From the NCBI GenBank assembly GCA_052326445.1, contig JBKQNC010000014.1:12470-76469 (forward strand): DNA of 64,000 nucleotides, written 5' to 3'. The translations under genes were made by a program, and so were the position numbers. Source of the DNA: Thermoplasmata archaeon. GTDB lineage: Archaea > Thermoplasmatota > Thermoplasmata > Lutacidiplasmatales > UBA184. The notes under the pieces are model-generated. The model had not been told where the DNA came from. It worked only from the letters and a program-made list of their open reading frames with translations, and ran no database searches. Shown in pieces: positions 1 to 64,000 of the stretch (position 1 is its first letter; every line of letters begins with the position of its first letter).

Positions 1-393
1 GAGGTTCGCACCGGGCGGAAGGTGGGACAGTTGTTCCGGTGTGTATCCGAGTTGGATTGCGACGGTCGGGTCTCCGCAACAGGAGGATGACGTGCTCCCC
101 CCGCAGCACGAAGAGTCCGCCCGAGCGGCCGGCTCGATGCCCTTCCCGGCGGCGATACCCCCGTAGCGCTCGCGTACCACGGCCCGCGTCTTCTCAGGTG
201 ATCCCGGCGCCCCTGGCGTTTGCTTCATTACGACTCCCTCCGCTACTTCAATAGTTGAAGTGATGATAAGGGACCGCTACGTACGGACATAGCATCGCAC
301 TGGGGGCTCGTCGCGCCGTCGTCGGCCGATGGCATCGGCCTCACTACGTCGGTAGGTCCGGCGACGGAGCCCGGTCGAAAGCGGCCGGGACGC

Positions 394-1758
394 TCAGGGC
401 GGGAGTTCCCTATCTGCCACGAACAGAGCCCGGTCGAGGACCTCGAGACCATGGTCGAGCTCTTCCCGGGTCACGATGAGCGGGGGGGCGATGACCAGAT
501 GGGAGACCCAAGCCACGCAGAAGACTCCTTCCTTCATCATCGCCGCTGCGACCTTCTCGGCGACGAGGGGCCGGCCCGCGAGCTTGTCCTCCTCGGAGTT
601 GAACGGCATTCGGGAGTCTCGGTCGCGGACGAGCTCGACCGCGGCGAAGAGCCCGAGGCCCCGGACGTCGCCCACCGAGGGGTGCCTTTCCTGGATCTCG
701 CGGAGGCGGGTGAGCAGGTACTCCCCGTCCCGGCGGGATTTCGCGAGGAGGTCGAGTCGCCGGTACTCCCCGATGGCGGCGACCGCGGGGGCGAGCGTGA
801 GGGGATGCGCTTCGTACGTGTGTCCGTGCGGGAAGTACCGGTCCCGGAACACCTCGTGCAGGCGGGTCGTCGTGGCTGTGAGCCCGAGGGGAATGAGGGC
901 GCCAGTGATCCCCTTCGCCGTCGTCAGAATATCCGGTTCGACGTTCCAGTGGTTCACGGCGAACCACTCCCCGACGCGTCCCCAGCCGCTCATCACTTCG
1001 TCGGCGATGAGCAGCACGTCGTGCTTCCGGGTGATCGCCCGGATCCTCGGCAGATACTCCGGCACCGGAACGATGACCCCGTTCGTCCCGACCACCGGCT
1101 CGACGATCATGGCCGCGACGTTCCCCTCCCGTTCGAGCTGGTAGTCCACGTATTCCGCACAGGCCACGTCGCAGCTGGGGTACGTGAGGCCGAACGGACA
1201 ACGGTAACAGTAGCAGTCCGGCGCGAACACCGTTCCCGGGACCGTCTGGAGTCCTTCGACCGGGCGCCGGCGGGGGTCCCCGGTCACTGAAATCGAAGCC
1301 GCGGTCGAACCGTGGTACGAACGGTACCGGGAGAGCACTTTGGTCCTACCGGTGGCGACCCGGGCGATCTTGAGCGCGGCCTCGTTGGCTTCCGTCCCCG
1401 ACGTGCTGAAGAAGAACTTGTCGAGTCCGTGGGGGAGCACCTCGAGCAGCGCCGAGCTAAGACGAGCCCGCGCTTCCGTCGCGAAGCTGGGGCCGGCATA
1501 CGCGAGCTGCTGGGCCTGGGCGACGATAGCTGCGACGACCGCGGGGTTGGAGTGCCCAAGGTTGGTGGCCATGAGCTGCGAGGAGAGGTCGAGGTAGGCG
1601 CGGCCCTTGTCGTCCCAGAAGGTCGAGCCGACGGCGCGGGTCACGACGAGCGGATTCCAGTCCCCCTGGCGACGCCAGGTGACGTAGTTGGTCTCCCGGA
1701 CGACCTTCCGGATCCCCTCCCCGTCGACCGGGGGTTCGCTCGTAGTTGGGTTGGTCAT
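394..1758 (-). CDS. Class III (PLP-dependent) aminotransferase, omega-amino acid/GABA aminotransferase-like
   Basis: ORF 394..2157 contains the class III AT signature region 'LIADEVMSGWGRVGEWFAVNHWNVEPDILTTAKG'. The first 133 codons are Arg/Ser-rich and look like a spurious extension. The internal start M134 (MTNPTTSEPP...) corresponds to CAT at 1756-1758. Confidence 0.8.
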   Translation of the reverse strand: MTNPTTSEPPVDGEGIRKVVRETNYVTWRRQGDWNPLVVTRAVGSTFWDDKGRAYLDLSSQLMATNLGHSNPAVVAAIVAQAQQLAYAGPSFATEARARLSSALLEVLPHGLDKFFFSTSGTEANEAALKIARVATGRTKVLSRYRSYHGSTAASISVTGDPRRRPVEGLQTVPGTVFAPDCYCYRCPFGLTYPSCDVACAEYVDYQLEREGNVAAMIVEPVVGTNGVIVPVPEYLPRIRAITRKHDVLLIADEVMSGWGRVGEWFAVNHWNVEPDILTTAKGITGALIPLGLTATTTRLHEVFRDRYFPHGHTYEAHPLTLAPAVAAIGEYRRLDLLAKSRRDGEYLLTRLREIQERHPSVGDVRGLGLFAAVELVRDRDSRMPFNSEEDKLAGRPLVAEKVAAAMMKEGVFCVAWVSHLVIAPPLIVTREELDHGLEVLDRALFVADRELPP

Positions 1759-1783
1759 GGCCCCCCGAGCTCCCGTCCCTTCT

Positions 1784-2680
1784 TTACCGTCCCGACGCCG
1801 GGCGCGCGCCGGCGAACAAACGGCGTGCGTTGTCCCCGAGGATGGCGGCCCGGGCCGGGGCAGGCAGGTCGAGCCCCTCGATGAGCGCGACCGCTGTGAC
1901 GAGCGATTCGAGCGGCCAATCGGACCCATAGAGGACGCGGTCGGCCGAACCGATCGTGTCGAGTGCCCCCTGGATGAGGCCCCGGGCCCGGACGACCATC
2001 CGGTCGAAGTACGGGGTGGTCGGATGGGCGAGCAGGCCGGACGTATCCGCATACACGTTCGGGTTCTTGTACACCAGCTCCGCCGCCTCCTCGAACCACG
2101 GGTTCCCGAAGTGGCAGAGGACGAAGCGGACGTCCCGGTACTGGACCGCGACCTCATCGACCTCGATCGGTCGCGCGAACTTGAGGAGCCCCTGCGGGGC
2201 GAGCGTGTCCCCCTGGTGGATCAGGACGGGGAGGTGTCTACGGGCGGCGTATTCGTAGACGGGCGCGAGCGCCGGGTCGTGGGGATAGAACGGATGGTAC
2301 CCGGGGAAGAGCTTGATGGCCGCGAGGTCCGGGACGGCGTCCCATCCGGCCACGACTGCTGCGACCCCGGCCCGTCCCCCGGGACCCGGGAAGATCGTCG
2401 CCACGGGGCGTAGTCGGCCTCCGCTCGCCCGGGCCTTTTCGACCGATTCCTGAAGGGATTGCTCCGGGGTAGGTCCCTCGAACGGGGGGATGGCGAGGCC
2501 GGACTCGATGCCGGCGGCGTCCATCTCCGCCAGCAGGCCCGGGACCGTGTAGTTCAGGTCCGCCCGGTAGCCTGTCCGGGCCAGGTCGGGCCACCATCGG
2601 GAGAGGTGCAGGTGGACGTCAAAGTACCGTTTCCCGTCCGTCACGGTTCCTCCCGGCAGCCTGAGTCGGTGGGGGTCCAT
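1784..2680 (-). CDS. Metal-dependent amidohydrolase (amidohydrolase-2 / TIM-barrel hydrolase family)
   Basis: ORF 1784..2803; N-terminus 'MDPHRLRLPGGTVTDGKRYFDVHLHL' is typical of amidohydrolase_2. Internal ATG at 2680 (CAT at 2678-2680). The upstream 41 codons are Arg/Gly-rich. Confidence 0.65.
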   Translation of the reverse strand: MDPHRLRLPGGTVTDGKRYFDVHLHLSRWWPDLARTGYRADLNYTVPGLLAEMDAAGIESGLAIPPFEGPTPEQSLQESVEKARASGGRLRPVATIFPGPGGRAGVAAVVAGWDAVPDLAAIKLFPGYHPFYPHDPALAPVYEYAARRHLPVLIHQGDTLAPQGLLKFARPIEVDEVAVQYRDVRFVLCHFGNPWFEEAAELVYKNPNVYADTSGLLAHPTTPYFDRMVVRARGLIQGALDTIGSADRVLYGSDWPLESLVTAVALIEGLDLPAPARAAILGDNARRLFAGARPASGR

Positions 2681-2742
2681 AACCCGTCCGGGCCCCCTCC
2701 GAGGCGTGATATGTCCCGAGGCGGTACTGGCTTTGGACCCCC

Positions 2743-4260
2743 ATGAGCGACCACTCGGAGAGCGGCAGCTACCTCGACGCGCCGCACATCGTCCATCCCC
2801 CACCCGGACCCCGCTCCCGCGAGCTGCTGGCCCAGCAGGCGAAGTGGGAGACGGACGCCGTCGCCTACTCGCACTACTTCCCGATGGCCGTCAAGTCCGC
2901 GCGCGGCGCGACGATCGAGGACGTGGATGGGAACAAGTACATCGACTGGGTCGCGGGGATCTCGGTCCTGAACCTCGGCCACCGCCACCCCCGCCTCGTC
3001 GCGGCGCTCGAGGCCCAGAGCCACACGGTCTGGCATGCGCTTGAACTCCCGACCGAGGCGCGCATCAACTTCCTGAAGGAGCTCGAGGCGTCGCTCCCGG
3101 GGACCCTGAAGAACCACGCCCGGATCTTCTTCACGGTCACCGGCGGGGATGCGATCGAGACCGCCGTCCAGCTCGCCGACTTCGCGACGCACCGCCACGG
3201 GACGCTCACCTTCTCAGGCGCCTACCACGGGGTTTCCGGCGGTGCCGTCCACCTGACGAGCGCCCGCCGGTACCACACCACCACCCCCTTCCCGGGAGGG
3301 GCCATCGTGCGCGTTCCCTATCCGGACCCCTACCGACCGGTGCTTGGCGCGGACGAGGGTGCTGCCGGAACGATCTCGTACCTCGAACACCTTGTCAGCG
3401 ACCCCTCGTCGGGCGTCGACGACGTCTCGGCGGTCCTGGTCGAGCCGATCCTGGGAGAGGGTGGCTATGTCGTCCCTCCCGACGACTTCCTCCCCTCCCT
3501 GCGGGAGTTCTGCGACCGCCACCACATCCTACTGATCGCGGACGAGGTCCAGACCGGGCTCGGCCGCACCGGGCGTATGTGGGCGGTGGAGCACTCGGGC
3601 GTGACCCCGGATATCCTCTGTATCGCGAAGACGATCGGCGGGGGCATCCCGATCTCGGTGGTCGCGTACCGGGACGACCTCGTCCCGGAGCTCCCGCGGG
3701 GCTTCCACCTCGGTACCTACCGGGGGAACCCGCTCGGGCTCGCCGTCGGCACCGAGGTGCTGAAGGTCCTCCGCGAGGGCGACCTGGTCGCCAAGACGGC
3801 CCACCGGGGGGCCGCCGTGATGGAGCGCTTCCGGAGCATGGGCAAGGAACATCCCTCGATCGGGGACGTGCGCGGGAAGGGGTTCATGATCGGTGTCGAG
3901 TTCGTCCAGGACCGAAAGACGAAGCTCGCGTGGGGCGAGCGCGCGAAGGCCCTTCGCAGCGCCCTCTTCGCCCGGGGTCTCCTCATGCACACGTCGGGCG
4001 CGTGGGACCAGGTCCTGCGCTTCATGTCCCCCCTCGTCATCGAGGACGAGCTGCTCGAGCGCGGGCTGATGACGTTCGAAGACGCGCTCGAGAGTCTCGA
4101 CGGCCAGGTCGCCGCTCCGGCCACCCACCGAGGCGGAGCGGCGATCCCCGCGAGCGTCTCCGGCTGGCATCCCTCCGCGACCCCCGACCCCATCCTGCCG
4201 GTGCCCCCTCCGGGACACGTACCCCACCACGTCACCGGATCGGACCCGGACGCCGAGTAG
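2743..4260 (+). CDS. Class III aminotransferase (4-aminobutyrate/acetylornithine aminotransferase-like)
   Basis: 505 aa; 'HILLIADEVQTGLGRTGRMWAVEHSGVTPDILCIAKTIGGG' PLP-lysine region; 'GISVLNLGHRHPRLVAALEAQ'. Confidence 0.8.
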   Translation: MSDHSESGSYLDAPHIVHPPPGPRSRELLAQQAKWETDAVAYSHYFPMAVKSARGATIEDVDGNKYIDWVAGISVLNLGHRHPRLVAALEAQSHTVWHALELPTEARINFLKELEASLPGTLKNHARIFFTVTGGDAIETAVQLADFATHRHGTLTFSGAYHGVSGGAVHLTSARRYHTTTPFPGGAIVRVPYPDPYRPVLGADEGAAGTISYLEHLVSDPSSGVDDVSAVLVEPILGEGGYVVPPDDFLPSLREFCDRHHILLIADEVQTGLGRTGRMWAVEHSGVTPDILCIAKTIGGGIPISVVAYRDDLVPELPRGFHLGTYRGNPLGLAVGTEVLKVLREGDLVAKTAHRGAAVMERFRSMGKEHPSIGDVRGKGFMIGVEFVQDRKTKLAWGERAKALRSALFARGLLMHTSGAWDQVLRFMSPLVIEDELLERGLMTFEDALESLDGQVAAPATHRGGAAIPASVSGWHPSATPDPILPVPPPGHVPHHVTGSDPDAE

Positions 4261-4266
4261 GCGGGC

Positions 4267-5751
4267 TCACCCGGGCGCGTAGTTTACCGAGATCAGCTTG
4301 ACCTCGGTCATCTCTTCCATCGCGTACCGGAGCCCTTCTCGGCCGAGGCCGCTCTCCTTGATGCCGCCGAACGGGAGCGCGTCCCAGCGGAGGTTGGTCG
4401 GGTCGTTGAGATGCACGCCGCCCGCCCGGATCCGCTTCGCGAGCGAGAATCCGAGGGCGATGTTGTTGGTGTAGACCGTCGCCTGGAGTCCGTAGGGCGT
4501 GTTGTTCGCGATCCGGACCGCGTCGTCGACGGTCGCAAAGCGGACGATCGGTGCCACGGGGCCGAACGGTTCCTCCTGCACGACCCGGGCGTCCTCCGGG
4601 ACCCCGTCGAGGACGGTCGGGAGGTAGAAGCTCCCCTCCGTCCGGTCCTTCGGTCGCTGGCCGCCGGCGAGGACCCGGGCGGAGCGTCCGCGAGCGTCCT
4701 GGACCAGCCCTTCGATCCGCTCGACCGACGCCTCGTCGATCAAGGGCCCGACCTGGGTCGACTCCTCCACCGCGGGCCCGACCTTCAGGTTCCGGGCGCG
4801 CTCCGCGAGCGTGGAGGCGAACCGGTCCGCGATCCCGTCGGCGACGAGGAACCGCTTCGACGCAGTGCAAACCTGACCGGAGTAGCCGAAGACGCCCCGG
4901 GTCGCGGCGTCGACGGTGGCGGCGAGGGGCGCGTCGTCGAGCACGATGAACGGGTCGAGGCCGCCCATCTCGAGGATGACCCGCTTCGCGTGGCGGCCGG
5001 CCCGCTCCGCGATCCCCTTGCCTACTTCCGTCGAGCCGGTGAAGGTGATGAGTCGGGTCCGCGGGTGCTCGATGAGCGCGCTGCCGACGGAGCTGCCGGG
5101 GCCGGTGACGAGGTTGAGGACGCCCGGCGGTAGCCCCGCCGCGGCGAGGTGCTCGGCGAGCCGGAGCGCGGTGAACGGCGCGGCGCTGGTCGGCTTCGCG
5201 ACGACCGGGTTCCCCGCGGCGAGCGCGGGAGCGATCTTGTGGGAGAGGAGGTTCAAGGGGAAGTTGAAGGGGCCGATCGCGACCACGACGCCGATCGGGT
5301 CCCGGACCGTGAAGAGGAAGCGGTGCTCGTTCCCCGCCGGCCGCTCGTACGCGTCGGCTGGGAAGCTCTCGCCCGTCAGCTGACGGATCTCCTCCGCGGC
5401 GAGCTGGAAGACCCCGACCGCGCGGTCGACCTCGATGCGCGCGTCAACGATCGGTTTGCCGACCTCGTGGGCGATGAGGAGGGCGAGCGTCTCCCGGTCG
5501 GCCGCCATGCGTTCGGCGGTCGCCCGGAGGATGCGGGCCCGGGCGTGGCCAGGGGTCGCGCCCCAGGTCCCCTCGCAGGCGGCCGCCGCGTCGACCGCGG
5601 ACCGGGCCTCGTCGGGGGAGGCGACGGGGGCTTGCCCGATCGCGCGACCGGTCGAGGGGTCGAGGACCGACACGTACTGGCCACCGGAGGGGGGTCCCCA
5701 GCGGCCTGCGATGAACAGAGCGCCCTTGCCGGACGCCGGAATCCCCTCCAT
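4267..5751 (-). CDS. NAD(P)+-dependent aldehyde dehydrogenase
   Basis: 494 aa; ALDH motifs 'FNFPLNLLSHKIAPALAAGNPVVAKP', 'LEMGGLDPFIV', 'FTGSTEVG'. Confidence 0.85.
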   Translation of the reverse strand: MEGIPASGKGALFIAGRWGPPSGGQYVSVLDPSTGRAIGQAPVASPDEARSAVDAAAACEGTWGATPGHARARILRATAERMAADRETLALLIAHEVGKPIVDARIEVDRAVGVFQLAAEEIRQLTGESFPADAYERPAGNEHRFLFTVRDPIGVVVAIGPFNFPLNLLSHKIAPALAAGNPVVAKPTSAAPFTALRLAEHLAAAGLPPGVLNLVTGPGSSVGSALIEHPRTRLITFTGSTEVGKGIAERAGRHAKRVILEMGGLDPFIVLDDAPLAATVDAATRGVFGYSGQVCTASKRFLVADGIADRFASTLAERARNLKVGPAVEESTQVGPLIDEASVERIEGLVQDARGRSARVLAGGQRPKDRTEGSFYLPTVLDGVPEDARVVQEEPFGPVAPIVRFATVDDAVRIANNTPYGLQATVYTNNIALGFSLAKRIRAGGVHLNDPTNLRWDALPFGGIKESGLGREGLRYAMEEMTEVKLISVNYAPG

Positions 5752-5761
5752 GACGGTCCGC

Positions 5762-7255
5762 CTAGGCCGGGTCCCCGTAGGTCGTGTAATGCCAGCCCTT
5801 GCGGACCTGACCGGTGAGGTCGATGTAGATGTTCTTCACCCAGGTGTAATCGTTGAGCGAGTCGGTCCCGAGGTCCTTGCCGAACCCGGACTGCTTGACT
5901 CCGCCGTGGGGGGTCTCGGAGCCGAGCGGCAGGTGGTCGTTGACCCAGACGTCCCCGAACCGGAGCGCGTTCGACGCCTTGATCCCCGTCCGGAGGTCGT
6001 TCGTCCAGACGCTCCCGGCGAGGCCGTACTCCACTCCGTTGGCGATCTCGATCGCCTCGTCGAACGTCGAGAATTCGATCACGTCCAGGACCGGGCCGAA
6101 GATCTCCTTCTGGGCGATCGCCATGTCGGGGGCGACCCCGTCGAACACGGTGGGCGCGACGAACGCCCCCTTCGGGAACTTCGCTGGACCGTTCCCCCCG
6201 CCCGCGACCATCTTCGCCCCTTCCGAGCGGCCGGTCTCGATGAACTTGAGCACGTTCTTCTGGTGGGTCGCGTGAACAAGGGGACCCAGGTCGGTCGAGC
6301 GGGAGAGCGGGTCGCCCATCCGGACCGTCTTCACCCTCTCGAGCAACAGACGGACGAACTTCGCGTGGACGTTCTTCTGGACGATGAGCCGCGTCGCGGC
6401 CGTGCAGTCCTGGCCCCCGTTGACGAACCCGCCGACCATCGCGCCCTCGACCGCGGCGGCGAGGTTCGCGTCCTCGAACACGATGAACGGGGCCTTCCCG
6501 CCGAGCTCGAGCTGGGTCCGCTTCACGGTCCCGCTCGCGGCCTCCATGATCTTCCGGCCCGTCGCCGTGTCACCCGTGAGGGAGACCAGGTCGACCTTCG
6601 GGTTCCGGGAGAGCTCGTCGCCCACCTCCCCGCCGGGCCCGAGGACCACGTTGAGGGCGCCAGCGGGGAGGCCGGCCTCCTGGAAGACCTTGGCGAGCTC
6701 GAGGCTCGTGAGCGGTGTCCAGCTCGCCGGCTTTAGGATGACCGTGTTGCCGGTGATGAGCGCGGGGGCGATCTTCCAGACCGCCATCATGATCGGATAA
6801 TTCCAGGGCGTGATCGAGGCGACCACGCCGACCGGCTCGCGGCGGAAGATCGTGGTCCCGTCGCCGGTGAACTCGCCCGGGCTACGGGCCTCGAGGGTGC
6901 GCCCGGCGCCGGCGTAGAAGACCAGGTTGTCGACCGAGAACGGCAGGTCGGCGTCCGCGGCCTGCTTGATCGTCTTCCCCTGGTTCCGGCTTTCGAGCTC
7001 CGCGACGGCGGGTAGACGACCCTGGAGGATCTGGGCGGCCTTCAGGAACACTTCGCCACGGGCGCGGGGGGGGAGCTTCGGCCAGGGGCCGCGGTCGAAG
7101 GCTTCCCGGGCCGCGTCGATCGCCCGACGGGCATCGTTCCGGCTGCCCTTGGGCACCGTCGCGATCGTCGATCCGTCGAACGGGCTCGTGACCGGGTACG
7201 TCGCCTCCTTCTCGGCGTGCACCCACTCTCCCCCGATCCACATCTTCCAGTCCAT
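5762..7255 (-). CDS. NAD(P)+-dependent aldehyde dehydrogenase
   Basis: 497 aa; 'ITPWNYPIMMAVWKIAPALITGNTVILKP', 'LELGGKAPFIVFEDANL', 'LTGDTATG'. Confidence 0.85.
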   Translation of the reverse strand: MDWKMWIGGEWVHAEKEATYPVTSPFDGSTIATVPKGSRNDARRAIDAAREAFDRGPWPKLPPRARGEVFLKAAQILQGRLPAVAELESRNQGKTIKQAADADLPFSVDNLVFYAGAGRTLEARSPGEFTGDGTTIFRREPVGVVASITPWNYPIMMAVWKIAPALITGNTVILKPASWTPLTSLELAKVFQEAGLPAGALNVVLGPGGEVGDELSRNPKVDLVSLTGDTATGRKIMEAASGTVKRTQLELGGKAPFIVFEDANLAAAVEGAMVGGFVNGGQDCTAATRLIVQKNVHAKFVRLLLERVKTVRMGDPLSRSTDLGPLVHATHQKNVLKFIETGRSEGAKMVAGGGNGPAKFPKGAFVAPTVFDGVAPDMAIAQKEIFGPVLDVIEFSTFDEAIEIANGVEYGLAGSVWTNDLRTGIKASNALRFGDVWVNDHLPLGSETPHGGVKQSGFGKDLGTDSLNDYTWVKNIYIDLTGQVRKGWHYTTYGDPA

Positions 7256-7393
7256 GGTCCGTCCCCGGCGGTCGGAGCCCGGTCGCCGCTAAAGATATTC
7301 CCGTGCCGCCGCCCGAGGGGACCCTCTTAGTGTTTTCGTGGGCTTTATCAAGGAGAGTGGCGTGGAGCCGTCAACCCCTAGGGGGAGTTTTTC
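7256..7393. promoter_or_regulatory. Divergent intergenic promoter region between ALDH (-) and the ABC substrate-binding protein (+)
   Basis: AT-richer stretches 'aaagatatt' and 'gctttatcaagg' lie about 30-40 bp upstream of the divergent start codons. Confidence 0.3.
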
Positions 7394-9304
7394 ATGGACC
7401 CTCGTCGGCGAAACATCATCATCGTCGCCATCGTGGTCATCTTGGTCGTGGCGGGGGTCGGGGCGTACTACGTCGTCCGTCACTCGCCGGCCGTCGCGAG
7501 CTGCAGCTCGAGCGAGACCGGAACGATCTGCATCGACCAGGCCGAGATCCCCGACTCCCTCGACCCGGCCGTGACGTTCTCGACCCCCGGCTGGGCGGCC
7601 GTCCAGCAGGTCTACCAGGGCCTGGTCAACTACAACGGTTCGAGTTCGACCGACTTCTCCGGGGTCCTCGCCAAGAATTGGTCCAACGTCTACAACCCCG
7701 TTACGGGATTCGAATCGTACGTGTTCGACCTCCGGTCGAACGTCAACTTCTCCAATGGCGACCCGTACAACGCCTACGTCCAGTGGTACAGCCTATACCG
7801 GAGCCTCTTGCTCGTCCAAGGTCCCCAGTTCATCCTGGAGCAGAACTTCTTCTCCACGAACTTCAGCACGACGTCCCCCCTGAGCTACTTCTCGTCGAAT
7901 GTGAGCTCGGCCGCGGCGAACACCACGCTGGTCGGGGACCTGAACAGCTGGAACTTTGACACCCCCACCGCGAGCGAGATCGCCCAGATGGAAGTGCCCG
8001 AACAGTCGTTCCAAGTGATCAACGCTTCCGCGATCGCGTTGAACCTGGGGTACGGCTATCTCGGCACCAACTACACCTATCTGCTCGCCTCGATCTCGGC
8101 CCCGAACTCCTACGCCGTCGACCCCACCTGGGTGGATGCGAACGGAGGCGTGCAGTTCGGAGCGGTCAACACCTACCTCGCGACCAACACGATGGGCACC
8201 GGGCCCTACCTCCTCCAGAACTACAACGGGGTCGGAGGTGGAGGCTACACCCTCACGCCCAATCCGAAGTACTGGGGCGCCCCCGCCGCCAAGGCCGAGC
8301 CATGGAACATCAACCTCCCTCCGGCGAACACTACGGTCGACGTCATCTTTCAGGACGCCATCGACATCACGACCAACGACCTCTTGACCGGCGCCGTCCA
8401 GGGGGCGTCGTTCGCCTACGTCGGACCGTCGACCATCCAGCAGCTCACCGGGCACTCGAACGTCGACGTACAGGCCCTCCCGACCGTCTACGGTGCGACC
8501 AGCGGCTCGTGGTGGATCTACCTGAATTCGAGCGTGGCTCCCTTCAACAACCTTTCGGTACGCGAGGCCATCACCCACGCGATCAACTACCAGCAGATCA
8601 TCACGCAGGCGTTCGGAGGCTACGCGCAGCAGTGGGTCGGCCCGGTGCCACCCGCCTACCCGTACAACAACAACGTGACCGCGAACGAGCCCTACTACCA
8701 GTACAACCTCGCGCTGGCGCAGTCGGAAATCGCGGATTCCCCCTGCGCGGCGGGAGCGTGTTCCGGGAACACGATCAATTACATGTACCTCAACACGGGG
8801 AACGATTGGGTCGAAACTGCCCAGTTCCTCGAGGCGGACCTGAAGGTGATCGGGATCACGATCAACCCGGTGGGGGTCAGCCTGGCCGCGCTCTACGAGG
8901 AGCAAGCCGTGGACACGGACGGGGCGTGCGTCTCGTCGACGAGCGCGAACGGCGGTCCGTTCTACATGGGTCAGGAGTTCTACACCTCCGACTACATCTC
9001 ACCGGACGACTGGACCCAGAACGACGCCTACTCCGCGGGGAGCGCCAATCTCTGCATGGCGGGATTTTCGAACGGGACGGTGGACACTGACACGTTCGCT
9101 GCGGCGGGGGATTCGAACCCGGCCGACCTCACGAGCTACTACACCAACATGACCCAGATCATGTACGACAACTACACCGACATCTGGCTGGTCGTCCCGA
9201 CCTCGTTCGCAGTGTACGCCTCGGACCTCCACGGGTTCGTCCAGAACCCGATGGCCAGCGCCGAACCGTTCGCGATCGGGTTCAACACGCAGTGGCTTAG
9301 CTAG
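7394..9304 (+). CDS. ABC transporter substrate-binding protein, family 5 (oligopeptide/dipeptide Opp/Dpp type), N-terminal TM anchor, many N-glycosylation sequons
   Basis: 636 aa; N-terminal hydrophobic helix 'IIIVAIVVILVVAGVGAYYVV'; family-5 SBP-like length and composition; numerous NxS/T sequons (NGSS, NWSN, NFSN, NTTL, NASA, NYTY...). Confidence 0.75.
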   Translation: MDPRRRNIIIVAIVVILVVAGVGAYYVVRHSPAVASCSSSETGTICIDQAEIPDSLDPAVTFSTPGWAAVQQVYQGLVNYNGSSSTDFSGVLAKNWSNVYNPVTGFESYVFDLRSNVNFSNGDPYNAYVQWYSLYRSLLLVQGPQFILEQNFFSTNFSTTSPLSYFSSNVSSAAANTTLVGDLNSWNFDTPTASEIAQMEVPEQSFQVINASAIALNLGYGYLGTNYTYLLASISAPNSYAVDPTWVDANGGVQFGAVNTYLATNTMGTGPYLLQNYNGVGGGGYTLTPNPKYWGAPAAKAEPWNINLPPANTTVDVIFQDAIDITTNDLLTGAVQGASFAYVGPSTIQQLTGHSNVDVQALPTVYGATSGSWWIYLNSSVAPFNNLSVREAITHAINYQQIITQAFGGYAQQWVGPVPPAYPYNNNVTANEPYYQYNLALAQSEIADSPCAAGACSGNTINYMYLNTGNDWVETAQFLEADLKVIGITINPVGVSLAALYEEQAVDTDGACVSSTSANGGPFYMGQEFYTSDYISPDDWTQNDAYSAGSANLCMAGFSNGTVDTDTFAAAGDSNPADLTSYYTNMTQIMYDNYTDIWLVVPTSFAVYASDLHGFVQNPMASAEPFAIGFNTQWLS

Positions 9305-10414
9305 TTAGCTAGGGGGCTTGGTCGTCGGCTCCGCCGCAACGAGGAACGACTCGGGGGGCACGTCCGCGACCTCCTCGGCGCGCCGGCAGGCGACCATCCG
9401 GTTCCCGGCCCCCGGGTGGATCATGAGCGGCTGGTCCTCGGTGCGGCACGAGTCCTGGACGAACGGGCAGCGCGGGGCGAACCGGCAGCCGGGCTCGGGG
9501 TCGATGAGCGAGGGGATGTCGCCCTCGATCCGGTAGCGCTTCTTCCGTCGCCCGGGGTCCGGCTGGGGGACCGCGGCGAGGAGCGCCTTCGTGTACGGAT
9601 GCACCGGGTGTTCGAGGAGCTCCCGAACCCCCCCGTACTCGACGACCTGACCCAGGTACATCACGGCCACGCGGTCGGCGGCGAACCGGACCGCGGCGAC
9701 GTTGTGGGTGATCAGGAGGTAGGCGACCTTCCGTTCCCGCTGCAGCTCGAGCAGGCGGTTGAGGATCTGGGCCTGGACGGCGACGTCGAGCGCGCTGGTC
9801 GGTTCGTCCAGCACGATCAGCCGCGGGTTGACGATGAGCGCCCGGGCCAGCGAGAGACGCTGGCGTCCGCCGCCGGAGAACTCGTGCGGGTACTGGTCGA
9901 GGCAATCGACCGGCAGCCCCACGGTCGGCAGCATCTCCTTCACCGTCTGCCGGACCGACGCGGAGGTCACCCGGGGAGGGAGCGGCGTCCCCGCGTGACG
10001 GGCGGACCGACGATCGTTGAAATTTTGCGCCCGGACCGGTTCTCCGACGATCTGCCATACCCGAAGTCGCGGGTCGAGGGAGCCGACCGGGTCCTGGAAA
10101 ACGACCTGCACGTGGCGGCGCCACGAGCGCAGCTCCTCGCCCCCGAGATGGGTGATGTCCTTTCCCTCGAACAGGATCGTCCCCTCGGTCGGTTCGTGCA
10201 GCCGGGAGACGAGCCAGCCGAGCGTGGTCTTCCCGGAGCCCGACTCGCCGATGAGACCGAGCGTCTCCCCCTCCCCGACCGAGATCGAGACCCCGTCGAC
10301 CGCATGGACGGAACGTCGGGCGGCCCCCCGAACCGTCTCGCTGATGCTCCGGGTCAGGGGAAAGAGCTTCTGGACGCCCACGACCTCGAGGAGCGGGGAC
10401 GCAGTGTCGGTCAT
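9305..10414 (-). CDS. ABC transporter ATP-binding protein (OppF/DppF-like)
   Basis: Walker A 'GESGSGKTT', signature 'FSGGGRQRLSLARAL', Walker B 'LIVLDEPTSALD'. Start chosen at M51 (MTDTASPLLEV...), which gives an ATGA overlap with the upstream ATPase gene. The Arg-rich upstream extension is probably spurious. Confidence 0.85.
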   Translation of the reverse strand: MTDTASPLLEVVGVQKLFPLTRSISETVRGAARRSVHAVDGVSISVGEGETLGLIGESGSGKTTLGWLVSRLHEPTEGTILFEGKDITHLGGEELRSWRRHVQVVFQDPVGSLDPRLRVWQIVGEPVRAQNFNDRRSARHAGTPLPPRVTSASVRQTVKEMLPTVGLPVDCLDQYPHEFSGGGRQRLSLARALIVNPRLIVLDEPTSALDVAVQAQILNRLLELQRERKVAYLLITHNVAAVRFAADRVAVMYLGQVVEYGGVRELLEHPVHPYTKALLAAVPQPDPGRRKKRYRIEGDIPSLIDPEPGCRFAPRCPFVQDSCRTEDQPLMIHPGAGNRMVACRRAEEVADVPPESFLVAAEPTTKPPS

Positions 10415-11565
10415 GGCAGTCCGGGGACCTCCTCGGGGAAGTAGCAGGCGCTCTTGTGGGCGCCCGCCGGGGTGTCGGGCCCGGACGACGCGACCGGGGC
10501 GAGCGGGGGAGGGTTCCCCCGGCAGATGGGCTTCGCGAGCGGGCACCGGGGGTGGAACCGGCACCCGGGCGGAGGACGGGAAAGGTTCGGCACGTTGCCC
10601 GGAATGGAGCGGAGCAGGCCGTCCGACTTGTAGATCCGCGGCGCGGCCGCAAGCAGCATCTTGGTGTAAGGGTGCCGCGGGGAGCGGAACACTTCGTCGA
10701 CCGGGCCGTACTCGACGATCCGTCCCGCATACATCACGCCGATCTCGTCCGCGGTCTCGGCGATCACGCCGAGGTCGTGGCTGATGAACAGAATCGCGGC
10801 ATCGACCTCGTCGATGAGGTCCTTCATGAGGGTCAGGACCTGCGCCTGGATCGTCACGTCGAGCGCGCTCGTCGGCTCGTCGGCGATCAGGAGCTGGGGC
10901 TTCGCGCTCAACGCCATCGCGATCATGATGCGCTGGCGCATCCCGCCGGAGAGCTCGTGCGGGTACAGGTCGATGATCGTCTCCGGGTCATTGATCCGAA
11001 CGAGACGGAGGTAATCCAGGACCTCCTTGCGGTAGTCCGAGCGGGAGCGGGTCCGCTGCTGGACCATCTGCTCGGCGGCTCCCTCGGGAAGGACCGAGCG
11101 GGTCAGCGCGCTCGAGACGGTGGTCGTCGGCCGCTTCGAGTAGTCGAACGGTTTGTCTCCGCCCTGGAACGACTTCAGGATGCCCATTTCCCTAAAGTGC
11201 CGGATCTGGATCGCTTCCACGATCTGGTCGAACACCCGGAAGGACGGGTTGAGGGAGTTCAAGGGCTCCTGGAAGATCATGCCGATTCCGGTGCCACGGA
11301 CCATCGGCATCTGGCGCTTCGGAATGTGGACGAGGTCGGTCCCCCGGAAAATGATCTGTCCCGAGCCGATCGAGGCCGGCGGCTCGGGCATGAGGCGGGG
11401 GATCGCCTGCGCGAGGGTACTCTTGCCACACCCGGTCTCGCCGACGATCCCGACCACGCGCCCGGGATAGATGTCGAGCGAGACGTCGGAGACCGCCTGG
11501 AACTCCCCCGCCCCCACCGTGTAGGTGATCGAGAGGTTCCGGATCGAAAGGATGGGATCGGTCAT
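10411..11565 (-). CDS. ABC transporter ATP-binding protein (OppD/DppD-like)
   Basis: 'GETGCGKST', 'LSGGMRQRIMIAMAL', 'LLIADEPTSALD'; 4-nt overlap with the permease gene upstream. Confidence 0.85.
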   Translation of the reverse strand: MTDPILSIRNLSITYTVGAGEFQAVSDVSLDIYPGRVVGIVGETGCGKSTLAQAIPRLMPEPPASIGSGQIIFRGTDLVHIPKRQMPMVRGTGIGMIFQEPLNSLNPSFRVFDQIVEAIQIRHFREMGILKSFQGGDKPFDYSKRPTTTVSSALTRSVLPEGAAEQMVQQRTRSRSDYRKEVLDYLRLVRINDPETIIDLYPHELSGGMRQRIMIAMALSAKPQLLIADEPTSALDVTIQAQVLTLMKDLIDEVDAAILFISHDLGVIAETADEIGVMYAGRIVEYGPVDEVFRSPRHPYTKMLLAAAPRIYKSDGLLRSIPGNVPNLSRPPPGCRFHPRCPLAKPICRGNPPPLAPVASSGPDTPAGAHKSACYFPEEVPGLP

Positions 11566-12650
11566 GGGCCCGACCCCGGGTCGACGGGCACCGCGGCGAT
11601 CGGGGCGCCGAGGACGCCGGTCGAGACCGCCCCTTCCTTCTCGACCGGCGGGTCGTGGCTGACGGTCCCCCGTACGAACGCCCGCCGGGTCCGGGGGTCA
11701 AGAATGTCCCGAAGGCCATCGCCGAGCAGGCTGAACGCGAGCACCGTGACGAAGATCGCCAGCCCCGGGGCGAGGACCTCCCACGGGTAGGTGTTGATGG
11801 AGCCGGCACTCTGGTAGAACGCCAGCATCGCACCCCACTCGGGCTGCGGTCCCGGATACTTGCTGGCAACGCCGATGAACCCGATGGTCGAGTAGGTGAC
11901 GAGCACCGTGCCGATGTCGAGCGTGAAGTAGACGATGATGGGCTCGAGCAAGTTGCGGACGACGTGGCGGAGGAGGATCCGGCCCTCGCGCACCCCCGCC
12001 GCGCGGGCCGCGGTCACGTACGGGAGGTGTTTGACCGCGAGCACCTCCCCGCGGACCAGCCGGACGTAGAAGGGCCACCATGTGAGGCCGATCGCGAACA
12101 CGACCGGGAGCACCCCGAGCCCGATCGCCCGAGTGATCGCGAGGGCCAGGATGAGACTCGGGAAGGAGAGGAAGATGTCGGTGATGCGCATGATCGTCAC
12201 CGAAACGGCCCCCGAGACCGTCCCGGGCGTGTCGTAGAACCCGGCGATGAGTCCGAGGGCGCCCCCGCCCAGGAGGGCGGCCCCGGCGATGACGAAACCG
12301 ATCGCGAGGTCGAGGGGGAGCGCGAGCATCGTGTTGGAGTAGATGTCGAAACTGTTCGCATCCGTCCCGAACGGGTGCTGCCAGGAGGGAGGCTGGGAGA
12401 AGGCTCCGGTTTCCTGCTGGGCCCCGTAGGGAACGAAGACGTGCAACAGGGGTCCGCCGATGTTCCAGTGAATGCCCTGGAAGTTGAGGATCAGATGGGG
12501 GGTGACGGCGATGATGAGGGCCACGAGGCTGATGAAGGCGACGAGCACGAACCCGAAGAACGTCAGCGGGTTCGACCGGAGGACCCGCCATAACGTCCCG
12601 AGAGACTGGACGACCGAGGAGAGGCGACGCGGTGTGGTCGACTTCGCCAA
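11562..12650 (-). CDS. ABC transporter permease (OppC/DppC-like)
   Basis: 362 aa polytopic membrane protein; BPD_transp_1-like segment 'ALAITRAIGLGVLPVVFAIGLTWWP'. Confidence 0.8.
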   Translation of the reverse strand: MAKSTTPRRLSSVVQSLGTLWRVLRSNPLTFFGFVLVAFISLVALIIAVTPHLILNFQGIHWNIGGPLLHVFVPYGAQQETGAFSQPPSWQHPFGTDANSFDIYSNTMLALPLDLAIGFVIAGAALLGGGALGLIAGFYDTPGTVSGAVSVTIMRITDIFLSFPSLILALAITRAIGLGVLPVVFAIGLTWWPFYVRLVRGEVLAVKHLPYVTAARAAGVREGRILLRHVVRNLLEPIIVYFTLDIGTVLVTYSTIGFIGVASKYPGPQPEWGAMLAFYQSAGSINTYPWEVLAPGLAIFVTVLAFSLLGDGLRDILDPRTRRAFVRGTVSHDPPVEKEGAVSTGVLGAPIAAVPVDPGSGP

Positions 12651-12656
12651 CCCGTC

Positions 12657-13682
12657 CTACCTCCAGTCCACCCGCGGGTCCAGCACGCCGTAGAGAATGT
12701 CGGCGATGAGGTTCGCGACGACGACCCCGATGGCGAAGATGATCACGACCGCGACCGCGCCGGGGTAGTTCGGGACGGTGCCGCCCCCGCCGATCGCGGT
12801 GTAGGCGTACTGGCCAATTCCGGGCCAGGAAAAGACCTCCTCGACGACGACCGTCCCCGAGAGGAGGCCACCCGCCGTCACCCCGAGCACGGTGGTCGTC
12901 GTAATCAGGGCGTTCCGGAGCGCGTGCTTGTACATCACCCAGAACTCGGTGAGCCCCTTCATGCGGGCGGAGCGGACGTAATCGAGGGGGAGGACCTCCA
13001 GCATTGAGGCACGGGTCATCCGCGTGGCGATGCCCATGTTGATGAACGCGAGCACCGTCGCCGGCAGGATCAGGTGGGAGATCGCGTCGACCGTGTACGG
13101 GATGTTGCCCGCGATCAGCGCGTCCAGAACCGACATGTGGGTGTACTGGGGGAAGGGAGGCGTAAGCGTAGAGAACTCCCCGTGGGTCGGGAGGCCGAGA
13201 TACGGTCCTAAGAACACCGCCGCGATCACCGCCCCGAGGTAGGTCGGGGTCGCCCAGCCGCTCAGGTAGAAGATGCGGACCAGATGGTCCCCCACCCGCC
13301 CGCTATACTGGGCCGCGATGACCCCGAGTGGGATCCCGACGAAGATCATCAGGAAGAGGGCGGCGAGGACCAGCTCCATCGTGGCGGGGACCGCCGACAC
13401 GATGTATGGGTAGACGAGGACGCCAGATTGCGACGCCCCCCAGTTCCCCTGGAGGAGGTTCACAAAGTAGTGGAAGAACTGTGTCAGGATTGGCTGGTCC
13501 TGGGTCGCCTCGCAGTTCTTGATCGTCGCCATCCCCGCGTGGGGGTACCAGGCGTTGCAGACGTTGCCCGCGTTCAGATGCGTGAAGAAGAACGTGAGGA
13601 CGATGACCCCGAACAGGACGGGAATGAGTTGGATGAGCCGCTTTCCGACGAAAATTCCGAGGTCTCCCACGCTGCGGCCCAT
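12657..13682 (-). CDS. ABC transporter permease (OppB/DppB-like)
   Basis: 341 aa polytopic membrane protein; conserved permease region 'SARMKGLTEFWVMYKHALRNALI'. Confidence 0.8.
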   Translation of the reverse strand: MGRSVGDLGIFVGKRLIQLIPVLFGVIVLTFFFTHLNAGNVCNAWYPHAGMATIKNCEATQDQPILTQFFHYFVNLLQGNWGASQSGVLVYPYIVSAVPATMELVLAALFLMIFVGIPLGVIAAQYSGRVGDHLVRIFYLSGWATPTYLGAVIAAVFLGPYLGLPTHGEFSTLTPPFPQYTHMSVLDALIAGNIPYTVDAISHLILPATVLAFINMGIATRMTRASMLEVLPLDYVRSARMKGLTEFWVMYKHALRNALITTTTVLGVTAGGLLSGTVVVEEVFSWPGIGQYAYTAIGGGGTVPNYPGAVAVVIIFAIGVVVANLIADILYGVLDPRVDWR

Positions 13683-13794
13683 CTCGACCGGGCCTCAGGC
13701 GAGCGGGGGAATCGGCGACCCACCCATCGGGGGCGTTACGGAGTCCCCCTATTAATTCGACAGCTTGGGCGCTTTTCGAGCCGTCGGGCGCGAA

Positions 13795-15516
13795 TCACGG
13801 AAGATAATCGCGCGGGAGCGTCTTCAACTCCGCGAACGTCTCGTGGGCGATGGAGATGAACTTCTCGATGTCCTTGTCCGTGTGGGCGCTCGAGAAGGTG
13901 ATCCGCTCGTAGTTGTCGGGGTGGATGTAGATCCCCTTGTCCAGCAAGAGCTGGTGGTGCCGCAGGTAGAGGTTCCAGTCGATCTGGAGCGATTCGCGGT
14001 AGTTCGAGATCTTCTTGCGGCGCGTGAAGAAGAACTGCAGCATCCCGTTGACCGACTGGACGAGGACATTGACCTTGGTGTCGTGGGCGGCCTCCTCGAG
14101 CCCCTTTTCGAGGCGCGTCGTCATCCGGGCGAACCGGGCGTAGAGGTCCTCCCCGCCCTTGTGGAGCATCTTCAGGTTCGCCAGCGAGCCGGCGAGCGAG
14201 ATGTTGTTCGCGAAGTAGGTCCCGCCGAACGAGATCCGCCCGGGGGCGATCAGGTCCATGTACTCGGCCTTGCCCGAAACGGCCGAGATCGGAACCCCGC
14301 CGCCCAGCGCCTTCGCCCAGCAGGAGATGTCCGGCTCGACCCCGTAGAGCTCCTGGGCGCCGCCCGGCGCCACCCGGAACCCCGTGAACACCTCGTCAAA
14401 GATCACCAGGAGGTCGTTCTGGTGCGCGATCTCGATGATCCGCTTCAGGTAGTTCGGCTCGGGCGGGATGATGCCCGAGTTGGCCATGATCGGCTCCAGG
14501 ATGACGGCCGCGAGGCGGTCGCGGTAGCGTCGGACCATCCGCTCGAACGACGTGACGGAGTTGTACTGGGCGACCATGACGTAGTCCGTGACCCCGGGCG
14601 GGATCCCCGCGGAGTTCAGGATCGGCCGGGGGTACTCGTCCAGGCCCGCGACGCTGGGGGGCGCCTCCGAGCTGATCAGAGCGTAATCGTGCTGACCATG
14701 GTAGTGGCCCTCGAACTTCAGGATGGCATCCTTCCCGGTCACGGCCCGGGCGATCCGGATCGCGTTCATGGTCGCGTCCGACCCGTTCGAGCAGAAGGCG
14801 ACCTTCGAGGCGGTGGGGACCATCTTCTGGAACAGTTTCGCGACCTCAATCTCGAGGGCCGTAGGCGCGGCGAAGTGGAGGCCGAGCTCGGCCCGCTCCT
14901 GGATCGCCTTCACCTGCTCGCGCGGGGCGTGGCCGTTGATGAGGCACCCGTACGCGAGGTTGAAGTCGAGGTACTCGTTCCCGTCCTCGTCCCAGATGCG
15001 GGCCCCCTTTCCGGCGGCGATGAAGGGGGGGCACGGGTCGTAGGAGGCGACCCGGATCAGCGAACTCGAGGAGTTGGGGATGTGCTTCTTGCCCTCTTCG
15101 AAGAGCCGAGCGCTCTTCTTCATCTTCGGAACGAGGCGGGCGATCGAGATCGGTAGCGGGGTGGCCTCGGACTCGGCGGCCGCGGCCCCACCGGAGGTCG
15201 AATCCTTGGCTTCCGCGCTCTCCTTCGACTCCTTGGTCTCCTTCGCTTCCTTGGGTTCGGCCTTGGGCTCGGCCCTCGGCTCGGCCTTCTCCTTCGGACT
15301 CTCCTTCGGCTCGGCCTTCTCCCTGGGACCTTCCTTCGGCTCCGCTTTCTCCTTCGCAGGAGGTTCGGGGGAGGGGGTCGGAGGCTGGACCTCGGTCTCG
15401 GCGGCGCTCAGCTGCCGCTCGGCCAGGCGGTCGCCGAGGAGGGTCCGGTCCGGGCCGGCCTCGGGCTCGCGGGAGCCAATGGGAGGAGCGGGTTGCATGT
15501 CCGCCATAGGTAACAC
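13795..15516 (-). CDS. Class III aminotransferase (glutamate-1-semialdehyde 2,1-aminomutase-like) with a ~130-aa Lys/Glu/Pro-repeat N-terminal extension
   Basis: C-terminal 440 aa match the HemL-like fold ('LFEEGKKHIPNSSSSLIRVASYDPCPPFIAAGKGARIWDEDGNEYLDF', 'LLVIFDEVFTGFRVAPGGAQELYGVEPDISCWAKALGGG'). The N-terminus 'PPAKEKAEPKEGPREKAEPKESPKEKAEPRAEPKAEPKEAKETKESKE' stays in-frame from a GTG at 15516 (ATG codons at residues 4 and 7). An alternative conventional start, M132 (MKKSARLFEEGKK), lies at 15123. Confidence 0.7.
   Translation of the reverse strand: MLPMADMQPAPPIGSREPEAGPDRTLLGDRLAERQLSAAETEVQPPTPSPEPPAKEKAEPKEGPREKAEPKESPKEKAEPRAEPKAEPKEAKETKESKESAEAKDSTSGGAAAAESEATPLPISIARLVPKMKKSARLFEEGKKHIPNSSSSLIRVASYDPCPPFIAAGKGARIWDEDGNEYLDFNLAYGCLINGHAPREQVKAIQERAELGLHFAAPTALEIEVAKLFQKMVPTASKVAFCSNGSDATMNAIRIARAVTGKDAILKFEGHYHGQHDYALISSEAPPSVAGLDEYPRPILNSAGIPPGVTDYVMVAQYNSVTSFERMVRRYRDRLAAVILEPIMANSGIIPPEPNYLKRIIEIAHQNDLLVIFDEVFTGFRVAPGGAQELYGVEPDISCWAKALGGGVPISAVSGKAEYMDLIAPGRISFGGTYFANNISLAGSLANLKMLHKGGEDLYARFARMTTRLEKGLEEAAHDTKVNVLVQSVNGMLQFFFTRRKKISNYRESLQIDWNLYLRHHQLLLDKGIYIHPDNYERITFSSAHTDKDIEKFISIAHETFAELKTLPRDYLP
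15201..15366. repeat. Tandem ~21-nt imperfect direct repeats ('ctccttcggctcggccttctcc'-like) encoding the EKAEPKE(G/S)P(K/R) protein repeats
   Basis: Read directly in the sequence at 15230-15360: repeated 'ctccttcggctcggccttctcc(ct)' units. Confidence 0.6.
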
Positions 15517-15546
15517 ATCGTGGAGTGGCCGACGACCCGATGGAGG

Positions 15547-15556
15547 CTATATATAG
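15547..15556 (-). promoter_or_regulatory. Palindromic TATA-box-like element 'CTATATATAG' about 30-40 bp upstream of the aminotransferase start
   Basis: An AT-rich island in otherwise GC-rich DNA, positioned as an archaeal TATA box for a near-leaderless transcript. Confidence 0.45.
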
Positions 15557-15703
15557 ATGGCTGAGGGCGGGAAGCAAATTTCCGTTCGGTTTTCCCGATT
15601 AGGGGCCGTACCAAAATATGCACTTAGAGGGCACATTCGTGCATTTAGGCCGTGCCAACCTGCCCTAAATGACACTTGGCGCTCCAAAACAGGCGGTTTT
15701 AGC

Positions 15704-16900
15704 CTATTTTGAACCGGCCCGTGCCGGGGGCAACGGAGCCTCTCCGGGGATGATGGCGGTCTCGATCCCGCGCTGCTTCAACGCGGCCCGGAACGGCCCC
15801 GGAGGGATGCACCGCTCGGGCGGAACGACGCCCTTTTCGGTCACGACCCCCGCGGCGATCAGCTCCGCCCCGACGGCTCCCGCGACGCCGACCGCGTACT
15901 CCGTCACCGTGAGCTGCCAGTCCGGGCGCGGGGGGAATCGGGCGAGGGCGTGCCGCACGAGAGGGCGACCGTCCTTCGTACCCTTCAGTTCGATGTCGCA
16001 GACCTCCCAGTCGTGGATCTCGACCCCCTCCGGGGCGCCGAGCAGCTTGTCCCGCTTCAGGAGGGCGAGGATGAACTCCTTCGGGACCACCGGATGTTCC
16101 TTCACCTCGACCGCGCGGTCGGAACCGAGGCCCAGCTGGGCCATCGTCCGCAGGATCTCGATCCCGGGACCGCCCTCCTTCCACTCGCAGTGCTGGATCC
16201 CCTTCGAGCGCAGGCTCTCCGGCAGGGTCGCCGGCTCCGAATGCAGCGTCCGGTAGACCCGGGTCCGCCCAACGGGCGCGGGGAAATCGTACTCCTCGGC
16301 CCCGCTCATCGCCGGGTAGTCCCGGTAAGCACCGTTCTCGAAGACGACCGCCGGGAGCACCATCTCGTCGAGGAAGGTGCTCGGAGACCACGTGAAGAGC
16401 ACCTCGGGCCCATTCACCGTGAGGTCTCGCCAGCCGTCCCGGATCACGAGCGAGTCGACCCGGTCGAATCCCTGGGCGGCCTCCATCGCGAGCACGTTGG
16501 AGATCCCCGGCACCTGACCCAGGCCCGGGATCGCGATCAGGCCCGCCGCGCGGAACCGCTCGTCGAGCGCGAGCTGGCGCCGGGTCATGTGGAAGAGGCC
16601 CCCAAAGTCGAGGTAGGGCACTCGGGCTTCGAGCGCCGCTTCCATGACCTCGAGGTTGAACCCGTACTGGACGGCGTTCACGCAGACGGCCGCGCCCCGG
16701 AGCAGGGAGACAACGGCGCGGCGGTCGCGGACGTCCAGGGATTCGGCCCGGGCGCGGGCCCCGGCGGCCTTGGCCGCGGCCTCCGCGAGTCCCCGGTCCA
16801 GGTCGGCGGCGACGACCTCGTCGAACATGCCCGAGGAAGCGAGGTCTCGTACCGAGCATCGGCCCGTCAACCCGCCGCCGCCGAGCACGACCGCCTTCAT
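15704..16900 (-). CDS. Saccharopine dehydrogenase family NAD(P)-binding protein (lysine/saccharopine or carboxy(nor)spermidine dehydrogenase-like)
   Basis: 398 aa; N-terminal Rossmann 'MKAVVLGGGGLTGRCSVRDLA'; overall Sacchrp_dh-like organisation; a 'CCTATAGG' TATA-like element lies about 30 bp upstream (16929-16939). Confidence 0.7.
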   Translation of the reverse strand: MKAVVLGGGGLTGRCSVRDLASSGMFDEVVAADLDRGLAEAAAKAAGARARAESLDVRDRRAVVSLLRGAAVCVNAVQYGFNLEVMEAALEARVPYLDFGGLFHMTRRQLALDERFRAAGLIAIPGLGQVPGISNVLAMEAAQGFDRVDSLVIRDGWRDLTVNGPEVLFTWSPSTFLDEMVLPAVVFENGAYRDYPAMSGAEEYDFPAPVGRTRVYRTLHSEPATLPESLRSKGIQHCEWKEGGPGIEILRTMAQLGLGSDRAVEVKEHPVVPKEFILALLKRDKLLGAPEGVEIHDWEVCDIELKGTKDGRPLVRHALARFPPRPDWQLTVTEYAVGVAGAVGAELIAAGVVTEKGVVPPERCIPPGPFRAALKQRGIETAIIPGEAPLPPARAGSK

Positions 16901-16945
16901 CGAATACCCTCGGCCCCGGCAGCGGGTCGGCCTATAGGACGGTTT

Positions 16946-17593
16946 TCAGGGGGTCTTCTTGGCGGGCGAGCGACTAGGGCGCTTCGCCAGGACCGGAACC
17001 TCGCCCGGGGCCGCCGCCGTCACGGACGGAGCCGGGGGGGCAGGAGGAGCGTTCTTGGTTCGGTTCCACAGGTCGCGGAACGTCTCGAAATGCTTCAGGA
17101 AGGCGTCCGTCCGCCGGAGTTCCTCGAGCTCCCCCAGGGAGATCTCGAGCAGCGCCTTCGCCTTTGGGTCCCCGGCGTCGGCTTTCGCGAGGTAGACGCA
17201 CAGGACCTGGTAGTGAGGAAGGACATACGCATCGGTGCGCGGCGTGCTCATGTCCCCCTTCCGGGGACGGTAGATCCGCTCGATCGGGACCGCGCTCGCG
17301 ATCGCCTTCCGGTGCGAGAACCCGAAGAACCGCCCCGGCCCGAGGATGCGGGTCACCTCCCGGACGTTCCCGTTCAGGTTGTTGGAAAGCCGGTCGCACT
17401 CGTGCCAGCACCAGAGCCCGAACCCGAAGTCGCCTTCTTGGTACGCCTCCCACGCCGCGCCGTAGAGCCGCCGTTCCTTCTCCTCGACGGAGGCCTCGAC
17501 CGGGAGCGCCGCCCGCCAGTCGGAGACCATGAGGTCGACCCGCATCGACGGGGAGAACTCCTTTCGTTCGGGCACGTCGAAGGGAGCCGCCAT
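16946..17593 (-). CDS. Hypothetical protein (215 aa)
   Basis: Non-biased composition ('GLWCWHECDRLSNNLNGNVREVTRILGPGRFFGFSHRKAIAS'); function not recognised. Confidence 0.45.
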   Translation of the reverse strand: MAAPFDVPERKEFSPSMRVDLMVSDWRAALPVEASVEEKERRLYGAAWEAYQEGDFGFGLWCWHECDRLSNNLNGNVREVTRILGPGRFFGFSHRKAIASAVPIERIYRPRKGDMSTPRTDAYVLPHYQVLCVYLAKADAGDPKAKALLEISLGELEELRRTDAFLKHFETFRDLWNRTKNAPPAPPAPSVTAAAPGEVPVLAKRPSRSPAKKTP

Positions 17594-17615
17594 ACCCCGT
17601 CGAGCCCAGCGTGAC

Positions 17616-19196
17616 CTAAGACGGCTGTGGTTCCCCGCTGGCGGCCCGGTCGAACACGCACACGCCCCCGACCCAGGTGGAGAGGACCGTGCTCGACCCT
17701 ACGGAGATCGCCCGCTCGAGCTCGGTCGCGCCCGTGACTACGAGGTCGGCCCGGAACCCGGGTTCCAGGGTCCCCACGTCGCGCTCTCCCAGGGCCCTCG
17801 CCGCGTTCCGGGTGTACATATCGAGCGCCTGCGGGCCCCTCAACGTCTCGTCCGGAGTCGCATTTGCGGACCCGCCTTCCGGGGAAGTACGGTGGAGCGC
17901 GGCGGCCAGGCCGACCCAGGGGTCGGGGGAATCGAACGGCGCGTCGCTCGACCCGGCGAGATGATGGCCCCGGCCGATCAGGGTCCGGAACGGATACGCC
18001 CACCGGGCCCGGGCCGACCCGAGGCGGTCGCCGAGCCACCAGTCCGTCCAGAGGAAGCCGGGCTGGACGACGAGGGCCGGGCGGACCCGGTCGAGGAGGG
18101 GAAAGACCGTCGGAGGCGCAAGCGAGGCATGCTCGATGCGGGCCGGTCGAGACCCTCCCGTCCCCACCCGTTCGAGCGCATGGAGGGCCTCGGCGAGCGC
18201 CGCGTCCCCGATCGCATGGACTGCCGGCGCGCAACCCTGCTCGCGGCACCGCGTCAGGAACGCGGTGAGCTCGCCGTCGCGCAGGGTCGGGACTCCGACC
18301 TCGTAGGTGCGGTCCGCATACGGCTCGGTCAGCCACGCGGTTCGGGGGCCGAACGCGCCGTCGGCGAACGCCTTCATGCCCACGAGGGACACCCCGCTCG
18401 CGGCGACGGAGCTCTGCCAGTCGGACGGTGTGAAATCGGCCCACCGCGATACCCGACCGTAGCAGAGGATACGGAGCGTGGGGCGCGAGCGAAGGGCCTC
18501 CTGGAGGGCGTGGAACTCCTCCGGGGGAGCGTTCATCGTGGCGACGGTCGTGATCCCGAGCGCGTTTACCATCCGTACGGTCCGCGCGAGCGCGGCAGGG
18601 TCGGGCGGCTCCGCGGGGCCGGCCAGCCGGCCCACGGCATCGAGCGCCCGCTCGTAGACGACCCCGTCCAGCGCCCCGTCCGAATCGCGGCCGAGACGCC
18701 CACCGGGGGAATCGACCGTGGCCTCCGAAAACCCGGCAGCAACCACGGCCGCCCGGTTCAAGACCGCGGAATGGCCGCTCGCGTGGTAGAGGATCACCGG
18801 ACGGTCCGAGACCACCCGGTCGAGGTCCCAGGAGTTCGGGTCGCGCCGATCCTCGAGCCGGTCGGTCGACCAACCTCGACCCACGAGCGCCCCGGTCGGG
18901 TGGGTCTGGGCCCACGCGGCGAGGACGTCCTGGAGCTCCCGGATCGACCGCACCCCGTGAAGGTCGAGACCCTCCCGCACCCGGGTCATCTCGGTGAGGT
19001 GGAGGTGGGCGTCGATCAGGCCCGGGATCACGACCCGACCGCCCAGGGGAAGGACTTCGGTCCCCGGCGGGCTCGCTTTTCGGGTCTCTTCCTCGCTCCC
19101 CGCGGCAACGACCCGACCCTCCTGGATGAGGAGGGATTCGACCGTCCGGCGGCCGGTAAGGATGCGACCTTGGGAGAATCGGCGGGCTTCGGTCAT
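17616..19196 (-). CDS. Amidohydrolase family protein (Amidohydro_3 / YtcJ-like metal-dependent hydrolase)
   Basis: 526 aa; 'VIPGLIDAHLHL' metal-binding HxH; 'AIGDAALAEALHALE', 'HASLAPP'. Confidence 0.8.
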   Translation of the reverse strand: MTEARRFSQGRILTGRRTVESLLIQEGRVVAAGSEEETRKASPPGTEVLPLGGRVVIPGLIDAHLHLTEMTRVREGLDLHGVRSIRELQDVLAAWAQTHPTGALVGRGWSTDRLEDRRDPNSWDLDRVVSDRPVILYHASGHSAVLNRAAVVAAGFSEATVDSPGGRLGRDSDGALDGVVYERALDAVGRLAGPAEPPDPAALARTVRMVNALGITTVATMNAPPEEFHALQEALRSRPTLRILCYGRVSRWADFTPSDWQSSVAASGVSLVGMKAFADGAFGPRTAWLTEPYADRTYEVGVPTLRDGELTAFLTRCREQGCAPAVHAIGDAALAEALHALERVGTGGSRPARIEHASLAPPTVFPLLDRVRPALVVQPGFLWTDWWLGDRLGSARARWAYPFRTLIGRGHHLAGSSDAPFDSPDPWVGLAAALHRTSPEGGSANATPDETLRGPQALDMYTRNAARALGERDVGTLEPGFRADLVVTGATELERAISVGSSTVLSTWVGGVCVFDRAASGEPQPS

Positions 19197-19271
19197 GGCG
19201 TTCGCCGCTTCCCGAGACCCGCCGCGGAAGAAAGCGGGAGCGGGGGAGGGCCCCCACGCCCCGGGTTCGCC

Positions 19272-20747
19272 TTAGACGTCGAGGTACCGGTAGAACTCGT
19301 AGGGGTGGGGGCGCAGGTTCAGCTCGAGCTGCTCCTCCCGCTTGAGTTCGATGTAGGTGTCGAGGAGCGAGTCCACGAACGCGGGCTTCAGAAACGCCCG
19401 GTCGGACTCGAGGCAGTCGAGCGCCTCCCCGAGGGAACCGGGGAGCTCACGAATCTCGAGCGACTTCCGCTTCGCGGGGGAGAGCTTGTAGATGTTCTCG
19501 TCGACCGGCGCGGGGGGTTCGATCTTCCGCTTGATGCCGTCCAGGCCGGCGAGGGCGAGCGCCGCTTCGGTGAGGTAGATGTTCGCCGCCGAGTCGGGGG
19601 TACGATACTCGATCCGCTTCGCCCCCGGGCGGCCCTTGTGGTACATCGGGATCCGGATGCTGGCCGAGCGGTTCGCCTTGCTCCAGGCGATGAACACGGG
19701 GGCCTCGTAACCGGGGACCAGGCGTCGATACGAGTTCGTGATCGGGTTGGTGATTGCGCACAGGGCCCGCGAGTGCTGCATCAGGCCGCCGATGTAGTAC
19801 CGGCAGGTCTGACTGACCTCGGCATACGGGTCCGCCGCGTCGAAGAAGGCGTTCTTCCCCTTCGACCAGATCGACTGGTTCGTGTGCATGCCGATCGCGT
19901 TGTCGCCGTAGATCGGCTTCGGCATGAGGCACCCGACCTTGCCATGGCGGTGAGCCACGTTCTTGATCACGTACCGGAGGTCCTGGATGTGGTCGGCCGT
20001 CGGGACGAGCTCGTCGAAGTGGATGTTCAGCTCCGCCTGCGCGCTCGTCGCCACCTCGTGGTGGTGGGCGTCCATCGTGACGTGGAAATCATCGGTGAGG
20101 ATGTTCGACATCTCCGCGCGGAGCCCGAGCGTCGAGTCGCTGGGGGGACTCCGGTGGTATCCTTCCTTGAACCGGATGGTGGACGTGACCGGCCCACTGC
20201 TCCAGGGAGCCTCGGTCTGGTTCAGGAGGTAGCCGGCGCCCGCCCACGGGTCGCGGACCCCCTGGGGGGAGGGGATCAGCTCGACCGAGTCGAAGATGAA
20301 GAACTCGACCTCGGGACCCCAGTACGAGGTATCAAAGCCCGCATTCGCGAGGACGCTCTCCGTCTTCCGCGCGACCGCCCGAGGGTCGTGGTCGTACGGT
20401 TCGGAGGTGGCGCCGAGCCGCACGTCGCAGATGAATCGGACCGTGCCGCCCGCCTCGGGGTTCCAGGGGATGGTGGCGAGGGTTCTGGCGTCCGGGACCA
20501 GCAGCATGTCGGACTCAAAGATCTCGCGGAAGCCACGCACCGACGAGCCGTCGAGCTTGGGGACGCCGGAGATGAAGGATTCCTCGTCCAAAGTGGGGAG
20601 CGGAACGTCAACCTGGTTGAACCCGCCGAAGACGTCGGTGTAGAACAGTTGCACCCAGCGGACCTTCTCCGCCTTCAGACGCTCGAGGATCGCCGCGCCG
20701 TCGTTGCCACCCTTCGCCTTCTTGGTCGGAGCCATGGATTCCCGCAC
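19272..20747 (-). CDS. glnA: Glutamine synthetase family protein (type I GS / gamma-glutamyl-amine ligase)
   Basis: 491 aa; N-terminal beta-grasp 'VRWVQLFYTDVFGGFNQVDVP'; catalytic domain 'NPITNSYRRLVPGYEAPVFIAWSKANRSASIRIP', 'MHTNQSIW'. Confidence 0.85.
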   Translation of the reverse strand: MRESMAPTKKAKGGNDGAAILERLKAEKVRWVQLFYTDVFGGFNQVDVPLPTLDEESFISGVPKLDGSSVRGFREIFESDMLLVPDARTLATIPWNPEAGGTVRFICDVRLGATSEPYDHDPRAVARKTESVLANAGFDTSYWGPEVEFFIFDSVELIPSPQGVRDPWAGAGYLLNQTEAPWSSGPVTSTIRFKEGYHRSPPSDSTLGLRAEMSNILTDDFHVTMDAHHHEVATSAQAELNIHFDELVPTADHIQDLRYVIKNVAHRHGKVGCLMPKPIYGDNAIGMHTNQSIWSKGKNAFFDAADPYAEVSQTCRYYIGGLMQHSRALCAITNPITNSYRRLVPGYEAPVFIAWSKANRSASIRIPMYHKGRPGAKRIEYRTPDSAANIYLTEAALALAGLDGIKRKIEPPAPVDENIYKLSPAKRKSLEIRELPGSLGEALDCLESDRAFLKPAFVDSLLDTYIELKREEQLELNLRPHPYEFYRYLDV

Positions 20748-20849
20748 GAACGAGCGGCTCCAGCTACATCAAGCTTGAGTCAAGAATTTCATGCAAACGT
20801 CCAATATCTACTCGATAGTCGTTATCTTCGTCCGTTGTCTACTTCAGCT

Positions 20850-21344
20850 ATGAGTCGTACGTCCAGCCTAGACGACCTCGATCGGGCGCTGCTGGTGGAG
20901 TTGAACGTCGACGCGCGCCGGAGCCACCGGGAGCTGGCGCACCGCCTCAAAGTTTCTCCCACCACCGTCAGCGCGCGCGTTGCTCGGCTCGAGGCCCAGG
21001 GCGTCATCCGAGGATACATCCCCTTGCTCGACGAGGAACAGCTGGGCTGGGACTTGTGGGCCGTGATCGGGATTTGGATCTCGAAGGGGCGCCTCCGCGA
21101 GGTCGAAGAGCGTCTCGCGCGGGACCCCCATGCCTCCGCCATCTACGATGTCACCGGGGATACCGACGCCCTCGTGATCGGCCGGTTCCGCGACCGTCGC
21201 GACCTGGACCGGTTCGTGAAACACGTCCTCCAGGACCCTTATGTCGAGCGCTCCAACACACAAGTCGTCCTGAACCGAGTGAAGGAGGACCGACGGGTCC
21301 CCGTCTTGCTGCGGGCAAAAGATCGGGAACCGGAAGGCAAGTGA
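20850..21344 (+). CDS. lrp: Lrp/AsnC family transcriptional regulator
   Basis: 'LDDLDRALLVELNVDARRSHRELAHRLKVSPTTVSARVARLEAQGVIRGY' HTH plus RAM domain. It is the in-frame 3' end of the spurious 1271-aa ORF 17529..21344, with ATG at 20850. An AT-rich divergent promoter region (20760-20849) is shared with glnA. Confidence 0.85.
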   Translation: MSRTSSLDDLDRALLVELNVDARRSHRELAHRLKVSPTTVSARVARLEAQGVIRGYIPLLDEEQLGWDLWAVIGIWISKGRLREVEERLARDPHASAIYDVTGDTDALVIGRFRDRRDLDRFVKHVLQDPYVERSNTQVVLNRVKEDRRVPVLLRAKDREPEGK

Positions 21345-21775
21345 CCGCCAAGCGATTCTCCCAGACAATTCGGGCCCCGCTGGGCTCGGTGTACCGCTGG
21401 TGCACCGATTTCTCCGTCGACGAGGTCACAGGTGACCAGGGCGTGTGGTACCGCCGGATCCTAGAGAAGACCCGCGCCCGCGCGGTGTTCGTCGATGTCA
21501 TCGATGCCGCCAGCGGGCATCCGAAGCTCGCCGTCAATGTGGTCCAGCTCGCCCCGCCGGACGCGTGGCACCTCGACCTGTTCGGGGACCCCCGTAACGA
21601 GTCGGTCGACTACCGGCTCCGCCGGAGGGGACCGGATGAGACGCGACTCGACATGGTCTTTCGCGTCGGCTTAGGTCCCACGGAAGGTGCGGGATTCACC
21701 GCGCTATGGGAGGGGTATGCCCGTGAGATCGAGCACGAGTACCGGTCGCGGCGGGCGGCCCCGAGACAACGCTAA
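21341..21775 (+). CDS. SRPBCC (polyketide cyclase/CoxG-like) family protein
   Basis: 'RFSQTIRAPLGSVYRWCTDFSVDE' matches the N-terminal SRPBCC motif. GTG start overlaps the lrp stop (GTGA). It has a paralog at 35366..35833 sharing the 'WCTDF' motif. Confidence 0.55.
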   Translation: MTAKRFSQTIRAPLGSVYRWCTDFSVDEVTGDQGVWYRRILEKTRARAVFVDVIDAASGHPKLAVNVVQLAPPDAWHLDLFGDPRNESVDYRLRRRGPDETRLDMVFRVGLGPTEGAGFTALWEGYAREIEHEYRSRRAAPRQR

Positions 21776-21811
21776 GAAGGGAGGGATTCCTTTCCCACCT
21801 CGAGGGATCAG

Positions 21812-22633
21812 ATGGACTGGGGACTCTCGAACCGGATTCACCGGATGTTCCTCCCGTCGAGCGGGAACACGGTCATGCTCGCGGTCGACCACGGTTACTT
21901 CATGGGCCCGACCCGGCGTCTCGAGGACGCCGGGGCGACGATCGCGCCCCTCCTTCCCCACGCCGACGCGCTCGCGCTCACGCGCGGGATCCTGCGCCGG
22001 ACCGTGCCCCCGACCACGCGGACCCCAATCGTGCTCCGAGTTTCGGGCGGCGTGACTGTCCTCCAGGAGGACCTCTCCGACGAGGCCGTAACGACCTCGA
22101 TGGCCGAGGCAGTCCGCCTGAACGTATGTGCGGTCGCCTTGAGTGTCTTCGTAGGATCGCCCCACGAGCACGAATCGCTCGTCCACCTGGGCGAGCTCGT
22201 CAACCATGGGGAGGAGGCCGGTATGCCGGTGATGGCAATCACTGCCGTCGGCAAGGAGCTCGAGAAGCGAGATGCCCGGTACCTCGCGCTCGCCTGCCGG
22301 GTCTCGGCCGAGCTCGGCGCCCACCTCGTCAAGACGTACTACTGTGACGGGTTCGCGAAGGTCGTCGAGGGATGTCCGGTCCCCATCGTGGTCGCCGGCG
22401 GCCCCAAGCTGGACAGCGACCGGGCCGCTCTCGAGCTCGCGCGCAGGGCGATCGACGAGGGGGCCCACGGGATCGACATGGGCCGGAACATCTGGCAATC
22501 CGACCACCCCGTGGCGATGCTGAAGGCGCTCCGGGCCATCGTCCACGAGAAGGCGACGGTTTCCGAGGCACTCGACGTACTGAACGACGAGAAGGGGCGT
22601 GCCGCCGGGGCCCCGAAGTCCGCGGCCGCGTGA
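21812..22633 (+). CDS. DhnA-type class I aldolase (archaeal fructose-bisphosphate aldolase / ADH synthase family)
   Basis: 273 aa; 'MLAVDHGYFMGP', 'HLVKTYYCDGF', 'IVVAGGPK' are characteristic of the DhnA/FbaB family. Confidence 0.75.
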   Translation: MDWGLSNRIHRMFLPSSGNTVMLAVDHGYFMGPTRRLEDAGATIAPLLPHADALALTRGILRRTVPPTTRTPIVLRVSGGVTVLQEDLSDEAVTTSMAEAVRLNVCAVALSVFVGSPHEHESLVHLGELVNHGEEAGMPVMAITAVGKELEKRDARYLALACRVSAELGAHLVKTYYCDGFAKVVEGCPVPIVVAGGPKLDSDRAALELARRAIDEGAHGIDMGRNIWQSDHPVAMLKALRAIVHEKATVSEALDVLNDEKGRAAGAPKSAAA

Positions 22634-22680
22634 GCTCGCCTAACCTCACCGCCCGGGTGCGGGTCGGCCTCCCCGCGCCG
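22632..22680 (+). repeat. Direct repeat copy 1 of the tRNA-Leu promoter/5' region ('gagctcgc..taacc..cccgggtgcgggtcggcc')
   Basis: An 18-nt exact match 'cccgggtgcgggtcggcc' plus flanking similarity with 24810..24860. Confidence 0.6.
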
Positions 22681-22760
22681 AGATGGACCAGCCTAGCCCG
22701 CGGCGCCGGATTCAGGTTCGCGTAGCGGTGCCGATCCCCCTCAGCACGGACCGGATCCGT
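22670..22760 (+). pseudogene. Degenerate tRNA-Leu-like sequence (pseudo-tRNA / partial duplicate)
   Basis: 'ccagcctagcccgcggcgccggattcaggttcgcgtagcgg' aligns with the tRNA-Leu D-arm and anticodon arm 'ccaagcttggccaaaggcgccagattcagggtctggtcccgtagggg'. No intact cloverleaf can be drawn. Confidence 0.35.
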
Positions 22761-22857
22761 TTCCTAGGTTCGGGTGGAACTGGGGTGGGATTCGGGTCCG
22801 ACTCAGTAGAGACTGCGGCCTATCCATATGGTCACCCCCTGCGGTCGGTGCGCCACC

Positions 22858-24000
22858 ATGAAGCGACCCCTAGCTCTGTGGCTGATCCCCGCGGCCGCCG
22901 CACTGCTGCTGCTGGTCTCGGCCTCTGCGTCCGCCCAAGCTCCGATCGCGCCGACCCTCGCCTCGGCCCCCGGGGCCGGAGGCGCAGTGTTCACGATGTC
23001 GAACGCCGTCGCCGGCAACACGGTCCTGGCCTACGAGATCGGACCCGAAAGCGCCCTCATCCCGGCGGGCCACTTCGGCACCCGGGGGACCGGCACAGGC
23101 TCCAGCTTGGCCGACCAAGGCGCGCTCGCCCTGACCTCGGACCACCGGTATCTCCTGGTCGTCAACGCGGGCGACAACTCCGTCACGGTGTTCGCTGTCC
23201 ACGCTCCCTCGCCCGTCCAGCCGATCCTCTCGTTCGTGGACCGAGTGGCCTCGCGCGGCGTCGAGCCCATCAGCCTGACCGTGCATGACCAGTTCGTCTA
23301 CGTGCTCAATGCGGGGAGCCCGACCGTGCCCGGCAACATCGCCGGGTTCCTGCTCGCCGACCACGGGCTTCTCCTTCCGCTCCCCGGCGCACGGCAGCCG
23401 CTGAGCACGAGCACCCCGGTCGGCCCCGCCGAGGTTTCGTTTAACCCGGCCGGGACCGTCCTGGTCGTCACCGAGGAGACCACGAGCCTGATCGACACCT
23501 ACCCGGTCAACTTCCGCGGGATCGCCCAAGCCCCGGTCGTCACCGCCTCCAACGGCAGCACCCCATACGGGTTCGCGTTCAGCCACGGGGGTTCGCTCAT
23601 CGTCAGTGACGCGGCCATCGGGGCCCTCTCATCGTACTCCGTCGTGCGGGACGGTACCCTCACGGTCGTGAGCGGGTCCATCCCTGATGGCCAGGCCGCG
23701 CCCTGCTGGGTCGTGGTCAGCGGCTCCTACGCGTTCACCTCCAACGCGCACGGCGCCACGATCACGTCCTACCAGATCGGGGCGGGTGGGTCGCTCTCCG
23801 TCGCCGTGGACGTCGCCGCCACCACGGGCGCCGCCGACACCGACCTCGCCCTCGGGGGCTCGCACGGACAGTACCTCGAGGTCTACGACGCGGGAGCCGC
23901 CGAGCTCCAGGAGTTCCGGATCGGCGCCGGCGGGACTCTGACACCGCTCTACGCGGTCTTCTCGCTACCCCCGGCCGCGGAGGGCCTGGCGGCGTTCTGA
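22858..24000 (+). CDS. Secreted beta-propeller protein (6-phosphogluconolactonase / lactonase-like 7-bladed propeller family) with signal peptide
   Basis: Signal peptide 'MKRPLALWLIPAAAALLLLVSASASAQA' (internal ATG at 22858 within ORF 22828..24000); repeated 'VNAGDNSVTVF', 'VLNAGSPTV' blade motifs. Confidence 0.6.
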   Translation: MKRPLALWLIPAAAALLLLVSASASAQAPIAPTLASAPGAGGAVFTMSNAVAGNTVLAYEIGPESALIPAGHFGTRGTGTGSSLADQGALALTSDHRYLLVVNAGDNSVTVFAVHAPSPVQPILSFVDRVASRGVEPISLTVHDQFVYVLNAGSPTVPGNIAGFLLADHGLLLPLPGARQPLSTSTPVGPAEVSFNPAGTVLVVTEETTSLIDTYPVNFRGIAQAPVVTASNGSTPYGFAFSHGGSLIVSDAAIGALSSYSVVRDGTLTVVSGSIPDGQAAPCWVVVSGSYAFTSNAHGATITSYQIGAGGSLSVAVDVAATTGAADTDLALGGSHGQYLEVYDAGAAELQEFRIGAGGTLTPLYAVFSLPPAAEGLAAF

Positions 24001-24067
24001 GTCCCGAAACCCCACCCGAGGAGGGGGTTTCCCTGATAAGGGGCGACCGGCTCGGACGAGGCGCACC

Positions 24068-24424
24068 ATGAGCCCCGGCTTTCGCTCCCTGATGTGGTAC
24101 CTCCTCTTCGGCACCCGCGGCGGGCCGAACCGGCGTCGCCTCCTCGAGGAGCTGGGCCGGTCGCCGGCCAATGCCCACCAGCTCTCGGCCACCCTGGGCC
24201 TCGATTACCGGACCGTGCGCCACCACCTCCGGATCCTGGAGCGGAGCGGGGCCGTGATGCGGCCGGTGGGGGACGCGTACGCCACGCCGTACGAGATCTC
24301 GGCGTCCACCTCCGCGTACCTCGAGACCCTGACGACCTCCCCACCGCCGACGAGGGACGGTCGACCCGACGGCCGTCGCGGGGCCCGGCCTTCGGTGCCG
24401 CCGTCCCCTGGGGGTTTCCGATGA
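24068..24424 (+). CDS. Winged-helix transcriptional regulator (ArsR/PadR-like)
   Basis: 'LMWYLLFGTRGGPNRRRLLEELGRSPANAHQLSATLGLDYRTVRHHLRILERSGAVM'. Confidence 0.5.
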   Translation: MSPGFRSLMWYLLFGTRGGPNRRRLLEELGRSPANAHQLSATLGLDYRTVRHHLRILERSGAVMRPVGDAYATPYEISASTSAYLETLTTSPPPTRDGRPDGRRGARPSVPPSPGGFR

Positions 24425-24708
24425 GCGACCTCCTGATGGAGGCGAGCGTGGTCCTGGGACTCGTCAGCATCATCCTGGCCGGCGTGCTCTTCGTTCTCTA
24501 CCGGCGCCTCTACGCCCACACCCAGACCGGGTTCGGGCTGGCCCTGCTGATCTTCGCGGCGGCGTTCGTCGTCCAGAGTGGCCTCACCGTCTACTCCTAC
24601 CTGGCGGCGATGCCCCTCATCCCGGACACGTTCGCCCCGTTTCTCTTCGGGATCGGCCTCTGCGAAGCGACGGGCCTCGGCGCCGTGGTCTGGACCGCTG
24701 CGCACTGA
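24421..24708 (+). CDS. Small membrane protein (3 predicted TM helices), translationally coupled (ATGA) to the upstream wH regulator
   Basis: 'MSDLLMEASVVLGLVSIILAGVLFVLYRRLYAHTQTGFGLALLIFAAAFVVQSGLTVYSYLAAMPLI...'. Confidence 0.5.
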   Translation: MSDLLMEASVVLGLVSIILAGVLFVLYRRLYAHTQTGFGLALLIFAAAFVVQSGLTVYSYLAAMPLIPDTFAPFLFGIGLCEATGLGAVVWTAAH

Positions 24709-24809
24709 GCGAGTCCGCGGAATTCTCCGGACCGGGGCTTCTATTCCCTCACGTGGCCGGGGTACCCTCCCCGCGGCGTAGGTCGGGAGAACCGAGTTCG
24801 GGGTCGCCG

Positions 24810-24860
24810 GAGCTCGCACAAGCATCTTAACCCGGGTGCGGGTCGGCCCCCTCGCGCGGG
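24810..24860 (+). repeat. Direct repeat copy 2 (tRNA-Leu promoter region including the TATA-like 'atcttaac' and the tRNA 5' end)
   Basis: See copy 1; 'gagctcgc...cttaacccgggtgcgggtcggcc'. Confidence 0.6.
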
Positions 24861-24940
24861 GATTGCCAAGCTTGGCCAAAGGCGCCAGATTCAGGGTCTG
24901 GTCCCGTAGGGGTTCGGGGGTTCAAATCCCTCTCCCCGCA
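24856..24940 (+). tRNA. tRNA-Leu (anticodon CAG), class II with long variable arm; CCA not encoded
   Basis: Acceptor GCGGGGA/TCCCCGC (7 bp), anticodon stem CCAGA/TCTGG with loop TTCAGGG (anticodon CAG, G37), variable arm 'tcccgtaggggttc', T-arm GGGGG-TTCAAAT-CCCTC, discriminator A. Confidence 0.9.
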
Positions 24941-25270
24941 TCGACCTCGTCGACGGACCCTTCGGCAGAGGGAGTGATGATCCATCAGGGATGGTTCGAA
25001 TCCCCACTCCGACAAATCCACCGATTTTCGCCGAGAAGTGACTGGCTCTATAGCGCTTCCGCATAGGATTTGGACCCCCCGGGGGTTCAAAAACTCCCAG
25101 CAGCTTTCTGACGTGCAGCTTCGACCCCCAGTCCCCGATCGAATTCTCCCTCGCCTCCGGGAAGCGGTTGTTGGTGTCGAACCGGGGCGGAGTACTCCGC
25201 TGGGCTACAACCGTTTTCGAATTACGCGGACGGCCTTTCTACTGACTCCTCGACTCCGCTCGACCAGAAT
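24941..25270. other. tRNA-like fragments (T-loop/acceptor-like 'GGTTCGAATCCCC', 'GGGGGTTCAAAAACTCCC') with no complete cloverleaf; possible att-site scars or a split/intron-containing tRNA
   Basis: Read directly: 24985-25010 and 25079-25105 carry T-arm-like motifs. I could not fold either into a canonical tRNA on either strand. Confidence 0.3.
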
Positions 25271-25504
25271 CACCCAGAGGACCGACCCATGGACCGTGTA
25301 AAAGACTCGTACTTCTTTCGTCACGTGAAAGTGCCACACCCCGTGAATCTCACTGGTTGCTTTTACCTGGAGACCGGGATGAGACCGGAAGGGAGCGGCG
25401 CGGAGGAACTCGAGTTGGTCGTCGATTCGTCTCCGAAGCCGGAGAGGGAGTCTTCGAAGTTCCGATTCGGTCCGAGGGTCGTACTCGATCGTGTACAGGC
25501 TCAA
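25205..25504 (-). CDS. relE: Type II toxin, RelE/ParE family
   Basis: 99 aa; 'YTIEYDPRTESELRRLPLRLRRRIDDQLEFL...VKATSEIHGVWHFHVTKEVRVFYTVHGSVLWVILVERSRG' is a canonical RelE/ParE fold sequence. Confidence 0.8.
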   Translation of the reverse strand: MSLYTIEYDPRTESELRRLPLRLRRRIDDQLEFLRAAPFRSHPGLQVKATSEIHGVWHFHVTKEVRVFYTVHGSVLWVILVERSRGVSRKAVRVIRKRL

Positions 25505-25776
25505 AGGCCGAGCCTCCGACGCATCTCCTCTGCCGGGACTCCCTTCACCCGTCCCGCATGAAGGTCGGAGACTCGGCGTTTCAGCTCCGCAATCACCCGG
25601 GGCGGATAGTACTCTTCTGCAAGCTCTTGGAGAAGCTCATCGTAGGTTTCTCCCGGCCGCTTCATGCTTTCCAAGAGTTGCCGCGTGCTGGAGCGGATCG
25701 TGATGGTTGTGGGAGGGTCGGCCAGTGCCATCGGCCGCAATAGTTTGGCAATTGGGGATAACTCTTTTGGGCCCAA
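25501..25776 (-). CDS. Putative antitoxin (VapB/DUF217-like 'ETYDELLQEL' family), 4-nt overlap with relE
   Basis: 'ITIRSSTRQLLESMKRPGETYDELLQELAEEYYP' resembles archaeal putative-antitoxin family proteins. Position and overlap upstream of RelE support a TA operon. The start may be M16 (25731). Confidence 0.55.
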   Translation of the reverse strand: MGPKELSPIAKLLRPMALADPPTTITIRSSTRQLLESMKRPGETYDELLQELAEEYYPPRVIAELKRRVSDLHAGRVKGVPAEEMRRRLGL

Positions 25777-26460
25777 TGAACGGTGCCCATCACTCGGTCA
25801 GGTCCGTCCCCGGGGACTGGCCCGGAGGTCTCTGACGTCCGCGCGCATCGACCAAAGCTTGCCCGGAGAGCGGGGGCCGAACACTTGTTGAGGAGCGGGG
25901 CGTTGACCGTAGATCATGCGAAACTCGCTTACCGGGATTCACCTCACCGTGCGTCGTGCTTCTGTCTCCGCCCGATATCGACTCTGGGCGGAGGCCGACG
26001 GCGACTTCGGGGTGGTCCTTGCTCGGTCGAATACACTAGCTGGACTCCGACGAAACGCTGTCCGGGAGATTCGAAAGCAATGGGGGAGGGGGTATCTTGA
26101 GGGGAGGCAAGGGAGTGACGGAACTCGAGCCCCCCCCGAGATTCTCTGGCATCGATCTACCCGACAGTACGTACGCTGGGCGAGCAAGGGATTGTCGGAG
26201 GTCCGAAGGCGCTGGCGTGAGTCGGAGCGGAAGATTCGACGAGTTGAACGGAGACTTCGCCGGGCCGGTGCCTATGCCCGGGAGGCTCGACTCATCGCCC
26301 ATGGCCAAGTCTACCTCGAAGTGGACCTCGACCAGTCGAGGCGTACGGGCCGCCTTGAGGTCGCCCCTTGGAGCCCCTGACGGTACCATCCAGACCGTTT
26401 TCGACCAGTGGGGTCGTGGCCATTCCTACCGCGCGGGAAGGGATTCGAGGGACGGGCGAT

Positions 26461-26485
26461 GCGGGGTCAAGTCCCTCTCCCTGCA
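26461..26485 (+). repeat. Degenerate partial copy of the tRNA-Leu 3' end (T-arm plus acceptor: 'gcggggtcaagtccctctccctgca')
   Basis: 20/24 identity to tRNA-Leu 24916..24940 'gggggttcaaatccctctccccgca'. The stop codon of the alpha/beta-hydrolase gene lies within it. Confidence 0.5.
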
Positions 26486-27438
26486 CTCGACGGTTCGAGA
26501 CCCCCAGTACTTCCGCCTTGCGACCCGGGGGCCGAGCTTCCCGTTCCGGGTTCGGCCGGAAAGTGGCGCCCCAGCCATTCCACGACGGGGCCGGACGACC
26601 CCGGCGGAAACCGGGCGTGGAGGCCACCTGGAATGGTGAAGAACTCCTTCTGAGGGCAGCTCACCTGGTCGTAGAAGGCCTGGGCCGAATCGACCGAGAA
26701 CAGTTCGTCGCGATCCCCGACCCCGACCAGCACGGGGATGTCGGTCCGTCCCCGGATCGTGAGGTTCGGGGCGTCGATCCGGTTCCGTCGCAGCATCCGG
26801 ACCACCGCGCCGGCGCTCATCCCGTAGATCGACGAATAAAAGCGCGCCGAGTAGCGGAAGTTGAAAAGCGGGTTGTCGCGCCCCGTCATCCCCGGACGAT
26901 TGTACTCGATCAGGCGGCTGCGCCGGAAGATCGCGATCCCGAGGAGGGCTTTCAGCGCCGCTCCCGGAGTGGGCTTCGCGTAGGCCCCGGGCCGCACGTC
27001 CCGTCCGAAACTGAGGAAGATGAGACCGGCCACGCCGCGCGGGCGTTGGTTGACCGCCACGACTGCGGAGAACGCGCCGAGACTGTGTCCCAGCACGACC
27101 ACGCGCGCGTACTTCCCGTTCAGAACGGCGAGGGTCTCCGACAGGTCCTTCGCGAGCCGCTCACCGCTCGGATAGTCGCCGCGGATCCCATCGGAAAGCC
27201 CGTGCCCCCGCAGGTCCAAGCCGAACACCTCGAAGCCGGCTTGGGCGAGTTCTTCCCCGATCAGCTTCCCGTAGGGCTCGCTGTAGGCGGTGATCCCGTG
27301 AAGAATGAGGATGGCGGGCCGGGCACCGCCCGCGCCAACCCAGTGCCGCAGGAAGAGGGTCGTTCCGTCCGAGGTTCGAACGAGTTCGTGAGGGTTCCGG
27401 GACTCCTCTCGCAACCGTTCCACGTCGGGAGTCGGCAC
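26467..27438 (-). CDS. Alpha/beta-hydrolase (lysophospholipase/monoacylglycerol-lipase-like)
   Basis: 323 aa; 'AILILHGITAYSEPYGKL', nucleophile elbow 'VVLGHSLGA'. Confidence 0.75.
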   Translation of the reverse strand: MPTPDVERLREESRNPHELVRTSDGTTLFLRHWVGAGGARPAILILHGITAYSEPYGKLIGEELAQAGFEVFGLDLRGHGLSDGIRGDYPSGERLAKDLSETLAVLNGKYARVVVLGHSLGAFSAVVAVNQRPRGVAGLIFLSFGRDVRPGAYAKPTPGAALKALLGIAIFRRSRLIEYNRPGMTGRDNPLFNFRYSARFYSSIYGMSAGAVVRMLRRNRIDAPNLTIRGRTDIPVLVGVGDRDELFSVDSAQAFYDQVSCPQKEFFTIPGGLHARFPPGSSGPVVEWLGRHFPAEPGTGSSAPGSQGGSTGGLEPSSAGRGT

Positions 27439-27492
27439 GGGACGGCGTATCCTCGAGCGACCGATAAGTCCGGTTAAACCCGTCGTTTCGAC

Positions 27493-28467
27493 CTAGGCGG
27501 GAACCGGGGTCGGGCAGTACGCCTCGGCGAGGTAATCGGAGATGTCCCGGATTTCGACGCCCTTCGGCACCACCCGGTTCAGGTTCGCGAGGCACAGAGG
27601 GCACGCGGTGACGACGTTCGGGTTACAGGCGGCGAGCTGCTCGACCCTCCGCCGAGCGATCTCGGCCGACTTGCCCGGGAAGAGGGTCTCGAGCGGCCCG
27701 CCGCAGCAGAACGTGAGCTTCCCCGAGAGCTCCGGTTCGTCGAGCGTGAGGCCCCCCTCCGCGAGAAGGCGGCGGGGCTGTTCGACGACCCCCTCGTAGC
27801 GGGCGTAGACACAGGAGTCGTGGATCGTCGCGGTCCGGTCGAGGTTCCTGAGTCGCTTCATCGGGCGCTCCGCGAGTACTTCGAGGTAGCTCTCGACGCG
27901 GACGTCGAACCCGGGCACGACCCTGGGATAGACGCTCCGCAGCATGTTGGTCGTATGCGGGTCGACCGTGATCGCCCGCTTGACCCCGTTCTCCCGGAGC
28001 ACCCCGGCGACGTACTTCGCGTGCCGAGCGAAGGCGGAATCCAGCCCCTCGTCGTGCGCGAGCGCGCCGGTGTAGAGGTCCTTTTCGTACAGATACCCGA
28101 AGTCGACCCCCGCCGCCCGGAGGAGGCGGGTGATGTTGCGGAGACGCTCGTTGTAGGCGCGCCGTTCGCCCGCGGTCGTCCGGGCCATGAACGGCGTGAG
28201 GTTGACGATCTTGTTCATCGACCGCGCGACGCCGAAGAGCCAGCCGTACGCCGAGTGCTCGAACTTGGCGAGCTGGCGGCTCATGGCGTTGATCGTCGGG
28301 ACCATCTGCCACATCTGGCCGGTGTAAAGGACGGTCTCCCCTCCGCGCGGGAGGTGGAGCCCCTTCGCCCATGCGGTTGACGTGCGTCGGCTGAGGGGGA
28401 GCGCGCTGCGGCGCTTGCGCAGGTTGTCCCCGAGCATCCCGAGCGTGCTCTCGATCGGAACCGGCAT
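27493..28467 (-). CDS. HdrB-like CCG-domain (Fe-S)-binding protein (heterodisulfide reductase subunit B family)
   Basis: Two Cys-rich CCG regions: 'TIHDSCVYARYEGV' and 'LTFCCGGPLETLFPG...VVTACPLCLANL'. Confidence 0.75.
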   Translation of the reverse strand: MPVPIESTLGMLGDNLRKRRSALPLSRRTSTAWAKGLHLPRGGETVLYTGQMWQMVPTINAMSRQLAKFEHSAYGWLFGVARSMNKIVNLTPFMARTTAGERRAYNERLRNITRLLRAAGVDFGYLYEKDLYTGALAHDEGLDSAFARHAKYVAGVLRENGVKRAITVDPHTTNMLRSVYPRVVPGFDVRVESYLEVLAERPMKRLRNLDRTATIHDSCVYARYEGVVEQPRRLLAEGGLTLDEPELSGKLTFCCGGPLETLFPGKSAEIARRRVEQLAACNPNVVTACPLCLANLNRVVPKGVEIRDISDYLAEAYCPTPVPA

Positions 28468-28476
28468 GGATACCTC

Positions 28477-28785
28477 TTAGACCTCCACGAGGCCGTGGAC
28501 CTCGCGATTCAGGTAGTTCCGGAGCGTCCGGACGTTCTCCGCGATGTGGATCCCGGCCGGACAGTTCGCCTCGCACATCCGGCACAGGAGGCACGAGAAG
28601 ATCGTTTCCTCGTTCCCGAGGACCGCCTCGCGGTCGCCGAGAAGGGCGTACCGGAACAGCCGTCGGGGCAACAGCTCAAGCCCGAGCGGGCACAACGCCG
28701 TGCACGTCCCGCAGTTGATGCAGAGACGGGCGTCGAACTCCCCGCCGAGGTGGAGGTCGTCGAGGAAGCGGGTATCGACCTTCAT
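28477..28785 (-). CDS. HdrC-like 4Fe-4S ferredoxin-domain protein
   Basis: 'CINCGTCTALCPLG' and 'CLLCRMCEANCPAG' (two Fe-S cluster-binding motifs). Confidence 0.7.
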   Translation of the reverse strand: MKVDTRFLDDLHLGGEFDARLCINCGTCTALCPLGLELLPRRLFRYALLGDREAVLGNEETIFSCLLCRMCEANCPAGIHIAENVRTLRNYLNREVHGLVEV

Positions 28786-29033
28786 GTTCGGTCCCCGACC
28801 AGTTCATACCGGAAGTAGTCGTCCGCGCGTCCCTTCGGGAGGTCCCGAACCGTCCCGTACCGCCGCATCGCCATCACCCACAGCGTGACCTCGGGGACCG
28901 GGGCCCCCAGGGCGGCTGCGATCTCGGGGAGCGTCTTCGGACCCGCGCGCAGGGCCGCGACCACCCGGTCCCGCTCGACCATCCCGTCGCGCAGGACCTC
29001 GTGAAGGTCCCGGAGGGTGGCTTTCGACGTCAT
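28782..29033 (-). CDS. Small winged-helix-like protein embedded in the hdr-like operon
   Basis: 83 aa from the internal start M62 of ORF 28782..29216 ('MTSKATLRDLHEVLRDGMVERDRVVAALRAGPKTLPEIAAALGAPVPEVTLWVMAMRRYGTVRDL'). 4-nt overlaps on both sides. Confidence 0.4.
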   Translation of the reverse strand: MTSKATLRDLHEVLRDGMVERDRVVAALRAGPKTLPEIAAALGAPVPEVTLWVMAMRRYGTVRDLPKGRADDYFRYELVGDRT

Positions 29034-30760
29034 GCCGCCTCCTTGGCGAGCGCGTCGATCATGGCGGTGATCTGCGCGTTGGTGTACCCCTGGACGGAGA
29101 CGGCCTGCTTCGGACACACGGGCACGCAGGCGCCCTCGCCCTTGCAGAGGACGCGATTGATCTCGGCCACGCGCCGGTCCCCGTACTCGACGGGGCTGAC
29201 GGCACCGTAGGGGCACGCCTTAGTGCACTCATCACACCAGACGCAGAGGGTCGGGTCGACCTTCGCGACCAGGGGGTCGAGGTCGACGTATCCCTTCATC
29301 AGCAGCGCGCCCGCCTTCGCGACCGACGCGAGGACGCTCGTCACGCTCTCCGCCACGTTCTTAGGCCCCTGGGCAGCCCCCGCGATGAACACCCCGTCCA
29401 CGACGGTCTCGACCGGTCGGAGCTTGACGTGGATCTCGTGGAAGAACCCGTCCTGGCCGAGGGGCAGCTTCAGGACCCGGGCGAGCGCGTCGTTCTCCCG
29501 CGCCACCATGCCGGTGACCAGCACGACCAAGTCGGGGCGGATCTCGACGTCCTCGCCCCGCATCAGCCGGTCGTGGACCGAGACCCGGAGCCCCTCGCCG
29601 TCCCGCGTGACGGAAGGGAGCGAGTCCTCCCCGTAGCGGAGGAAGACGGACCCGGCGCGGAGCGCCCGCTCGTAGAGGGCCTCGTACTTGCCGTACGTCC
29701 GGATGTCCCGGAAGAGGTGGAACTGGTGGACCGACGGGTCCCGGGCGCTCACGACGGTCGCGATGTGGGAGGTCGCGCTGCAGCAGTACCGGGAGCAGTA
29801 GAGGTGCGGCCCCGTCTCCTTCGATTCCTCGCGGGAGCCGACGCAGTAGACGTAGGCGATCGTCCGCACCGGCCGCCCCCGATACACGAGCGGGCCCGGA
29901 TGGTTCGCGAGGAGCTCTTTGAACTCCGGGAGCGTGAGCACTCCGTCGAGGCCGTACCCGAACTCGCCCGTCGCCGGGGAGTACGGGTCGAACCCGGTCG
30001 CGACGACGATCGCACCGACCGTGAGGGCGATCGAATCACCCGTCGCCGTACGAAGGCGCACGCGGAACTCGCCGACGCGGCCCTCCTTCTCGACGAGCTC
30101 GGTCGAAAGATAGAGGACGACGTTTTCCCGTCGGCGGACCTCCTCGAGAAGCCCGTCGATCAACGCCCGCCCGTTCTTGTCGTTGGGGAAGAGCGAACCC
30201 CAACGGACGACCTGGCCACCGGCCTGCTCGGCCTTCTCGACCAGGTGGACGGAGATGCCGAGGTCCGAAAGCGCGAGGGCGGCCCGGAGGCCGGCGACCC
30301 CGGCCCCGACGATCAGGACCTTGGGGATCGTCTCGACCCGCATGCGCTCGAGGGGGGTCGAGAGCGCGGTCTTCGCGACCCCGGCCCGGACGAGCTTCAG
30401 GGCCTTCTCGGTCGCGGCGGGTCGGTCGTGGGTATGGGCCCATGAACATTGTTCCCGAATGTTGACCTGGGTGTACTCGTACGGGTTCAGGCCGGCCCGC
30501 TGGGTCATGGCCCGGAAGGTCGCCGTGTGCAGCTTCGGGGAGCACGAGCAGACGACGACCCCGTCCAGCTTTCTCTCGCGGATCTCCTGGATCACGGCCT
30601 GCTGCGCGGCGTCGGAGCAGGCGAACATCTGGACCTGGGTCGAGACGACCATCCCCTCTTTCGCGGCCTCCGCCCGGACCTTCTCGGTGTCGACGTAGTC
30701 GGAGATGTTCCCGCCGCACTGGCAGATCACGACCCCAATCCGTCGAGGGGGGTCGGTCAT
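29030..30760 (-). CDS. HdrA-like FAD- and Fe-S-containing flavoprotein (heterodisulfide reductase subunit A family)
   Basis: 576 aa; FAD fold 'KVLIVGAGVAGLRAALALSDLGISVHLVEKAEQAGGQ'; C-terminal ferredoxin motifs 'CVWCDECTKACPYGA', 'CKGEGACVPVCPKQA'; N-terminal Cys cluster 'VVICQCGGNI...CSCSP'. Confidence 0.8.
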   Translation of the reverse strand: MTDPPRRIGVVICQCGGNISDYVDTEKVRAEAAKEGMVVSTQVQMFACSDAAQQAVIQEIRERKLDGVVVCSCSPKLHTATFRAMTQRAGLNPYEYTQVNIREQCSWAHTHDRPAATEKALKLVRAGVAKTALSTPLERMRVETIPKVLIVGAGVAGLRAALALSDLGISVHLVEKAEQAGGQVVRWGSLFPNDKNGRALIDGLLEEVRRRENVVLYLSTELVEKEGRVGEFRVRLRTATGDSIALTVGAIVVATGFDPYSPATGEFGYGLDGVLTLPEFKELLANHPGPLVYRGRPVRTIAYVYCVGSREESKETGPHLYCSRYCCSATSHIATVVSARDPSVHQFHLFRDIRTYGKYEALYERALRAGSVFLRYGEDSLPSVTRDGEGLRVSVHDRLMRGEDVEIRPDLVVLVTGMVARENDALARVLKLPLGQDGFFHEIHVKLRPVETVVDGVFIAGAAQGPKNVAESVTSVLASVAKAGALLMKGYVDLDPLVAKVDPTLCVWCDECTKACPYGAVSPVEYGDRRVAEINRVLCKGEGACVPVCPKQAVSVQGYTNAQITAMIDALAKEAA

Positions 30761-33495
30761 GCGTGCACCTCCGCCCGCTTCAGGTAGGCGGCGATCTGGG
30801 CCGCGGCGGCCTCGGAGTGGAGGATCGTGTCCGGGATGTCCCGGACGGCGGTCGCGGACCCGATGACGAACACCCCGTCGAGGCTCGTCTGGCCCGGCTG
30901 GAGCTCCTCGTCGGTCTCGCGCACGTAGGAGTAGGCGTCCCTCGCGGGGGCTCCCTGCGGGAAGAGACGGAAGGCACCCTGGTTGGGCAGGAGACCGGTG
31001 GCGAGGACGACGAGGTCGTGCCGGGCCTCCTTCGGGCCCCCCTCGCCCTCGATGTCCTCGTAGTGGACGATCAGGTCGTTGTTCTCAGCCTCCTCGACGC
31101 GGGCGACCTTGCCCCGGCGGAAGTTGACGCTCATGCCCTTCGTCTGCTGGAAGAACTCCTCGTACCCCTTGCCGAACGCCCGGATGTCGATGTAGTAGAC
31201 CGTGACGTCCGCGAGCGGGAGGGCGCCCATCAGGAGCTGCGCCTGCTTCATCGAGTACATGCAGCAGACGCGGGAGCAGAGCCGGTTCCCGACCTGCTCG
31301 TCGCGCGAGCCGGTGCAGAGGACGAACGCGACGTTCGACGGGGCCTTCCCGTCGGAGGGGCGGACGACGGCATTGAACGGACGGGTCGGCGCGAGGATCC
31401 GGTCCATCTGGGGGCCCGTGATCACGTTCGGGAACCGCCCGAACCCGAACGCGGGCTTGAGGCGGGCGTCGAACGGGGAGAATCCGGTCGCGAGCGCGAC
31501 GGACCCGACCGAGACGGTCTCGTGGCGGGCGCGCATGCCGAGGTCGATCGCGTCGGCGGGGCACGCGGCGATGCACTGGCGACATTCGCAGCAGACCCCG
31601 CAGTCGAGGCACCGGTTGGCGCTCGAGCGGGCCTCCGCCTCCCCGAGGGCGCCTTCGTACTCGTCGAACGAGGCGAGCCGCTCGGCCAGCGGACGGCGGG
31701 GGAGCGCGACGGGCTCCCGCCGGGTCCCCCCGTCGCGGGCACGGGCGAGGACCGGGGCTCGGTCGGCGACCGGCAATCGGTCGTCGAACCGGACGCTGTC
31801 GGCGGGCACGCCCCGAAGATACCGGTCGATGGAGAACGCGGCCCGCTTCCCCTGCCCGATCGACGCGACGATCATGGAGGGGCCGGTGACTGCGTCGCCG
31901 CCCGCATAGACGCCCGGGACCGGGGTGGCGAGCGTCTCGGGGTCCACCGTGATGGTTCCGTTGCGCGCGAGGGGGAGCTCGGAGGCGAACGCCCCCGTAT
32001 TCGGCGCGAGTCCGATCGCGGTGATGACCACCTCGGTCGGGACGGGTTCCGACACGGTGCGGTCGAACGTAGGACGGAAGCGGTGCTCGGCGTCGAAGAC
32101 GGCGGTGCACCGGATTAACTCGATGGCCAGGACCTTCCGGTCGTAGCCCAGGATCTGGCCGACGCCCCAGGAGTTCGTGACAACGACCCCTTCGTCCTCG
32201 GCCTCTCGGACCTCCCAGGCGTGGGCCGGCATCTCAGGCCGGGACTCGAGGCAGAACAGCTTGACCGACCGGGCCCCAAGACGGAGCGCGCTGCGGGCCG
32301 AATCGATCGCGACGTTGCCCCCGCCGATGACGACCACGACCTTCCCGCGGAGGTCGGGCGGGTGCCCGTCGTTGACGAGGTGGAGGAACTCCATCGAGTC
32401 GATCACGCCGTCGAGAGCTTCGCCCGGGACCCCGAGCTTGCGCCCCCCCCGGTCGCCAGTCGCGACGAACACCGCATCGAACCCGGCGCTCCTCAGCTCT
32501 GCGATCGAGGAGACTCGGTGCCCGGTTTCGATCTGGACCCCGAGGGCGGTGATGTTCTCGACGTCACGTCGGAGTACCTCCTTCGGCAACCGGTAGGACG
32601 GGATCCCCCAGCGCATGATGCCCCCGGGCTCTCCATCGGCCTCGAAGACGGTCACGTCGTAACCGGATTTTCCCAGGAAGAACGCCGCCGAGAGCCCGGA
32701 CGGGCCGGAGCCCACGATGGCGACCCGATGGCCCCGGCGCTCGGCCGGGGGCCCGTACTCCGGACTTGGGTGGGCGGCGTAGTATCGGTCCGCCATGAAC
32801 CGCTTGATCCCGCGGATCGAGACCGTGCCCTCGAGCTCGGCGCGGGTACACTGCTCCTCACAGGGGGCGTAGCAGGCTCGGCTCAGGACGCCCACCAGCG
32901 GGGCGTCCTCTAGGTGTTGGCGGAACGCCTCGTCGTACTGCCCCGCACGGACCAGGGAGACGTAGCCATGGGGCTTCACGCCCGCGGGGCAGGCGAACGA
33001 GCATGGCGAGGTTCCCGTCCGGGTGATGACCGCCTTCTTCGGGACGGCCTGCGGAAAGGCGATGTGGGCCGCGCGACGCGCGGCGAGGTCGTAGTTGAAC
33101 TCGTCTGGAACGTTCACGGTGCACACGGGCTCGCACAACGCGCACCCGGTGCACTTCGCGGCGTCGATGAACTTCGGCTTCTGGGTCAGGTGGACCTGGA
33201 ATCCCCCTGCGGGTCGCGGCGTGATATCGTCGACCTCGGAGTAGACGAGCGCCCGCACGTTGGGGTGGTTGTTCACCGCCGCCATCTTCGGCGTGGAGAT
33301 GCAGCTGGCGCAGTCGAGGGTAGGGAACACCTTGCTGAGGAGGATCATCCGTCCCCCGACGGAGGGCTCCTTTTCGACGAGCAAGACCTTGAACCCCATA
33401 TCGCCGAGGTTGAGAGCCGACTCCATCCCCCCGACGCCGGCCCCGACGACGAGCACGTCGTAGTCGGGTTTCGGCCGCCCGTCGGACGCGGGCAT
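30757..33495 (-). CDS. HdrA-like flavoprotein with an inserted complete GltD/NfnB/SudA-type NAD(P)H-dependent FAD oxidoreductase module (912 aa)
   Basis: N-terminus 'YDVLVVGAGVGGMESALNLGDMGFKVLLVEKEPSVGGRM' plus 'CTGCALCEPVC'. Central 'HRVAIVGSGPSGLSAAFFLGKSGYDVTVFEADGEPGGIMRWGIPSYRLPKEV...KVVVVIGGGNVAIDSARSALRLGA...VYAGGDAVTGPSMIVASIGQGKRAA' is a GltD-like NAD(P)H and FAD domain. 'CLDCGVCCECRQCIAACP' then the HdrA C-terminal domain 'CTGSRDEQVGNRLCSRVCCMYSMKQA'. Confidence 0.8.
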   Translation of the reverse strand: MPASDGRPKPDYDVLVVGAGVGGMESALNLGDMGFKVLLVEKEPSVGGRMILLSKVFPTLDCASCISTPKMAAVNNHPNVRALVYSEVDDITPRPAGGFQVHLTQKPKFIDAAKCTGCALCEPVCTVNVPDEFNYDLAARRAAHIAFPQAVPKKAVITRTGTSPCSFACPAGVKPHGYVSLVRAGQYDEAFRQHLEDAPLVGVLSRACYAPCEEQCTRAELEGTVSIRGIKRFMADRYYAAHPSPEYGPPAERRGHRVAIVGSGPSGLSAAFFLGKSGYDVTVFEADGEPGGIMRWGIPSYRLPKEVLRRDVENITALGVQIETGHRVSSIAELRSAGFDAVFVATGDRGGRKLGVPGEALDGVIDSMEFLHLVNDGHPPDLRGKVVVVIGGGNVAIDSARSALRLGARSVKLFCLESRPEMPAHAWEVREAEDEGVVVTNSWGVGQILGYDRKVLAIELIRCTAVFDAEHRFRPTFDRTVSEPVPTEVVITAIGLAPNTGAFASELPLARNGTITVDPETLATPVPGVYAGGDAVTGPSMIVASIGQGKRAAFSIDRYLRGVPADSVRFDDRLPVADRAPVLARARDGGTRREPVALPRRPLAERLASFDEYEGALGEAEARSSANRCLDCGVCCECRQCIAACPADAIDLGMRARHETVSVGSVALATGFSPFDARLKPAFGFGRFPNVITGPQMDRILAPTRPFNAVVRPSDGKAPSNVAFVLCTGSRDEQVGNRLCSRVCCMYSMKQAQLLMGALPLADVTVYYIDIRAFGKGYEEFFQQTKGMSVNFRRGKVARVEEAENNDLIVHYEDIEGEGGPKEARHDLVVLATGLLPNQGAFRLFPQGAPARDAYSYVRETDEELQPGQTSLDGVFVIGSATAVRDIPDTILHSEAAAAQIAAYLKRAEVHA

Positions 33496-33921
33496 TCAGG
33501 CCTCCGCGGCGACCCCGGGGAACTCGGCGAGCGTCTTGCCGAACTGCTTCATGTGGTTGACGAACGGTTCCGCGCAGACCGAGCAGATCGCGGCCGTCTT
33601 GACCCGACCCGGCTCGAGACCCCGTTCCTGGAGACGGGCCTGGGCCTGGTCGACGATATGCCCGGTCCGGGCCACGCAATCCGGTAGGAACGCGCACTCC
33701 GCTCCGTCGGCCGCCACGAAGACGCCGTCGAACCCGGCGTCGATCGCGTGGACGATCCACGCCGGGTTGATCCCGCCGGAGCAGGGGACCGCGATGACCT
33801 GGACCGTCGCCGAGTAGTCCATGTGGGCGCTCCCCGCGAGGTCGATCCCCATGTCGGAGATCGCGTTCGTGGAGAACACCAGCACGCGCGGCCGCGGACG
33901 CGCGGGGCCCGGGTCGGTCAC
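33496..33921 (-). CDS. MvhD/FlpD-like (methyl-viologen-reducing hydrogenase delta subunit family) [2Fe-2S] electron-transfer protein
   Basis: 'RVLVFSTNAISDMGIDLAGSAHMDYSATVQVIAVPCSGGINPAWIVHAIDAGFDGVFVAADGAEC' matches the MvhD signature (PCSG...C). GTG start. Confidence 0.8.
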   Translation of the reverse strand: MTDPGPARPRPRVLVFSTNAISDMGIDLAGSAHMDYSATVQVIAVPCSGGINPAWIVHAIDAGFDGVFVAADGAECAFLPDCVARTGHIVDQAQARLQERGLEPGRVKTAAICSVCAEPFVNHMKQFGKTLAEFPGVAAEA

Positions 33922-34196
33922 TACTTGCCCCTTCGGACGTAGACGTGCCAGAGCCCGGCGGCCGGGAGGGTGCCCAGGTACTCATGGCCGACCTTCTTCG
34001 CCCAAAGCGGGACGTCCTCGGTCGTGCCCTCGTCCGACGAGATGATGTCCATTACCCCGTGCATCGGGACCGACGGGACCATCCGCTTCGCTTCCAACAG
34101 CGGGCCGGGGCAGGCAACGCCCCGGGCGTCCACGACCTTGTCGACCTTCAGGGCCTTCAGCTCCTCGATGTTCATGTTGGTTCCTCCGTGATTCAT
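33921..34196 (-). CDS. tusA: TusA-like sulfurtransferase (SirA/YedF/YeeD family, CPxP motif)
   Basis: 'DARGVACPGPLLEAKRMV'; the start may be M8 (34175). Confidence 0.7.
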   Translation of the reverse strand: MNHGGTNMNIEELKALKVDKVVDARGVACPGPLLEAKRMVPSVPMHGVMDIISSDEGTTEDVPLWAKKVGHEYLGTLPAAGLWHVYVRRGK

Positions 34197-34570
34197 CCGG
34201 GAAAGGGGGTCGGGGCGGCGAACCGGGTCGGCCCGACCGGGCGCCGACGCCGGGTCTCCGCGAGCAGGGCGCGGCGGACGATTTGGCAGCTTTTCGCGAG
34301 GATGGGGTTGCGGAGGCCGTAGCGGACCTCCCGGCCGTTCCGTTGCGCCCCGACGATGCCCCGGTCCTTCATCACGCGGAGATGCTGGGATGCGTTCGGG
34401 AGGGAGAGGTTCAGCCAGTCCGCGATCTCGGTGACCGTTCGCGGGCCCCGACCGAGCAGGTCGACGATTTGGAGCCGCTTCGGGTTCGCGAGCACGCGGA
34501 TCATGTCGGCCTCGAGCTCGAACCCTTCGGGGTCGAACGTCGTGGGCTGGGCGGGGCGGCGAGCGGTCAT
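34193..34570 (-). CDS. ArsR/SmtB family metalloregulator-like transcription factor
   Basis: Internal start M47 of ORF 34193..34708 (CAT at 34568-34570): 'MIRVLANPKRLQIVDLLGRGPRTVTEIADWLNLSLPNASQHLRVMKDRGIV'. Confidence 0.75.
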   Translation of the reverse strand: MTARRPAQPTTFDPEGFELEADMIRVLANPKRLQIVDLLGRGPRTVTEIADWLNLSLPNASQHLRVMKDRGIVGAQRNGREVRYGLRNPILAKSCQIVRRALLAETRRRRPVGPTRFAAPTPFPG

Positions 34571-34584
34571 CCGGTCCCGTGCCT

Positions 34585-35151
34585 CTAGATGAACAACGTC
34601 ATCCGGCTGCGGTCGGCGGCGTCGATGAACGACCCGACGTTCCCGTAGGTGATCCCGGAGATGAGCTCCTCCTTGTGGATCCCCATGAGGTCCATCGACA
34701 TCGTGCACGCGGTGAAGTGGACGCCTTGCTCTTGCGCCGACTTGATCAGCTCGGCCAGGCTCAGGACGTGCTTCTTCGCCATCTCCTTCTTGATCATCCG
34801 GGTGCCGAGGCCGGCCATCTTCATCTTCGAAAGCTGGAGGTGCTCCGGGCCGCGGGGCATCATGCGGCCGAACATCCCCTCGGTGACCGTCTTCTTCCCG
34901 TTGACGTGCACCGGTCCACCGCGGCGGAGCACGTTGAGCCCCCAGAACGTGAAGAAGATGTTCACGGGGAGGTCCATCGCGGCCGCGCCGTTCGCGATGA
35001 TCATCGCGGCGAGGACCTTGTCGAGGTCGCCGGAGAAGACCACCATCGACAGCCCGTTCTGCACCGGTGGGTTCGTCGCGGGTTCCTCGGTCGTAAGACC
35101 GAGGTCCTTGTGTAGGCCGGATTCGCTTGATTGGACCATTGCGCCTGACAT
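34585..35151 (-). CDS. DsrE/DsrF-like (DsrE2-type) sulfur-relay family protein
   Basis: 'LSMVVFSGDLDKVLAAMIIANGAAAMDLPVNIFFTFWGLNVLRR' and conserved Cys region 'HFTACTMSMDLMG'. Start taken at M21 (MSGAMVQ...) of ORF 34585..35211. Confidence 0.6.
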   Translation of the reverse strand: MSGAMVQSSESGLHKDLGLTTEEPATNPPVQNGLSMVVFSGDLDKVLAAMIIANGAAAMDLPVNIFFTFWGLNVLRRGGPVHVNGKKTVTEGMFGRMMPRGPEHLQLSKMKMAGLGTRMIKKEMAKKHVLSLAELIKSAQEQGVHFTACTMSMDLMGIHKEELISGITYGNVGSFIDAADRSRMTLFI

Positions 35152-35365
35152 CGTTCTACTCCTCAGGTTGCTTCCTTGCTCCTGCGGTTGCACACTTGCA
35201 GGATGATGCAAGCATGCGGAGCGACTCGCTAATACTCCCCGTCAACCCGGCTTGACTCCTCGAGCGGCGACCTCGGACACCTCGTCCCTCCCGCACGCGC
35301 GGTTCCCGGGGCCGACGGTATGCTTGAAGAACGACGCGCCTTTACGCGAACCGACAGGTGCGCTC

Positions 35366-35833
35366 GTGGCCTGGGTCTCGCTCCGGTACCGCTTCCGCCA
35401 AACGTTTCGCGTCCCGGCGCCGGCGGCGTATGCCTGGTGCACCGATTTCGGGCCGGCCGACGGCCCGCTCTTTCCCGAGCGGACCCGGCGGGCCATTCAA
35501 CGTCGGAGCGAGGACGCCCTCGTGATGGCCGACACGACGTACCCGCACCGCCGGCCGATTCGGATCCGTCGGCTCGTCCGCCTTTTCCCCGAGGAGAGGG
35601 CCTGGACGAACACTCATCTGGACGGTCCTTACGAGGGCTCGCAGTACTGGTACCGCATCGTGGCGGACGGCCCCCGAAGGTCCCACCTCGAGTTCCTCGG
35701 ACTCCGACTCGAGCAGCACCGTCGCGCGCTCTCCGCGACCGAGACGGCCCGCCGGGCCCGGGAATGCCAACGGCACGACGCCGATACGTGGCGACGTCAC
35801 CTCGCCCCCGCCTTGGAGCGGGACTCGTCCTGA
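35366..35833 (+). CDS. SRPBCC/CoxG-like family protein (paralog of 21341..21775)
   Basis: 'RYRFRQTFRVPAPAAYAWCTDFGPADG' parallels 'KRFSQTIRAPLGSVYRWCTDFSVDE'. Start assigned to an in-frame GTG (residue 39 of ORF 35252..35833); the exact start is uncertain. Confidence 0.5.
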   Translation: MAWVSLRYRFRQTFRVPAPAAYAWCTDFGPADGPLFPERTRRAIQRRSEDALVMADTTYPHRRPIRIRRLVRLFPEERAWTNTHLDGPYEGSQYWYRIVADGPRRSHLEFLGLRLEQHRRALSATETARRARECQRHDADTWRRHLAPALERDSS

Positions 35834-35908
35834 GGCCGCCCTTCGCGGGTGGGCCCCCCTCCGGTCAGACGTCCAAGACCGTTTCTCCTTCCGGTGGGTC
35901 GGGTCGGC

Positions 35909-36289
35909 ATGCATCGGGGACTCGAGCTCGGGTTGCACCTCCGCCCCGGTCTTACCGACGAGAACTTCGTTGCCGAGGCGATCGGGAACCTGGCCGCGTT
36001 CCGACTACAGCAGAAGCGCGGGGAGACGCTCGAATGGCAGGTGATCCGGGTCGAACTTCCGCACAGCCACCACATTCGCCTCGTGATCCGCCACCCCGAC
36101 CGGGTCCTTGACCTCGGGATCGAGCACGACTTGAAGGGTCTCCTGGACACCCTCGCGGACGAGACCGTGGAGGAGCTGCGGAAGCGGTTCGAGGTGGCCC
36201 AGCGGGAGGGGTTGAAGCCGGTCCGCCTGCGGCACGTCCACGAATCGGTCGACTACTGGCGGGACGACTTCTGGAACTTCCTCGGGTGA
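35909..36289 (+). CDS. Hypothetical protein
   Basis: Internal start of ORF 35849..36289 ('MHRGLELGLHLRPGLTDENFVAEAIGNLAAFRLQ...'); no recognisable family. Confidence 0.35.
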   Translation: MHRGLELGLHLRPGLTDENFVAEAIGNLAAFRLQQKRGETLEWQVIRVELPHSHHIRLVIRHPDRVLDLGIEHDLKGLLDTLADETVEELRKRFEVAQREGLKPVRLRHVHESVDYWRDDFWNFLG

Positions 36290-36345
36290 GCCCGGCCCTG
36301 GCCCCGAGGGGGGGCTGCACCGAACGGGTCATCTGGGGGCCCGGT

Positions 36346-37164
36346 ATGGTGTACCTCATGGCGCCGGAGCGAGAGGTTTCGATCCCGACGGGCGGACGGA
36401 AGGTCGACACATACCTGGCCCTTCCGGAGCACCCGAAGGCGGGGATCCAGTACCCGGCCGTGATCGTGATCCACGAGATCTTCGGGCCGGACGCGCACAT
36501 CCGCGATGTCGCTCGGCGATTCGCGGGGCTGGGCTATATCGCCGCCGCCCCGGACCTCTTCTCGGGCGAGTTGCACTCGCTCTTGACCCCGGCGAACGTC
36601 GGGATGGCGATAAAGGCGTTCGCCGAGGCCGGACCCGAACTGCGGCGCGACCCTGCGAAGCTCGCGGCGTTCGCCGCGACGCAGCCCCCCGAGCGCCGGC
36701 CGATCCTGGAGGCGTTCGGGAAGATCAGCCAGCCGACCGTGCAGGAAGGATTCGCCCGAGACCTGCACGGAGTGGCCCAGTACCTCCGCTCCCTACCCGA
36801 CGTCGACCCGCACCGGATCGCGTCGGTCGGCTTCTGCTTTGGAGGCGCGATGTCGGCCCGCTTCGCGACGGTCGACCCGGAGCTCCGCGCCGCCGTGATC
36901 TTCTACGGCCAGAACCCGCCGCTGGACGCCGTCCCCCGCATCGAGGCGCGCCTCTTGGGACTCTACGGGGGCGAGGACATTGGCATCACGCAGACGGTCC
37001 CGGCCTTCGCGGACGCGATGGCCGCCGCCGGCAAGATGTTCGACTACCATGTCTACCCTGGCGCGAAGCACGCCTTCTTCAACGACACGCGACCGAACTA
37101 CCACGCGGAGAGCGCTACGGACGCCTGGCAGCGGGTCATCCGGTTCTACGCGGGCAATCTCTAG
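36346..37164 (+). CDS. Dienelactone hydrolase family protein
   Basis: 'YPAVIVIHEIFGPDAHIRDVARRFAGLGYIAAAPDLF', nucleophile 'VGFCFGGAMS', 'YPGAKHAFF'. Start uncertain (ORF opens at 36286). Confidence 0.75.
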   Translation: MVYLMAPEREVSIPTGGRKVDTYLALPEHPKAGIQYPAVIVIHEIFGPDAHIRDVARRFAGLGYIAAAPDLFSGELHSLLTPANVGMAIKAFAEAGPELRRDPAKLAAFAATQPPERRPILEAFGKISQPTVQEGFARDLHGVAQYLRSLPDVDPHRIASVGFCFGGAMSARFATVDPELRAAVIFYGQNPPLDAVPRIEARLLGLYGGEDIGITQTVPAFADAMAAAGKMFDYHVYPGAKHAFFNDTRPNYHAESATDAWQRVIRFYAGNL

Positions 37165-37221
37165 CACGGTCCGGGTGGGTCGGGAGCAACCCCCAACTAC
37201 AGCCGGGGAGTACCCCGCACC

Positions 37222-37770
37222 GTGGCGGCCCGAAAAGCGAAACCGCACGTCGGGGCCCGGACTCACCGGGCCACCCCCCCACCCCGGAGGGAGGCCCCCC
37301 TCCGGGTGAACGGCGTGGACCGTCCGGTCTCCCTCGACCGGGACCGTAGCCTCCTCCACGTGCTCCGGGAGGAACTCGGGCTCACCGGCACCAAGTACGG
37401 GTGCGGGGAGGGCGAGTGCGGGGCCTGCAAGGTCCTGGTCGACGGGGTCGCGGTCCGGGCGTGCCAGACCCCCATCGGCGAGGTGGTCGGCCGTTCCGTG
37501 ACGACCATCGAAGGTCTCGCCGAGGGGGAGCGACTGCATCCGGTCCAGCAGGCCTTCCTCGATGCGGGCGCGTTCCAGTGCGGATTCTGCACGCCCGGGA
37601 TGATCCTCACCGCCGTCGCGCTCCTCGAGCGGAACCCCCACCCCAACGAGGCGGAGATCCGGACGGCGATGAACGGGAACCTCTGCCGCTGTGGCGGGTA
37701 CCTCCGCATCGTCGCGGCGGTCCAGGACGCGGCCCGGCAACTCCCGACCAACGGAGGCCGGATCCCATGA
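37222..37770 (+). CDS. [2Fe-2S]-binding small subunit of a xanthine dehydrogenase/CO dehydrogenase/aldehyde oxidoreductase-family molybdoenzyme (CoxS/CutS-like)
   Basis: 'GCGEGECGACKVLVDG' plant-type ferredoxin motif and 'QCGFCTPGMILTA...NLCRCGGY' second cluster. Confidence 0.85.
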   Translation: MAARKAKPHVGARTHRATPPPRREAPLRVNGVDRPVSLDRDRSLLHVLREELGLTGTKYGCGEGECGACKVLVDGVAVRACQTPIGEVVGRSVTTIEGLAEGERLHPVQQAFLDAGAFQCGFCTPGMILTAVALLERNPHPNEAEIRTAMNGNLCRCGGYLRIVAAVQDAARQLPTNGGRIP

Positions 37771-39893
37771 CCGCCACGGCCCCTTTCGACCTGCTCGCCC
37801 CGGGCGACCGGCCGTACTTCGACCGGCTCGGCCCGGGGCTCGTGGTCGTCCTTCCCGCCGAGCGACCGGGCGCCGGGGATTGGGGGCGCGGCGGTCCCCC
37901 CCACGGTGGGGCCTGGATCCACCTCGGCGAGGATGGGAGGGCCCACGCCTTCATCGGCAAAGTGGAGGTCGGCCAGGGAACCCGAACCGCACTCTCGCTG
38001 CTGATCGCGGAGGAACTGCACCTGCCGCTCTCCGCCGTAGAGCTCACCATGGGGGACACCGACGCCTGCCCCTGGGACATGGGTACCTTCGGCAGCCGTT
38101 CGATGCCCGATGCCGGGGAGCACCTCCGGCGTACGGGGGCGGCCGCGCGGGCGGCCCTGCGGGAACTCGCCGCCGCTTCCCTGGGTGTGCCGGCTGACGC
38201 GGTCGAACTCGAGGACGGTCTCGCTCGCTCCCCCAAGGGCGGCCCCCGCGCGAAGACGGTAGGGTACGGCAGCCTCGTGAAAGGCCTGCACCGGGTGGAG
38301 GTGGTCGCCCCCTCGACGCGACCCATCCCGCCCTCCGAATGGAGTCGAGCCGGCCTCCCCGCCGCCAACGTGGGCGGACGTGAGGTGGTGACCGGCGCGC
38401 AGCGGTACACCTCCGACCTTCACCCCGAGGGGATGCTGTACGGTAAGCTGCTCTTCCCCCCAACCCTCGGTGCGAAGCTGCTCAGCGTCGACCTGACCGC
38501 AGCCCAGGCCCTCCCCGGCGTGACGGCGCTCCGCGAGGGAGAGTTCGTCGGAGTCGCGGCGCCGGACTTGCTTACGGCCCGGGCTGCGTTGAAGGCGATC
38601 CGCTCCGAGTGGGCGACCCTCCCGCTCCCGTCTGAGCGCGACATCGTCGCCTACCTCCGACAGCACCCGGCCGAAGGCGAGGATTTCTGGGACGTGATCC
38701 ACCACGAGACCGGGGACACCAAGGCGGCGCTCGCCGCGGCCCCCGTAACGCTCCGCGCGACCTACACGACCGCCTACATCGCCCACGTGCCGATGGAGAC
38801 CCACGCGGTCCTTGCCGCCTGGGACGGTCCCCGCCTGACCGTGTGGATCGGGGCGCAGACCCCCTTCCGGGCGCGGGACGCGGTCTCCGATGCGCTCGGC
38901 ATTCCCCCGACGCTCGTCCGTATCATCGTCCCGCCCACGGGGTCCGGGTTCGGGGGCAAGCACGCGGGCGACCTCGCCGCCGGGGCGGCACGGCTCGCCA
39001 AGGCGACGGGCCATCCCGTCCGCATCGTGTACACCCGGGAAGAGGAGTTCACCCAGGCCTACCTGCGCCCGATGGCCGTGATCGACATCGAGGCCGGCGC
39101 GGATTCCGACGGGACGATCTCGGCCTGGAAGTTCCACGACCTGAACGCCGGCTCGGCGGCCGCGCGCATCCCGTACCGGGTGCCGAACCAGAGCATCGGC
39201 AACCAGCCCGCGGATTCGCCGCTGGCGCAGGGCTCCTACCGGGCGCTCGCCGCGACGGCGAACAACTTTGCCCGGGAATCGCACGTGGACGAGCTCGCGG
39301 CCCGGTTCCACGCCGACCCGGTCGAGTACCGCCTGCGCTTCCTCTCGGACGACCGCCTCTCGGCCGTGCTGCGCGCGGTCGCCGAACGGGCCCATTGGGA
39401 CTCCCGGCCGCGGCGCGCCGCCCGCCGCTCCGGCCGAGGACAGGGGATCGCGGTCGGCCTCGAGAAGGGCGGCCGTGTCGCCACCTTCGCCGAAGTGCGC
39501 GTCGGCGACGACCGGACGCTCGAGGTCGTCCTGATCGTCACGGGGTTCGAGTGCGGAGCGATCGTCCATCCGGCGAACCTGAAGAACCAGGTCGAGGGCG
39601 GCACGATCATGGCGCTCGGCGGCGCGCTCTTCGAAGCAGTCTCGTTCGAGAACGGCCGGATCATGAACCCCCGGCTCTCCCAGTACCGGGTCCCCCGCTT
39701 CCACGACGTCCCGCCCATCGAGGTCGTGCTCCTGGACCGGCGCGACCTGCCCTCCCAGGGCGGCGGCGAGACCCCCCTCATCGCCGTCGCACCGGCGATC
39801 GCCAACGCGATCTACGACGCCACGGGACAGCGTCTCCGTTCCCTACCGCTCGTCCCAGGGGGTGTCGTCCCCCGGGCCCCTTCGTCGGCGTAG
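37767..39893 (+). CDS. Molybdopterin-binding large subunit of the xanthine dehydrogenase/aldehyde oxidoreductase family (CoxL/CutL-like)
   Basis: 708 aa from M123 of ORF 37401..39893, with an ATGA overlap with the small subunit: 'KVEVGQGTRTALSLLIAEEL', 'GGFGGK', 'TGFECGAIVHPANLKNQVEGGTIMALGGALFE'. Confidence 0.85.
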   Translation: MTATAPFDLLAPGDRPYFDRLGPGLVVVLPAERPGAGDWGRGGPPHGGAWIHLGEDGRAHAFIGKVEVGQGTRTALSLLIAEELHLPLSAVELTMGDTDACPWDMGTFGSRSMPDAGEHLRRTGAAARAALRELAAASLGVPADAVELEDGLARSPKGGPRAKTVGYGSLVKGLHRVEVVAPSTRPIPPSEWSRAGLPAANVGGREVVTGAQRYTSDLHPEGMLYGKLLFPPTLGAKLLSVDLTAAQALPGVTALREGEFVGVAAPDLLTARAALKAIRSEWATLPLPSERDIVAYLRQHPAEGEDFWDVIHHETGDTKAALAAAPVTLRATYTTAYIAHVPMETHAVLAAWDGPRLTVWIGAQTPFRARDAVSDALGIPPTLVRIIVPPTGSGFGGKHAGDLAAGAARLAKATGHPVRIVYTREEEFTQAYLRPMAVIDIEAGADSDGTISAWKFHDLNAGSAAARIPYRVPNQSIGNQPADSPLAQGSYRALAATANNFARESHVDELAARFHADPVEYRLRFLSDDRLSAVLRAVAERAHWDSRPRRAARRSGRGQGIAVGLEKGGRVATFAEVRVGDDRTLEVVLIVTGFECGAIVHPANLKNQVEGGTIMALGGALFEAVSFENGRIMNPRLSQYRVPRFHDVPPIEVVLLDRRDLPSQGGGETPLIAVAPAIANAIYDATGQRLRSLPLVPGGVVPRAPSSA

Positions 39894-39935
39894 CCCGCGA
39901 CGCGCGCGGCCCCGCAGGGTTTCCTAAATACAGGG

Positions 39936-40265
39936 GTGGGGTCGGCCGGCGCGATGGCGCCCCGACGAACTCCCGTCCGGCGCGCGCCCCCCCGGCGCGC
40001 CCGCCCGCGGGCCCGGCCGCTCGAGCCCCTCTTCGAGACCCCGGACCCCCTGCCGCGGATCATCCGGGTCGGTCTTCTCGAGCCGCCCCACTCGCACATC
40101 GTCTGCCGGAGCTGCGGCCGAATCTCCCGGCTCGAGCTCCAGGACGCGGAACGACAGCTCCTGGTCGCCCTCGCCTCCCAGCACCCGGCCGGCTGGAGCG
40201 TCGACGGGATCGCCTTCTCGCTCACCGGAGCCTGCGGACGATGCCGCGAGGGACCTCGGGCCTAG
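39936..40265 (+). CDS. Small protein resembling the Fur-family metal-binding C-terminal domain
   Basis: 'HSHIVCRSCGRISRLEL...GWSVDGIAFSLTGACGRC' resembles the Fur/PerR dimerisation/metal-site region. The Arg-rich N-terminus has no recognisable winged helix. Confidence 0.35.
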   Translation: MGSAGAMAPRRTPVRRAPPRRARPRARPLEPLFETPDPLPRIIRVGLLEPPHSHIVCRSCGRISRLELQDAERQLLVALASQHPAGWSVDGIAFSLTGACGRCREGPRA

Positions 40266-40296
40266 GCGCGCGGCCCCGGGTCGGGAGCCGCCACGC

Positions 40297-41433
40297 GTGA
40301 GCGGATTCTTCCTCGCTCCCCGGATCGCCTGGGGCACCGGCGCCCTCGAACAGTTGAGCGGGCTCGGGGTCCGCCGGGCCGTCCTCCTCGTCGACCCGAC
40401 CGTTGCCCGTCGGGACGGCGCCCGTCGGCTGGTCGAAGAGCTCGCGAAATGCGACGCGACGGTGGAGGTGGAGACGGCGAGCGACCGAGCCTCCTCGCTG
40501 GACGAGGTGGACCGGGTCGCCGAGCGGTTCCGCGACCACCTGCCGGATACGCTCATCGCCCTCGGCGGAGGCCGCACCCTGGACGCCGCGAAGGCGGTGC
40601 GACTGCGGTGGACGCGACCGGACCTCGCCCTCGCCGCACTCCCCCCGCTCTGGGACCCCCCGGCGGGACCCGGTATCACGCTGCTCGCCGTCCCCACGAC
40701 CAGCGGGAGCGGCGCCGAAGCCTCCTGGGCGGCCGACCTGCGCGCCGTGGACGGGGCCCCGGTCGAGGTCGCCCACCGGTCGTTGGTCCCGGATTGGGCC
40801 CTCGTCGACCCCGCGCTCGCCGCCTCCCTCGGCCCGGCCGAACAGATGGACGGCGCCTTCGAGGCCCTTGGGCTCGCCGCGGAAGCGTTCCTCTCGGCGT
40901 GGGCGAACCCGTTCTCGGACGCGCTCGCCCTCGACGCCGTCGCCTCGGTCGTCCGAAGGCTCCCGCATGCGATCCGGTGGAGCGACGACCCCGATGCGCG
41001 AGCGGCCCTCCACTACGCGGCGACCTCGGCCGGGCTCGCCTCCTCGAACGCCCAGCGGGGCCTCGCCCATGCGCTGGCCCGCGCACTGGAAGGACCCTCC
41101 GGTCTCCCCTACGGCCGACTCATGGGGATCGCGCTCCCTCACGTCCTCGAGTTCAACCACCCGTCCGCCCGCGACCGGCTCGAAACCCTCGCCGAACGGG
41201 CCCGCGACCGGGACGAGCGAGGGGACACGAGCCTCGCGCAGCGCCTCCGTCGACTCTACGGCCAGTTCCCCTTCCCCCTCACGGTGCGCGCCGCGGGAGG
41301 GAATCTCGAAGCCGTCGAACGCGAGCGGACCGACGTGCTCGCCCGGACCTTGCGCTCCCCGGGAGCGCTCGCGAACCCGCGGGTGCCGACGGAGAGTGAC
41401 CTCGCCGCCCTCTTGGCCGCGGTCCTGGGGTAA
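40297..41433 (+). CDS. Iron-containing alcohol dehydrogenase family protein
   Basis: 378 aa; 'IALGGGRTLDAAKAV', 'VPTTSGSGAE', conserved His region 'LAHALARAL'. Confidence 0.8.
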   Translation: MSGFFLAPRIAWGTGALEQLSGLGVRRAVLLVDPTVARRDGARRLVEELAKCDATVEVETASDRASSLDEVDRVAERFRDHLPDTLIALGGGRTLDAAKAVRLRWTRPDLALAALPPLWDPPAGPGITLLAVPTTSGSGAEASWAADLRAVDGAPVEVAHRSLVPDWALVDPALAASLGPAEQMDGAFEALGLAAEAFLSAWANPFSDALALDAVASVVRRLPHAIRWSDDPDARAALHYAATSAGLASSNAQRGLAHALARALEGPSGLPYGRLMGIALPHVLEFNHPSARDRLETLAERARDRDERGDTSLAQRLRRLYGQFPFPLTVRAAGGNLEAVERERTDVLARTLRSPGALANPRVPTESDLAALLAAVLG

Positions 41434-41443
41434 CGGGGCGTCC

Positions 41444-42517
41444 CTACGCGCCGAGCTCGGAGGCTCTCAGGGCGCTCGGGTCGACCACGGGACGGCCCGC
41501 GACCTCGACGGCGCGGTCGATCGCAATCTCGGCGAGGTCGCTCGCGTAGAACGCGATCCGCTCGAGGCTCTCCAGTACGTACGCAAGGCCCACCGCGAGG
41601 CGACTCTGCCGGGTCGCGATCTCGTGGAGCAGCTTCTCCCGGTACCGGGTCAGCTCGTGGGCGGCGTCGATGACGGCGTTGGCCTTCTGGATGTCGCGGG
41701 ACTCGAGGCTGTCGAGGGCGTCGGCGACGGCGCTCGCTGCGCTCGTGCTCATCTTGTCGAGCTCGCTCTGGAGGCGGTCCGGGGTGCGGTCCTTGCCCAG
41801 GATCGACACCGTCTCGGCGATGCGGACCGTGTGGTCCGCGATCCGCTCGAGGATGCGCGACGCGAGCAGGTAGGTCGAGCACTCGGGGAGCGTCAGGTCG
41901 AGCGTCGCGAGGATGCGGGCGTCGCGCAGCGCGGTCGTGACCTGCTTTTCGAGGAACCAGTGGAGGCGGTCGACCTCCCAGTCCCGGTCGATCACGTCCT
42001 TCGCGATCGAGGAGTCTCGGGTGCGGAACGCCGTCATCGAGTCGCCCTGCATGGAGCGGACCATCTGGTGCATCCGTCGAATGACGGAGGGGATCGGCAA
42101 CGGGTTCGGGCCGACGACATCCTGGAGGATGACCGACTCGGCGGTCTCTTCGAGGATCTCGGGGCCGATCATCCGCTGGGCGAAGCTGCGGACGACGGCC
42201 CGCGTGCGAGCGCTCATCCGGCCGTCGGTCCGGATATCGAGCATCGGGTACCCCGCTATGTACTCGGCGACGAGACGCCGGAACAGGTGGTCCTGGTCGT
42301 CGTCGTTCGAGATGTCGACGACCCGCTTCTCTCCCTCGCCGCCGGTCGCCGCCTCGGGGAAGATCGTCATCGACCCGTCGGCCCGCGGCGTGAAGAACAA
42401 CACGTCGCCGGCCCCGAGCCCGCGGGCGAGCACCCAGTTCTTCGGCAGCGAGACGATGAACGTCGAGCCGCCGGTCTTTTGGATGCGCCGTCCGTGAAAG
42501 CCCCCGCTCGCGCGCAT
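41444..42517 (-). CDS. phoU: PhoU-domain phosphate-uptake regulator with N-terminal AbrB/SpoVT-type domain
   Basis: 'IQKTGGSTFIVSLPKNWVLARGLGAGDVLFF' (AbrB-like swapped hairpin) followed by two PhoU-like helical repeats. Confidence 0.75.
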   Translation of the reverse strand: MRASGGFHGRRIQKTGGSTFIVSLPKNWVLARGLGAGDVLFFTPRADGSMTIFPEAATGGEGEKRVVDISNDDDQDHLFRRLVAEYIAGYPMLDIRTDGRMSARTRAVVRSFAQRMIGPEILEETAESVILQDVVGPNPLPIPSVIRRMHQMVRSMQGDSMTAFRTRDSSIAKDVIDRDWEVDRLHWFLEKQVTTALRDARILATLDLTLPECSTYLLASRILERIADHTVRIAETVSILGKDRTPDRLQSELDKMSTSAASAVADALDSLESRDIQKANAVIDAAHELTRYREKLLHEIATRQSRLAVGLAYVLESLERIAFYASDLAEIAIDRAVEVAGRPVVDPSALRASELGA

Positions 42518-42540
42518 GTGGAATCGGGCGACGAGTCCGT

Positions 42541-42550
42541 ATCTATATAG
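42541..42550 (-). promoter_or_regulatory. TATA-like 'ATCTATATAG' element about 25-33 bp upstream of the phoU start
   Basis: Same palindromic CTATATAG core as at 15547. Confidence 0.4.
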
Positions 42551-42763
42551 CCCTCCCTACGACGGGCTCGCCTACGGCAGCGCAACCCGCAAATAGAGGT
42601 CGCCGCGGGACCGACGAGACCCTTCCTCCTACATACCGACCGGTGCGGACCTCACCGGGTCGGCCCCGGTCGGGCCATCCCGCCGTCTTCCTCGGGGCCT
42701 ATCGCATCGCCCTGGTCGACGGGCTCGATCCGGAGTGACGTTCCAGTCGCCTCCGCCAGCCTA

Positions 42764-44140
42764 TTGTCCCTCCCGCCGGGTAGGACGGTCGTGATCGGTC
42801 GGTTCCCCTGGGAGCCGTTTCCCCAAGAGGAGCCCGAGCCGAAGGGCCCCGACCCGGTCCCTCGGGGAGCCTTCCAGGCCGCAGTGACGGCAGCGGACGC
42901 TTACCGCTCGGTCCGTGCCGCCCTGCGCCGGGAAGAGGGGGTGCTCCGGGTGGGCAACCGGTTCGTCGCGGACCGGCGGTATCGTCAGGTCGCGTTCGTC
43001 GCGATCGGCAACGCGGCGAACTCGATGGCGCTCGGGGCCCTCCACGCGGTCGGGGACCGCCTGACCCAGGGATTCCTCGCTGGACCGGAACCGGTGGTGG
43101 ACGAACTTCCGTTCCGAGGCCTCACGGTCCCCCTGGGCCTGCCGGGATTCACTGGGGCCGAGGAGACGGTCCGCGCGGTACAGGAGATCGCGGACGGCCT
43201 CGGCCCCCAGGACCTCTTCCTCGTTCTCCTTTCGCCGGGCGCCCTCCGCGCGCTCACGCTCCCCCCTGCCGGAGTCACGCGGGAGGAGTTCGCCCGGTTC
43301 TTCGGGGACGCTCAGACCGCCGGCGCGACGGGTCGCGAGGTCGGTCTGCTCGCCCGCGTCGTCGGCGAGGGCGGCGTGGGGGGACGGGTCGCAGCGATGT
43401 GCGGCCGGTGCGACACCGCGACGTTCGTGATCGACCGGGGGGACGGTCCGCTGCTCGTCGGCGGAGGACCGATGGATGCCGTCGCATCGACCGAGCGCGA
43501 GGAGGCCCGGGCGGTCGTCGCCCGACTGGGGCTCACCGGACGCTTACCCCCGCCGGCGCTCGACCGGCTCGCGAGCGCGGCGGAACCCGCCCTGCGTCTC
43601 CCCCAGGTCGGTCGGCCGGTCGTCGTGGCGGCGCCGTCGGACGCCCTGCGCGCCGCCGCCGATTCCGTCTTCGACCGGGGCTGGACGAGCCGTCTCGGAT
43701 TCCTCATGATCCGCGAGCCCCCCGCGGCGGCCGCGGAACGGTTCCTGGCCCGGGTGGAAGAGCTCGTCGCGGCGGAGAACCTGACCGACTCGAGCCGGAC
43801 CAAGGGCGTGGCGGTCTTCGCGATGACCACCCTCGGCCTCCCCGAGGGCGTGGACGAGGGGCCGGCGCTCGCGGCGTTCCTGACCCGGGCCGAGGAATTG
43901 GTCCGACGTCGGGAGATGAGCGTCACGCTCGCCCGAACGAGCGGTGGCCTCGGCTCCCGGGACTTCCCGCCGGCGGCCATCTTCGGCCCGGCGTCGGACG
44001 GTCGCACGACGGTTCCGCCCGGCCGGGCTCGGGGGATCCCGATGCGTCCGGGGATCACCGATGTCGGACTGCTCGCAATCGCGTTGTGCGGATTGCCCGG
44101 GACGGGGGAGAAACCCGGTTCCTCGACCGCCGGCCGTTGA
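42764..44140 (+). CDS. Glycerate kinase, MOFRL family (glycerate 2-kinase-like)
   Basis: 458 aa; 'VAFVAIGNAANSMALGA' (DUF4147 N-domain) and C-terminal MOFRL-like 'GRARGIPMRPGITDVGLLAIAL'. TTG start in the ORF track; exact start uncertain. Confidence 0.7.
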   Translation: MSLPPGRTVVIGRFPWEPFPQEEPEPKGPDPVPRGAFQAAVTAADAYRSVRAALRREEGVLRVGNRFVADRRYRQVAFVAIGNAANSMALGALHAVGDRLTQGFLAGPEPVVDELPFRGLTVPLGLPGFTGAEETVRAVQEIADGLGPQDLFLVLLSPGALRALTLPPAGVTREEFARFFGDAQTAGATGREVGLLARVVGEGGVGGRVAAMCGRCDTATFVIDRGDGPLLVGGGPMDAVASTEREEARAVVARLGLTGRLPPPALDRLASAAEPALRLPQVGRPVVVAAPSDALRAAADSVFDRGWTSRLGFLMIREPPAAAAERFLARVEELVAAENLTDSSRTKGVAVFAMTTLGLPEGVDEGPALAAFLTRAEELVRRREMSVTLARTSGGLGSRDFPPAAIFGPASDGRTTVPPGRARGIPMRPGITDVGLLAIALCGLPGTGEKPGSSTAGR

Positions 44141-44155
44141 ACGGGGTCCGGCCGA

Positions 44156-44764
44156 TCACGCCGACGGCGATTCCCGCGGGGCCGAGGCGGAGGACGCCTC
44201 CGCTTCGAAATGGCGCTTGAGCGCCATGTATTCGGCGAAGGAGATCTGGCGGCGTGCCCGAACCGCGCCGGCCTGCTTCAGGGTATCGATCTGGTACGTG
44301 CGGCGGAGCTCGGAGACCGAGCGCGCGCCCTCGAGGGAACGCTCCGCGACGATCGGGGCGGCGGCGAGTGGTTGGTCGGTAAAGCTGGGGCGGGGCGGGG
44401 GGACGGGGCGGATCGGCTCACCGCCGGCCGCCAGGTACTCCACGAGACGCGCGTGCTCGATCGCGGTGAGCTCGCCCTCGTCGCGCAGGAGGTCGAGGAG
44501 GACCCGCTGGCGGGGGTGGTACGTGTCGATGAGCTCCGGCAGCTCCCGGTCCGGCCGGAGCGCCGGCGCTGCCGCGAGGGGAGCCCCCACGAGCGCGTCG
44601 AGGTCGGCCCGCAGTCCGTCGAGGGCCTCGCCCAGCTCGCGCGGGGTGGGCGTGCCGTCCTCCGTGCTCTCGAACCGGGCGGAAAGGCGAACGCTCCCGC
44701 CGCCGGGGACCGGTCCGAGCGGGCGCTCGATAGTGAGCTCGACCTCTCGGCGGCGAAGGGCCAT
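44156..44764 (-). CDS. Hypothetical protein (202 aa)
   Basis: Plausible composition; no recognisable family. Confidence 0.4.
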   Translation of the reverse strand: MALRRREVELTIERPLGPVPGGGSVRLSARFESTEDGTPTPRELGEALDGLRADLDALVGAPLAAAPALRPDRELPELIDTYHPRQRVLLDLLRDEGELTAIEHARLVEYLAAGGEPIRPVPPPRPSFTDQPLAAAPIVAERSLEGARSVSELRRTYQIDTLKQAGAVRARRQISFAEYMALKRHFEAEASSASAPRESPSA

Positions 44765-44832
44765 GCGGACGGACGGACGAGGGCGGAGAAAACGTACGCC
44801 CGGAACGGAACGGGCCGGCGACGCGGCGAACG

Positions 44833-44855
44833 GTGAACAAGTAACGTATGTTCAC
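44833..44855. promoter_or_regulatory. Perfect inverted repeat GTGAACA-N9-TGTTCAC just upstream of the HxlR-family regulator gene (candidate operator)
   Basis: Read directly, 'cggtgaacaagtaacgtatgttcactt', followed by the AT-rich 'ttcatacagtaactataaga'. Confidence 0.4.
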
Positions 44856-44913
44856 TTACTTTCATACAGTAACTATAAGAGGCTCAGTGTTCTCGTTGTA
44901 TTCGGAAGCAGCC

Positions 44914-54808: not shown

Positions 54809-55261
54809 GTGACCGACGGAACCCCGGCGGGACCCTCCTGGCCGGTCCGTCGCCTCTTCTCCGTACCCTATCACGATGTCGATGTACTCAACCACCTCAA
54901 TCATGCCGCCTACTTTCCCTACATGGAGACCCTTCGCTGCGACTACTATCTCCCCCTCCTCGGTACCCCGGACCCGTCGGCGATCGACATCATCATCGCC
55001 GAAGCGACCTGCCGCTACCTCGCTCCGGTCCCGTACGGGGTCGAGCTCTTGGGTGAGATCGCTCCCGCCCGTCCGCTCGGACGCAGCAGCTTCACCCTAC
55101 TCTACCGCTTCACGCTCGCGAATACAACCACCGTCACCGCCCGGGGACGTACCGTCATCGTCACCTACGATTACGCGAACGGCACGAAGAAGGAGATCCC
55201 CGCCGACCGACGGGCCGCGCTCGAACGGGACGCGGTCGACCCCGCGAGCGAAGGCTGGTAG
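54809..55261 (+). CDS. Hotdog-fold acyl-CoA thioesterase (4HBT/YbgC-like)
   Basis: 'YHDVDVLNHLNHAAYFPYMETLRCDYY'. GTG start at 54809 inside ORF 54623..55261. Confidence 0.7.
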   Translation: MTDGTPAGPSWPVRRLFSVPYHDVDVLNHLNHAAYFPYMETLRCDYYLPLLGTPDPSAIDIIIAEATCRYLAPVPYGVELLGEIAPARPLGRSSFTLLYRFTLANTTTVTARGRTVIVTYDYANGTKKEIPADRRAALERDAVDPASEGW

Positions 55262-55303
55262 AACGTTCCAGTGGAAATGGGGGGGTGGGGGGGTCCGGGC
55301 CCA

Positions 55304-55594
55304 CTAGTACCCGGGGTGGGTCCGGCTCCGGCTGATCGGGGGAGGCCACGGGATCGGCTCGATGTACGTCGGGTCTTCCGCGACGGTCTCAATCCGGTAG
55401 AAGACGCCCGTGCCCCGGAGGGCCTCGTGGACCTTCTGGAGCATCGCCTGGAACTCCTCGAGGGTACTCCACTCGAAGGCGAGGTCATGGGGCCCGATGA
55501 TGAAGGAGAGCCCTGCCGTCTGGCGCAGCCGCTCCGAGATCTCGAGCGGAGAGACCCCTTCCGGGGCAAAATAGAGGTCGACGTAGCTGTGCAT
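55304..55594 (-). CDS. Small hypothetical protein
   Basis: 'MHSYVDLYFAPEGVSPLEISERLRQTAGLSFIIGPHDLAFEWSTLEEFQAMLQKVHEALRG' has balanced composition. Confidence 0.4.
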   Translation of the reverse strand: MHSYVDLYFAPEGVSPLEISERLRQTAGLSFIIGPHDLAFEWSTLEEFQAMLQKVHEALRGTGVFYRIETVAEDPTYIEPIPWPPPISRSRTHPGY

Positions 55595-55721
55595 AACCGA
55601 CAAGAGCAAGCAGAAACGCTTGGACCGCCTATTTAATCCAAGCGACAAACCGCGGATTCGGCGCCAAACCGACCCACCCCGTCATGAGGGAACCGGCCTC
55701 GCCTCCCTAGGAGGACGAGAC

Positions 55722-56711
55722 TTGATCTCCGCGACACCGGCGGACCTTCTCCTCGTCGCCGCCGCGCTCGCGTTCGCCTGGAGCATCGGGGCCCACTACA
55801 CTGGCGCGTGCATGGGAATGGCCTACGCCTCGGGCGCGATCCGCCGGGACCGGGCCCTCCTCTCGATGGCCCTCCTCACGGCGATCGGCGCCGCGGTGGC
55901 GAGCGGCCGGGTCGTCGGGAACATCGGCCTGAACCTGATCGGGACCGCCGACCTCTCCGTCTCGGCGGCCGCGGCTGTGATCCTGGTGGCGTTCGCGCTG
56001 ACGACCGCCTACAACTACCTCAAGGTTCCGACCTCCACAATCCAGATCTTCGTCTTCTCGCTCATCGGCGTGGCGCTGGGCGCGAACCTACCGGTCCACT
56101 GGCAGAACCTGGGCACCCTCGTCGAGATCTGGGTGGCGGCTCCCCTCGCGGCCCTCGGTCTCGGCTTCCTCCTGACCCGCCTTCTATCGAGGGGGGGCCC
56201 GGTCGGGGCCTCTTCGGCCGAAGCTCCGCACTGGAGCCTCCAACTCGCCCCCCTCCTGGTCGTCATGGGGTTGGCCGCCTCGTTCGCGATGGGCGCCAAC
56301 GATGTGGCGAACGCGACCGCGGTGTTCGTCGCGACCGGGCTCACCGGCGTCGTGGTCGCCGGAGTGATCGGAGGGATCGCCCTCGCCGTGGGCGTCGTCA
56401 CATGGGGAAGCCGTCTCCTCTCCACCGTCGCGTTCGACATCGTCCACCTGGATGGGCGCATGGCGGTCGCGGCTCAGGCCGCGCAAGCGACCGTGATCCT
56501 CGTCGCGGTCGTGTTGGCAGGTGCCTTCACGTCGATGAACCAGGCGTTGATTGGAGGGATGGCCGGCGCCGGGCTCGCCCGAGGGGAACGCACGATCCAC
56601 TGGCCCACCCTGCGAGGGATCCTGATCGGATGGGCCGTCGGACCTGTGTCGGGCCTCCTGGCCGGTCTCGGCGCGATCGGGGCCATGGGGGCCCTCGGCA
56701 TTCATGTTTAG
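55722..56711 (+). CDS. Inorganic phosphate transporter, PiT family
   Basis: 'FAWSIGAHYTGACMGMAYASGAI' and 'FAMGANDVANATAVFV' PiT signatures; TTG start inferred. Confidence 0.8.
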   Translation: MISATPADLLLVAAALAFAWSIGAHYTGACMGMAYASGAIRRDRALLSMALLTAIGAAVASGRVVGNIGLNLIGTADLSVSAAAAVILVAFALTTAYNYLKVPTSTIQIFVFSLIGVALGANLPVHWQNLGTLVEIWVAAPLAALGLGFLLTRLLSRGGPVGASSAEAPHWSLQLAPLLVVMGLAASFAMGANDVANATAVFVATGLTGVVVAGVIGGIALAVGVVTWGSRLLSTVAFDIVHLDGRMAVAAQAAQATVILVAVVLAGAFTSMNQALIGGMAGAGLARGERTIHWPTLRGILIGWAVGPVSGLLAGLGAIGAMGALGIHV

Positions 56712-57213
56712 AGGAAGACCGAGGAGAAGGGGCACCGACGACGGGACGTCCGTCGCGGCGGCGTGCTAGGCCAGCAGGATTGCCGCCCGAACAGGCTTCA
56801 CGGAGACCCCACACACCCCTCGGTCCCGTGGACCCGCCGACGTCTACGAGTCACGGTAAGGCTGCTCCCGTCAGGACCTGACCCGGTGCCCGTGATGGAT
56901 AACCGCTAGGGCACTCCTCCGAGTGCCCGTCGCGATGCCCGCGGCTCAGCGGAACAGGACGTCTACGAGGCAATGTGGGACGTGAAACCCGCTCGAACGT
57001 CGCTCCTGCTTGTCACCCCCGCTAAGGACGGTTTCGGTGTGTAAGGGGACGCCCAACCCCCCGGTCTAGCCTAGCGAATCCACGACGCCGGGGCTCGTAC
57101 TTAGCACTTGGTCCATCACGCCGGCAGGCCCTCGCCCTCGAAACCGTGCCTGTCGAAGGGTTAATCCCCCCCGGAGACGGCTCCCCTCTACCTCGCGGCC
57201 TGGGGAGCGGACG

Positions 57214-60200
57214 ATGCAAGCGAAGCGAACGGCCCGTACGTGGATAGTTTCTGGTCTGATCGTGTTCGCCCTCCTCGGGCTCGTGGCGGTTCCCCTCGGG
57301 GCCGCGCCCGCGCACGCTGCGACGGGAACTCTTGGGGCGGAGCGGGTTACGCCGGCCCTGGTGCCGTCCGGCTCCGTGGCGCCGCCGGGCGTCGCGGGCC
57401 TCTCCGTGCTCTCGACCGTCGGCATCACGCTGAATGAGACCGTCCCGGGCAACGTCACCTACCTCACGGTCAACGCGCCCAACTCGATCGTCTTCGACTC
57501 CGACAACGGCTACCTCTACGTGTCCGGGGCCACGCCGTTCATTGGGGTCGCCAACGCCGCCACCTACGTCCCCGTCAAGATCCTGCACAGTGGGTCGGGA
57601 ACCCCCACTGGCGGCCTCATCTACAGCGCCTCCAGCCAGGACGTGTACGCCGCGAACCCCGGCACGTCGACGGTCACGGTGGTCGGGCCCTCGAACTCAA
57701 TCGTCGCGAACGTGACGGTGGGGACGAACCCGGTCGCCCTCGTCTACAGCCCGAGCTCGGACGACGTGTACGTCGCCGATGCGGGGGCCAACGAGGTCAC
57801 GGTGCTCGACTCGTCCAACGCGGTCGTCGCCACCCTTTCGGTGGGGACGGACCCGGTGGCGTTGGGGTACGACCCCGCCGACGGGGATGTCTACGTCGCG
57901 AACCACGGCTCCTCGGATGTCAGTGTCATCTCCTCCGCGAACGCCGTCACGGCGACCGTCGGGGCCGGCAACGAGCCGACCGCCGTCGGCTACAGCCCTT
58001 CCTCGTCGGACATGTACGTCACGAACGCGGTGTCGGACAACCTGACCGTGATCTCCGGGACGGCGAGCGTGGCGTCCGTCTCGACGCTCGGGGACCCGAC
58101 CGCGCTGGGATACAGTCCCGCCTCGACGGACCTCTATGTCGCCGACACGGGGGCCTCCACCGTGACGATCGTCGACCCGGGGAATTCCGTGATCGGGCAT
58201 CTCACCGTAGGAGCCGGCCCGGACGCGTTCGCCTACAACCCGGAGAGCCGGACCTTGGTCGTCGGCAACGGTGGCGAGACGAACGCCTCGGTCCTCACCG
58301 AGGACAACACCGTCGCGGGCTCCGCGCGGCTCGGTGTGGGCCCCGTCAGCTTGGTCTACGACCCGACCTCGGAGAACGTGACGGGGGTGGGGCCCCAGTT
58401 CGCCGGGGTCGCGGCGGTCTACGCCCAGTTCGGACCGCTCTACGGTCTGGAAGGGCCGAGCGGGCCCGGCGACTCGACCTTTGCGGGAGGCGTTTACAGC
58501 CCGATCACGCAGGAGACCTACTTCACCGGGTACGGCTACGCGTCCGTGTTTGCGTATGAAGCGAACTTCAACTACGGACCCTTCATCACCGTCGGGGACG
58601 AACCGACTGCGATCGCCTACAGCCCGACGACGGAGGACCTCTACGTCACCGATTCCGGCGCGAGCAATGTGTCCATCATCGGGCCGCAGGACACCGTGAT
58701 CAAGACCCTCCATGTGGGCGATAACCCCGACATGGTGGCCTACAGCCCGACCACCCACGACATGTACGTCGCGAACGCGGGGACCGACAACGTCACGGTG
58801 ATCGGGACCTCCAACACGATCGTCGCGACCCTGGTGGTGGGGTACTATCCCAGCAACGTGGGGTACAGCCCGCAGTCGACCGACATGTACGTCATCAACG
58901 AGGAATCGGACAACGTCACCGTCATCAGCCCGTCCAACGTCGACCTCGTGAACATCACGGTCGGGATCGTCCCGTACGCGTTCGCCTACAGCCCGACCAC
59001 CGGGGATGTTTACGTCGCGAATGCCCTCTCGGACAACGTGACCGAGATCCTCCCGGACAACATGGTCAACGGGGGCGGGATCGAGGTCGGGGAGTTCCCC
59101 GTCGCGATGACGTACAGCGCCGCCACGGGCGACCTCTACGTCGCCAACGAGGCCGGTGCGAACGTCACCGTGATCGCCCCCTCCGGTAGCACCGCGAGCC
59201 TTCCCGCCGGTGACTACCCCTTCTCGCTCACGTACGACCCCGGACTCGAGGACGTGATCGTCGTGAACTACCTCGGGGAGAACGCGACCGTTTACGGTCC
59301 GTTGAACACGGTCGTCGCGAACCTACCGACCTTGACGGAGCCGACGTTCACCGTCGTCAACGCGGCGAACGGGGTCGTCTACATCTCCGACTACGGCTCG
59401 GACGAGATCTCGACCTACGGCTTCCAGACAGGGGGCGGGTACTTCTGGTCCGGCCCCGAGCAGGCCGTCTACAGTCCCACGACCGAGGACGTCTACGTTC
59501 TCGACCTCTACGACAACAACGTCACGGTCATCGGACCGAACGACCAGATCGTGGCGAACTTCTCCTTCCCGGGCTACCTCTCCGGGCTCGCCTACAGTCC
59601 CGTGACCCAGGACGTCTACGTCTTGGGGTCCGTCGTGACGGTCATCGGTCCCCACAACACGGTCCTCACCACCCTGCCCGCGGGCTCCGACGCGACGTCG
59701 ATCGCCTTCGGGCCCGCGTCCGGGGACATCTACGTCGCCACCGGAGTGAACGTGACGGCCATTGGCAGCTCGAACACGTTGGTGGCGACCATTGGCACCG
59801 GGGGCCACCCGTCCGAGCTCCTGTACGACCCCGCCTCCGACGAGATGCTCGTGGCGAACGACTACGGTGGCAACGTCACCGCGATCGCCGCCGACAACAC
59901 CGTCGCCGCCGTGATTTCCATCCCGACCTTCGACCCGTACTCCAACGGGAACCCGTTCGTCTACGACGCGGCGACCGGGGACGTCGCCCTCGCCGACGGG
60001 TATGGGGAGGGCGTGAGCTTCATCGGCGCCTCGAACACCGTCGTAGGGTTCGCCTCGACCGGCGTCACCCTTTCGTTGCAGGTCGCCTACAGCCCGGTGA
60101 CCCAGGACGTCTACGCATTGAACAACCTCGCCTCGAACCGCTCGCTCGAGAACGTGACGGTCATCAACGGCGCCTTCCACCAGGTCGCCAACCTGCCGTC

Positions 60201-61119
60201 GGCCCCGATCGATTGGGTGGGCTACTGGCCGGGCGCCCAGGCGATTGCGCTCGACGAGTCCCCCTACACGAGCGTGACCCTCCTCGGGGCCGCGAACACC
60301 CCTATCGGCAGTCTCCCCCTCGGCTCCGTTCCGGAGGTGGGCGTCTACTCGAACGCGACGGGGGATCAGTTCGTGCCGAATGAAGGATCGGGGACGGTCT
60401 CGATCGTCGGCCATGCCTTCACGGTCACGGTCGAAGAGCAGGGGCTGCCCTCGGGGACCGCCTGGTCGGCGACCGTCAACGGAGCCACGAACGTCTCGAC
60501 CGGCGCTTCGATGATCTGGTGGTTCGGCAACGGCTCCTACTCGTTCACTCCCGGGGCGGTGCCCGGGTACGTCGCAACCCCCTCAGGGGGTACGGCGACC
60601 GTGAACGGAGCCGCCGTGACGGAGAAGATCACTTACTCCACGGTGGCGCCCGCGACCTACGCGGTGACATTCACCGAGTCGGGGCTGCCCGGCGGGTCCA
60701 GTTGGTCCGTGACGCTCAACGGGACTCCATCCTCGGGCACCGGCACCTCGATCGCGTCCGCGAGCCTGCCGAACGGTACGTACACGTTCTCGGTCGCGTC
60801 GGTGGCCGGGTATACCGCGAACCGCACCAGCGGCACCGTCCATGTAGAGGGCGCCGCCGTCACCGTCCTGATCGCGTTCACCACCGTAGTTCCCCAGCAG
60901 ACTTCGGCGGCCCCCGGACCCCCGATCTGGCTCTGGGCCGTGATCGCGGTCGTCATCGTGGCGGTGATCGCGGTCGTCGCCCTGCTCCTGATGCGACGGC
61001 GGAAGCCGTCCGCGACCGCCCCGCCCGGGAACTCGGGCTCCGCCGCCCCGGGCGCTCCGCTCCCACCGCCCGCGGGCCCGCCACCGGGCGCGTCCGGCCC
61101 GCCGCCCGGCGCGGTGTAA
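57214..61119 (+). CDS. Giant surface protein with YVTN-family beta-propeller repeats, signal peptide, C-terminal TM anchor and Pro-rich cytoplasmic tail
   Basis: Signal 'WIVSGLIVFALLGLVAVPLGAAPAHA'. About 25 repeats of '...DxYVAN/YVTD...NVTVI'. C-terminal 'IWLWAVIAVVIVAVIAVVALLLMRRRK' then 'PPGNSGSAAPGAPLPPPAGPPPGASGPPPGAV'. Confidence 0.75.
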   Translation: MQAKRTARTWIVSGLIVFALLGLVAVPLGAAPAHAATGTLGAERVTPALVPSGSVAPPGVAGLSVLSTVGITLNETVPGNVTYLTVNAPNSIVFDSDNGYLYVSGATPFIGVANAATYVPVKILHSGSGTPTGGLIYSASSQDVYAANPGTSTVTVVGPSNSIVANVTVGTNPVALVYSPSSDDVYVADAGANEVTVLDSSNAVVATLSVGTDPVALGYDPADGDVYVANHGSSDVSVISSANAVTATVGAGNEPTAVGYSPSSSDMYVTNAVSDNLTVISGTASVASVSTLGDPTALGYSPASTDLYVADTGASTVTIVDPGNSVIGHLTVGAGPDAFAYNPESRTLVVGNGGETNASVLTEDNTVAGSARLGVGPVSLVYDPTSENVTGVGPQFAGVAAVYAQFGPLYGLEGPSGPGDSTFAGGVYSPITQETYFTGYGYASVFAYEANFNYGPFITVGDEPTAIAYSPTTEDLYVTDSGASNVSIIGPQDTVIKTLHVGDNPDMVAYSPTTHDMYVANAGTDNVTVIGTSNTIVATLVVGYYPSNVGYSPQSTDMYVINEESDNVTVISPSNVDLVNITVGIVPYAFAYSPTTGDVYVANALSDNVTEILPDNMVNGGGIEVGEFPVAMTYSAATGDLYVANEAGANVTVIAPSGSTASLPAGDYPFSLTYDPGLEDVIVVNYLGENATVYGPLNTVVANLPTLTEPTFTVVNAANGVVYISDYGSDEISTYGFQTGGGYFWSGPEQAVYSPTTEDVYVLDLYDNNVTVIGPNDQIVANFSFPGYLSGLAYSPVTQDVYVLGSVVTVIGPHNTVLTTLPAGSDATSIAFGPASGDIYVATGVNVTAIGSSNTLVATIGTGGHPSELLYDPASDEMLVANDYGGNVTAIAADNTVAAVISIPTFDPYSNGNPFVYDAATGDVALADGYGEGVSFIGASNTVVGFASTGVTLSLQVAYSPVTQDVYALNNLASNRSLENVTVINGAFHQVANLPSAPIDWVGYWPGAQAIALDESPYTSVTLLGAANTPIGSLPLGSVPEVGVYSNATGDQFVPNEGSGTVSIVGHAFTVTVEEQGLPSGTAWSATVNGATNVSTGASMIWWFGNGSYSFTPGAVPGYVATPSGGTATVNGAAVTEKITYSTVAPATYAVTFTESGLPGGSSWSVTLNGTPSSGTGTSIASASLPNGTYTFSVASVAGYTANRTSGTVHVEGAAVTVLIAFTTVVPQQTSAAPGPPIWLWAVIAVVIVAVIAVVALLLMRRRKPSATAPPGNSGSAAPGAPLPPPAGPPPGASGPPPGAV

Positions 61120-61182
61120 GAGCCCGCCCGAACGAGGTCGACGACCCCGAGCTCGTCCCGCGTCGCGGGAGGTTGCCCGCGC

Positions 61183-63450
61183 CTAGCGGATGTGGTCGAG
61201 GCTGAACGAGCCCAGGTTGAGCGAGCGCTTGGTGAAGGTGTAGCCGATCCAGGCGCGCGACTGGGCCTCGCCGATCCCGCGGACGCTCAAGAACGTCTTC
61301 AGCTGCTCGACCTTCAGGTTGACCGAGCCGTCGACCATGTGCTCCAGGGTCTCGAGGTCCGCGTCCGAGTGCATGCCGGTCTCGAGGACGTAGTAGGCGG
61401 CGGCCCCGTCGATCTTCCGGCGGCCGATGAACGGTTGGAGGAAGCGGAACGTCGCGGAGGAGTCGAGGTAGGCGGTCACGGTCGAGACCGATTCGAAGAT
61501 GAGCCGGTAGGAGGGGTAGCGGCCCTTCAGCTCCTCCGTGAACCCGTTCACCGTGGACGCGAGCTGGTCGAGCACCCCCTTGTCCGTGGAGGAGAGGAGC
61601 CGCACGCCGGGCCCGGACGCGGTCGATCCGACGCTGCGAGAGTACATGTCGACGAACCGCACGAGGCCGTTCTTCTCGGCCTCCGCGTAGTTGGGAACGA
61701 GTGCGGTCAGGTCGTCCTTGACCTGGCCCCACGTCTTGTCGGTGACGACCCAGATCGACGGGATGCCGGCCTTCAAGCCCTCCGCGGAGAAGAGGCGGGC
61801 CAGCACCTCCTTCCCCGTGTGGGCCGGGCCGTTGACGAGCATCTGGGCGCCTGCGGGGAACCCGCCGAAGACGAGGTCGTCCAAGCGTCGGACTCCGCTC
61901 TTGACCTTGACCTCGTGGACGTCGGCGACGGCCTCCCGGTGCATCTGGTCGGCCTCGACCTCAGCGGCCTTCCCGGCGAGCTTCTCGAGGTCGGCCATCT
62001 TCTCGCGCAGCGCGGTCTCCCGGTTCCGGAGGTCCTCCTCCTTCTGGGCGAGTTGGTGGCGCAGGTCCTCGATCCGGCGGGACTCGTCGGACGCGGAGAC
62101 GGAGCCACCCGCGGCGACCTCGCGTCGGATCTCCTCGAGACGGCGACCCTCTATCTCGAGCGCCTGCTTCCGGGTCGCGAGCTGCTGCTCGTAGACCCCG
62201 AGCTCCCGCTCCTTGAACTCGAGCGGGGAGCGGCGGCGCTCGATCTCGTCGGTCTGGATCCGGATCTCCTCGAATCGGGTGCGGAGCGCGTTCTCCCGGC
62301 CGACGAGGTCCTTCTCGCGCGAATCGACCTCGGCGAGGCGTTGCTCCACCTCGGCGGAGAGGGCGGCCGGCCCACTCGCGAGCATCGTCTCGCGCTCGTG
62401 GACGCGGTCGGCCTCCGCCCGGAGGTTCCGTACGTCGCCTTCGAGCTGGACGATGCGCCGACGGAGCTCGGTCTCCCGTTCGATGTACTCGTGCTCCCGC
62501 TGGGAGAACTCTTCCCGCAATCGGGCGTCGACCTCGCGGGCGACCTTCTCGGCGGCGTCAGCGGTCGCGCGCGGGGACGTGGTGGCCGCCGACGGGATGC
62601 CGCTCGCGGCCTCCGCGGCGCGGACCCCCTCGACGCCTTCCAGGGCGAGGAGACGAAGTTTGAGTTCGGCGAGCTCGTCCTCCTTTCCGCGGAGGGCGAT
62701 CTCGCGTTCCTTGGCCTCGCGGCCGCGGACGTACTTGATGACGGCGATCGAGCCGCGCTTCACGTGCTCGATCTCGTCCTCGAGCTGCTTGCGCCGGGCC
62801 CGCTCGTCGAAGAGCTGGCGGTGGAGTTCCTGAGTCTCCTGGATCATGGTCGACGGGTCGAACTGGTCGCTCTTCACCCGGTCGAGGAGGCCGGTCAGCC
62901 AGCGGACGACCGTCTCCTCGCGCTCGAGGGCGGTGCCCGCGGAGGCATCGACCGGACGGACCAGGGCCGGCGTGGGCTCGACCGGCCGCACGGGGGCCGG
63001 AGCGGAGGAGGTCGGGCTCGGTGGGAGGGCCGCATGGGATTCATCGGAGGAACGGATCCAGTCCTCCATCGCACGGTCGTCCCCGCCCACCCACTTGCGA
63101 AGCACATCGGAGGACTCCTTCGGGGAGGAGGCGGCCCGTTTCCGCCGGCCCCGCTCGGGGCGATGCACGGTCCCGACCCACTTCTCGACGATCTGGTCGG
63201 AGTCGAGCGGGGACGGTTTTCCCGCGGCCGAGGATCCGGTACGGAGCCGGGCGATCTCCCCCGCCGGCACCCCCGCGTCGGCGAGGTCGGAGTCGGCCAG
63301 GCGTCGGACCGCTTCGGGCGAGGTATGTCCGGCCCGGACGAGCGCTTCGGCGGCCTCCGGGGCGATGCCCAGCGCTTCGGCGAGCGCGGTGGCTTTCGGT
63401 GACCGGGCCGGGAGGCTCACCGTACCCGAGGTCTCCGTCGTACCGTCCAT
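61183..63450 (-). CDS. KaiC/RecA-superfamily ATPase with a long (~450 aa) N-terminal coiled coil and an N-terminal HhH-like segment
   Basis: C-terminal 'VRRLDDLVFGGFPAGAQMLVNGPAHTGKEVLARLF' (KaiC/RadA-like P-loop). Residues ~190-520 are heptad-rich ('EIEHVKRG...LKLRLLALEG...RLREEFSQREHEYIERETELRRRIVQLEGDVRNLRAEA...'). Confidence 0.7.
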   Translation of the reverse strand: MDGTTETSGTVSLPARSPKATALAEALGIAPEAAEALVRAGHTSPEAVRRLADSDLADAGVPAGEIARLRTGSSAAGKPSPLDSDQIVEKWVGTVHRPERGRRKRAASSPKESSDVLRKWVGGDDRAMEDWIRSSDESHAALPPSPTSSAPAPVRPVEPTPALVRPVDASAGTALEREETVVRWLTGLLDRVKSDQFDPSTMIQETQELHRQLFDERARRKQLEDEIEHVKRGSIAVIKYVRGREAKEREIALRGKEDELAELKLRLLALEGVEGVRAAEAASGIPSAATTSPRATADAAEKVAREVDARLREEFSQREHEYIERETELRRRIVQLEGDVRNLRAEADRVHERETMLASGPAALSAEVEQRLAEVDSREKDLVGRENALRTRFEEIRIQTDEIERRRSPLEFKERELGVYEQQLATRKQALEIEGRRLEEIRREVAAGGSVSASDESRRIEDLRHQLAQKEEDLRNRETALREKMADLEKLAGKAAEVEADQMHREAVADVHEVKVKSGVRRLDDLVFGGFPAGAQMLVNGPAHTGKEVLARLFSAEGLKAGIPSIWVVTDKTWGQVKDDLTALVPNYAEAEKNGLVRFVDMYSRSVGSTASGPGVRLLSSTDKGVLDQLASTVNGFTEELKGRYPSYRLIFESVSTVTAYLDSSATFRFLQPFIGRRKIDGAAAYYVLETGMHSDADLETLEHMVDGSVNLKVEQLKTFLSVRGIGEAQSRAWIGYTFTKRSLNLGSFSLDHIR

Positions 63451-63565
63451 CGCCGTGGGAATGATAACTAGCGCGTGGGGGGGTTTAATCTATCCTCCGG
63501 TCGGCGAAGCACTCCCCGCCCGCTCCCGACCACCCCCTAAATACCGGGCCGGCTCCTCTCTGCCC

Positions 63566-64000
63566 GTGGACCTCGAGCACCGCATCGACCAAGTCACCCG
63601 ACACACCTCCGAGGTGCTGACCCCCGACGAGGTGCGTGCCCTGCTCGCCGGGAACGACCGTCCCCGGGCGTACATCGGGTTCGAACCCTCCGGCGCGCTG
63701 ACGGTAGCCCACCTGATCACGGCGCACAAGATCATCGACCTCGCCGACGCCGGGATTGACGTCACGGTCTTCCTCGCGGACTGGCACTCGTGGATCAACG
63801 ACAAGCTCGGTGGCGACCTCGCGCGGATCGAGGCAAGCGGCCGGTACATGCAGGCCGCCTTTACCGCGCTCGGGGCCGACCCCGACCGCGTGCGCTACCG
63901 CTGGGCCCACGAGCTCACCGGCTCCTCCGACTATTGGGCACGGGTCGTTCGGGTCGGGAAGGCGACGAGCCTCGCCCGCACGAAGCGGGCGATGTCGATC
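63566..64000 (+). CDS. tyrS: Tyrosine--tRNA ligase (archaeal type), 5' part; continues beyond the window
   Basis: 'YIGFEPSGALTVAHLITAHKIIDLADAGIDVTVFLADWHSWINDK' is the HIGH-region equivalent of archaeal TyrRS. GTG start; TATA-like 'cctaaatacc' about 25 bp upstream. Confidence 0.8.
   Translation, partial: MDLEHRIDQVTRHTSEVLTPDEVRALLAGNDRPRAYIGFEPSGALTVAHLITAHKIIDLADAGIDVTVFLADWHSWINDKLGGDLARIEASGRYMQAAFTALGADPDRVRYRWAHELTGSSDYWARVVRVGKATSLARTKRAMSI

What the first reader, a model, noticed from the sequence alone, without database searches (positions are those of the whole stretch)
22632..26485. tRNA-Leu(CAG) locus with degenerate partial self-copies on both sides
Seen in sequence: the intact tRNA-Leu (24856-24940) is preceded by 'gagctcgc..cttaacc..cccgggtgcgggtcggcc' (promoter region). 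That stretch is repeated 2.2 kb upstream (22632-22680), where it is followed by a degenerate copy of the tRNA D and anticodon arms. A degenerate copy of the tRNA 3' T-arm/acceptor ('gcggggtcaagtccctctccctgca') lies 1.5 kb downstream (26461-26485). Between the copies sit a secreted propeller protein, a wH regulator plus membrane protein pair, tRNA-like debris, and a RelE/antitoxin module. Established knowledge: site-specific integration into tRNA genes duplicates part of the tRNA at the element boundaries, and serial integrations leave arrays of partial copies. Inference: two or more ancient, now decayed, integration events, with no intact integrase remaining.
Basis: partly seen in the sequence, partly recalled or inferred. 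Interest (0 to 1): 0.6.

Follow-up and report, generated by a model that had tools for sequence, protein, structure and literature searches.

The report
tRNA-Leu island hotspot plus relocated tRNA
Both partial copies of the tRNA-Leu gene are real, but only the downstream one marks an old insertion of foreign DNA; the upstream one is the stump of the tRNA gene's original copy, left when the tRNA and three neighbouring host genes swapped order.

Summary
Observation confirmed.

**Downstream copy (26464-26485).**
- It is a decayed attR of a 1.5-kb, low-GC toxin-antitoxin cassette.
- Related soil Thermoplasmata carry 21 further copies of the same tRNA segment (nt 64-85) in 14 of the 80 aldolase loci, plus one in L084.
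- All lie downstream of tRNA-Leu(CAG) on its strand, some in arrays of three.
- Most are preceded by a conserved inverted copy of the T-loop segment, forming a 14-bp hairpin.
- No integrase was detected in any of these cassettes or loci, within the limits of the searches.

**Upstream copy (22632-22719).**
- It is not an att site of a foreign element.
- In 56 of 70 related loci the tRNA lies 51-150 bp after the aldolase gene, exactly where this copy sits.
- The closest relatives (~85% nt identity) read aldolase, tRNA, islands, propeller-wHTH-DUF8036 trio, right flank.
- The window reads aldolase, stump, trio, tRNA, 10.4 kb variable zone, right flank.
- The "inserted" trio is therefore an ancestral neighbour. 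The stump is the pseudogenised 5' part of the old tRNA copy.

**Likely mechanism.** A local duplication followed by loss of redundant copies. The exact route is inferred, not shown.

**Verdict.** Moderately interesting. The integrase-less hairpin-att cassette arrays deserve follow-up.

The parts
21812..22633 (+). DeoC/LsrF-type aldolase; conserved left flank of the tRNA-Leu locus
   Evidence: Pfam DeoC, E = 4.6e-24. NCBIfam PRK08227, E = 1.7e-114. The gene is followed by tRNA-Leu(CAG) within 51-150 bp in 56 of 70 related loci.
22632..22719 (+). Left copy: pseudogenised promoter plus 5' part of tRNA-Leu (to tRNA nt 43), sitting at the ancestral tRNA position. It may start about 20 nt earlier, at 22613.
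   Evidence: Repeat families D1 and D18. Alignment. 18-mer found twice against 0 expected. Collinear with the aldolase-promoter-tRNA(1-43) stretch of L084, L088 and L098 at 85%. TATA box lost. 3' half not detectable. Leftward extension into the aldolase gene is marginal, p about 0.02-0.03.
22720..22767 (.). Junction J1: 48 nt of untraceable spacer between the stump and the conserved region upstream of the propeller gene
   Evidence: No homolog in any fetched locus. No significant similarity to the tRNA 3' half.
22768..24708 (+). Trio of native genes: secreted lactonase-type beta-propeller (22828-24000), ArsR-type wHTH (24068-24424) and a small DUF8036 membrane protein (24421-24708)
   Evidence: Pfam hits. 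DUF8036 label comes from precomputed annotation. 84.5% nt identity to L084 7911-9851, which lies downstream of that genome's tRNA and islands. GC 0.70-0.75, like the host.
24709..24809 (.). Junction J2 between the trio and the relocated tRNA unit. Origin unknown. The last ~17 nt weakly resemble the aldolase 3' end.
   Evidence: No homolog elsewhere. Marginal similarity of 24793-24809 to 22613-22631. Weak hit of the att-unit weight matrix at 24718-24770, rank 6 of 128,000 positions.
24810..24940 (+). Functional unit: native promoter (TATA-like TCTTAA) plus intact tRNA-Leu(CAG) at 24856-24940. Nt 64-85 of the tRNA (24919-24940) are the attachment core.
   Evidence: The core is defined by the common boundary of the copies in relatives.
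25065..25093 (+). Palindromic T-loop-like motif ('hairpin B', GGATTTGGACC-N-GGTTCAAAA) near the tRNA-proximal end of the cassette.
   Evidence: The equivalent motif lies about 35 nt after the tRNA in L084 and L088, and 4-8 nt after it in L015, L047, L036, L049 and L063.
25205..25776 (-). Toxin-antitoxin pair: RelE/StbE-like toxin (25205-25504) and DUF7557/RelB-like antitoxin (25501-25776)
   Evidence: All hits are below curated cut-offs except DUF7557. Toxin: TIGR02385 E = 0.0025, Gp49 E = 0.028. Antitoxin: DUF7557 E = 2.5e-6 (27.3 bits, cut-off 25), TIGR02574 E = 2.7e-6. The same pair lies next to the tRNA in L088 (82.6% nt) and in L072 (61% and 78% aa).
25777..26440 (.). Decayed or unassigned part of the cassette
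   Evidence: None of the three ORFs scanned here (25783-26100 +, 25916-26380 +, 26036-26389 -) has a Pfam hit at E <= 1, and 25916-26380 has no NCBIfam hit either.
26441..26505 (+). Decayed attR unit: remnant of the left hairpin arm (26441-26463), core copy of tRNA nt 64-85 (26464-26485, 19/22) and a flank resembling the tRNA 3' flank
   Evidence: The hairpin no longer folds (z = -0.45), against z = -6.75 for the family consensus.
26467..27438 (-). Alpha/beta hydrolase. Lies outside the TA cassette; its stop codon overlaps the core copy. Cargo found only in this species among the fetched loci.
   Evidence: Pfam Hydrolase_4, E = 1.8e-31. No homolog in L001-L080.
27493..35262 (-). Hdr-like / FlpD / TusA / DsrE redox gene block of about 7.75 kb. 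It moves as a unit and is part of the variable zone between the tRNA and the right flank.
   Evidence: Pfam hits. Present downstream of tRNA-Leu in L004. Located elsewhere in L109 and L110, where the homology limits are window 27511-35262.
35376..42551 (+). Conserved right flank (g155, g126, DLH, Fer2, MoCoBD, Fe-ADH, PhoU). In the closest relatives it directly follows the trio.
   Evidence: blastn of L084, L088 and L098 against the window. Fe-ADH and PhoU recur within 7 kb of the tRNA in many relatives.

Best explanation
Two unrelated histories meet at this tRNA gene.

**(A) Integration hot spot, downstream side.**
- In this clade of soil Thermoplasmata, the T-loop-to-3'-end segment of tRNA-Leu(CAG) (nt 64-85, plus about 20 nt of flank) is a recurrent attachment site.
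- DNA cassettes enter there by site-specific recombination. The tRNA stays intact, and each cassette ends in a roughly 40-nt unit.
- That unit is an inverted copy of the T-loop segment, a 7-nt spacer, and then a direct copy of tRNA nt 64-85.
- Window 24941-26485 is one such old cassette carrying a RelE-like/antitoxin pair. Its attR unit has decayed.
- The cassettes carry no detectable recombinase, so one encoded elsewhere is inferred.

**(B) Relocated tRNA, upstream side.**
- The upstream copy is the stump of the tRNA gene at its ancestral position, next to the aldolase gene.
- The ancestral order was aldolase, promoter-tRNA, islands, trio, right flank.
- In this lineage the order became aldolase, stump, trio, promoter-tRNA, islands, right flank.
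- The most economical route is a tandem duplication of the segment from about the aldolase stop codon to the end of the trio. Reciprocal loss of redundant copies would follow: unit 1 lost the tRNA 3' half and the islands, and unit 2 lost the trio. This is 'tandem duplication-random loss'.

**What is shown and what is inferred.**
- Shown: the ancestral order, the orthology of the stump and the trio, and the recurrence of the att unit.
- Inferred: the duplication-loss route and a recombinase acting in trans.
For: **(A) Integration hot spot.**
- The core copy is beyond chance.
- 21 copies with <=4 mismatches occur in 14 of the 80 aldolase loci, plus one in L084. All are downstream of the tRNA on the + strand, none upstream and none on the - strand. 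L059 and L061 have three each.
- A conserved left arm that is absent from the tRNA itself gives a 14-bp hairpin (-16.6 kcal/mol, z = -6.75).
- The region downstream of the tRNA differs between genomes.
- GC dips across the cassette.
- A toxin-antitoxin cassette bounded by the same unit occurs in L072. The window's pair is shared with L088 at 82.6% nt identity.

**(B) Relocated tRNA.**
- 56 of 70 loci have the tRNA 51-150 bp after the aldolase gene.
- L084, L088 and L098 align collinearly with the aldolase gene plus the left copy up to tRNA nt 43. Their trio then matches 22768-24708 and their right flank matches 35376 onward.
- The left and right copies share five substitutions in the promoter block that L084 and L088 lack, so the duplication occurred within this lineage.
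- The trio has native GC.
- The arrangement is seen in three independent assemblies.
- The sequence just upstream of the relocated promoter weakly resembles the aldolase 3' end. That is what a head-to-tail duplication junction would leave (p about 0.02-0.03).
Against: **(A)**
- No integrase or integrase fragment was found, so the recombination mechanism is inferred from site architecture alone.
- The window's own attR is degraded (3/22 mismatches and a broken hairpin).
- No free or circular form was found. IMG/VR contains neither the unit nor even the 22-mer.

**(B)**
- No intermediate state with both copies was found.
- The expected remnant of a second trio copy next to g155 is not robust: p = 0.011 only when 13 nt of the g155 start are included, and p = 0.25 without them.
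- Junction J2 cannot be traced.
- The junctions carry no repeats.
- The route needs at least three events.
- The right end of the repeat falls exactly in the anticodon loop, a classic recombinase crossover point. Duplication-loss does not predict that.
Confidence: 0.6

Rival explanations
1. [quoted passage not shown] It duplicated the 5' half, and the trio is what remains of that element.
For: The repeat ends in the anticodon loop/stem at tRNA nt 43. pTN3-like archaeal integrases use the 5' half of a tRNA gene as attB and leave the displaced 5' half at the old promoter (review PMC8371274).
Against: The repeat extends at least 45 nt upstream of the tRNA and includes the native, lineage-specific promoter. 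In the pTN3 case the recombinant tRNA is driven by an integrase promoter. The trio is an orthologous host segment present downstream of the tRNA in the closest relatives, at the same divergence as the flanks. It has native GC. No integrase fragments are present. None of 14 other loci with DNA between aldolase and tRNA has a left copy.
Confidence: 0.07
2. Left side by Campbell-type re-insertion. A circular DNA carrying the trio plus a copy of the promoter and tRNA 5' half recombined with the chromosomal tRNA gene. The recombination was either homologous or through a recombinase acting at the anticodon loop. The original trio copy was lost separately or had been excised to form the circle.
For: The structure, an 88-107-nt direct repeat flanking a 2.07-kb unique segment, is exactly what a single crossover with a circle produces. 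The trio is missing from its ancestral place next to g155. The trio occupies different loci in other lineages, for example L095.
Against: It does not explain how a circle would come to carry the promoter and 5' half. No repeats or att-like units surround the trio in other genomes. It needs about as many steps as duplication-loss.
Confidence: 0.25
3. The downstream 3' copy and its relatives are not integration scars. They are local partial duplications of the tRNA 3' end (fold-back or slippage products), or chance matches.
For: No integrase was found anywhere. The unit contains a palindrome of the T-loop segment, which fold-back synthesis could in principle produce.
Against: Chance is excluded. 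The left arm and the 7-nt spacer GCCGGGC are the same in copies from different genomes and different array positions, which implies common descent of a mobile unit. The copies bound segments of unrelated cargo and low GC. Orientation and side are invariant.
Confidence: 0.08

Closest known systems
tRNA-linked integrative elements and genomic islands of archaea and bacteria (tyrosine integrases; T-loop / 3'-end sublocation; Williams 2002 scheme as summarised in PMC8371274)
   Same: The attachment core is the 3' part of a tRNA gene. The intact tRNA is kept at one end and a partial direct copy lies at the far end. Arrays arise from serial insertion. Cargo is variable and GC is lower.
   Different: No integrase was found in any of about 20 cassettes or in about 108 loci of up to about 20 kb. 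The element-side sequence next to the core is a conserved inverted copy of the T-loop segment, forming an 11-7-11 dyad (a 14-bp hairpin). A second similar palindrome sits at the other end of the cassettes.
pTN3-like 'suicidal' SSV-type integrases of Thermococcales (attB = 5' half of a tRNA gene; Cossu et al. 2017, cited in PMC8371274)
   Same: A displaced 5' half of a tRNA gene lies next to the old promoter. The intact gene lies on the far side of the insert. The repeat ends at the anticodon loop.
   Different: Here the repeat includes the native promoter. The insert is an orthologous host gene trio. There are no split integrase fragments.
Tandem duplication-random loss (TDRL) rearrangements with tRNA pseudogene remnants, classically in animal mitochondrial genomes (e.g. 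PMC4430869, PMC3326299)
   Same: Two adjacent blocks swap order without inversion. A tRNA pseudogene stump remains at the old position. Untraceable spacers lie at the junctions.
   Different: This is an archaeal chromosome and the unit is about 12.7 kb. Neither the intermediate nor a second-copy remnant was demonstrated. The moved block includes an integration hot spot.
Integron cassette arrays, and IMEX elements that use host Xer recombinases (from my own knowledge, not tested against a library)
   Same: Arrays of integrase-less cargo cassettes lie next to one fixed site. Each cassette ends in a palindromic recombination site with a dyad-symmetric geometry.
   Different: No integron integrase lies beside the site. 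The palindrome does not match attC R-box consensus sequences. The fixed site is a tRNA T-loop, not attI or dif. Any role for XerA or another host recombinase is pure inference.

Membership tests
tRNA-targeted site-specific integration (genomic island / integrative element) | Direct repeat of a tRNA gene segment bounds the inserted DNA, on the same strand, with the intact tRNA at one end | tested here: met
   24919-24940 versus 26464-26485, 19/22. Two hits in the window against 0 expected.
tRNA-targeted site-specific integration (genomic island / integrative element) | The same repeat boundary recurs in independent insertions at the same tRNA in other genomes | tested here: met
   21 copies of nt 64-85 in 14 of the 80 aldolase loci, plus one in L084. 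All are downstream on the + strand.
tRNA-targeted site-specific integration (genomic island / integrative element) | Inserted segment is variable or absent at the site in relatives and deviates in composition | tested here: met
   Downstream content differs among loci. GC is 0.59-0.62 against 0.69. The TA pair itself is old and shared with L088.
tRNA-targeted site-specific integration (genomic island / integrative element) | Integrase gene, or its remnant, within or beside the element | tested here: not met
   No Pfam or NCBIfam hit in 24941-26460. No Phage_integrase among the listed families for 267 ORFs of related loci. jackhmmer with XerD, lambda Int and Cre over 9,281 ORFs gave one weak hit, near a tRNA-Glu in L023. 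Divergent SSV-type enzymes could have been missed.
tRNA-targeted site-specific integration (genomic island / integrative element) | Excised circular form / attP on a free element | tested here: inconclusive
   No match in IMG/VR viral contigs to the unit or to the 22-mer. Plasmid and whole-genome collections were not scanned for the unit.
pTN3-like 5'-half tRNA integration | Repeat corresponds to the tRNA 5' half and ends at the anticodon loop | tested here: met
   Similarity runs to tRNA nt 43. The 3' half is not significant.
pTN3-like 5'-half tRNA integration | The recombinant tRNA is driven by element (integrase) sequence, and the repeat does not include the host promoter | tested here: not met
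   Both copies carry the same lineage-specific promoter block. The intact copy has the clade's normal TATA-like box.
pTN3-like 5'-half tRNA integration | Insert is a foreign element flanked by split integrase fragments | tested here: not met
   The insert is the orthologous host trio. No integrase signal.
Tandem duplication-random loss rearrangement | Adjacent blocks change order, with orientation kept, relative to outgroups | tested here: met
   L084, L088, L091 and L098: aldolase-tRNA-islands-trio-R. Window: aldolase-stump-trio-tRNA-islands-R.
Tandem duplication-random loss rearrangement | Pseudogene remnant of the lost copy at the ancestral position | tested here: met
   The left copy is collinear with the orthologous aldolase-tRNA junction and has decayed: TATA lost and 12 of 43 tRNA positions changed.
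Tandem duplication-random loss rearrangement | Head-to-tail junction carrying the start of the duplicated unit | tested here: inconclusive
   About 20 nt upstream of the relocated promoter resemble the aldolase 3' end, p = 0.02-0.03. Nothing beyond that.
Tandem duplication-random loss rearrangement | Remnant of the second copy of the other block (the trio) at its ancestral place | tested here: inconclusive
   35345-35374 versus the 3' end of the membrane-protein gene: p = 0.011. This falls to p = 0.25 once the g155 start codons are excluded.
Type II toxin-antitoxin (RelE/RelB-like) | Adjacent small toxin and antitoxin genes matching the family models | tested here: inconclusive
   The genes are overlapping and co-oriented. 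Only DUF7557 just passes its cut-off (27.3 bits against 25). The RelE/StbE, RelB and Gp49 hits are below cut-off.
Integron-like cassette platform | Integron integrase next to the primary site, and attC sites with R-box consensus | tested here: not met
   The upstream neighbours are aldolase, AsnC and GlnA. The palindrome arms (GATTTGAACC / GGTTCAAATC) do not fit RYYYAAC / GTTRRRY, by inspection.

The most novel reading that the evidence does not exclude
In an uncultured order of soil Thermoplasmata, the tRNA-Leu(CAG) T-loop may act as the fixed docking site of a cassette platform.
- Cargo-only cassettes carry toxin-antitoxin pairs, large PKD/propeller surface proteins, or sugar and redox enzymes.
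- Each cassette ends in a roughly 40-nt dyad-symmetric hairpin-core site.
- The cassettes would be inserted, stacked and perhaps shuffled by a recombinase encoded elsewhere in the chromosome.
- This would be an archaeal analogue of integrons or Xer-exploiting IMEX elements.
- Palindrome units with other tRNA-like tails hint that further tRNA genes may be used in the same way.
Probability: 0.2. Interest if true: 0.75.

Novelty: new variant of a known kind. Interest (0 to 1): 0.45.

Why it matters
**For interpretation of partial tRNA copies.** A partial tRNA copy is not always an integration scar. A 5' stump that includes the native promoter can record a gene-order change by duplication and loss. 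That process is rarely documented in archaeal chromosomes.

**For the biology of this group.**
- The survey exposes a previously undescribed hot spot in an abundant, uncultured group of soil archaea.
- Dozens of genomes stack unrelated cargo behind one tRNA gene, each piece closed by the same hairpin-core site, with no integrase in sight.
- If the recombinase acts in trans, this would be a gene-capture platform of a kind not described in archaea.
- The site sequence is short and defined enough to test in vitro.
- The order-defining paper does not mention integrases, mobile elements or genomic islands (PMC9287336).

Tried and rejected
**Left copy and its junctions.**
- I tested whether the left copy is a decayed full-length tRNA. 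A gapped alignment looks suggestive, but it is not better than random window segments (p = 0.18-0.48).
- I looked for left-hand partial copies in the 14 other loci with DNA between aldolase and tRNA. None exist. Two short matches in L040 and L049 do not extend. Several of those inserts are a minus-strand M3-like peptidase gene.
- I looked for repeats, direct or inverted, at junctions J1, J2 and J3. None are significant.
- I tried to trace J1 and J2 in relatives and found no homologs. J2 is not derived from the g155 5' region.
- The remnant of a second trio copy at J3 looked significant at first (p = 0.011). It became non-significant once the overlap with the g155 start codons was removed.

**Search for a recombinase.**
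- The ORFs scanned in 25777-26460 and 45236-46609 give nothing.
- 267 ORFs of related loci show no integrase among the listed families. Only the top 25 families per run are shown, so single weak hits could be hidden.
- jackhmmer with XerD, lambda Int and Cre gave one weak, unrelated hit.

**Search for a free element.** Three scans of IMG/VR found no match.

**The trio as a mobile unit.** I asked whether it carries att-like ends in other genomes. It does not.

**Promoter block.** I considered over-reading the exact 18-nt promoter block as a functional or crossover core. With about 74% overall identity over 107 nt, a run of that length has a probability of about 0.1, so I did not build on it (my own estimate).

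Full report
**What is in the window**

The window comes from a high-GC (about 68%) uncultured soil Thermoplasmata archaeon. The best aldolase relatives are MAGs labelled Thermoplasmata or Lutacidiplasmatales, at up to 88% aa identity.

ARAGORN finds a single tRNA, tRNA-Leu(CAG), at 24856-24940 on the + strand. Rfam confirms it.

Genes around it:

| Coordinates | Strand | Gene |
|---|---|---|
| 21812-22633 | + | DeoC/LsrF-type aldolase |
| 22828-24000 | + | secreted lactonase-type beta-propeller |
| 24068-24424 | + | ArsR-type wHTH regulator |
| 24421-24708 | + | 95-aa membrane protein (DUF8036 in precomputed annotation) |
| 24856-24940 | + | tRNA-Leu(CAG) |
| 25205-25504 | - | RelE/StbE-like toxin (sub-threshold hits) |
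| 25501-25776 | - | DUF7557/RelB-like antitoxin |
| 25777-26460 | . | about 0.7 kb without any family hit |
| 26467-27438 | - | alpha/beta hydrolase |
| 27493-35211 | - | Hdr-like/FlpD/DsrE redox cluster |

**Check of the observation**

Both partial copies exist and are far beyond chance.

*Left copy.*
- 22652-22719 matches 24831-24898 at 79% over 68 ungapped nt. A second block, 22617-22639, matches 24795-24817.
- A gapped alignment covers 22613-22719, equivalent to tRNA positions -63 to +43.
- The exact 18-mer in the promoter region occurs twice in 64 kb, against zero in 100 shuffles.
- Similarity ends in the anticodon loop/stem. An anchored alignment of the following 62 nt to the tRNA 3' half is no better than random window segments (p = 0.18-0.48).
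- The copy is not called by ARAGORN or Rfam and does not fold.
- In the constant-offset register the TATA-like TCTTAA of the intact gene faces TCACCG in the left copy. The promoter is therefore dead.

*Right copy.*
- 26464-26485 matches tRNA nt 64-85 at 19/22. It is the only other hit at <=3 mismatches, against zero expected.
- GC falls from about 0.69 to 0.59-0.62 between 24850 and 26350. The upstream segment 22720-24800 is at 0.70-0.75, like the host or higher.

*Assembly.* The stump-trio-tRNA order is identical in a 1.25-Mb long contig, in a MAG contig and in a Logan contig from different samples. It is not a misassembly.

**The downstream side is an integration hot spot**

I fetched 80 aldolase loci from related genomes and located their tRNAs.

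*Copies of the tRNA 3' segment.*
- A scan for tRNA fragments showed that many loci carry extra copies of exactly tRNA nt 64-85 (GGTTCAAATCCCTCTCCCCGCA).
- With <=4 mismatches there are 21 copies in 14 of these 80 loci, plus one in L084.
- All lie 25-6,900 nt downstream of the tRNA, on its strand. None lies in the equally long upstream halves or on the minus strand.
- L059 and L061 have three each, forming arrays.
- The window's copy has the same boundary.

*The conserved unit.*
- Most copies are preceded by a conserved sequence that the tRNA lacks. The full unit reads (G)GATTTGAACC-GCCGGGC-GGTTCAAATCC-CTCTCCCCGCA.
- This is an inverted copy of the T-loop segment, a 7-nt spacer and the direct copy.
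- The consensus folds into a perfect 14-bp hairpin (-16.6 kcal/mol, z = -6.75).
- The window's unit keeps GGATTCGA of the left arm but has an insertion and no longer folds.

*The second palindrome.*
- A second, similar palindrome ('hairpin B') lies at the tRNA-proximal end of the cassettes. It sits 4-8 nt after the tRNA in L015, L047, L036, L049 and L063, and about 35 nt after it in L084 and L088.
- In the window it is at 25065-25093. This explains the 'tRNA-like debris'.
- About 20 nt of tRNA 3' flank is also repeated after several copies.

*Cargo.*
- The cassettes between units carry unrelated cargo. This includes large PKD/propeller surface proteins, a GH15/trehalase-type enzyme, an SDR, a glycosyltransferase, a HAD hydrolase, a TetR regulator, methyltransferases and DUF7557 antitoxins.
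- A TA cassette closed by the unit follows the tRNA in L072.
- The window's own TA pair is shared with L088 at 82.6% nt identity, about the divergence of the core genes. This insertion therefore predates the split of those lineages.

**No recombinase was found**

- 218 larger ORFs downstream of the tRNA in related loci, and 49 ORFs inside att-bounded cassettes, show no Phage_integrase among the listed families. Only the 25 top families per run are listed.
- jackhmmer with XerD, lambda Int and Cre over all 9,281 ORFs of all fetched loci and the window gave one weak hit, next to a tRNA-Glu in L023.
- IMG/VR holds neither the unit nor the 22-mer.

The site architecture argues for a tyrosine-recombinase-type reaction: a dyad of two 11-nt arms around 7 nt, with an identity block from the T-loop to the 3' end. 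That follows from established knowledge of such sites, summarised in PMC8371274. The enzyme itself is inferred, and it may act in trans.

**The upstream side is a relocated tRNA, not a foreign insertion**

*The ancestral position.*
- In 56 of 70 related loci the tRNA starts 51-150 bp after the aldolase gene.
- The left copy sits exactly there.
- Fourteen loci have other DNA between the two genes, often a minus-strand M3-like peptidase gene. None of them has a left partial copy.

*The closest relatives.*
- The decisive comparison came from homologs of the propeller protein and their contigs.
- L084-87, L091, L092 and L098 (propeller 86-88% aa) and L088-90 (84%) are the closest relatives, at about 85% nt identity across the region.
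- Their order is GlnA, AsnC, aldolase, promoter-tRNA-Leu, variable islands (1.9 kb in L084, 5.4 kb in L088), propeller-wHTH-DUF8036, g155, g126, DLH, Fer2, MoCoBD, Fe-ADH, PhoU.

*blastn of L084 against the window (the same for L098 and L091).*

| L084 | Window | Identity | Content |
|---|---|---|---|
| 5045-6011 | 21760-22719 | 85.3% | aldolase, promoter, tRNA up to nt 43 (the left copy) |
| 5923-6072 | 24812-24959 | 90.7% | intact promoter-tRNA unit |
| 7911-9851 | 22768-24708 | 84.5% | the trio |
| 9879-17141 | 35376-42551 | 80-85% | right flank |

*What this shows.*
- The trio is an orthologous host segment that ancestrally lay beyond the tRNA and its islands. More distant genomes, L054 and L002, also have it 2.2-2.6 kb downstream of the tRNA.
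- The window has the order aldolase, stump, trio, promoter-tRNA, 10.4 kb variable zone (24960-35375), right flank.
- The two promoter copies share five substitutions that L084 and L088 lack, so the duplication happened within this lineage.

**How the relocation happened**

This part is inference.

*Known constraints.*
- The repeat begins at about the aldolase stop codon. A further ~20 nt of similarity into the coding region is marginal (p = 0.02-0.03).
- The repeat ends in the anticodon loop.
- The junction spacers J1 (48 nt) and J2 (about 100 nt) have no traceable origin.
- No repeats mark the junctions.

*Preferred route.* Tandem duplication of the segment from the aldolase stop to the end of the trio (about 12.7 kb), followed by reciprocal loss of redundant copies. 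This explains three things:
- the swap without inversion;
- the pseudogene stump;
- the aldolase-like trace in front of the relocated promoter.

This mechanism is well established for tRNA-rich mitochondrial genomes (PMC4430869, PMC3326299).

*Weaknesses.*
- I could not show an intermediate.
- An apparent remnant of a second trio copy beside g155 (p = 0.011) lost significance once I removed the overlap with the g155 start codons (p = 0.25).

*Alternatives.*
- A Campbell-type re-insertion of a circle carrying the trio plus the promoter and 5' half gives the same final structure and remains a live rival.
- A pTN3-like integrase is the only archaeal type known to use a tRNA 5' half (PMC8371274). 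It would explain the anticodon-loop boundary. It fails three defining features: the repeat includes the host promoter, there are no split integrase fragments, and the insert is not foreign.

**The variable zone**

- The Hdr-like/DsrE block (window 27511-35262) behaves as a unit.
- It lies 2.4 kb downstream of tRNA-Leu in L004.
- In L109 and L110 it sits in quite different places. In L110 its CCG end lies next to a tRNA-Arg.
- Fe-ADH and PhoU, genes of the right flank, recur within 7 kb of the tRNA in many relatives.
- The ancestral frame at order level therefore appears to be aldolase, tRNA-Leu, variable zone, right flank.

**Verdict**

- It fails for the upstream copy, which is the stump of the tRNA's former position after a local duplication-based gene-order change.
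- The kind of system, a tRNA-linked island hot spot, is known.
- The hairpin-core attachment unit, the consistent lack of integrases across about 70 genomes, and the 5' stump with its native promoter make this an unusual variant worth a targeted follow-up.

Noticed in passing
window 45236-48992: An 845-aa HerA/TrwB-like ATPase (46455-48992; TrwB_AAD_bind E = 1.3e-7) lies next to about 1.4 kb with no family hits (45236-46609) and an HxlR-type regulator (44848-45399). This may be a remnant of a conjugative or plasmid-like element. No integrase is present.
   Followed up: partly
window 27511-35262; L109 9892-17677; L110 9913-17668; L004 14950-20789: The DsrE-ArsR-TusA-FlpD-HdrA-like-CCG redox block moves as a discrete unit of about 7.75 kb. 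It lies near tRNA-Leu in the window and in L004, next to tRNA-Arg(CCG) in L110, and among transposase genes in L109.
   Followed up: partly
L049 14368-14394; L071 14186-14212; L036 10979-11005; L061 13250-13276: Palindrome units of the same design are followed by tails that look like 3' ends of other tRNAs (for example ...CCCAGACCCGCACC and ...CCCACAGCCCGCACC). The same att design may therefore exist for other tRNA genes.
   Followed up: no
L095 6811-9714: In another lineage the propeller-wHTH-DUF8036 trio sits between homologs of two genes that are adjacent in the window (1827-2620 and 2767-4102). There are no tRNA or att-like sequences at its borders. The trio has changed place more than once in this order.
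   Followed up: partly
L002, L003, L004, L006, L017, L049, L078 (e.g. L004 10835-12271, minus strand): An M3-like metallopeptidase gene (HEVGH motif) lies between the aldolase gene and tRNA-Leu in seven loci, at 51-91% aa identity. It leaves no partial tRNA copy. The aldolase-tRNA spacer is thus a second, independent site of gene gain or loss.
   Followed up: partly
window 24913-24917 and the tRNA T-stem in L001-L080: The second base of the T-stem 5' strand is G in the window, L084 and L088 (a G-T pair), A in L022 (an A-T pair) and T in most other relatives. With the invariant 3' strand CCCTC, a T there would give a T-T mismatch.
   Followed up: no
L081 7017-8190 versus window 22828-24000: In the 1.25-Mb long-read contig of the same organism the propeller gene is called as two ORFs. 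That contig differs from the window by one mismatch and two gaps over 8.6 kb. This is probably a homopolymer error in that assembly.
   Followed up: no
L023 11640-12017: This was the only ORF in all fetched loci with any similarity to a tyrosine recombinase (E = 0.0012 to XerD). It lies beside a tRNA-Glu(TTC) at a contig end, 9.5 kb from the tRNA-Leu.
   Followed up: no
window 17529-21344: The 1271-aa + strand ORF is an artefact of high GC. Relatives have GlnA on the minus strand, followed by AsnC and a 144-aa gene on the + strand. Only the C-terminal AsnC part of the long ORF has family hits.
   Followed up: partly

Follow-up and report, generated by a model that had tools for sequence, protein, structure and literature searches.

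A predicted nine-gene Hdr/Qmo-type operon with an NAD(H) module and two sulfur carriers in a soil Thermoplasmata archaeon

Results

The window, i.e., the whole 64,000-nt stretch of DNA analysed here, carries nine tightly packed minus-strand genes at positions 27493-35151 (Table 1). All nine ORFs of the first-pass annotation were found with the gene content it described; the 1-4 nt overlaps that it reported occur at some junctions, while others are gaps of 0-14 nt (the arsR ATG lies 14 nt past the dsrE2 stop). Third-position GC, listed for ORFs of at least 100 codons, was 0.85-0.92 for the seven operon genes on this filtered list, i.e., all but arsR and tusA. Independent gene calls in four public assemblies gave products of 576, 83, 102 and 324 aa, as well as 912 aa where the gene was complete. 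The window ORFs scanned include none for a hydrogenase, a lipoate-binding protein, Mcr, Apr or Dsr, and a single HdrBC pair is present, so that two initial observations (no hydrogenase, one HdrBC pair) hold. The host is a soil archaeon of the Thermoplasmata and is not of the methanogen type.

Table 1 Features of the operon and its upstream region
Feature	Length (aa)	Position in window	Strand	Evidence
HdrB-like CCG protein	324	27493..28467	-	One CCG domain
HdrC-like ferredoxin	102	28477..28785	-	Fer4_17 and Fer4_8 matches; weak HdrC and QmoC matches
Winged-helix protein, no cysteines	83	28782..29033	-	AF2 model fold
HdrA-S	576	29030..30760	-	HdrA profile positions 1-231 and 322-653
HdrA-L	912	30757..33495	-	Ends match HdrA profiles; ~150-650 match GltD/PRK12771, E 9e-143
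GltD/NfnB module of HdrA-L		31546..33048		Residues ~150-650; splits the inserted ferredoxin domain
MvhD-like iron-sulfur protein	141	33496..33921	-	FlpD, E 3.5e-25
TusA	91	33921..34196	-	PF01206, E 1e-15; CPGP motif
ArsR/SmtB-family repressor	125	34193..34570	-	HTH_5, E 6e-13
DsrE2-like sulfur carrier	188	34585..35151	-	PF13686, E 1e-55
Palindrome TTGCA-N6-TGCAA, probable ArsR operator		35196..35211	.	45-60 nt upstream of the dsrE2 start

In profile and PDB searches, both HdrA proteins match methanogen HdrA/HdrA2 best (E 1e-100 to 1e-106 for methanogen HdrA versus 1e-31 to 1e-38 for sHdrA 6tjr). [quoted passage not shown] When the window proteins were compared with their orthologs, every cluster cysteine of HdrA-L and its DCxxC pair (C62, C65) proved invariant (n = 77), and HdrA-S had no cysteine at the DCxxC position in 61/61 sequences, its N-terminal cysteines being invariant. 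The complementarity of parts and ligands is thus kept across 61 HdrA-S and 77 HdrA-L sequences, implies an obligate heterodimer and agrees with the heterodimers proposed for paired HdrA proteins of ANME (PMC9012536). We infer that HdrA-S and HdrA-L would form such a heterodimer with one bifurcation-type flavin core.

[quoted passage not shown] Its description as a complete GltD-like module is borne out by an NfnB-type alignment that runs end to end and shows GxGxxG for FAD, GxGxxA for NAD(P)H and the cysteines of the Fe-S clusters. At the nucleotide site, initially assigned to NAD(P)H, 'CLES' stands at the position of 'YRRT' in NfnB, which suggests that the HdrA-L cofactor in this organism is NADH rather than NADPH.

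The HdrC-like protein has two CxxCxxCxxxCP motifs, corresponding to two [4Fe-4S] sites, and its eight cysteines are invariant (n = 71 sequences). In the HdrB-like protein, where the first-pass annotation had seen CCG domains in the plural, only one domain bears cysteines: there is one noncubane-cluster motif (C219, C254, C255, C289, C292) and an invariant His171, and the N-terminal lobe is free of cysteine. The fold matches EtfD and HdrB, with EtfD as the best structural match, and His171 is aligned to EtfD His583; the noncubane cluster of EtfD is made non-catalytic by its His ligand (PMC13083937).

An important question is whether this protein is the site of sulfur chemistry. Two classes of terminal module were found, namely HdrC plus HdrB in 39 loci and HdrC fused to a domain with 3-6 transmembrane segments in 30; in these 30 bacterial loci, a QmoC-like membrane subunit takes the place of HdrC and HdrB, while TusA and DsrE2 are retained. 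The same alternation is known for QmoABC versus QmoAB-HdrBC (PMC10504309). Since HdrC and HdrB can be swapped while TusA and DsrE2 stay, HdrB is probably an electron outlet rather than a sulfur-reactive site, and sulfur chemistry at its CCG domain is doubtful, given also the one cluster site and the position of His171.

The DsrE2-like protein scores 84.5 against the NCBIfam DsrE2 model, under the cut-off of 210; the protein is soluble, no transmembrane segment having been found in it, and Cys149 is its single invariant cysteine (69/69 sequences). Cys29 of TusA is invariant in 80/80 sequences, and in 75/77 loci the next gene downstream of tusA is mvhD. The MvhD signature noted earlier is supported by the FlpD match; however, the canonical N-terminal CCxxC is missing and a C-terminal CxxC is present instead (alignment to M. 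wolfeii MvhD), with five cysteines invariant among 81 sequences. For the 83-aa protein, Pfam and NCBIfam searches returned no match, and the AF2 model adopts a winged-helix fold (pLDDT 87). Its family is a narrow one, with 75 representatives at E ≤ 1e-10 among 1.84 billion, and in one Bacteroidales locus (L062) the protein is a C-terminal fusion to HdrA-S; its role in the complex is probably structural, not regulatory.

ArsR exceeds the cut-off of NCBIfam HTH_metalloreg (75.6 bits vs 55) and falls under that of BigR (41 vs 155 bits). Its one cysteine, in helix alpha-5 ('AKSCQIV'), is kept in nearly all cluster-linked orthologs. The palindrome occurs once in the window versus 0 expected, and with at most two mismatches it was located at -41 to -62 of dsrE2 in all 14 of the 14 Thermoplasmata loci that have an ArsR gene; in loci without ArsR, the best match has at least three mismatches. 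This operator-like sequence, conserved and tracking the presence of ArsR, supports the predicted ArsR control: the repressor probably acts on the operon from TTGCA-N6-TGCAA and would be released via the conserved cysteine.

At least 80 species of archaea and bacteria have the module, and synteny was kept in 80/80 fetched loci, which belong to Thermoplasmata, Acidobacteriota, Actinomycetota, Gemmatimonadota, Bacteroidota, Alphaproteobacteria, Dormibacteria and Firmicutes (at least seven bacterial phyla). Counted only in the 57 loci with full flanks, TusA, MvhD and the HdrC domain were each present in 57, HdrA-S in 56 and DsrE2 in 55. The link of TusA and DsrE to the Hdr genes that was first seen in the window therefore extends across domains of life. 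Elsewhere, the genes that recur next to the module encode further DsrE proteins, cysteine desulfurase (adjacent in 4 loci), thioredoxin and OsmC.

Discussion

Judged from the sequences, the nine genes are predicted to encode a flavin/iron-sulfur complex of the Hdr/Qmo type for electron transfer, together with its NAD(H) module, a pair of sulfur carriers and a repressor. What, then, could such a complex do? The best explanation, for and against which we find the balance about even, is a soluble multi-flavin, many-cluster Hdr/Qmo-type complex that couples the interconversion of sulfide and TusA/DsrE2-bound sulfane sulfur to NAD(H). In this scheme, the DCxxC cysteines of HdrA-L would ligate the N-terminal cluster of HdrA-S in trans, and NAD(H) would be wired into the branch that in methanogens reduces ferredoxin. 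HdrC with the one-cluster HdrB-like protein would be an interchangeable electron outlet, equivalent to the bacterial QmoC-like, presumably quinone-linked, membrane subunit. The third redox partner would be sulfane sulfur carried as a persulfide on TusA and DsrE2 and reacting at the flavoprotein/MvhD side. The net reaction would most likely be a two-electron, NAD(H)-coupled interconversion of carrier-bound sulfane sulfur and sulfide, the second route for electrons running through the HdrCB or quinone branch. As for direction, NADH-driven reduction is put forward tentatively, and oxidation of sulfide/sulfane sulfur bifurcating to NAD+ and the high-potential outlet is slightly more doubtful.

Several points count against this explanation. 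If HdrB is discounted, the complex has no identified site at which sulfur catalysis could take place, and displacement of His171 could allow the HdrB-like protein DsrK-like catalysis. With S(0)/H2S near -270 mV, bifurcation is not needed for NADH-driven reduction; heterotrophs would gain little from making NADH from sulfide. The MvhD-like protein has an altered cysteine set and no identified partner, ArsR has only one cysteine and a BigR score below the cut-off, and TusA and DsrE2 could serve cofactor maturation, not substrate carriage.

A model in line with that of the first-pass annotation, and analogous to Flx-Hdr acting on DsrC, takes NAD(P)H as the bifurcated donor, ferredoxin as the low-potential acceptor and, as the high-potential acceptor, a TusA/DsrE2-bound persulfide, trisulfide or heterodisulfide reduced at the HdrB CCG site. 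HdrB does keep one complete CX(n)CCG...CxxC motif, as does DsrK, and TusA and DsrE2 are, like DsrC/TusE, proteins of sulfur relay. The architecture also parallels HdrABC/HdrL-MvhD and Flx-Hdr, which are thought to reduce DsrC (PMC5947623). Nevertheless, TusA and DsrE2 persist in the 30 loci without any CCG protein, His171 occupies the position of the ligand that silences the EtfD cluster, a second cluster, required in Hdr for homolytic cleavage of the disulfide, is missing, and the GltD module sits on the branch normally leading to ferredoxin, so we regard this model as rather unlikely. A non-bifurcating, ArsR-induced NADH-dependent persulfide/disulfide reductase or sulfide detoxification system for reactive-sulfur homeostasis, its clusters being a simple wire, would suit the ArsR with its conserved cysteine and predicted operator and the OsmC, thioredoxin and cysteine desulfurase neighbours; domains of the TusA and DsrE types work downstream of a sulfide:quinone oxidoreductase in the cst system of staphylococci. 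The single-polypeptide enzymes SQR and NSR/Npsr do the same job elsewhere, however, and a fully conserved two-HdrA core with three branches favours coupled over linear electron flow, which leaves this option unlikely.

A quite improbable variant is that TusA and DsrE2 supply sulfur for cofactor assembly or repair while the complex acts on an unrelated partner, e.g., ferredoxin with quinone in the manner of FixABCX/EtfABCX: NADH-to-quinone-plus-ferredoxin bifurcation is established logic, no sulfur-catalytic site was identified and cysteine desulfurase is an occasional neighbour. This is opposed by the linkage in 55-57 of 57 loci, in two domains and with both types of terminal module, and by the fact that dedicated TusA and DsrE pairs are otherwise tied to dissimilatory sulfur enzymes (PMC11094781). 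A sulfur-oxidising sHdr system (sulfane sulfur to sulfite) is disfavoured and would be very surprising, since there is a single HdrC/HdrB set with one cluster site, no lipoate-binding protein occurs in the window or among 136 neighbouring ORFs, and both HdrA proteins are far closer to methanogen HdrA than to sHdrA 6tjr, even if TusA/DsrE-family genes adjoin hdr-like genes as in shdr clusters. Also disfavoured, and hardly credible, is the idea that the complex serves a methane-metabolising archaeon as a true CoM-S-S-CoB heterodisulfide reductase. It could draw on the top HdrA/HdrA2 matches and on the type III HdrA described in ANME-1 and Bathyarchaeota (PMC12054007), but every Hdr subunit scores far under the equivalog cut-offs, a catalytic cluster of the usual two is absent from HdrB, Acidobacteriota, Actinomycetota and Bacteroidales carry this operon too, and the window has no mcr or hydrogenase gene.

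The sulfane sulfur/NAD(H) reading can be set beside several known systems. The sHdr sulfur-oxidation system likewise links hdr-like genes with tusA and dsrE-family genes; in contrast to it, the operon has MvhD and GltD modules and lacks LbpA, a second HdrBC set and the sHdrA-type short flavoprotein. Methanogenic HdrABC-MvhAGD shares the HdrA fold and cofactor motifs, HdrC, MvhD and the logic of the trans-ligated N-terminal cluster, whereas in the operon the four HdrA domains are spread over two polypeptides, NAD(H) replaces free ferredoxin, hydrogenase is absent and HdrB has one cluster site instead of two. Solved structures of NfnB/SudA/GltD align over the full length (E 1e-60 to 1e-88), covering the motifs for FAD, NAD(P)H and 2x[4Fe-4S], but the module of the operon is embedded in HdrA without an NfnA-type partner, and the YRR phosphate-binding motif is CLE in the lineage of the window. 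The CCG modules of EtfD/FadF/DgcB have the five-Cys noncubane motif with a His from the other lobe, and FadF and DgcB, as in the HdrB-like subunit, lack the first cluster (PMC13083937); the latter subunit differs in being soluble and separate from the ferredoxin domain, with no membrane/haem domain and no ETF partner in the operon.

QmoABC/QmoAB-HdrBC also combine two adjacent HdrA-like flavoproteins and an MvhD-type module in cytoplasmic sulfur metabolism, their terminal module being a membrane fusion of HdrC with cytochrome b or else soluble HdrCB; here, mvhD is a separate gene, one HdrA contains the NAD(P)H module and no aprBA or sat linkage was seen. In sulfate reducers, HdrL adjoins MvhD and HdrABC (PMC5947623), and both HdrABC/HdrL-MvhD (Syntrophobacter Sfum_0819-0824; Desulfobacterium HdrL) and FlxABCD-HdrABC join HdrA, HdrB and HdrC to an MvhD-like protein and a large NAD(P)H-binding HdrA-like protein, have no hydrogenase and presumably act on a small sulfur-relay protein (DsrC). 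The operon departs from them in lacking the extra FeS protein, in having TusA and DsrE2 for DsrC, in its functionally truncated HdrB and in its winged-helix subunit.

[quoted passage not shown] Pairing with a second, complementary HdrA paralog has likewise been proposed for ANME HdrA9-11 (PMC9012536). Unlike these proteins, those of the operon are found in a soil member of the Thermoplasmata and in many bacteria, have a nucleotide motif of GxGxxA followed by CLES, and are linked not to mvhADG, fdh or multiple hdr genes but to TusA, DsrE2, the winged-helix subunit and a one-cluster HdrB or QmoC-like subunit. Thus, the fusion itself is known, while the module as a whole, with TusA, DsrE2 and MvhD, looks undescribed.

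An intact nine-gene operon

The nine co-directional minus-strand ORFs that the first-pass annotation had described at 27493-35151 were confirmed by ORF coordinates, profile matches and independent gene calls, and the profile searches that it had proposed recovered the DsrE2-like, ArsR, TusA, MvhD/FlpD, HdrA, GltD, HdrC-like and HdrB-like identities. Adjacent genes overlap by 1-4 nt or are separated by gaps of 0-14 nt, and in this window of about 69% G+C the long ORFs, which cover 7/9 operon genes, have a third-position GC of 0.85-0.92.

Genes of the operon, in order of transcription
Product	Coordinates	Strand	Evidence
DsrE2-like	35151..34585	minus	PF13686, E 1e-55
ArsR	34570..34193	minus	HTH_5, E 6e-13
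TusA	34196..33921	minus	PF01206, E 1e-15; CPGP motif
MvhD-like	33921..33496	minus	FlpD, E 3.5e-25
HdrA-L, 912 aa	33495..30757	minus	HdrA with GltD/NfnB module
HdrA-S, 576 aa	30760..29030	minus	HdrA profile
83-aa protein (wH)	29033..28782	minus	no family match
HdrC-like	28785..28477	minus	two CxxCxxCxxxCP motifs
HdrB-like CCG protein	28467..27493	minus	one CX(n)CCG...CxxC motif

An important question is whether the operon could be a pseudogene or an artifact of assembly. Independent gene calls in four public assemblies gave proteins of 576, 83, 102 and 324 aa, plus the 912-aa protein wherever its gene was complete; the 83-aa protein is 100% identical to its counterpart in an NCBI Thermoplasmata MAG. 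The window copy and those of three other assemblies are intact, which rules out both possibilities. For the same reason, the break of hdrA-S into a 240-aa fragment plus two small antisense calls in L083, a related locus with an identical operon on a public long-read contig (contig_1118, 1.25 Mb), is probably an indel error of that assembly.

The flanks of the operon encode hydrolases, a xanthine-dehydrogenase-family enzyme, and functions in peptide/amino-acid catabolism and phosphate uptake, all unrelated to it. As already stated in the first-pass annotation, no hydrogenase was found among the window ORFs scanned; LbpA, Mcr, Apr and Dsr genes were likewise absent from these ORFs. At a distance of ~ 2 kb, the other strand (37222-39893) encodes a CoxS-like subunit of [2Fe-2S] type together with an 830-aa molybdopterin subunit that belongs to the xanthine/aldehyde oxidoreductase family, with no evident link to the operon. 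A long catabolic region (394-20747) carries three class-III aminotransferases, two aldehyde dehydrogenases, a peptide ABC transporter, a saccharopine dehydrogenase, an amidohydrolase and a glutamine synthetase, and this gene content suggests a heterotrophic host using peptides and amino acids. At the far end of the window, a 1301-aa NHL/beta-propeller repeat protein (57214-61119) adjoins a 755-aa protein (61183-63450) with a C-terminal KaiC-like ATPase/DUF7504 domain.

Two complementary HdrA proteins

Residues 10-158 and 630-910 of HdrA-L match the thioredoxin-reductase-like FAD domain of solved HdrA structures (E 1e-100), and residues ~ 160-640 align over the full length of GltD/NfnB-type modules (structure 9bov, E 3e-88; NfnA 9n5u, 1e-83; Thermotoga maritima NfnB 4ylf, 4e-64). 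The GltD module (residues ~ 150-650) splits the inserted ferredoxin domain, whose CxxCxxCxxxC motifs flank it at residues 115 and 635. The dinucleotide- and FAD-binding residues on which the first-pass reading of the insert depended are present (GSGPSG for FAD, GGGNVA for NAD(P)H) and do not vary among orthologs, and its Fe-S ligands Cys165, 169, 208, 212 and 216 are invariant in 77 sequences. Alignment and motifs thus show that the proposed fusion is real, but it is not new: HdrA9-11 of ANME-1 have exactly this arrangement according to Chadwick et al. (PMC9012536), the name "type III HdrA" for HdrA with a GltD/NfnB insert comes from a 2025 survey (PMC12054007), and the related "HdrL" of sulfate reducers adjoins MvhD and HdrABC (PMC5947623).

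The motif CLES (residues 415-419, window 32239-32253) replaces the YRR[ST] of NfnB, Stn and NfnABC. In Rossmann folds, an acidic residue at this position points to NADH; the acidic residue of CLES therefore suggests that the window HdrA-L may use NADH. Across the family, the specificity positions read L-E in 43/77 sequences, with CLES/LE carriers in Thermoplasmata, Actinomycetota, Dormibacteria and Symbiobacterium, and R-R in the group of 33/77 that has the NfnB-like YRR, which suggests NADH and NADPH subtypes. Some Thermoplasmata have a second HdrA-GltD paralog of the YRR (NADPH-like) type (related loci L014, at 15727-19470, L018 and L037); in L014 it lies ~ 2 kb downstream of the first cluster and is accompanied by TusA-like and winged-helix genes of its own.

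HdrA-S covers positions 1-231 and 322-653 of the HdrA profile, and HdrA-L lacks the N-terminal and C-terminal domains. In methanogen HdrA, the N-terminal cluster is completed in trans by the DCxxC cysteine of the partner HdrA (PMC9012536). This motif is kept in HdrA-L (FPTLDCASC; C62 and C65 invariant in 77/77 sequences), and at its position in HdrA-S none of 61 sequences has a cysteine, yet the N-terminal cysteines are retained. From this complementarity of domains and cluster ligands, we infer that HdrA-S and HdrA-L form an obligate heterodimer. The pair would have one N-terminal cluster, one inserted-ferredoxin/GltD branch and one MvhD docking domain, with two FADs in the HdrAs and a third in the GltD module. 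In HdrA-S, the C-terminal ferredoxin domain has CxxExxCxxxC as its second cluster motif, with Glu at residue 542 (window 29135-29137); orthologs have Cys (29), Glu (23) or Gly (9) there, so the type of cluster may differ between lineages.

Conservation of the module in archaea and bacteria

Is this gene set peculiar to one archaeal lineage? Scanning one genome per species yielded 396 related stretches, and the best 80 of them, all near full length with 46-84% identity, served for comparison. Among these best 80 are Thermoplasmata, Acidobacteriota, Gemmatimonadales, Actinomycetota (Thermoleophilia, Gaiellales), Dormibacteria, Alphaproteobacteria, Bacteroidales, Aminicenantes, Symbiobacterium, Syntrophothermus and others. 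Both domains include carriers, and their lineages are common in soils, peat, sediments and anoxic habitats. The synteny survey that the first-pass annotation had called for, performed by tblastn with the nine window proteins, gave the same order TusA-MvhD-HdrA(L)-HdrA(S)-wH-HdrC in each of the 80 loci, and the TusA-MvhD-HdrA(L) order was kept in 75/77 loci. Gene presence was counted in the 57 loci with enough flanking DNA: TusA, MvhD and the HdrC domain occur in all 57, HdrA-S in 56, DsrE2 in 55, wH in 47, HdrB in 32 and ArsR in 23. The linkage of TusA and DsrE, on which the earlier interpretation also relied, therefore holds in relatives. The module consists of eight core genes, and the ninth, arsR, is present in many lineages.

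When flanking ORFs were clustered all against all and 136 immediate neighbors were scanned with Pfam, no universally linked catalytic gene emerged. Regulators recur beside the module in a lineage-specific manner (Crp type in Bacteroidales, further ArsR, sigma-54 activators, HxlR), and additional DsrE, cysteine desulfurase, OsmC and thioredoxin genes are sporadic neighbors. In several related loci, such as L011 (14067-19560), L012 and L052 (17405-18601), a second Qmo-like set adjoins the module on the opposite strand; it encodes an HdrA-like protein of 859 aa to which an MvhD domain is fused, an ETF-domain protein, and either a QmoC-like protein or HdrCB.

Small subunits and sulfur carriers

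The 83-aa protein has a predicted winged-helix fold (pLDDT 87) and no cysteine, and its family is narrow (75 representatives at E<=1e-10 among 1.84 billion). A fold search returned only generic ArsR/MarR-type folds and no functional clue. Since wH is fused to the C-terminus of HdrA-S in Bacteroidales, it is probably a subunit of the complex, contrary to its database label, "MarR regulator". The MvhD-like protein has VFSTNAIS in place of the canonical N-terminal CCxxC and an invariant C-terminal CxxC (C113, C116), which suggests a rearranged ligand set or an extra reactive cysteine pair.

Invariant cysteines include five in MvhD, eight in HdrC and the active-site residues of TusA and DsrE2. The TusA protein, with its CPGP motif and invariant Cys29, is a TusA by fold and motif (PF01206 score 57.8 vs cut-off 28.6), although it does not reach the E. 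coli TusA equivalog score (35.7 vs 78). The DsrE2-like protein belongs to Pfam DrsE_2 only: it scores 84.5 bits vs the equivalog cut-off of 210 and has no transmembrane segment, whereas the Allochromatium type has two helices.

Two alternative terminal modules

Separate or joined HdrC and HdrB form the end of the module in 39 loci, two of them with an HdrC-HdrB fusion. The CCG protein is absent from 30 loci, in which HdrC is instead fused to a second domain. This domain has 3-6 transmembrane segments by prediction, conserved histidines and a weak resemblance to the NarI family (Nitrate_red_gam match), and the fusion has the QmoC/HdrE architecture. TusA and DsrE2 are kept in both forms.

The conserved cysteines of the HdrB-like protein are only C219, C254, C255, C289 and C292, forming a single CCG motif, and its N-terminal lobe is devoid of cysteine in all 40 sequences. 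In sequence alignment, its DPHT (residues 169-172), with His171 invariant in 40/40 sequences, falls on the CPHC of EtfD, in which His583 completes the coordination of the noncubane cluster and renders it non-catalytic; the first cluster is also missing from the EtfD homologs FadF and DgcB (PMC13083937). A site of sulfur chemistry at the CCG domain of HdrB is made doubtful by the single cluster site, the His ligand position and the 30 CCG-less loci retaining TusA and DsrE2. Because His171 aligns with the EtfD ligand and a QmoC-like subunit can replace HdrCB, HdrC-HdrB is more likely an electron outlet or inlet than the reaction site of TusA/DsrE2-bound sulfur, and this departure is the main difference from the mechanism proposed earlier.

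A candidate ArsR operator

The palindrome TTGCA-N6-TGCAA (TTGCAGGATGATGCAA) is found at 35196-35211, 45-60 nt upstream of dsrE2, and occurs once in the window, where none would be expected. It is present with <=2 mismatches at the equivalent place in 14/14 Thermoplasmata loci that have an ArsR gene and absent (>=3 mismatches) from Thermoplasmata loci that do not. This co-occurrence supports the ArsR-type control suggested in the first-pass annotation. A TATA-like AGTATTA lies ~ 20 nt upstream of the palindrome; therefore, the expected start site would lie beneath a bound repressor. A cysteine in helix alpha-5 is common to the cluster-linked ArsR proteins, and bacterial orthologs add a second one. 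Neither arrangement is that of BigR/SqrR: the window protein has one cysteine and scores 41.3 vs the BigR cut-off of 155, and the two bacterial cysteines lie at positions other than the BigR/SqrR sensing cysteines. A thiol-based, autoregulated ArsR switch can reasonably be inferred from these sequence features.

Proposed mechanism

The inventory of parts, the complementary HdrAs, the synteny, the alternation of terminal modules and the candidate operator are observed; beyond them, we propose that a single bifurcation-type flavin core would serve three branches. [quoted passage not shown] The reading that we favor, at about even odds, is that the module interconverts sulfide and the sulfane sulfur bound to these proteins in a reaction coupled to NAD(H), the HdrCB/quinone branch providing the second path.

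Thermodynamics cut both ways on direction, the relevant potentials being -320 mV for NAD, -270 mV for S(0)/H2S, -75 mV for menaquinone and -402 mV for thiosulfate cleavage. Reduction of sulfur by NADH alone does not need bifurcation. All three ports would come into play in sulfide oxidation with electrons divided between NAD+ and quinone, and also in NADH bifurcation toward quinone and a low-potential thiosulfonate. It seems to us improbable that the module is a widespread, undescribed bifurcating sulfide/sulfane oxidoreductase, with an SQR-like reaction at the HdrA flavin, sulfane sulfur loaded onto TusA and DsrE2, and electrons split between NAD(P)+ and quinone or HdrCB. Electrons at about -270 mV would then flow uphill to NAD(P)+ via GltD and downhill to quinone (QmoC form) or an HdrCB partner, and abundant soil archaea and bacteria would obtain NAD(P)H directly from reduced sulfur without reverse electron transport.

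HdrA-based complexes serve as the model of electron bifurcation by flavins, and relays of the TusA/DsrE type define sulfur metabolism in the cytoplasm; the module unites both kinds of system and has a port for NAD(H) built in. It also offers testable structural rules: an obligate HdrA heterodimer, interchangeable HdrCB/QmoC outlets, a one-cluster HdrB with a His ligand, and a winged-helix subunit. Provided that its link to sulfur holds, the module would represent a new enzyme class for the cryptic sulfur cycle of non-sulfidic soils, as well as a simpler, asymmetric model of how HdrA cores are wired.

Comparison with known systems

Could the operon encode a CoM-S-S-CoB reductase or an sHdr sulfur-oxidizing system? 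For both HdrAs, the match to methanogen HdrA (E 1e-100 or better) is much stronger than that to sHdrA (6tjr; E 1e-31 to 1e-38). Nevertheless, the methanogen HdrABC equivalog scores are not reached (HdrA-S 462 and HdrA-L 437 vs 1100; HdrC 48.9 vs 160), the HdrB-like protein matches no HdrB model and has one noncubane CCG domain instead of two, and no electron-input enzyme (MvhAG, FdhAB, F420 module) is found in the window or among conserved neighbors. On equivalog scores, the one-cluster HdrB and the lack of an input enzyme in the window and among these neighbors, we reject the heterodisulfide reductase. The sHdr clusters share tusA and dsrE-family genes with the operon, but they have two HdrB/HdrC sets (C1B1 + C2B2, or B3) and a short sHdrA, whereas the window has one HdrC and one HdrB. 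The sHdr lipoate-binding protein LbpA is encoded neither by window ORFs nor by the top families among the 136 neighboring ORFs. The absence of LbpA from these two sets of ORFs, the single HdrBC set and the methanogen-like HdrAs lead us to reject this assignment too.

The components, including the HdrA-NfnB/GltD fusion, are of known kinds. We found no description in the accessible full-text literature of the assembled TusA-MvhD-HdrA(L)-HdrA(S)-wH-HdrCB/QmoC-DsrE2 module, its breadth, its two outlets, its one-cluster HdrB or its winged-helix subunit, and a mention in an HdrA-module review is possible. With type III HdrA, the window HdrA-L shares the GltD/NfnB module within the inserted ferredoxin domain and its intact motifs. 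As regards the methane- or alkane-metabolizing archaeal hosts of that type, there is no mcr within the 64-kb window, and the close relatives are soil Thermoplasmata MAGs and bacteria. NfnAB differs in its NfnA partner ([2Fe-2S] cluster, second FAD), for which neither operon nor window has a gene. QmoABC and QmoAB-HdrBC are linked to aprBA and sat, whereas no Apr/Sat family occurs in the window or among module neighbors. As in the module, these complexes combine two adjacent HdrA-like flavoproteins with an MvhD-type module and end in QmoC or HdrBC (HdrCB in the window), and the two terminal forms described here mirror the known alternation between QmoABC and QmoAB-HdrBC (PMC10504309).
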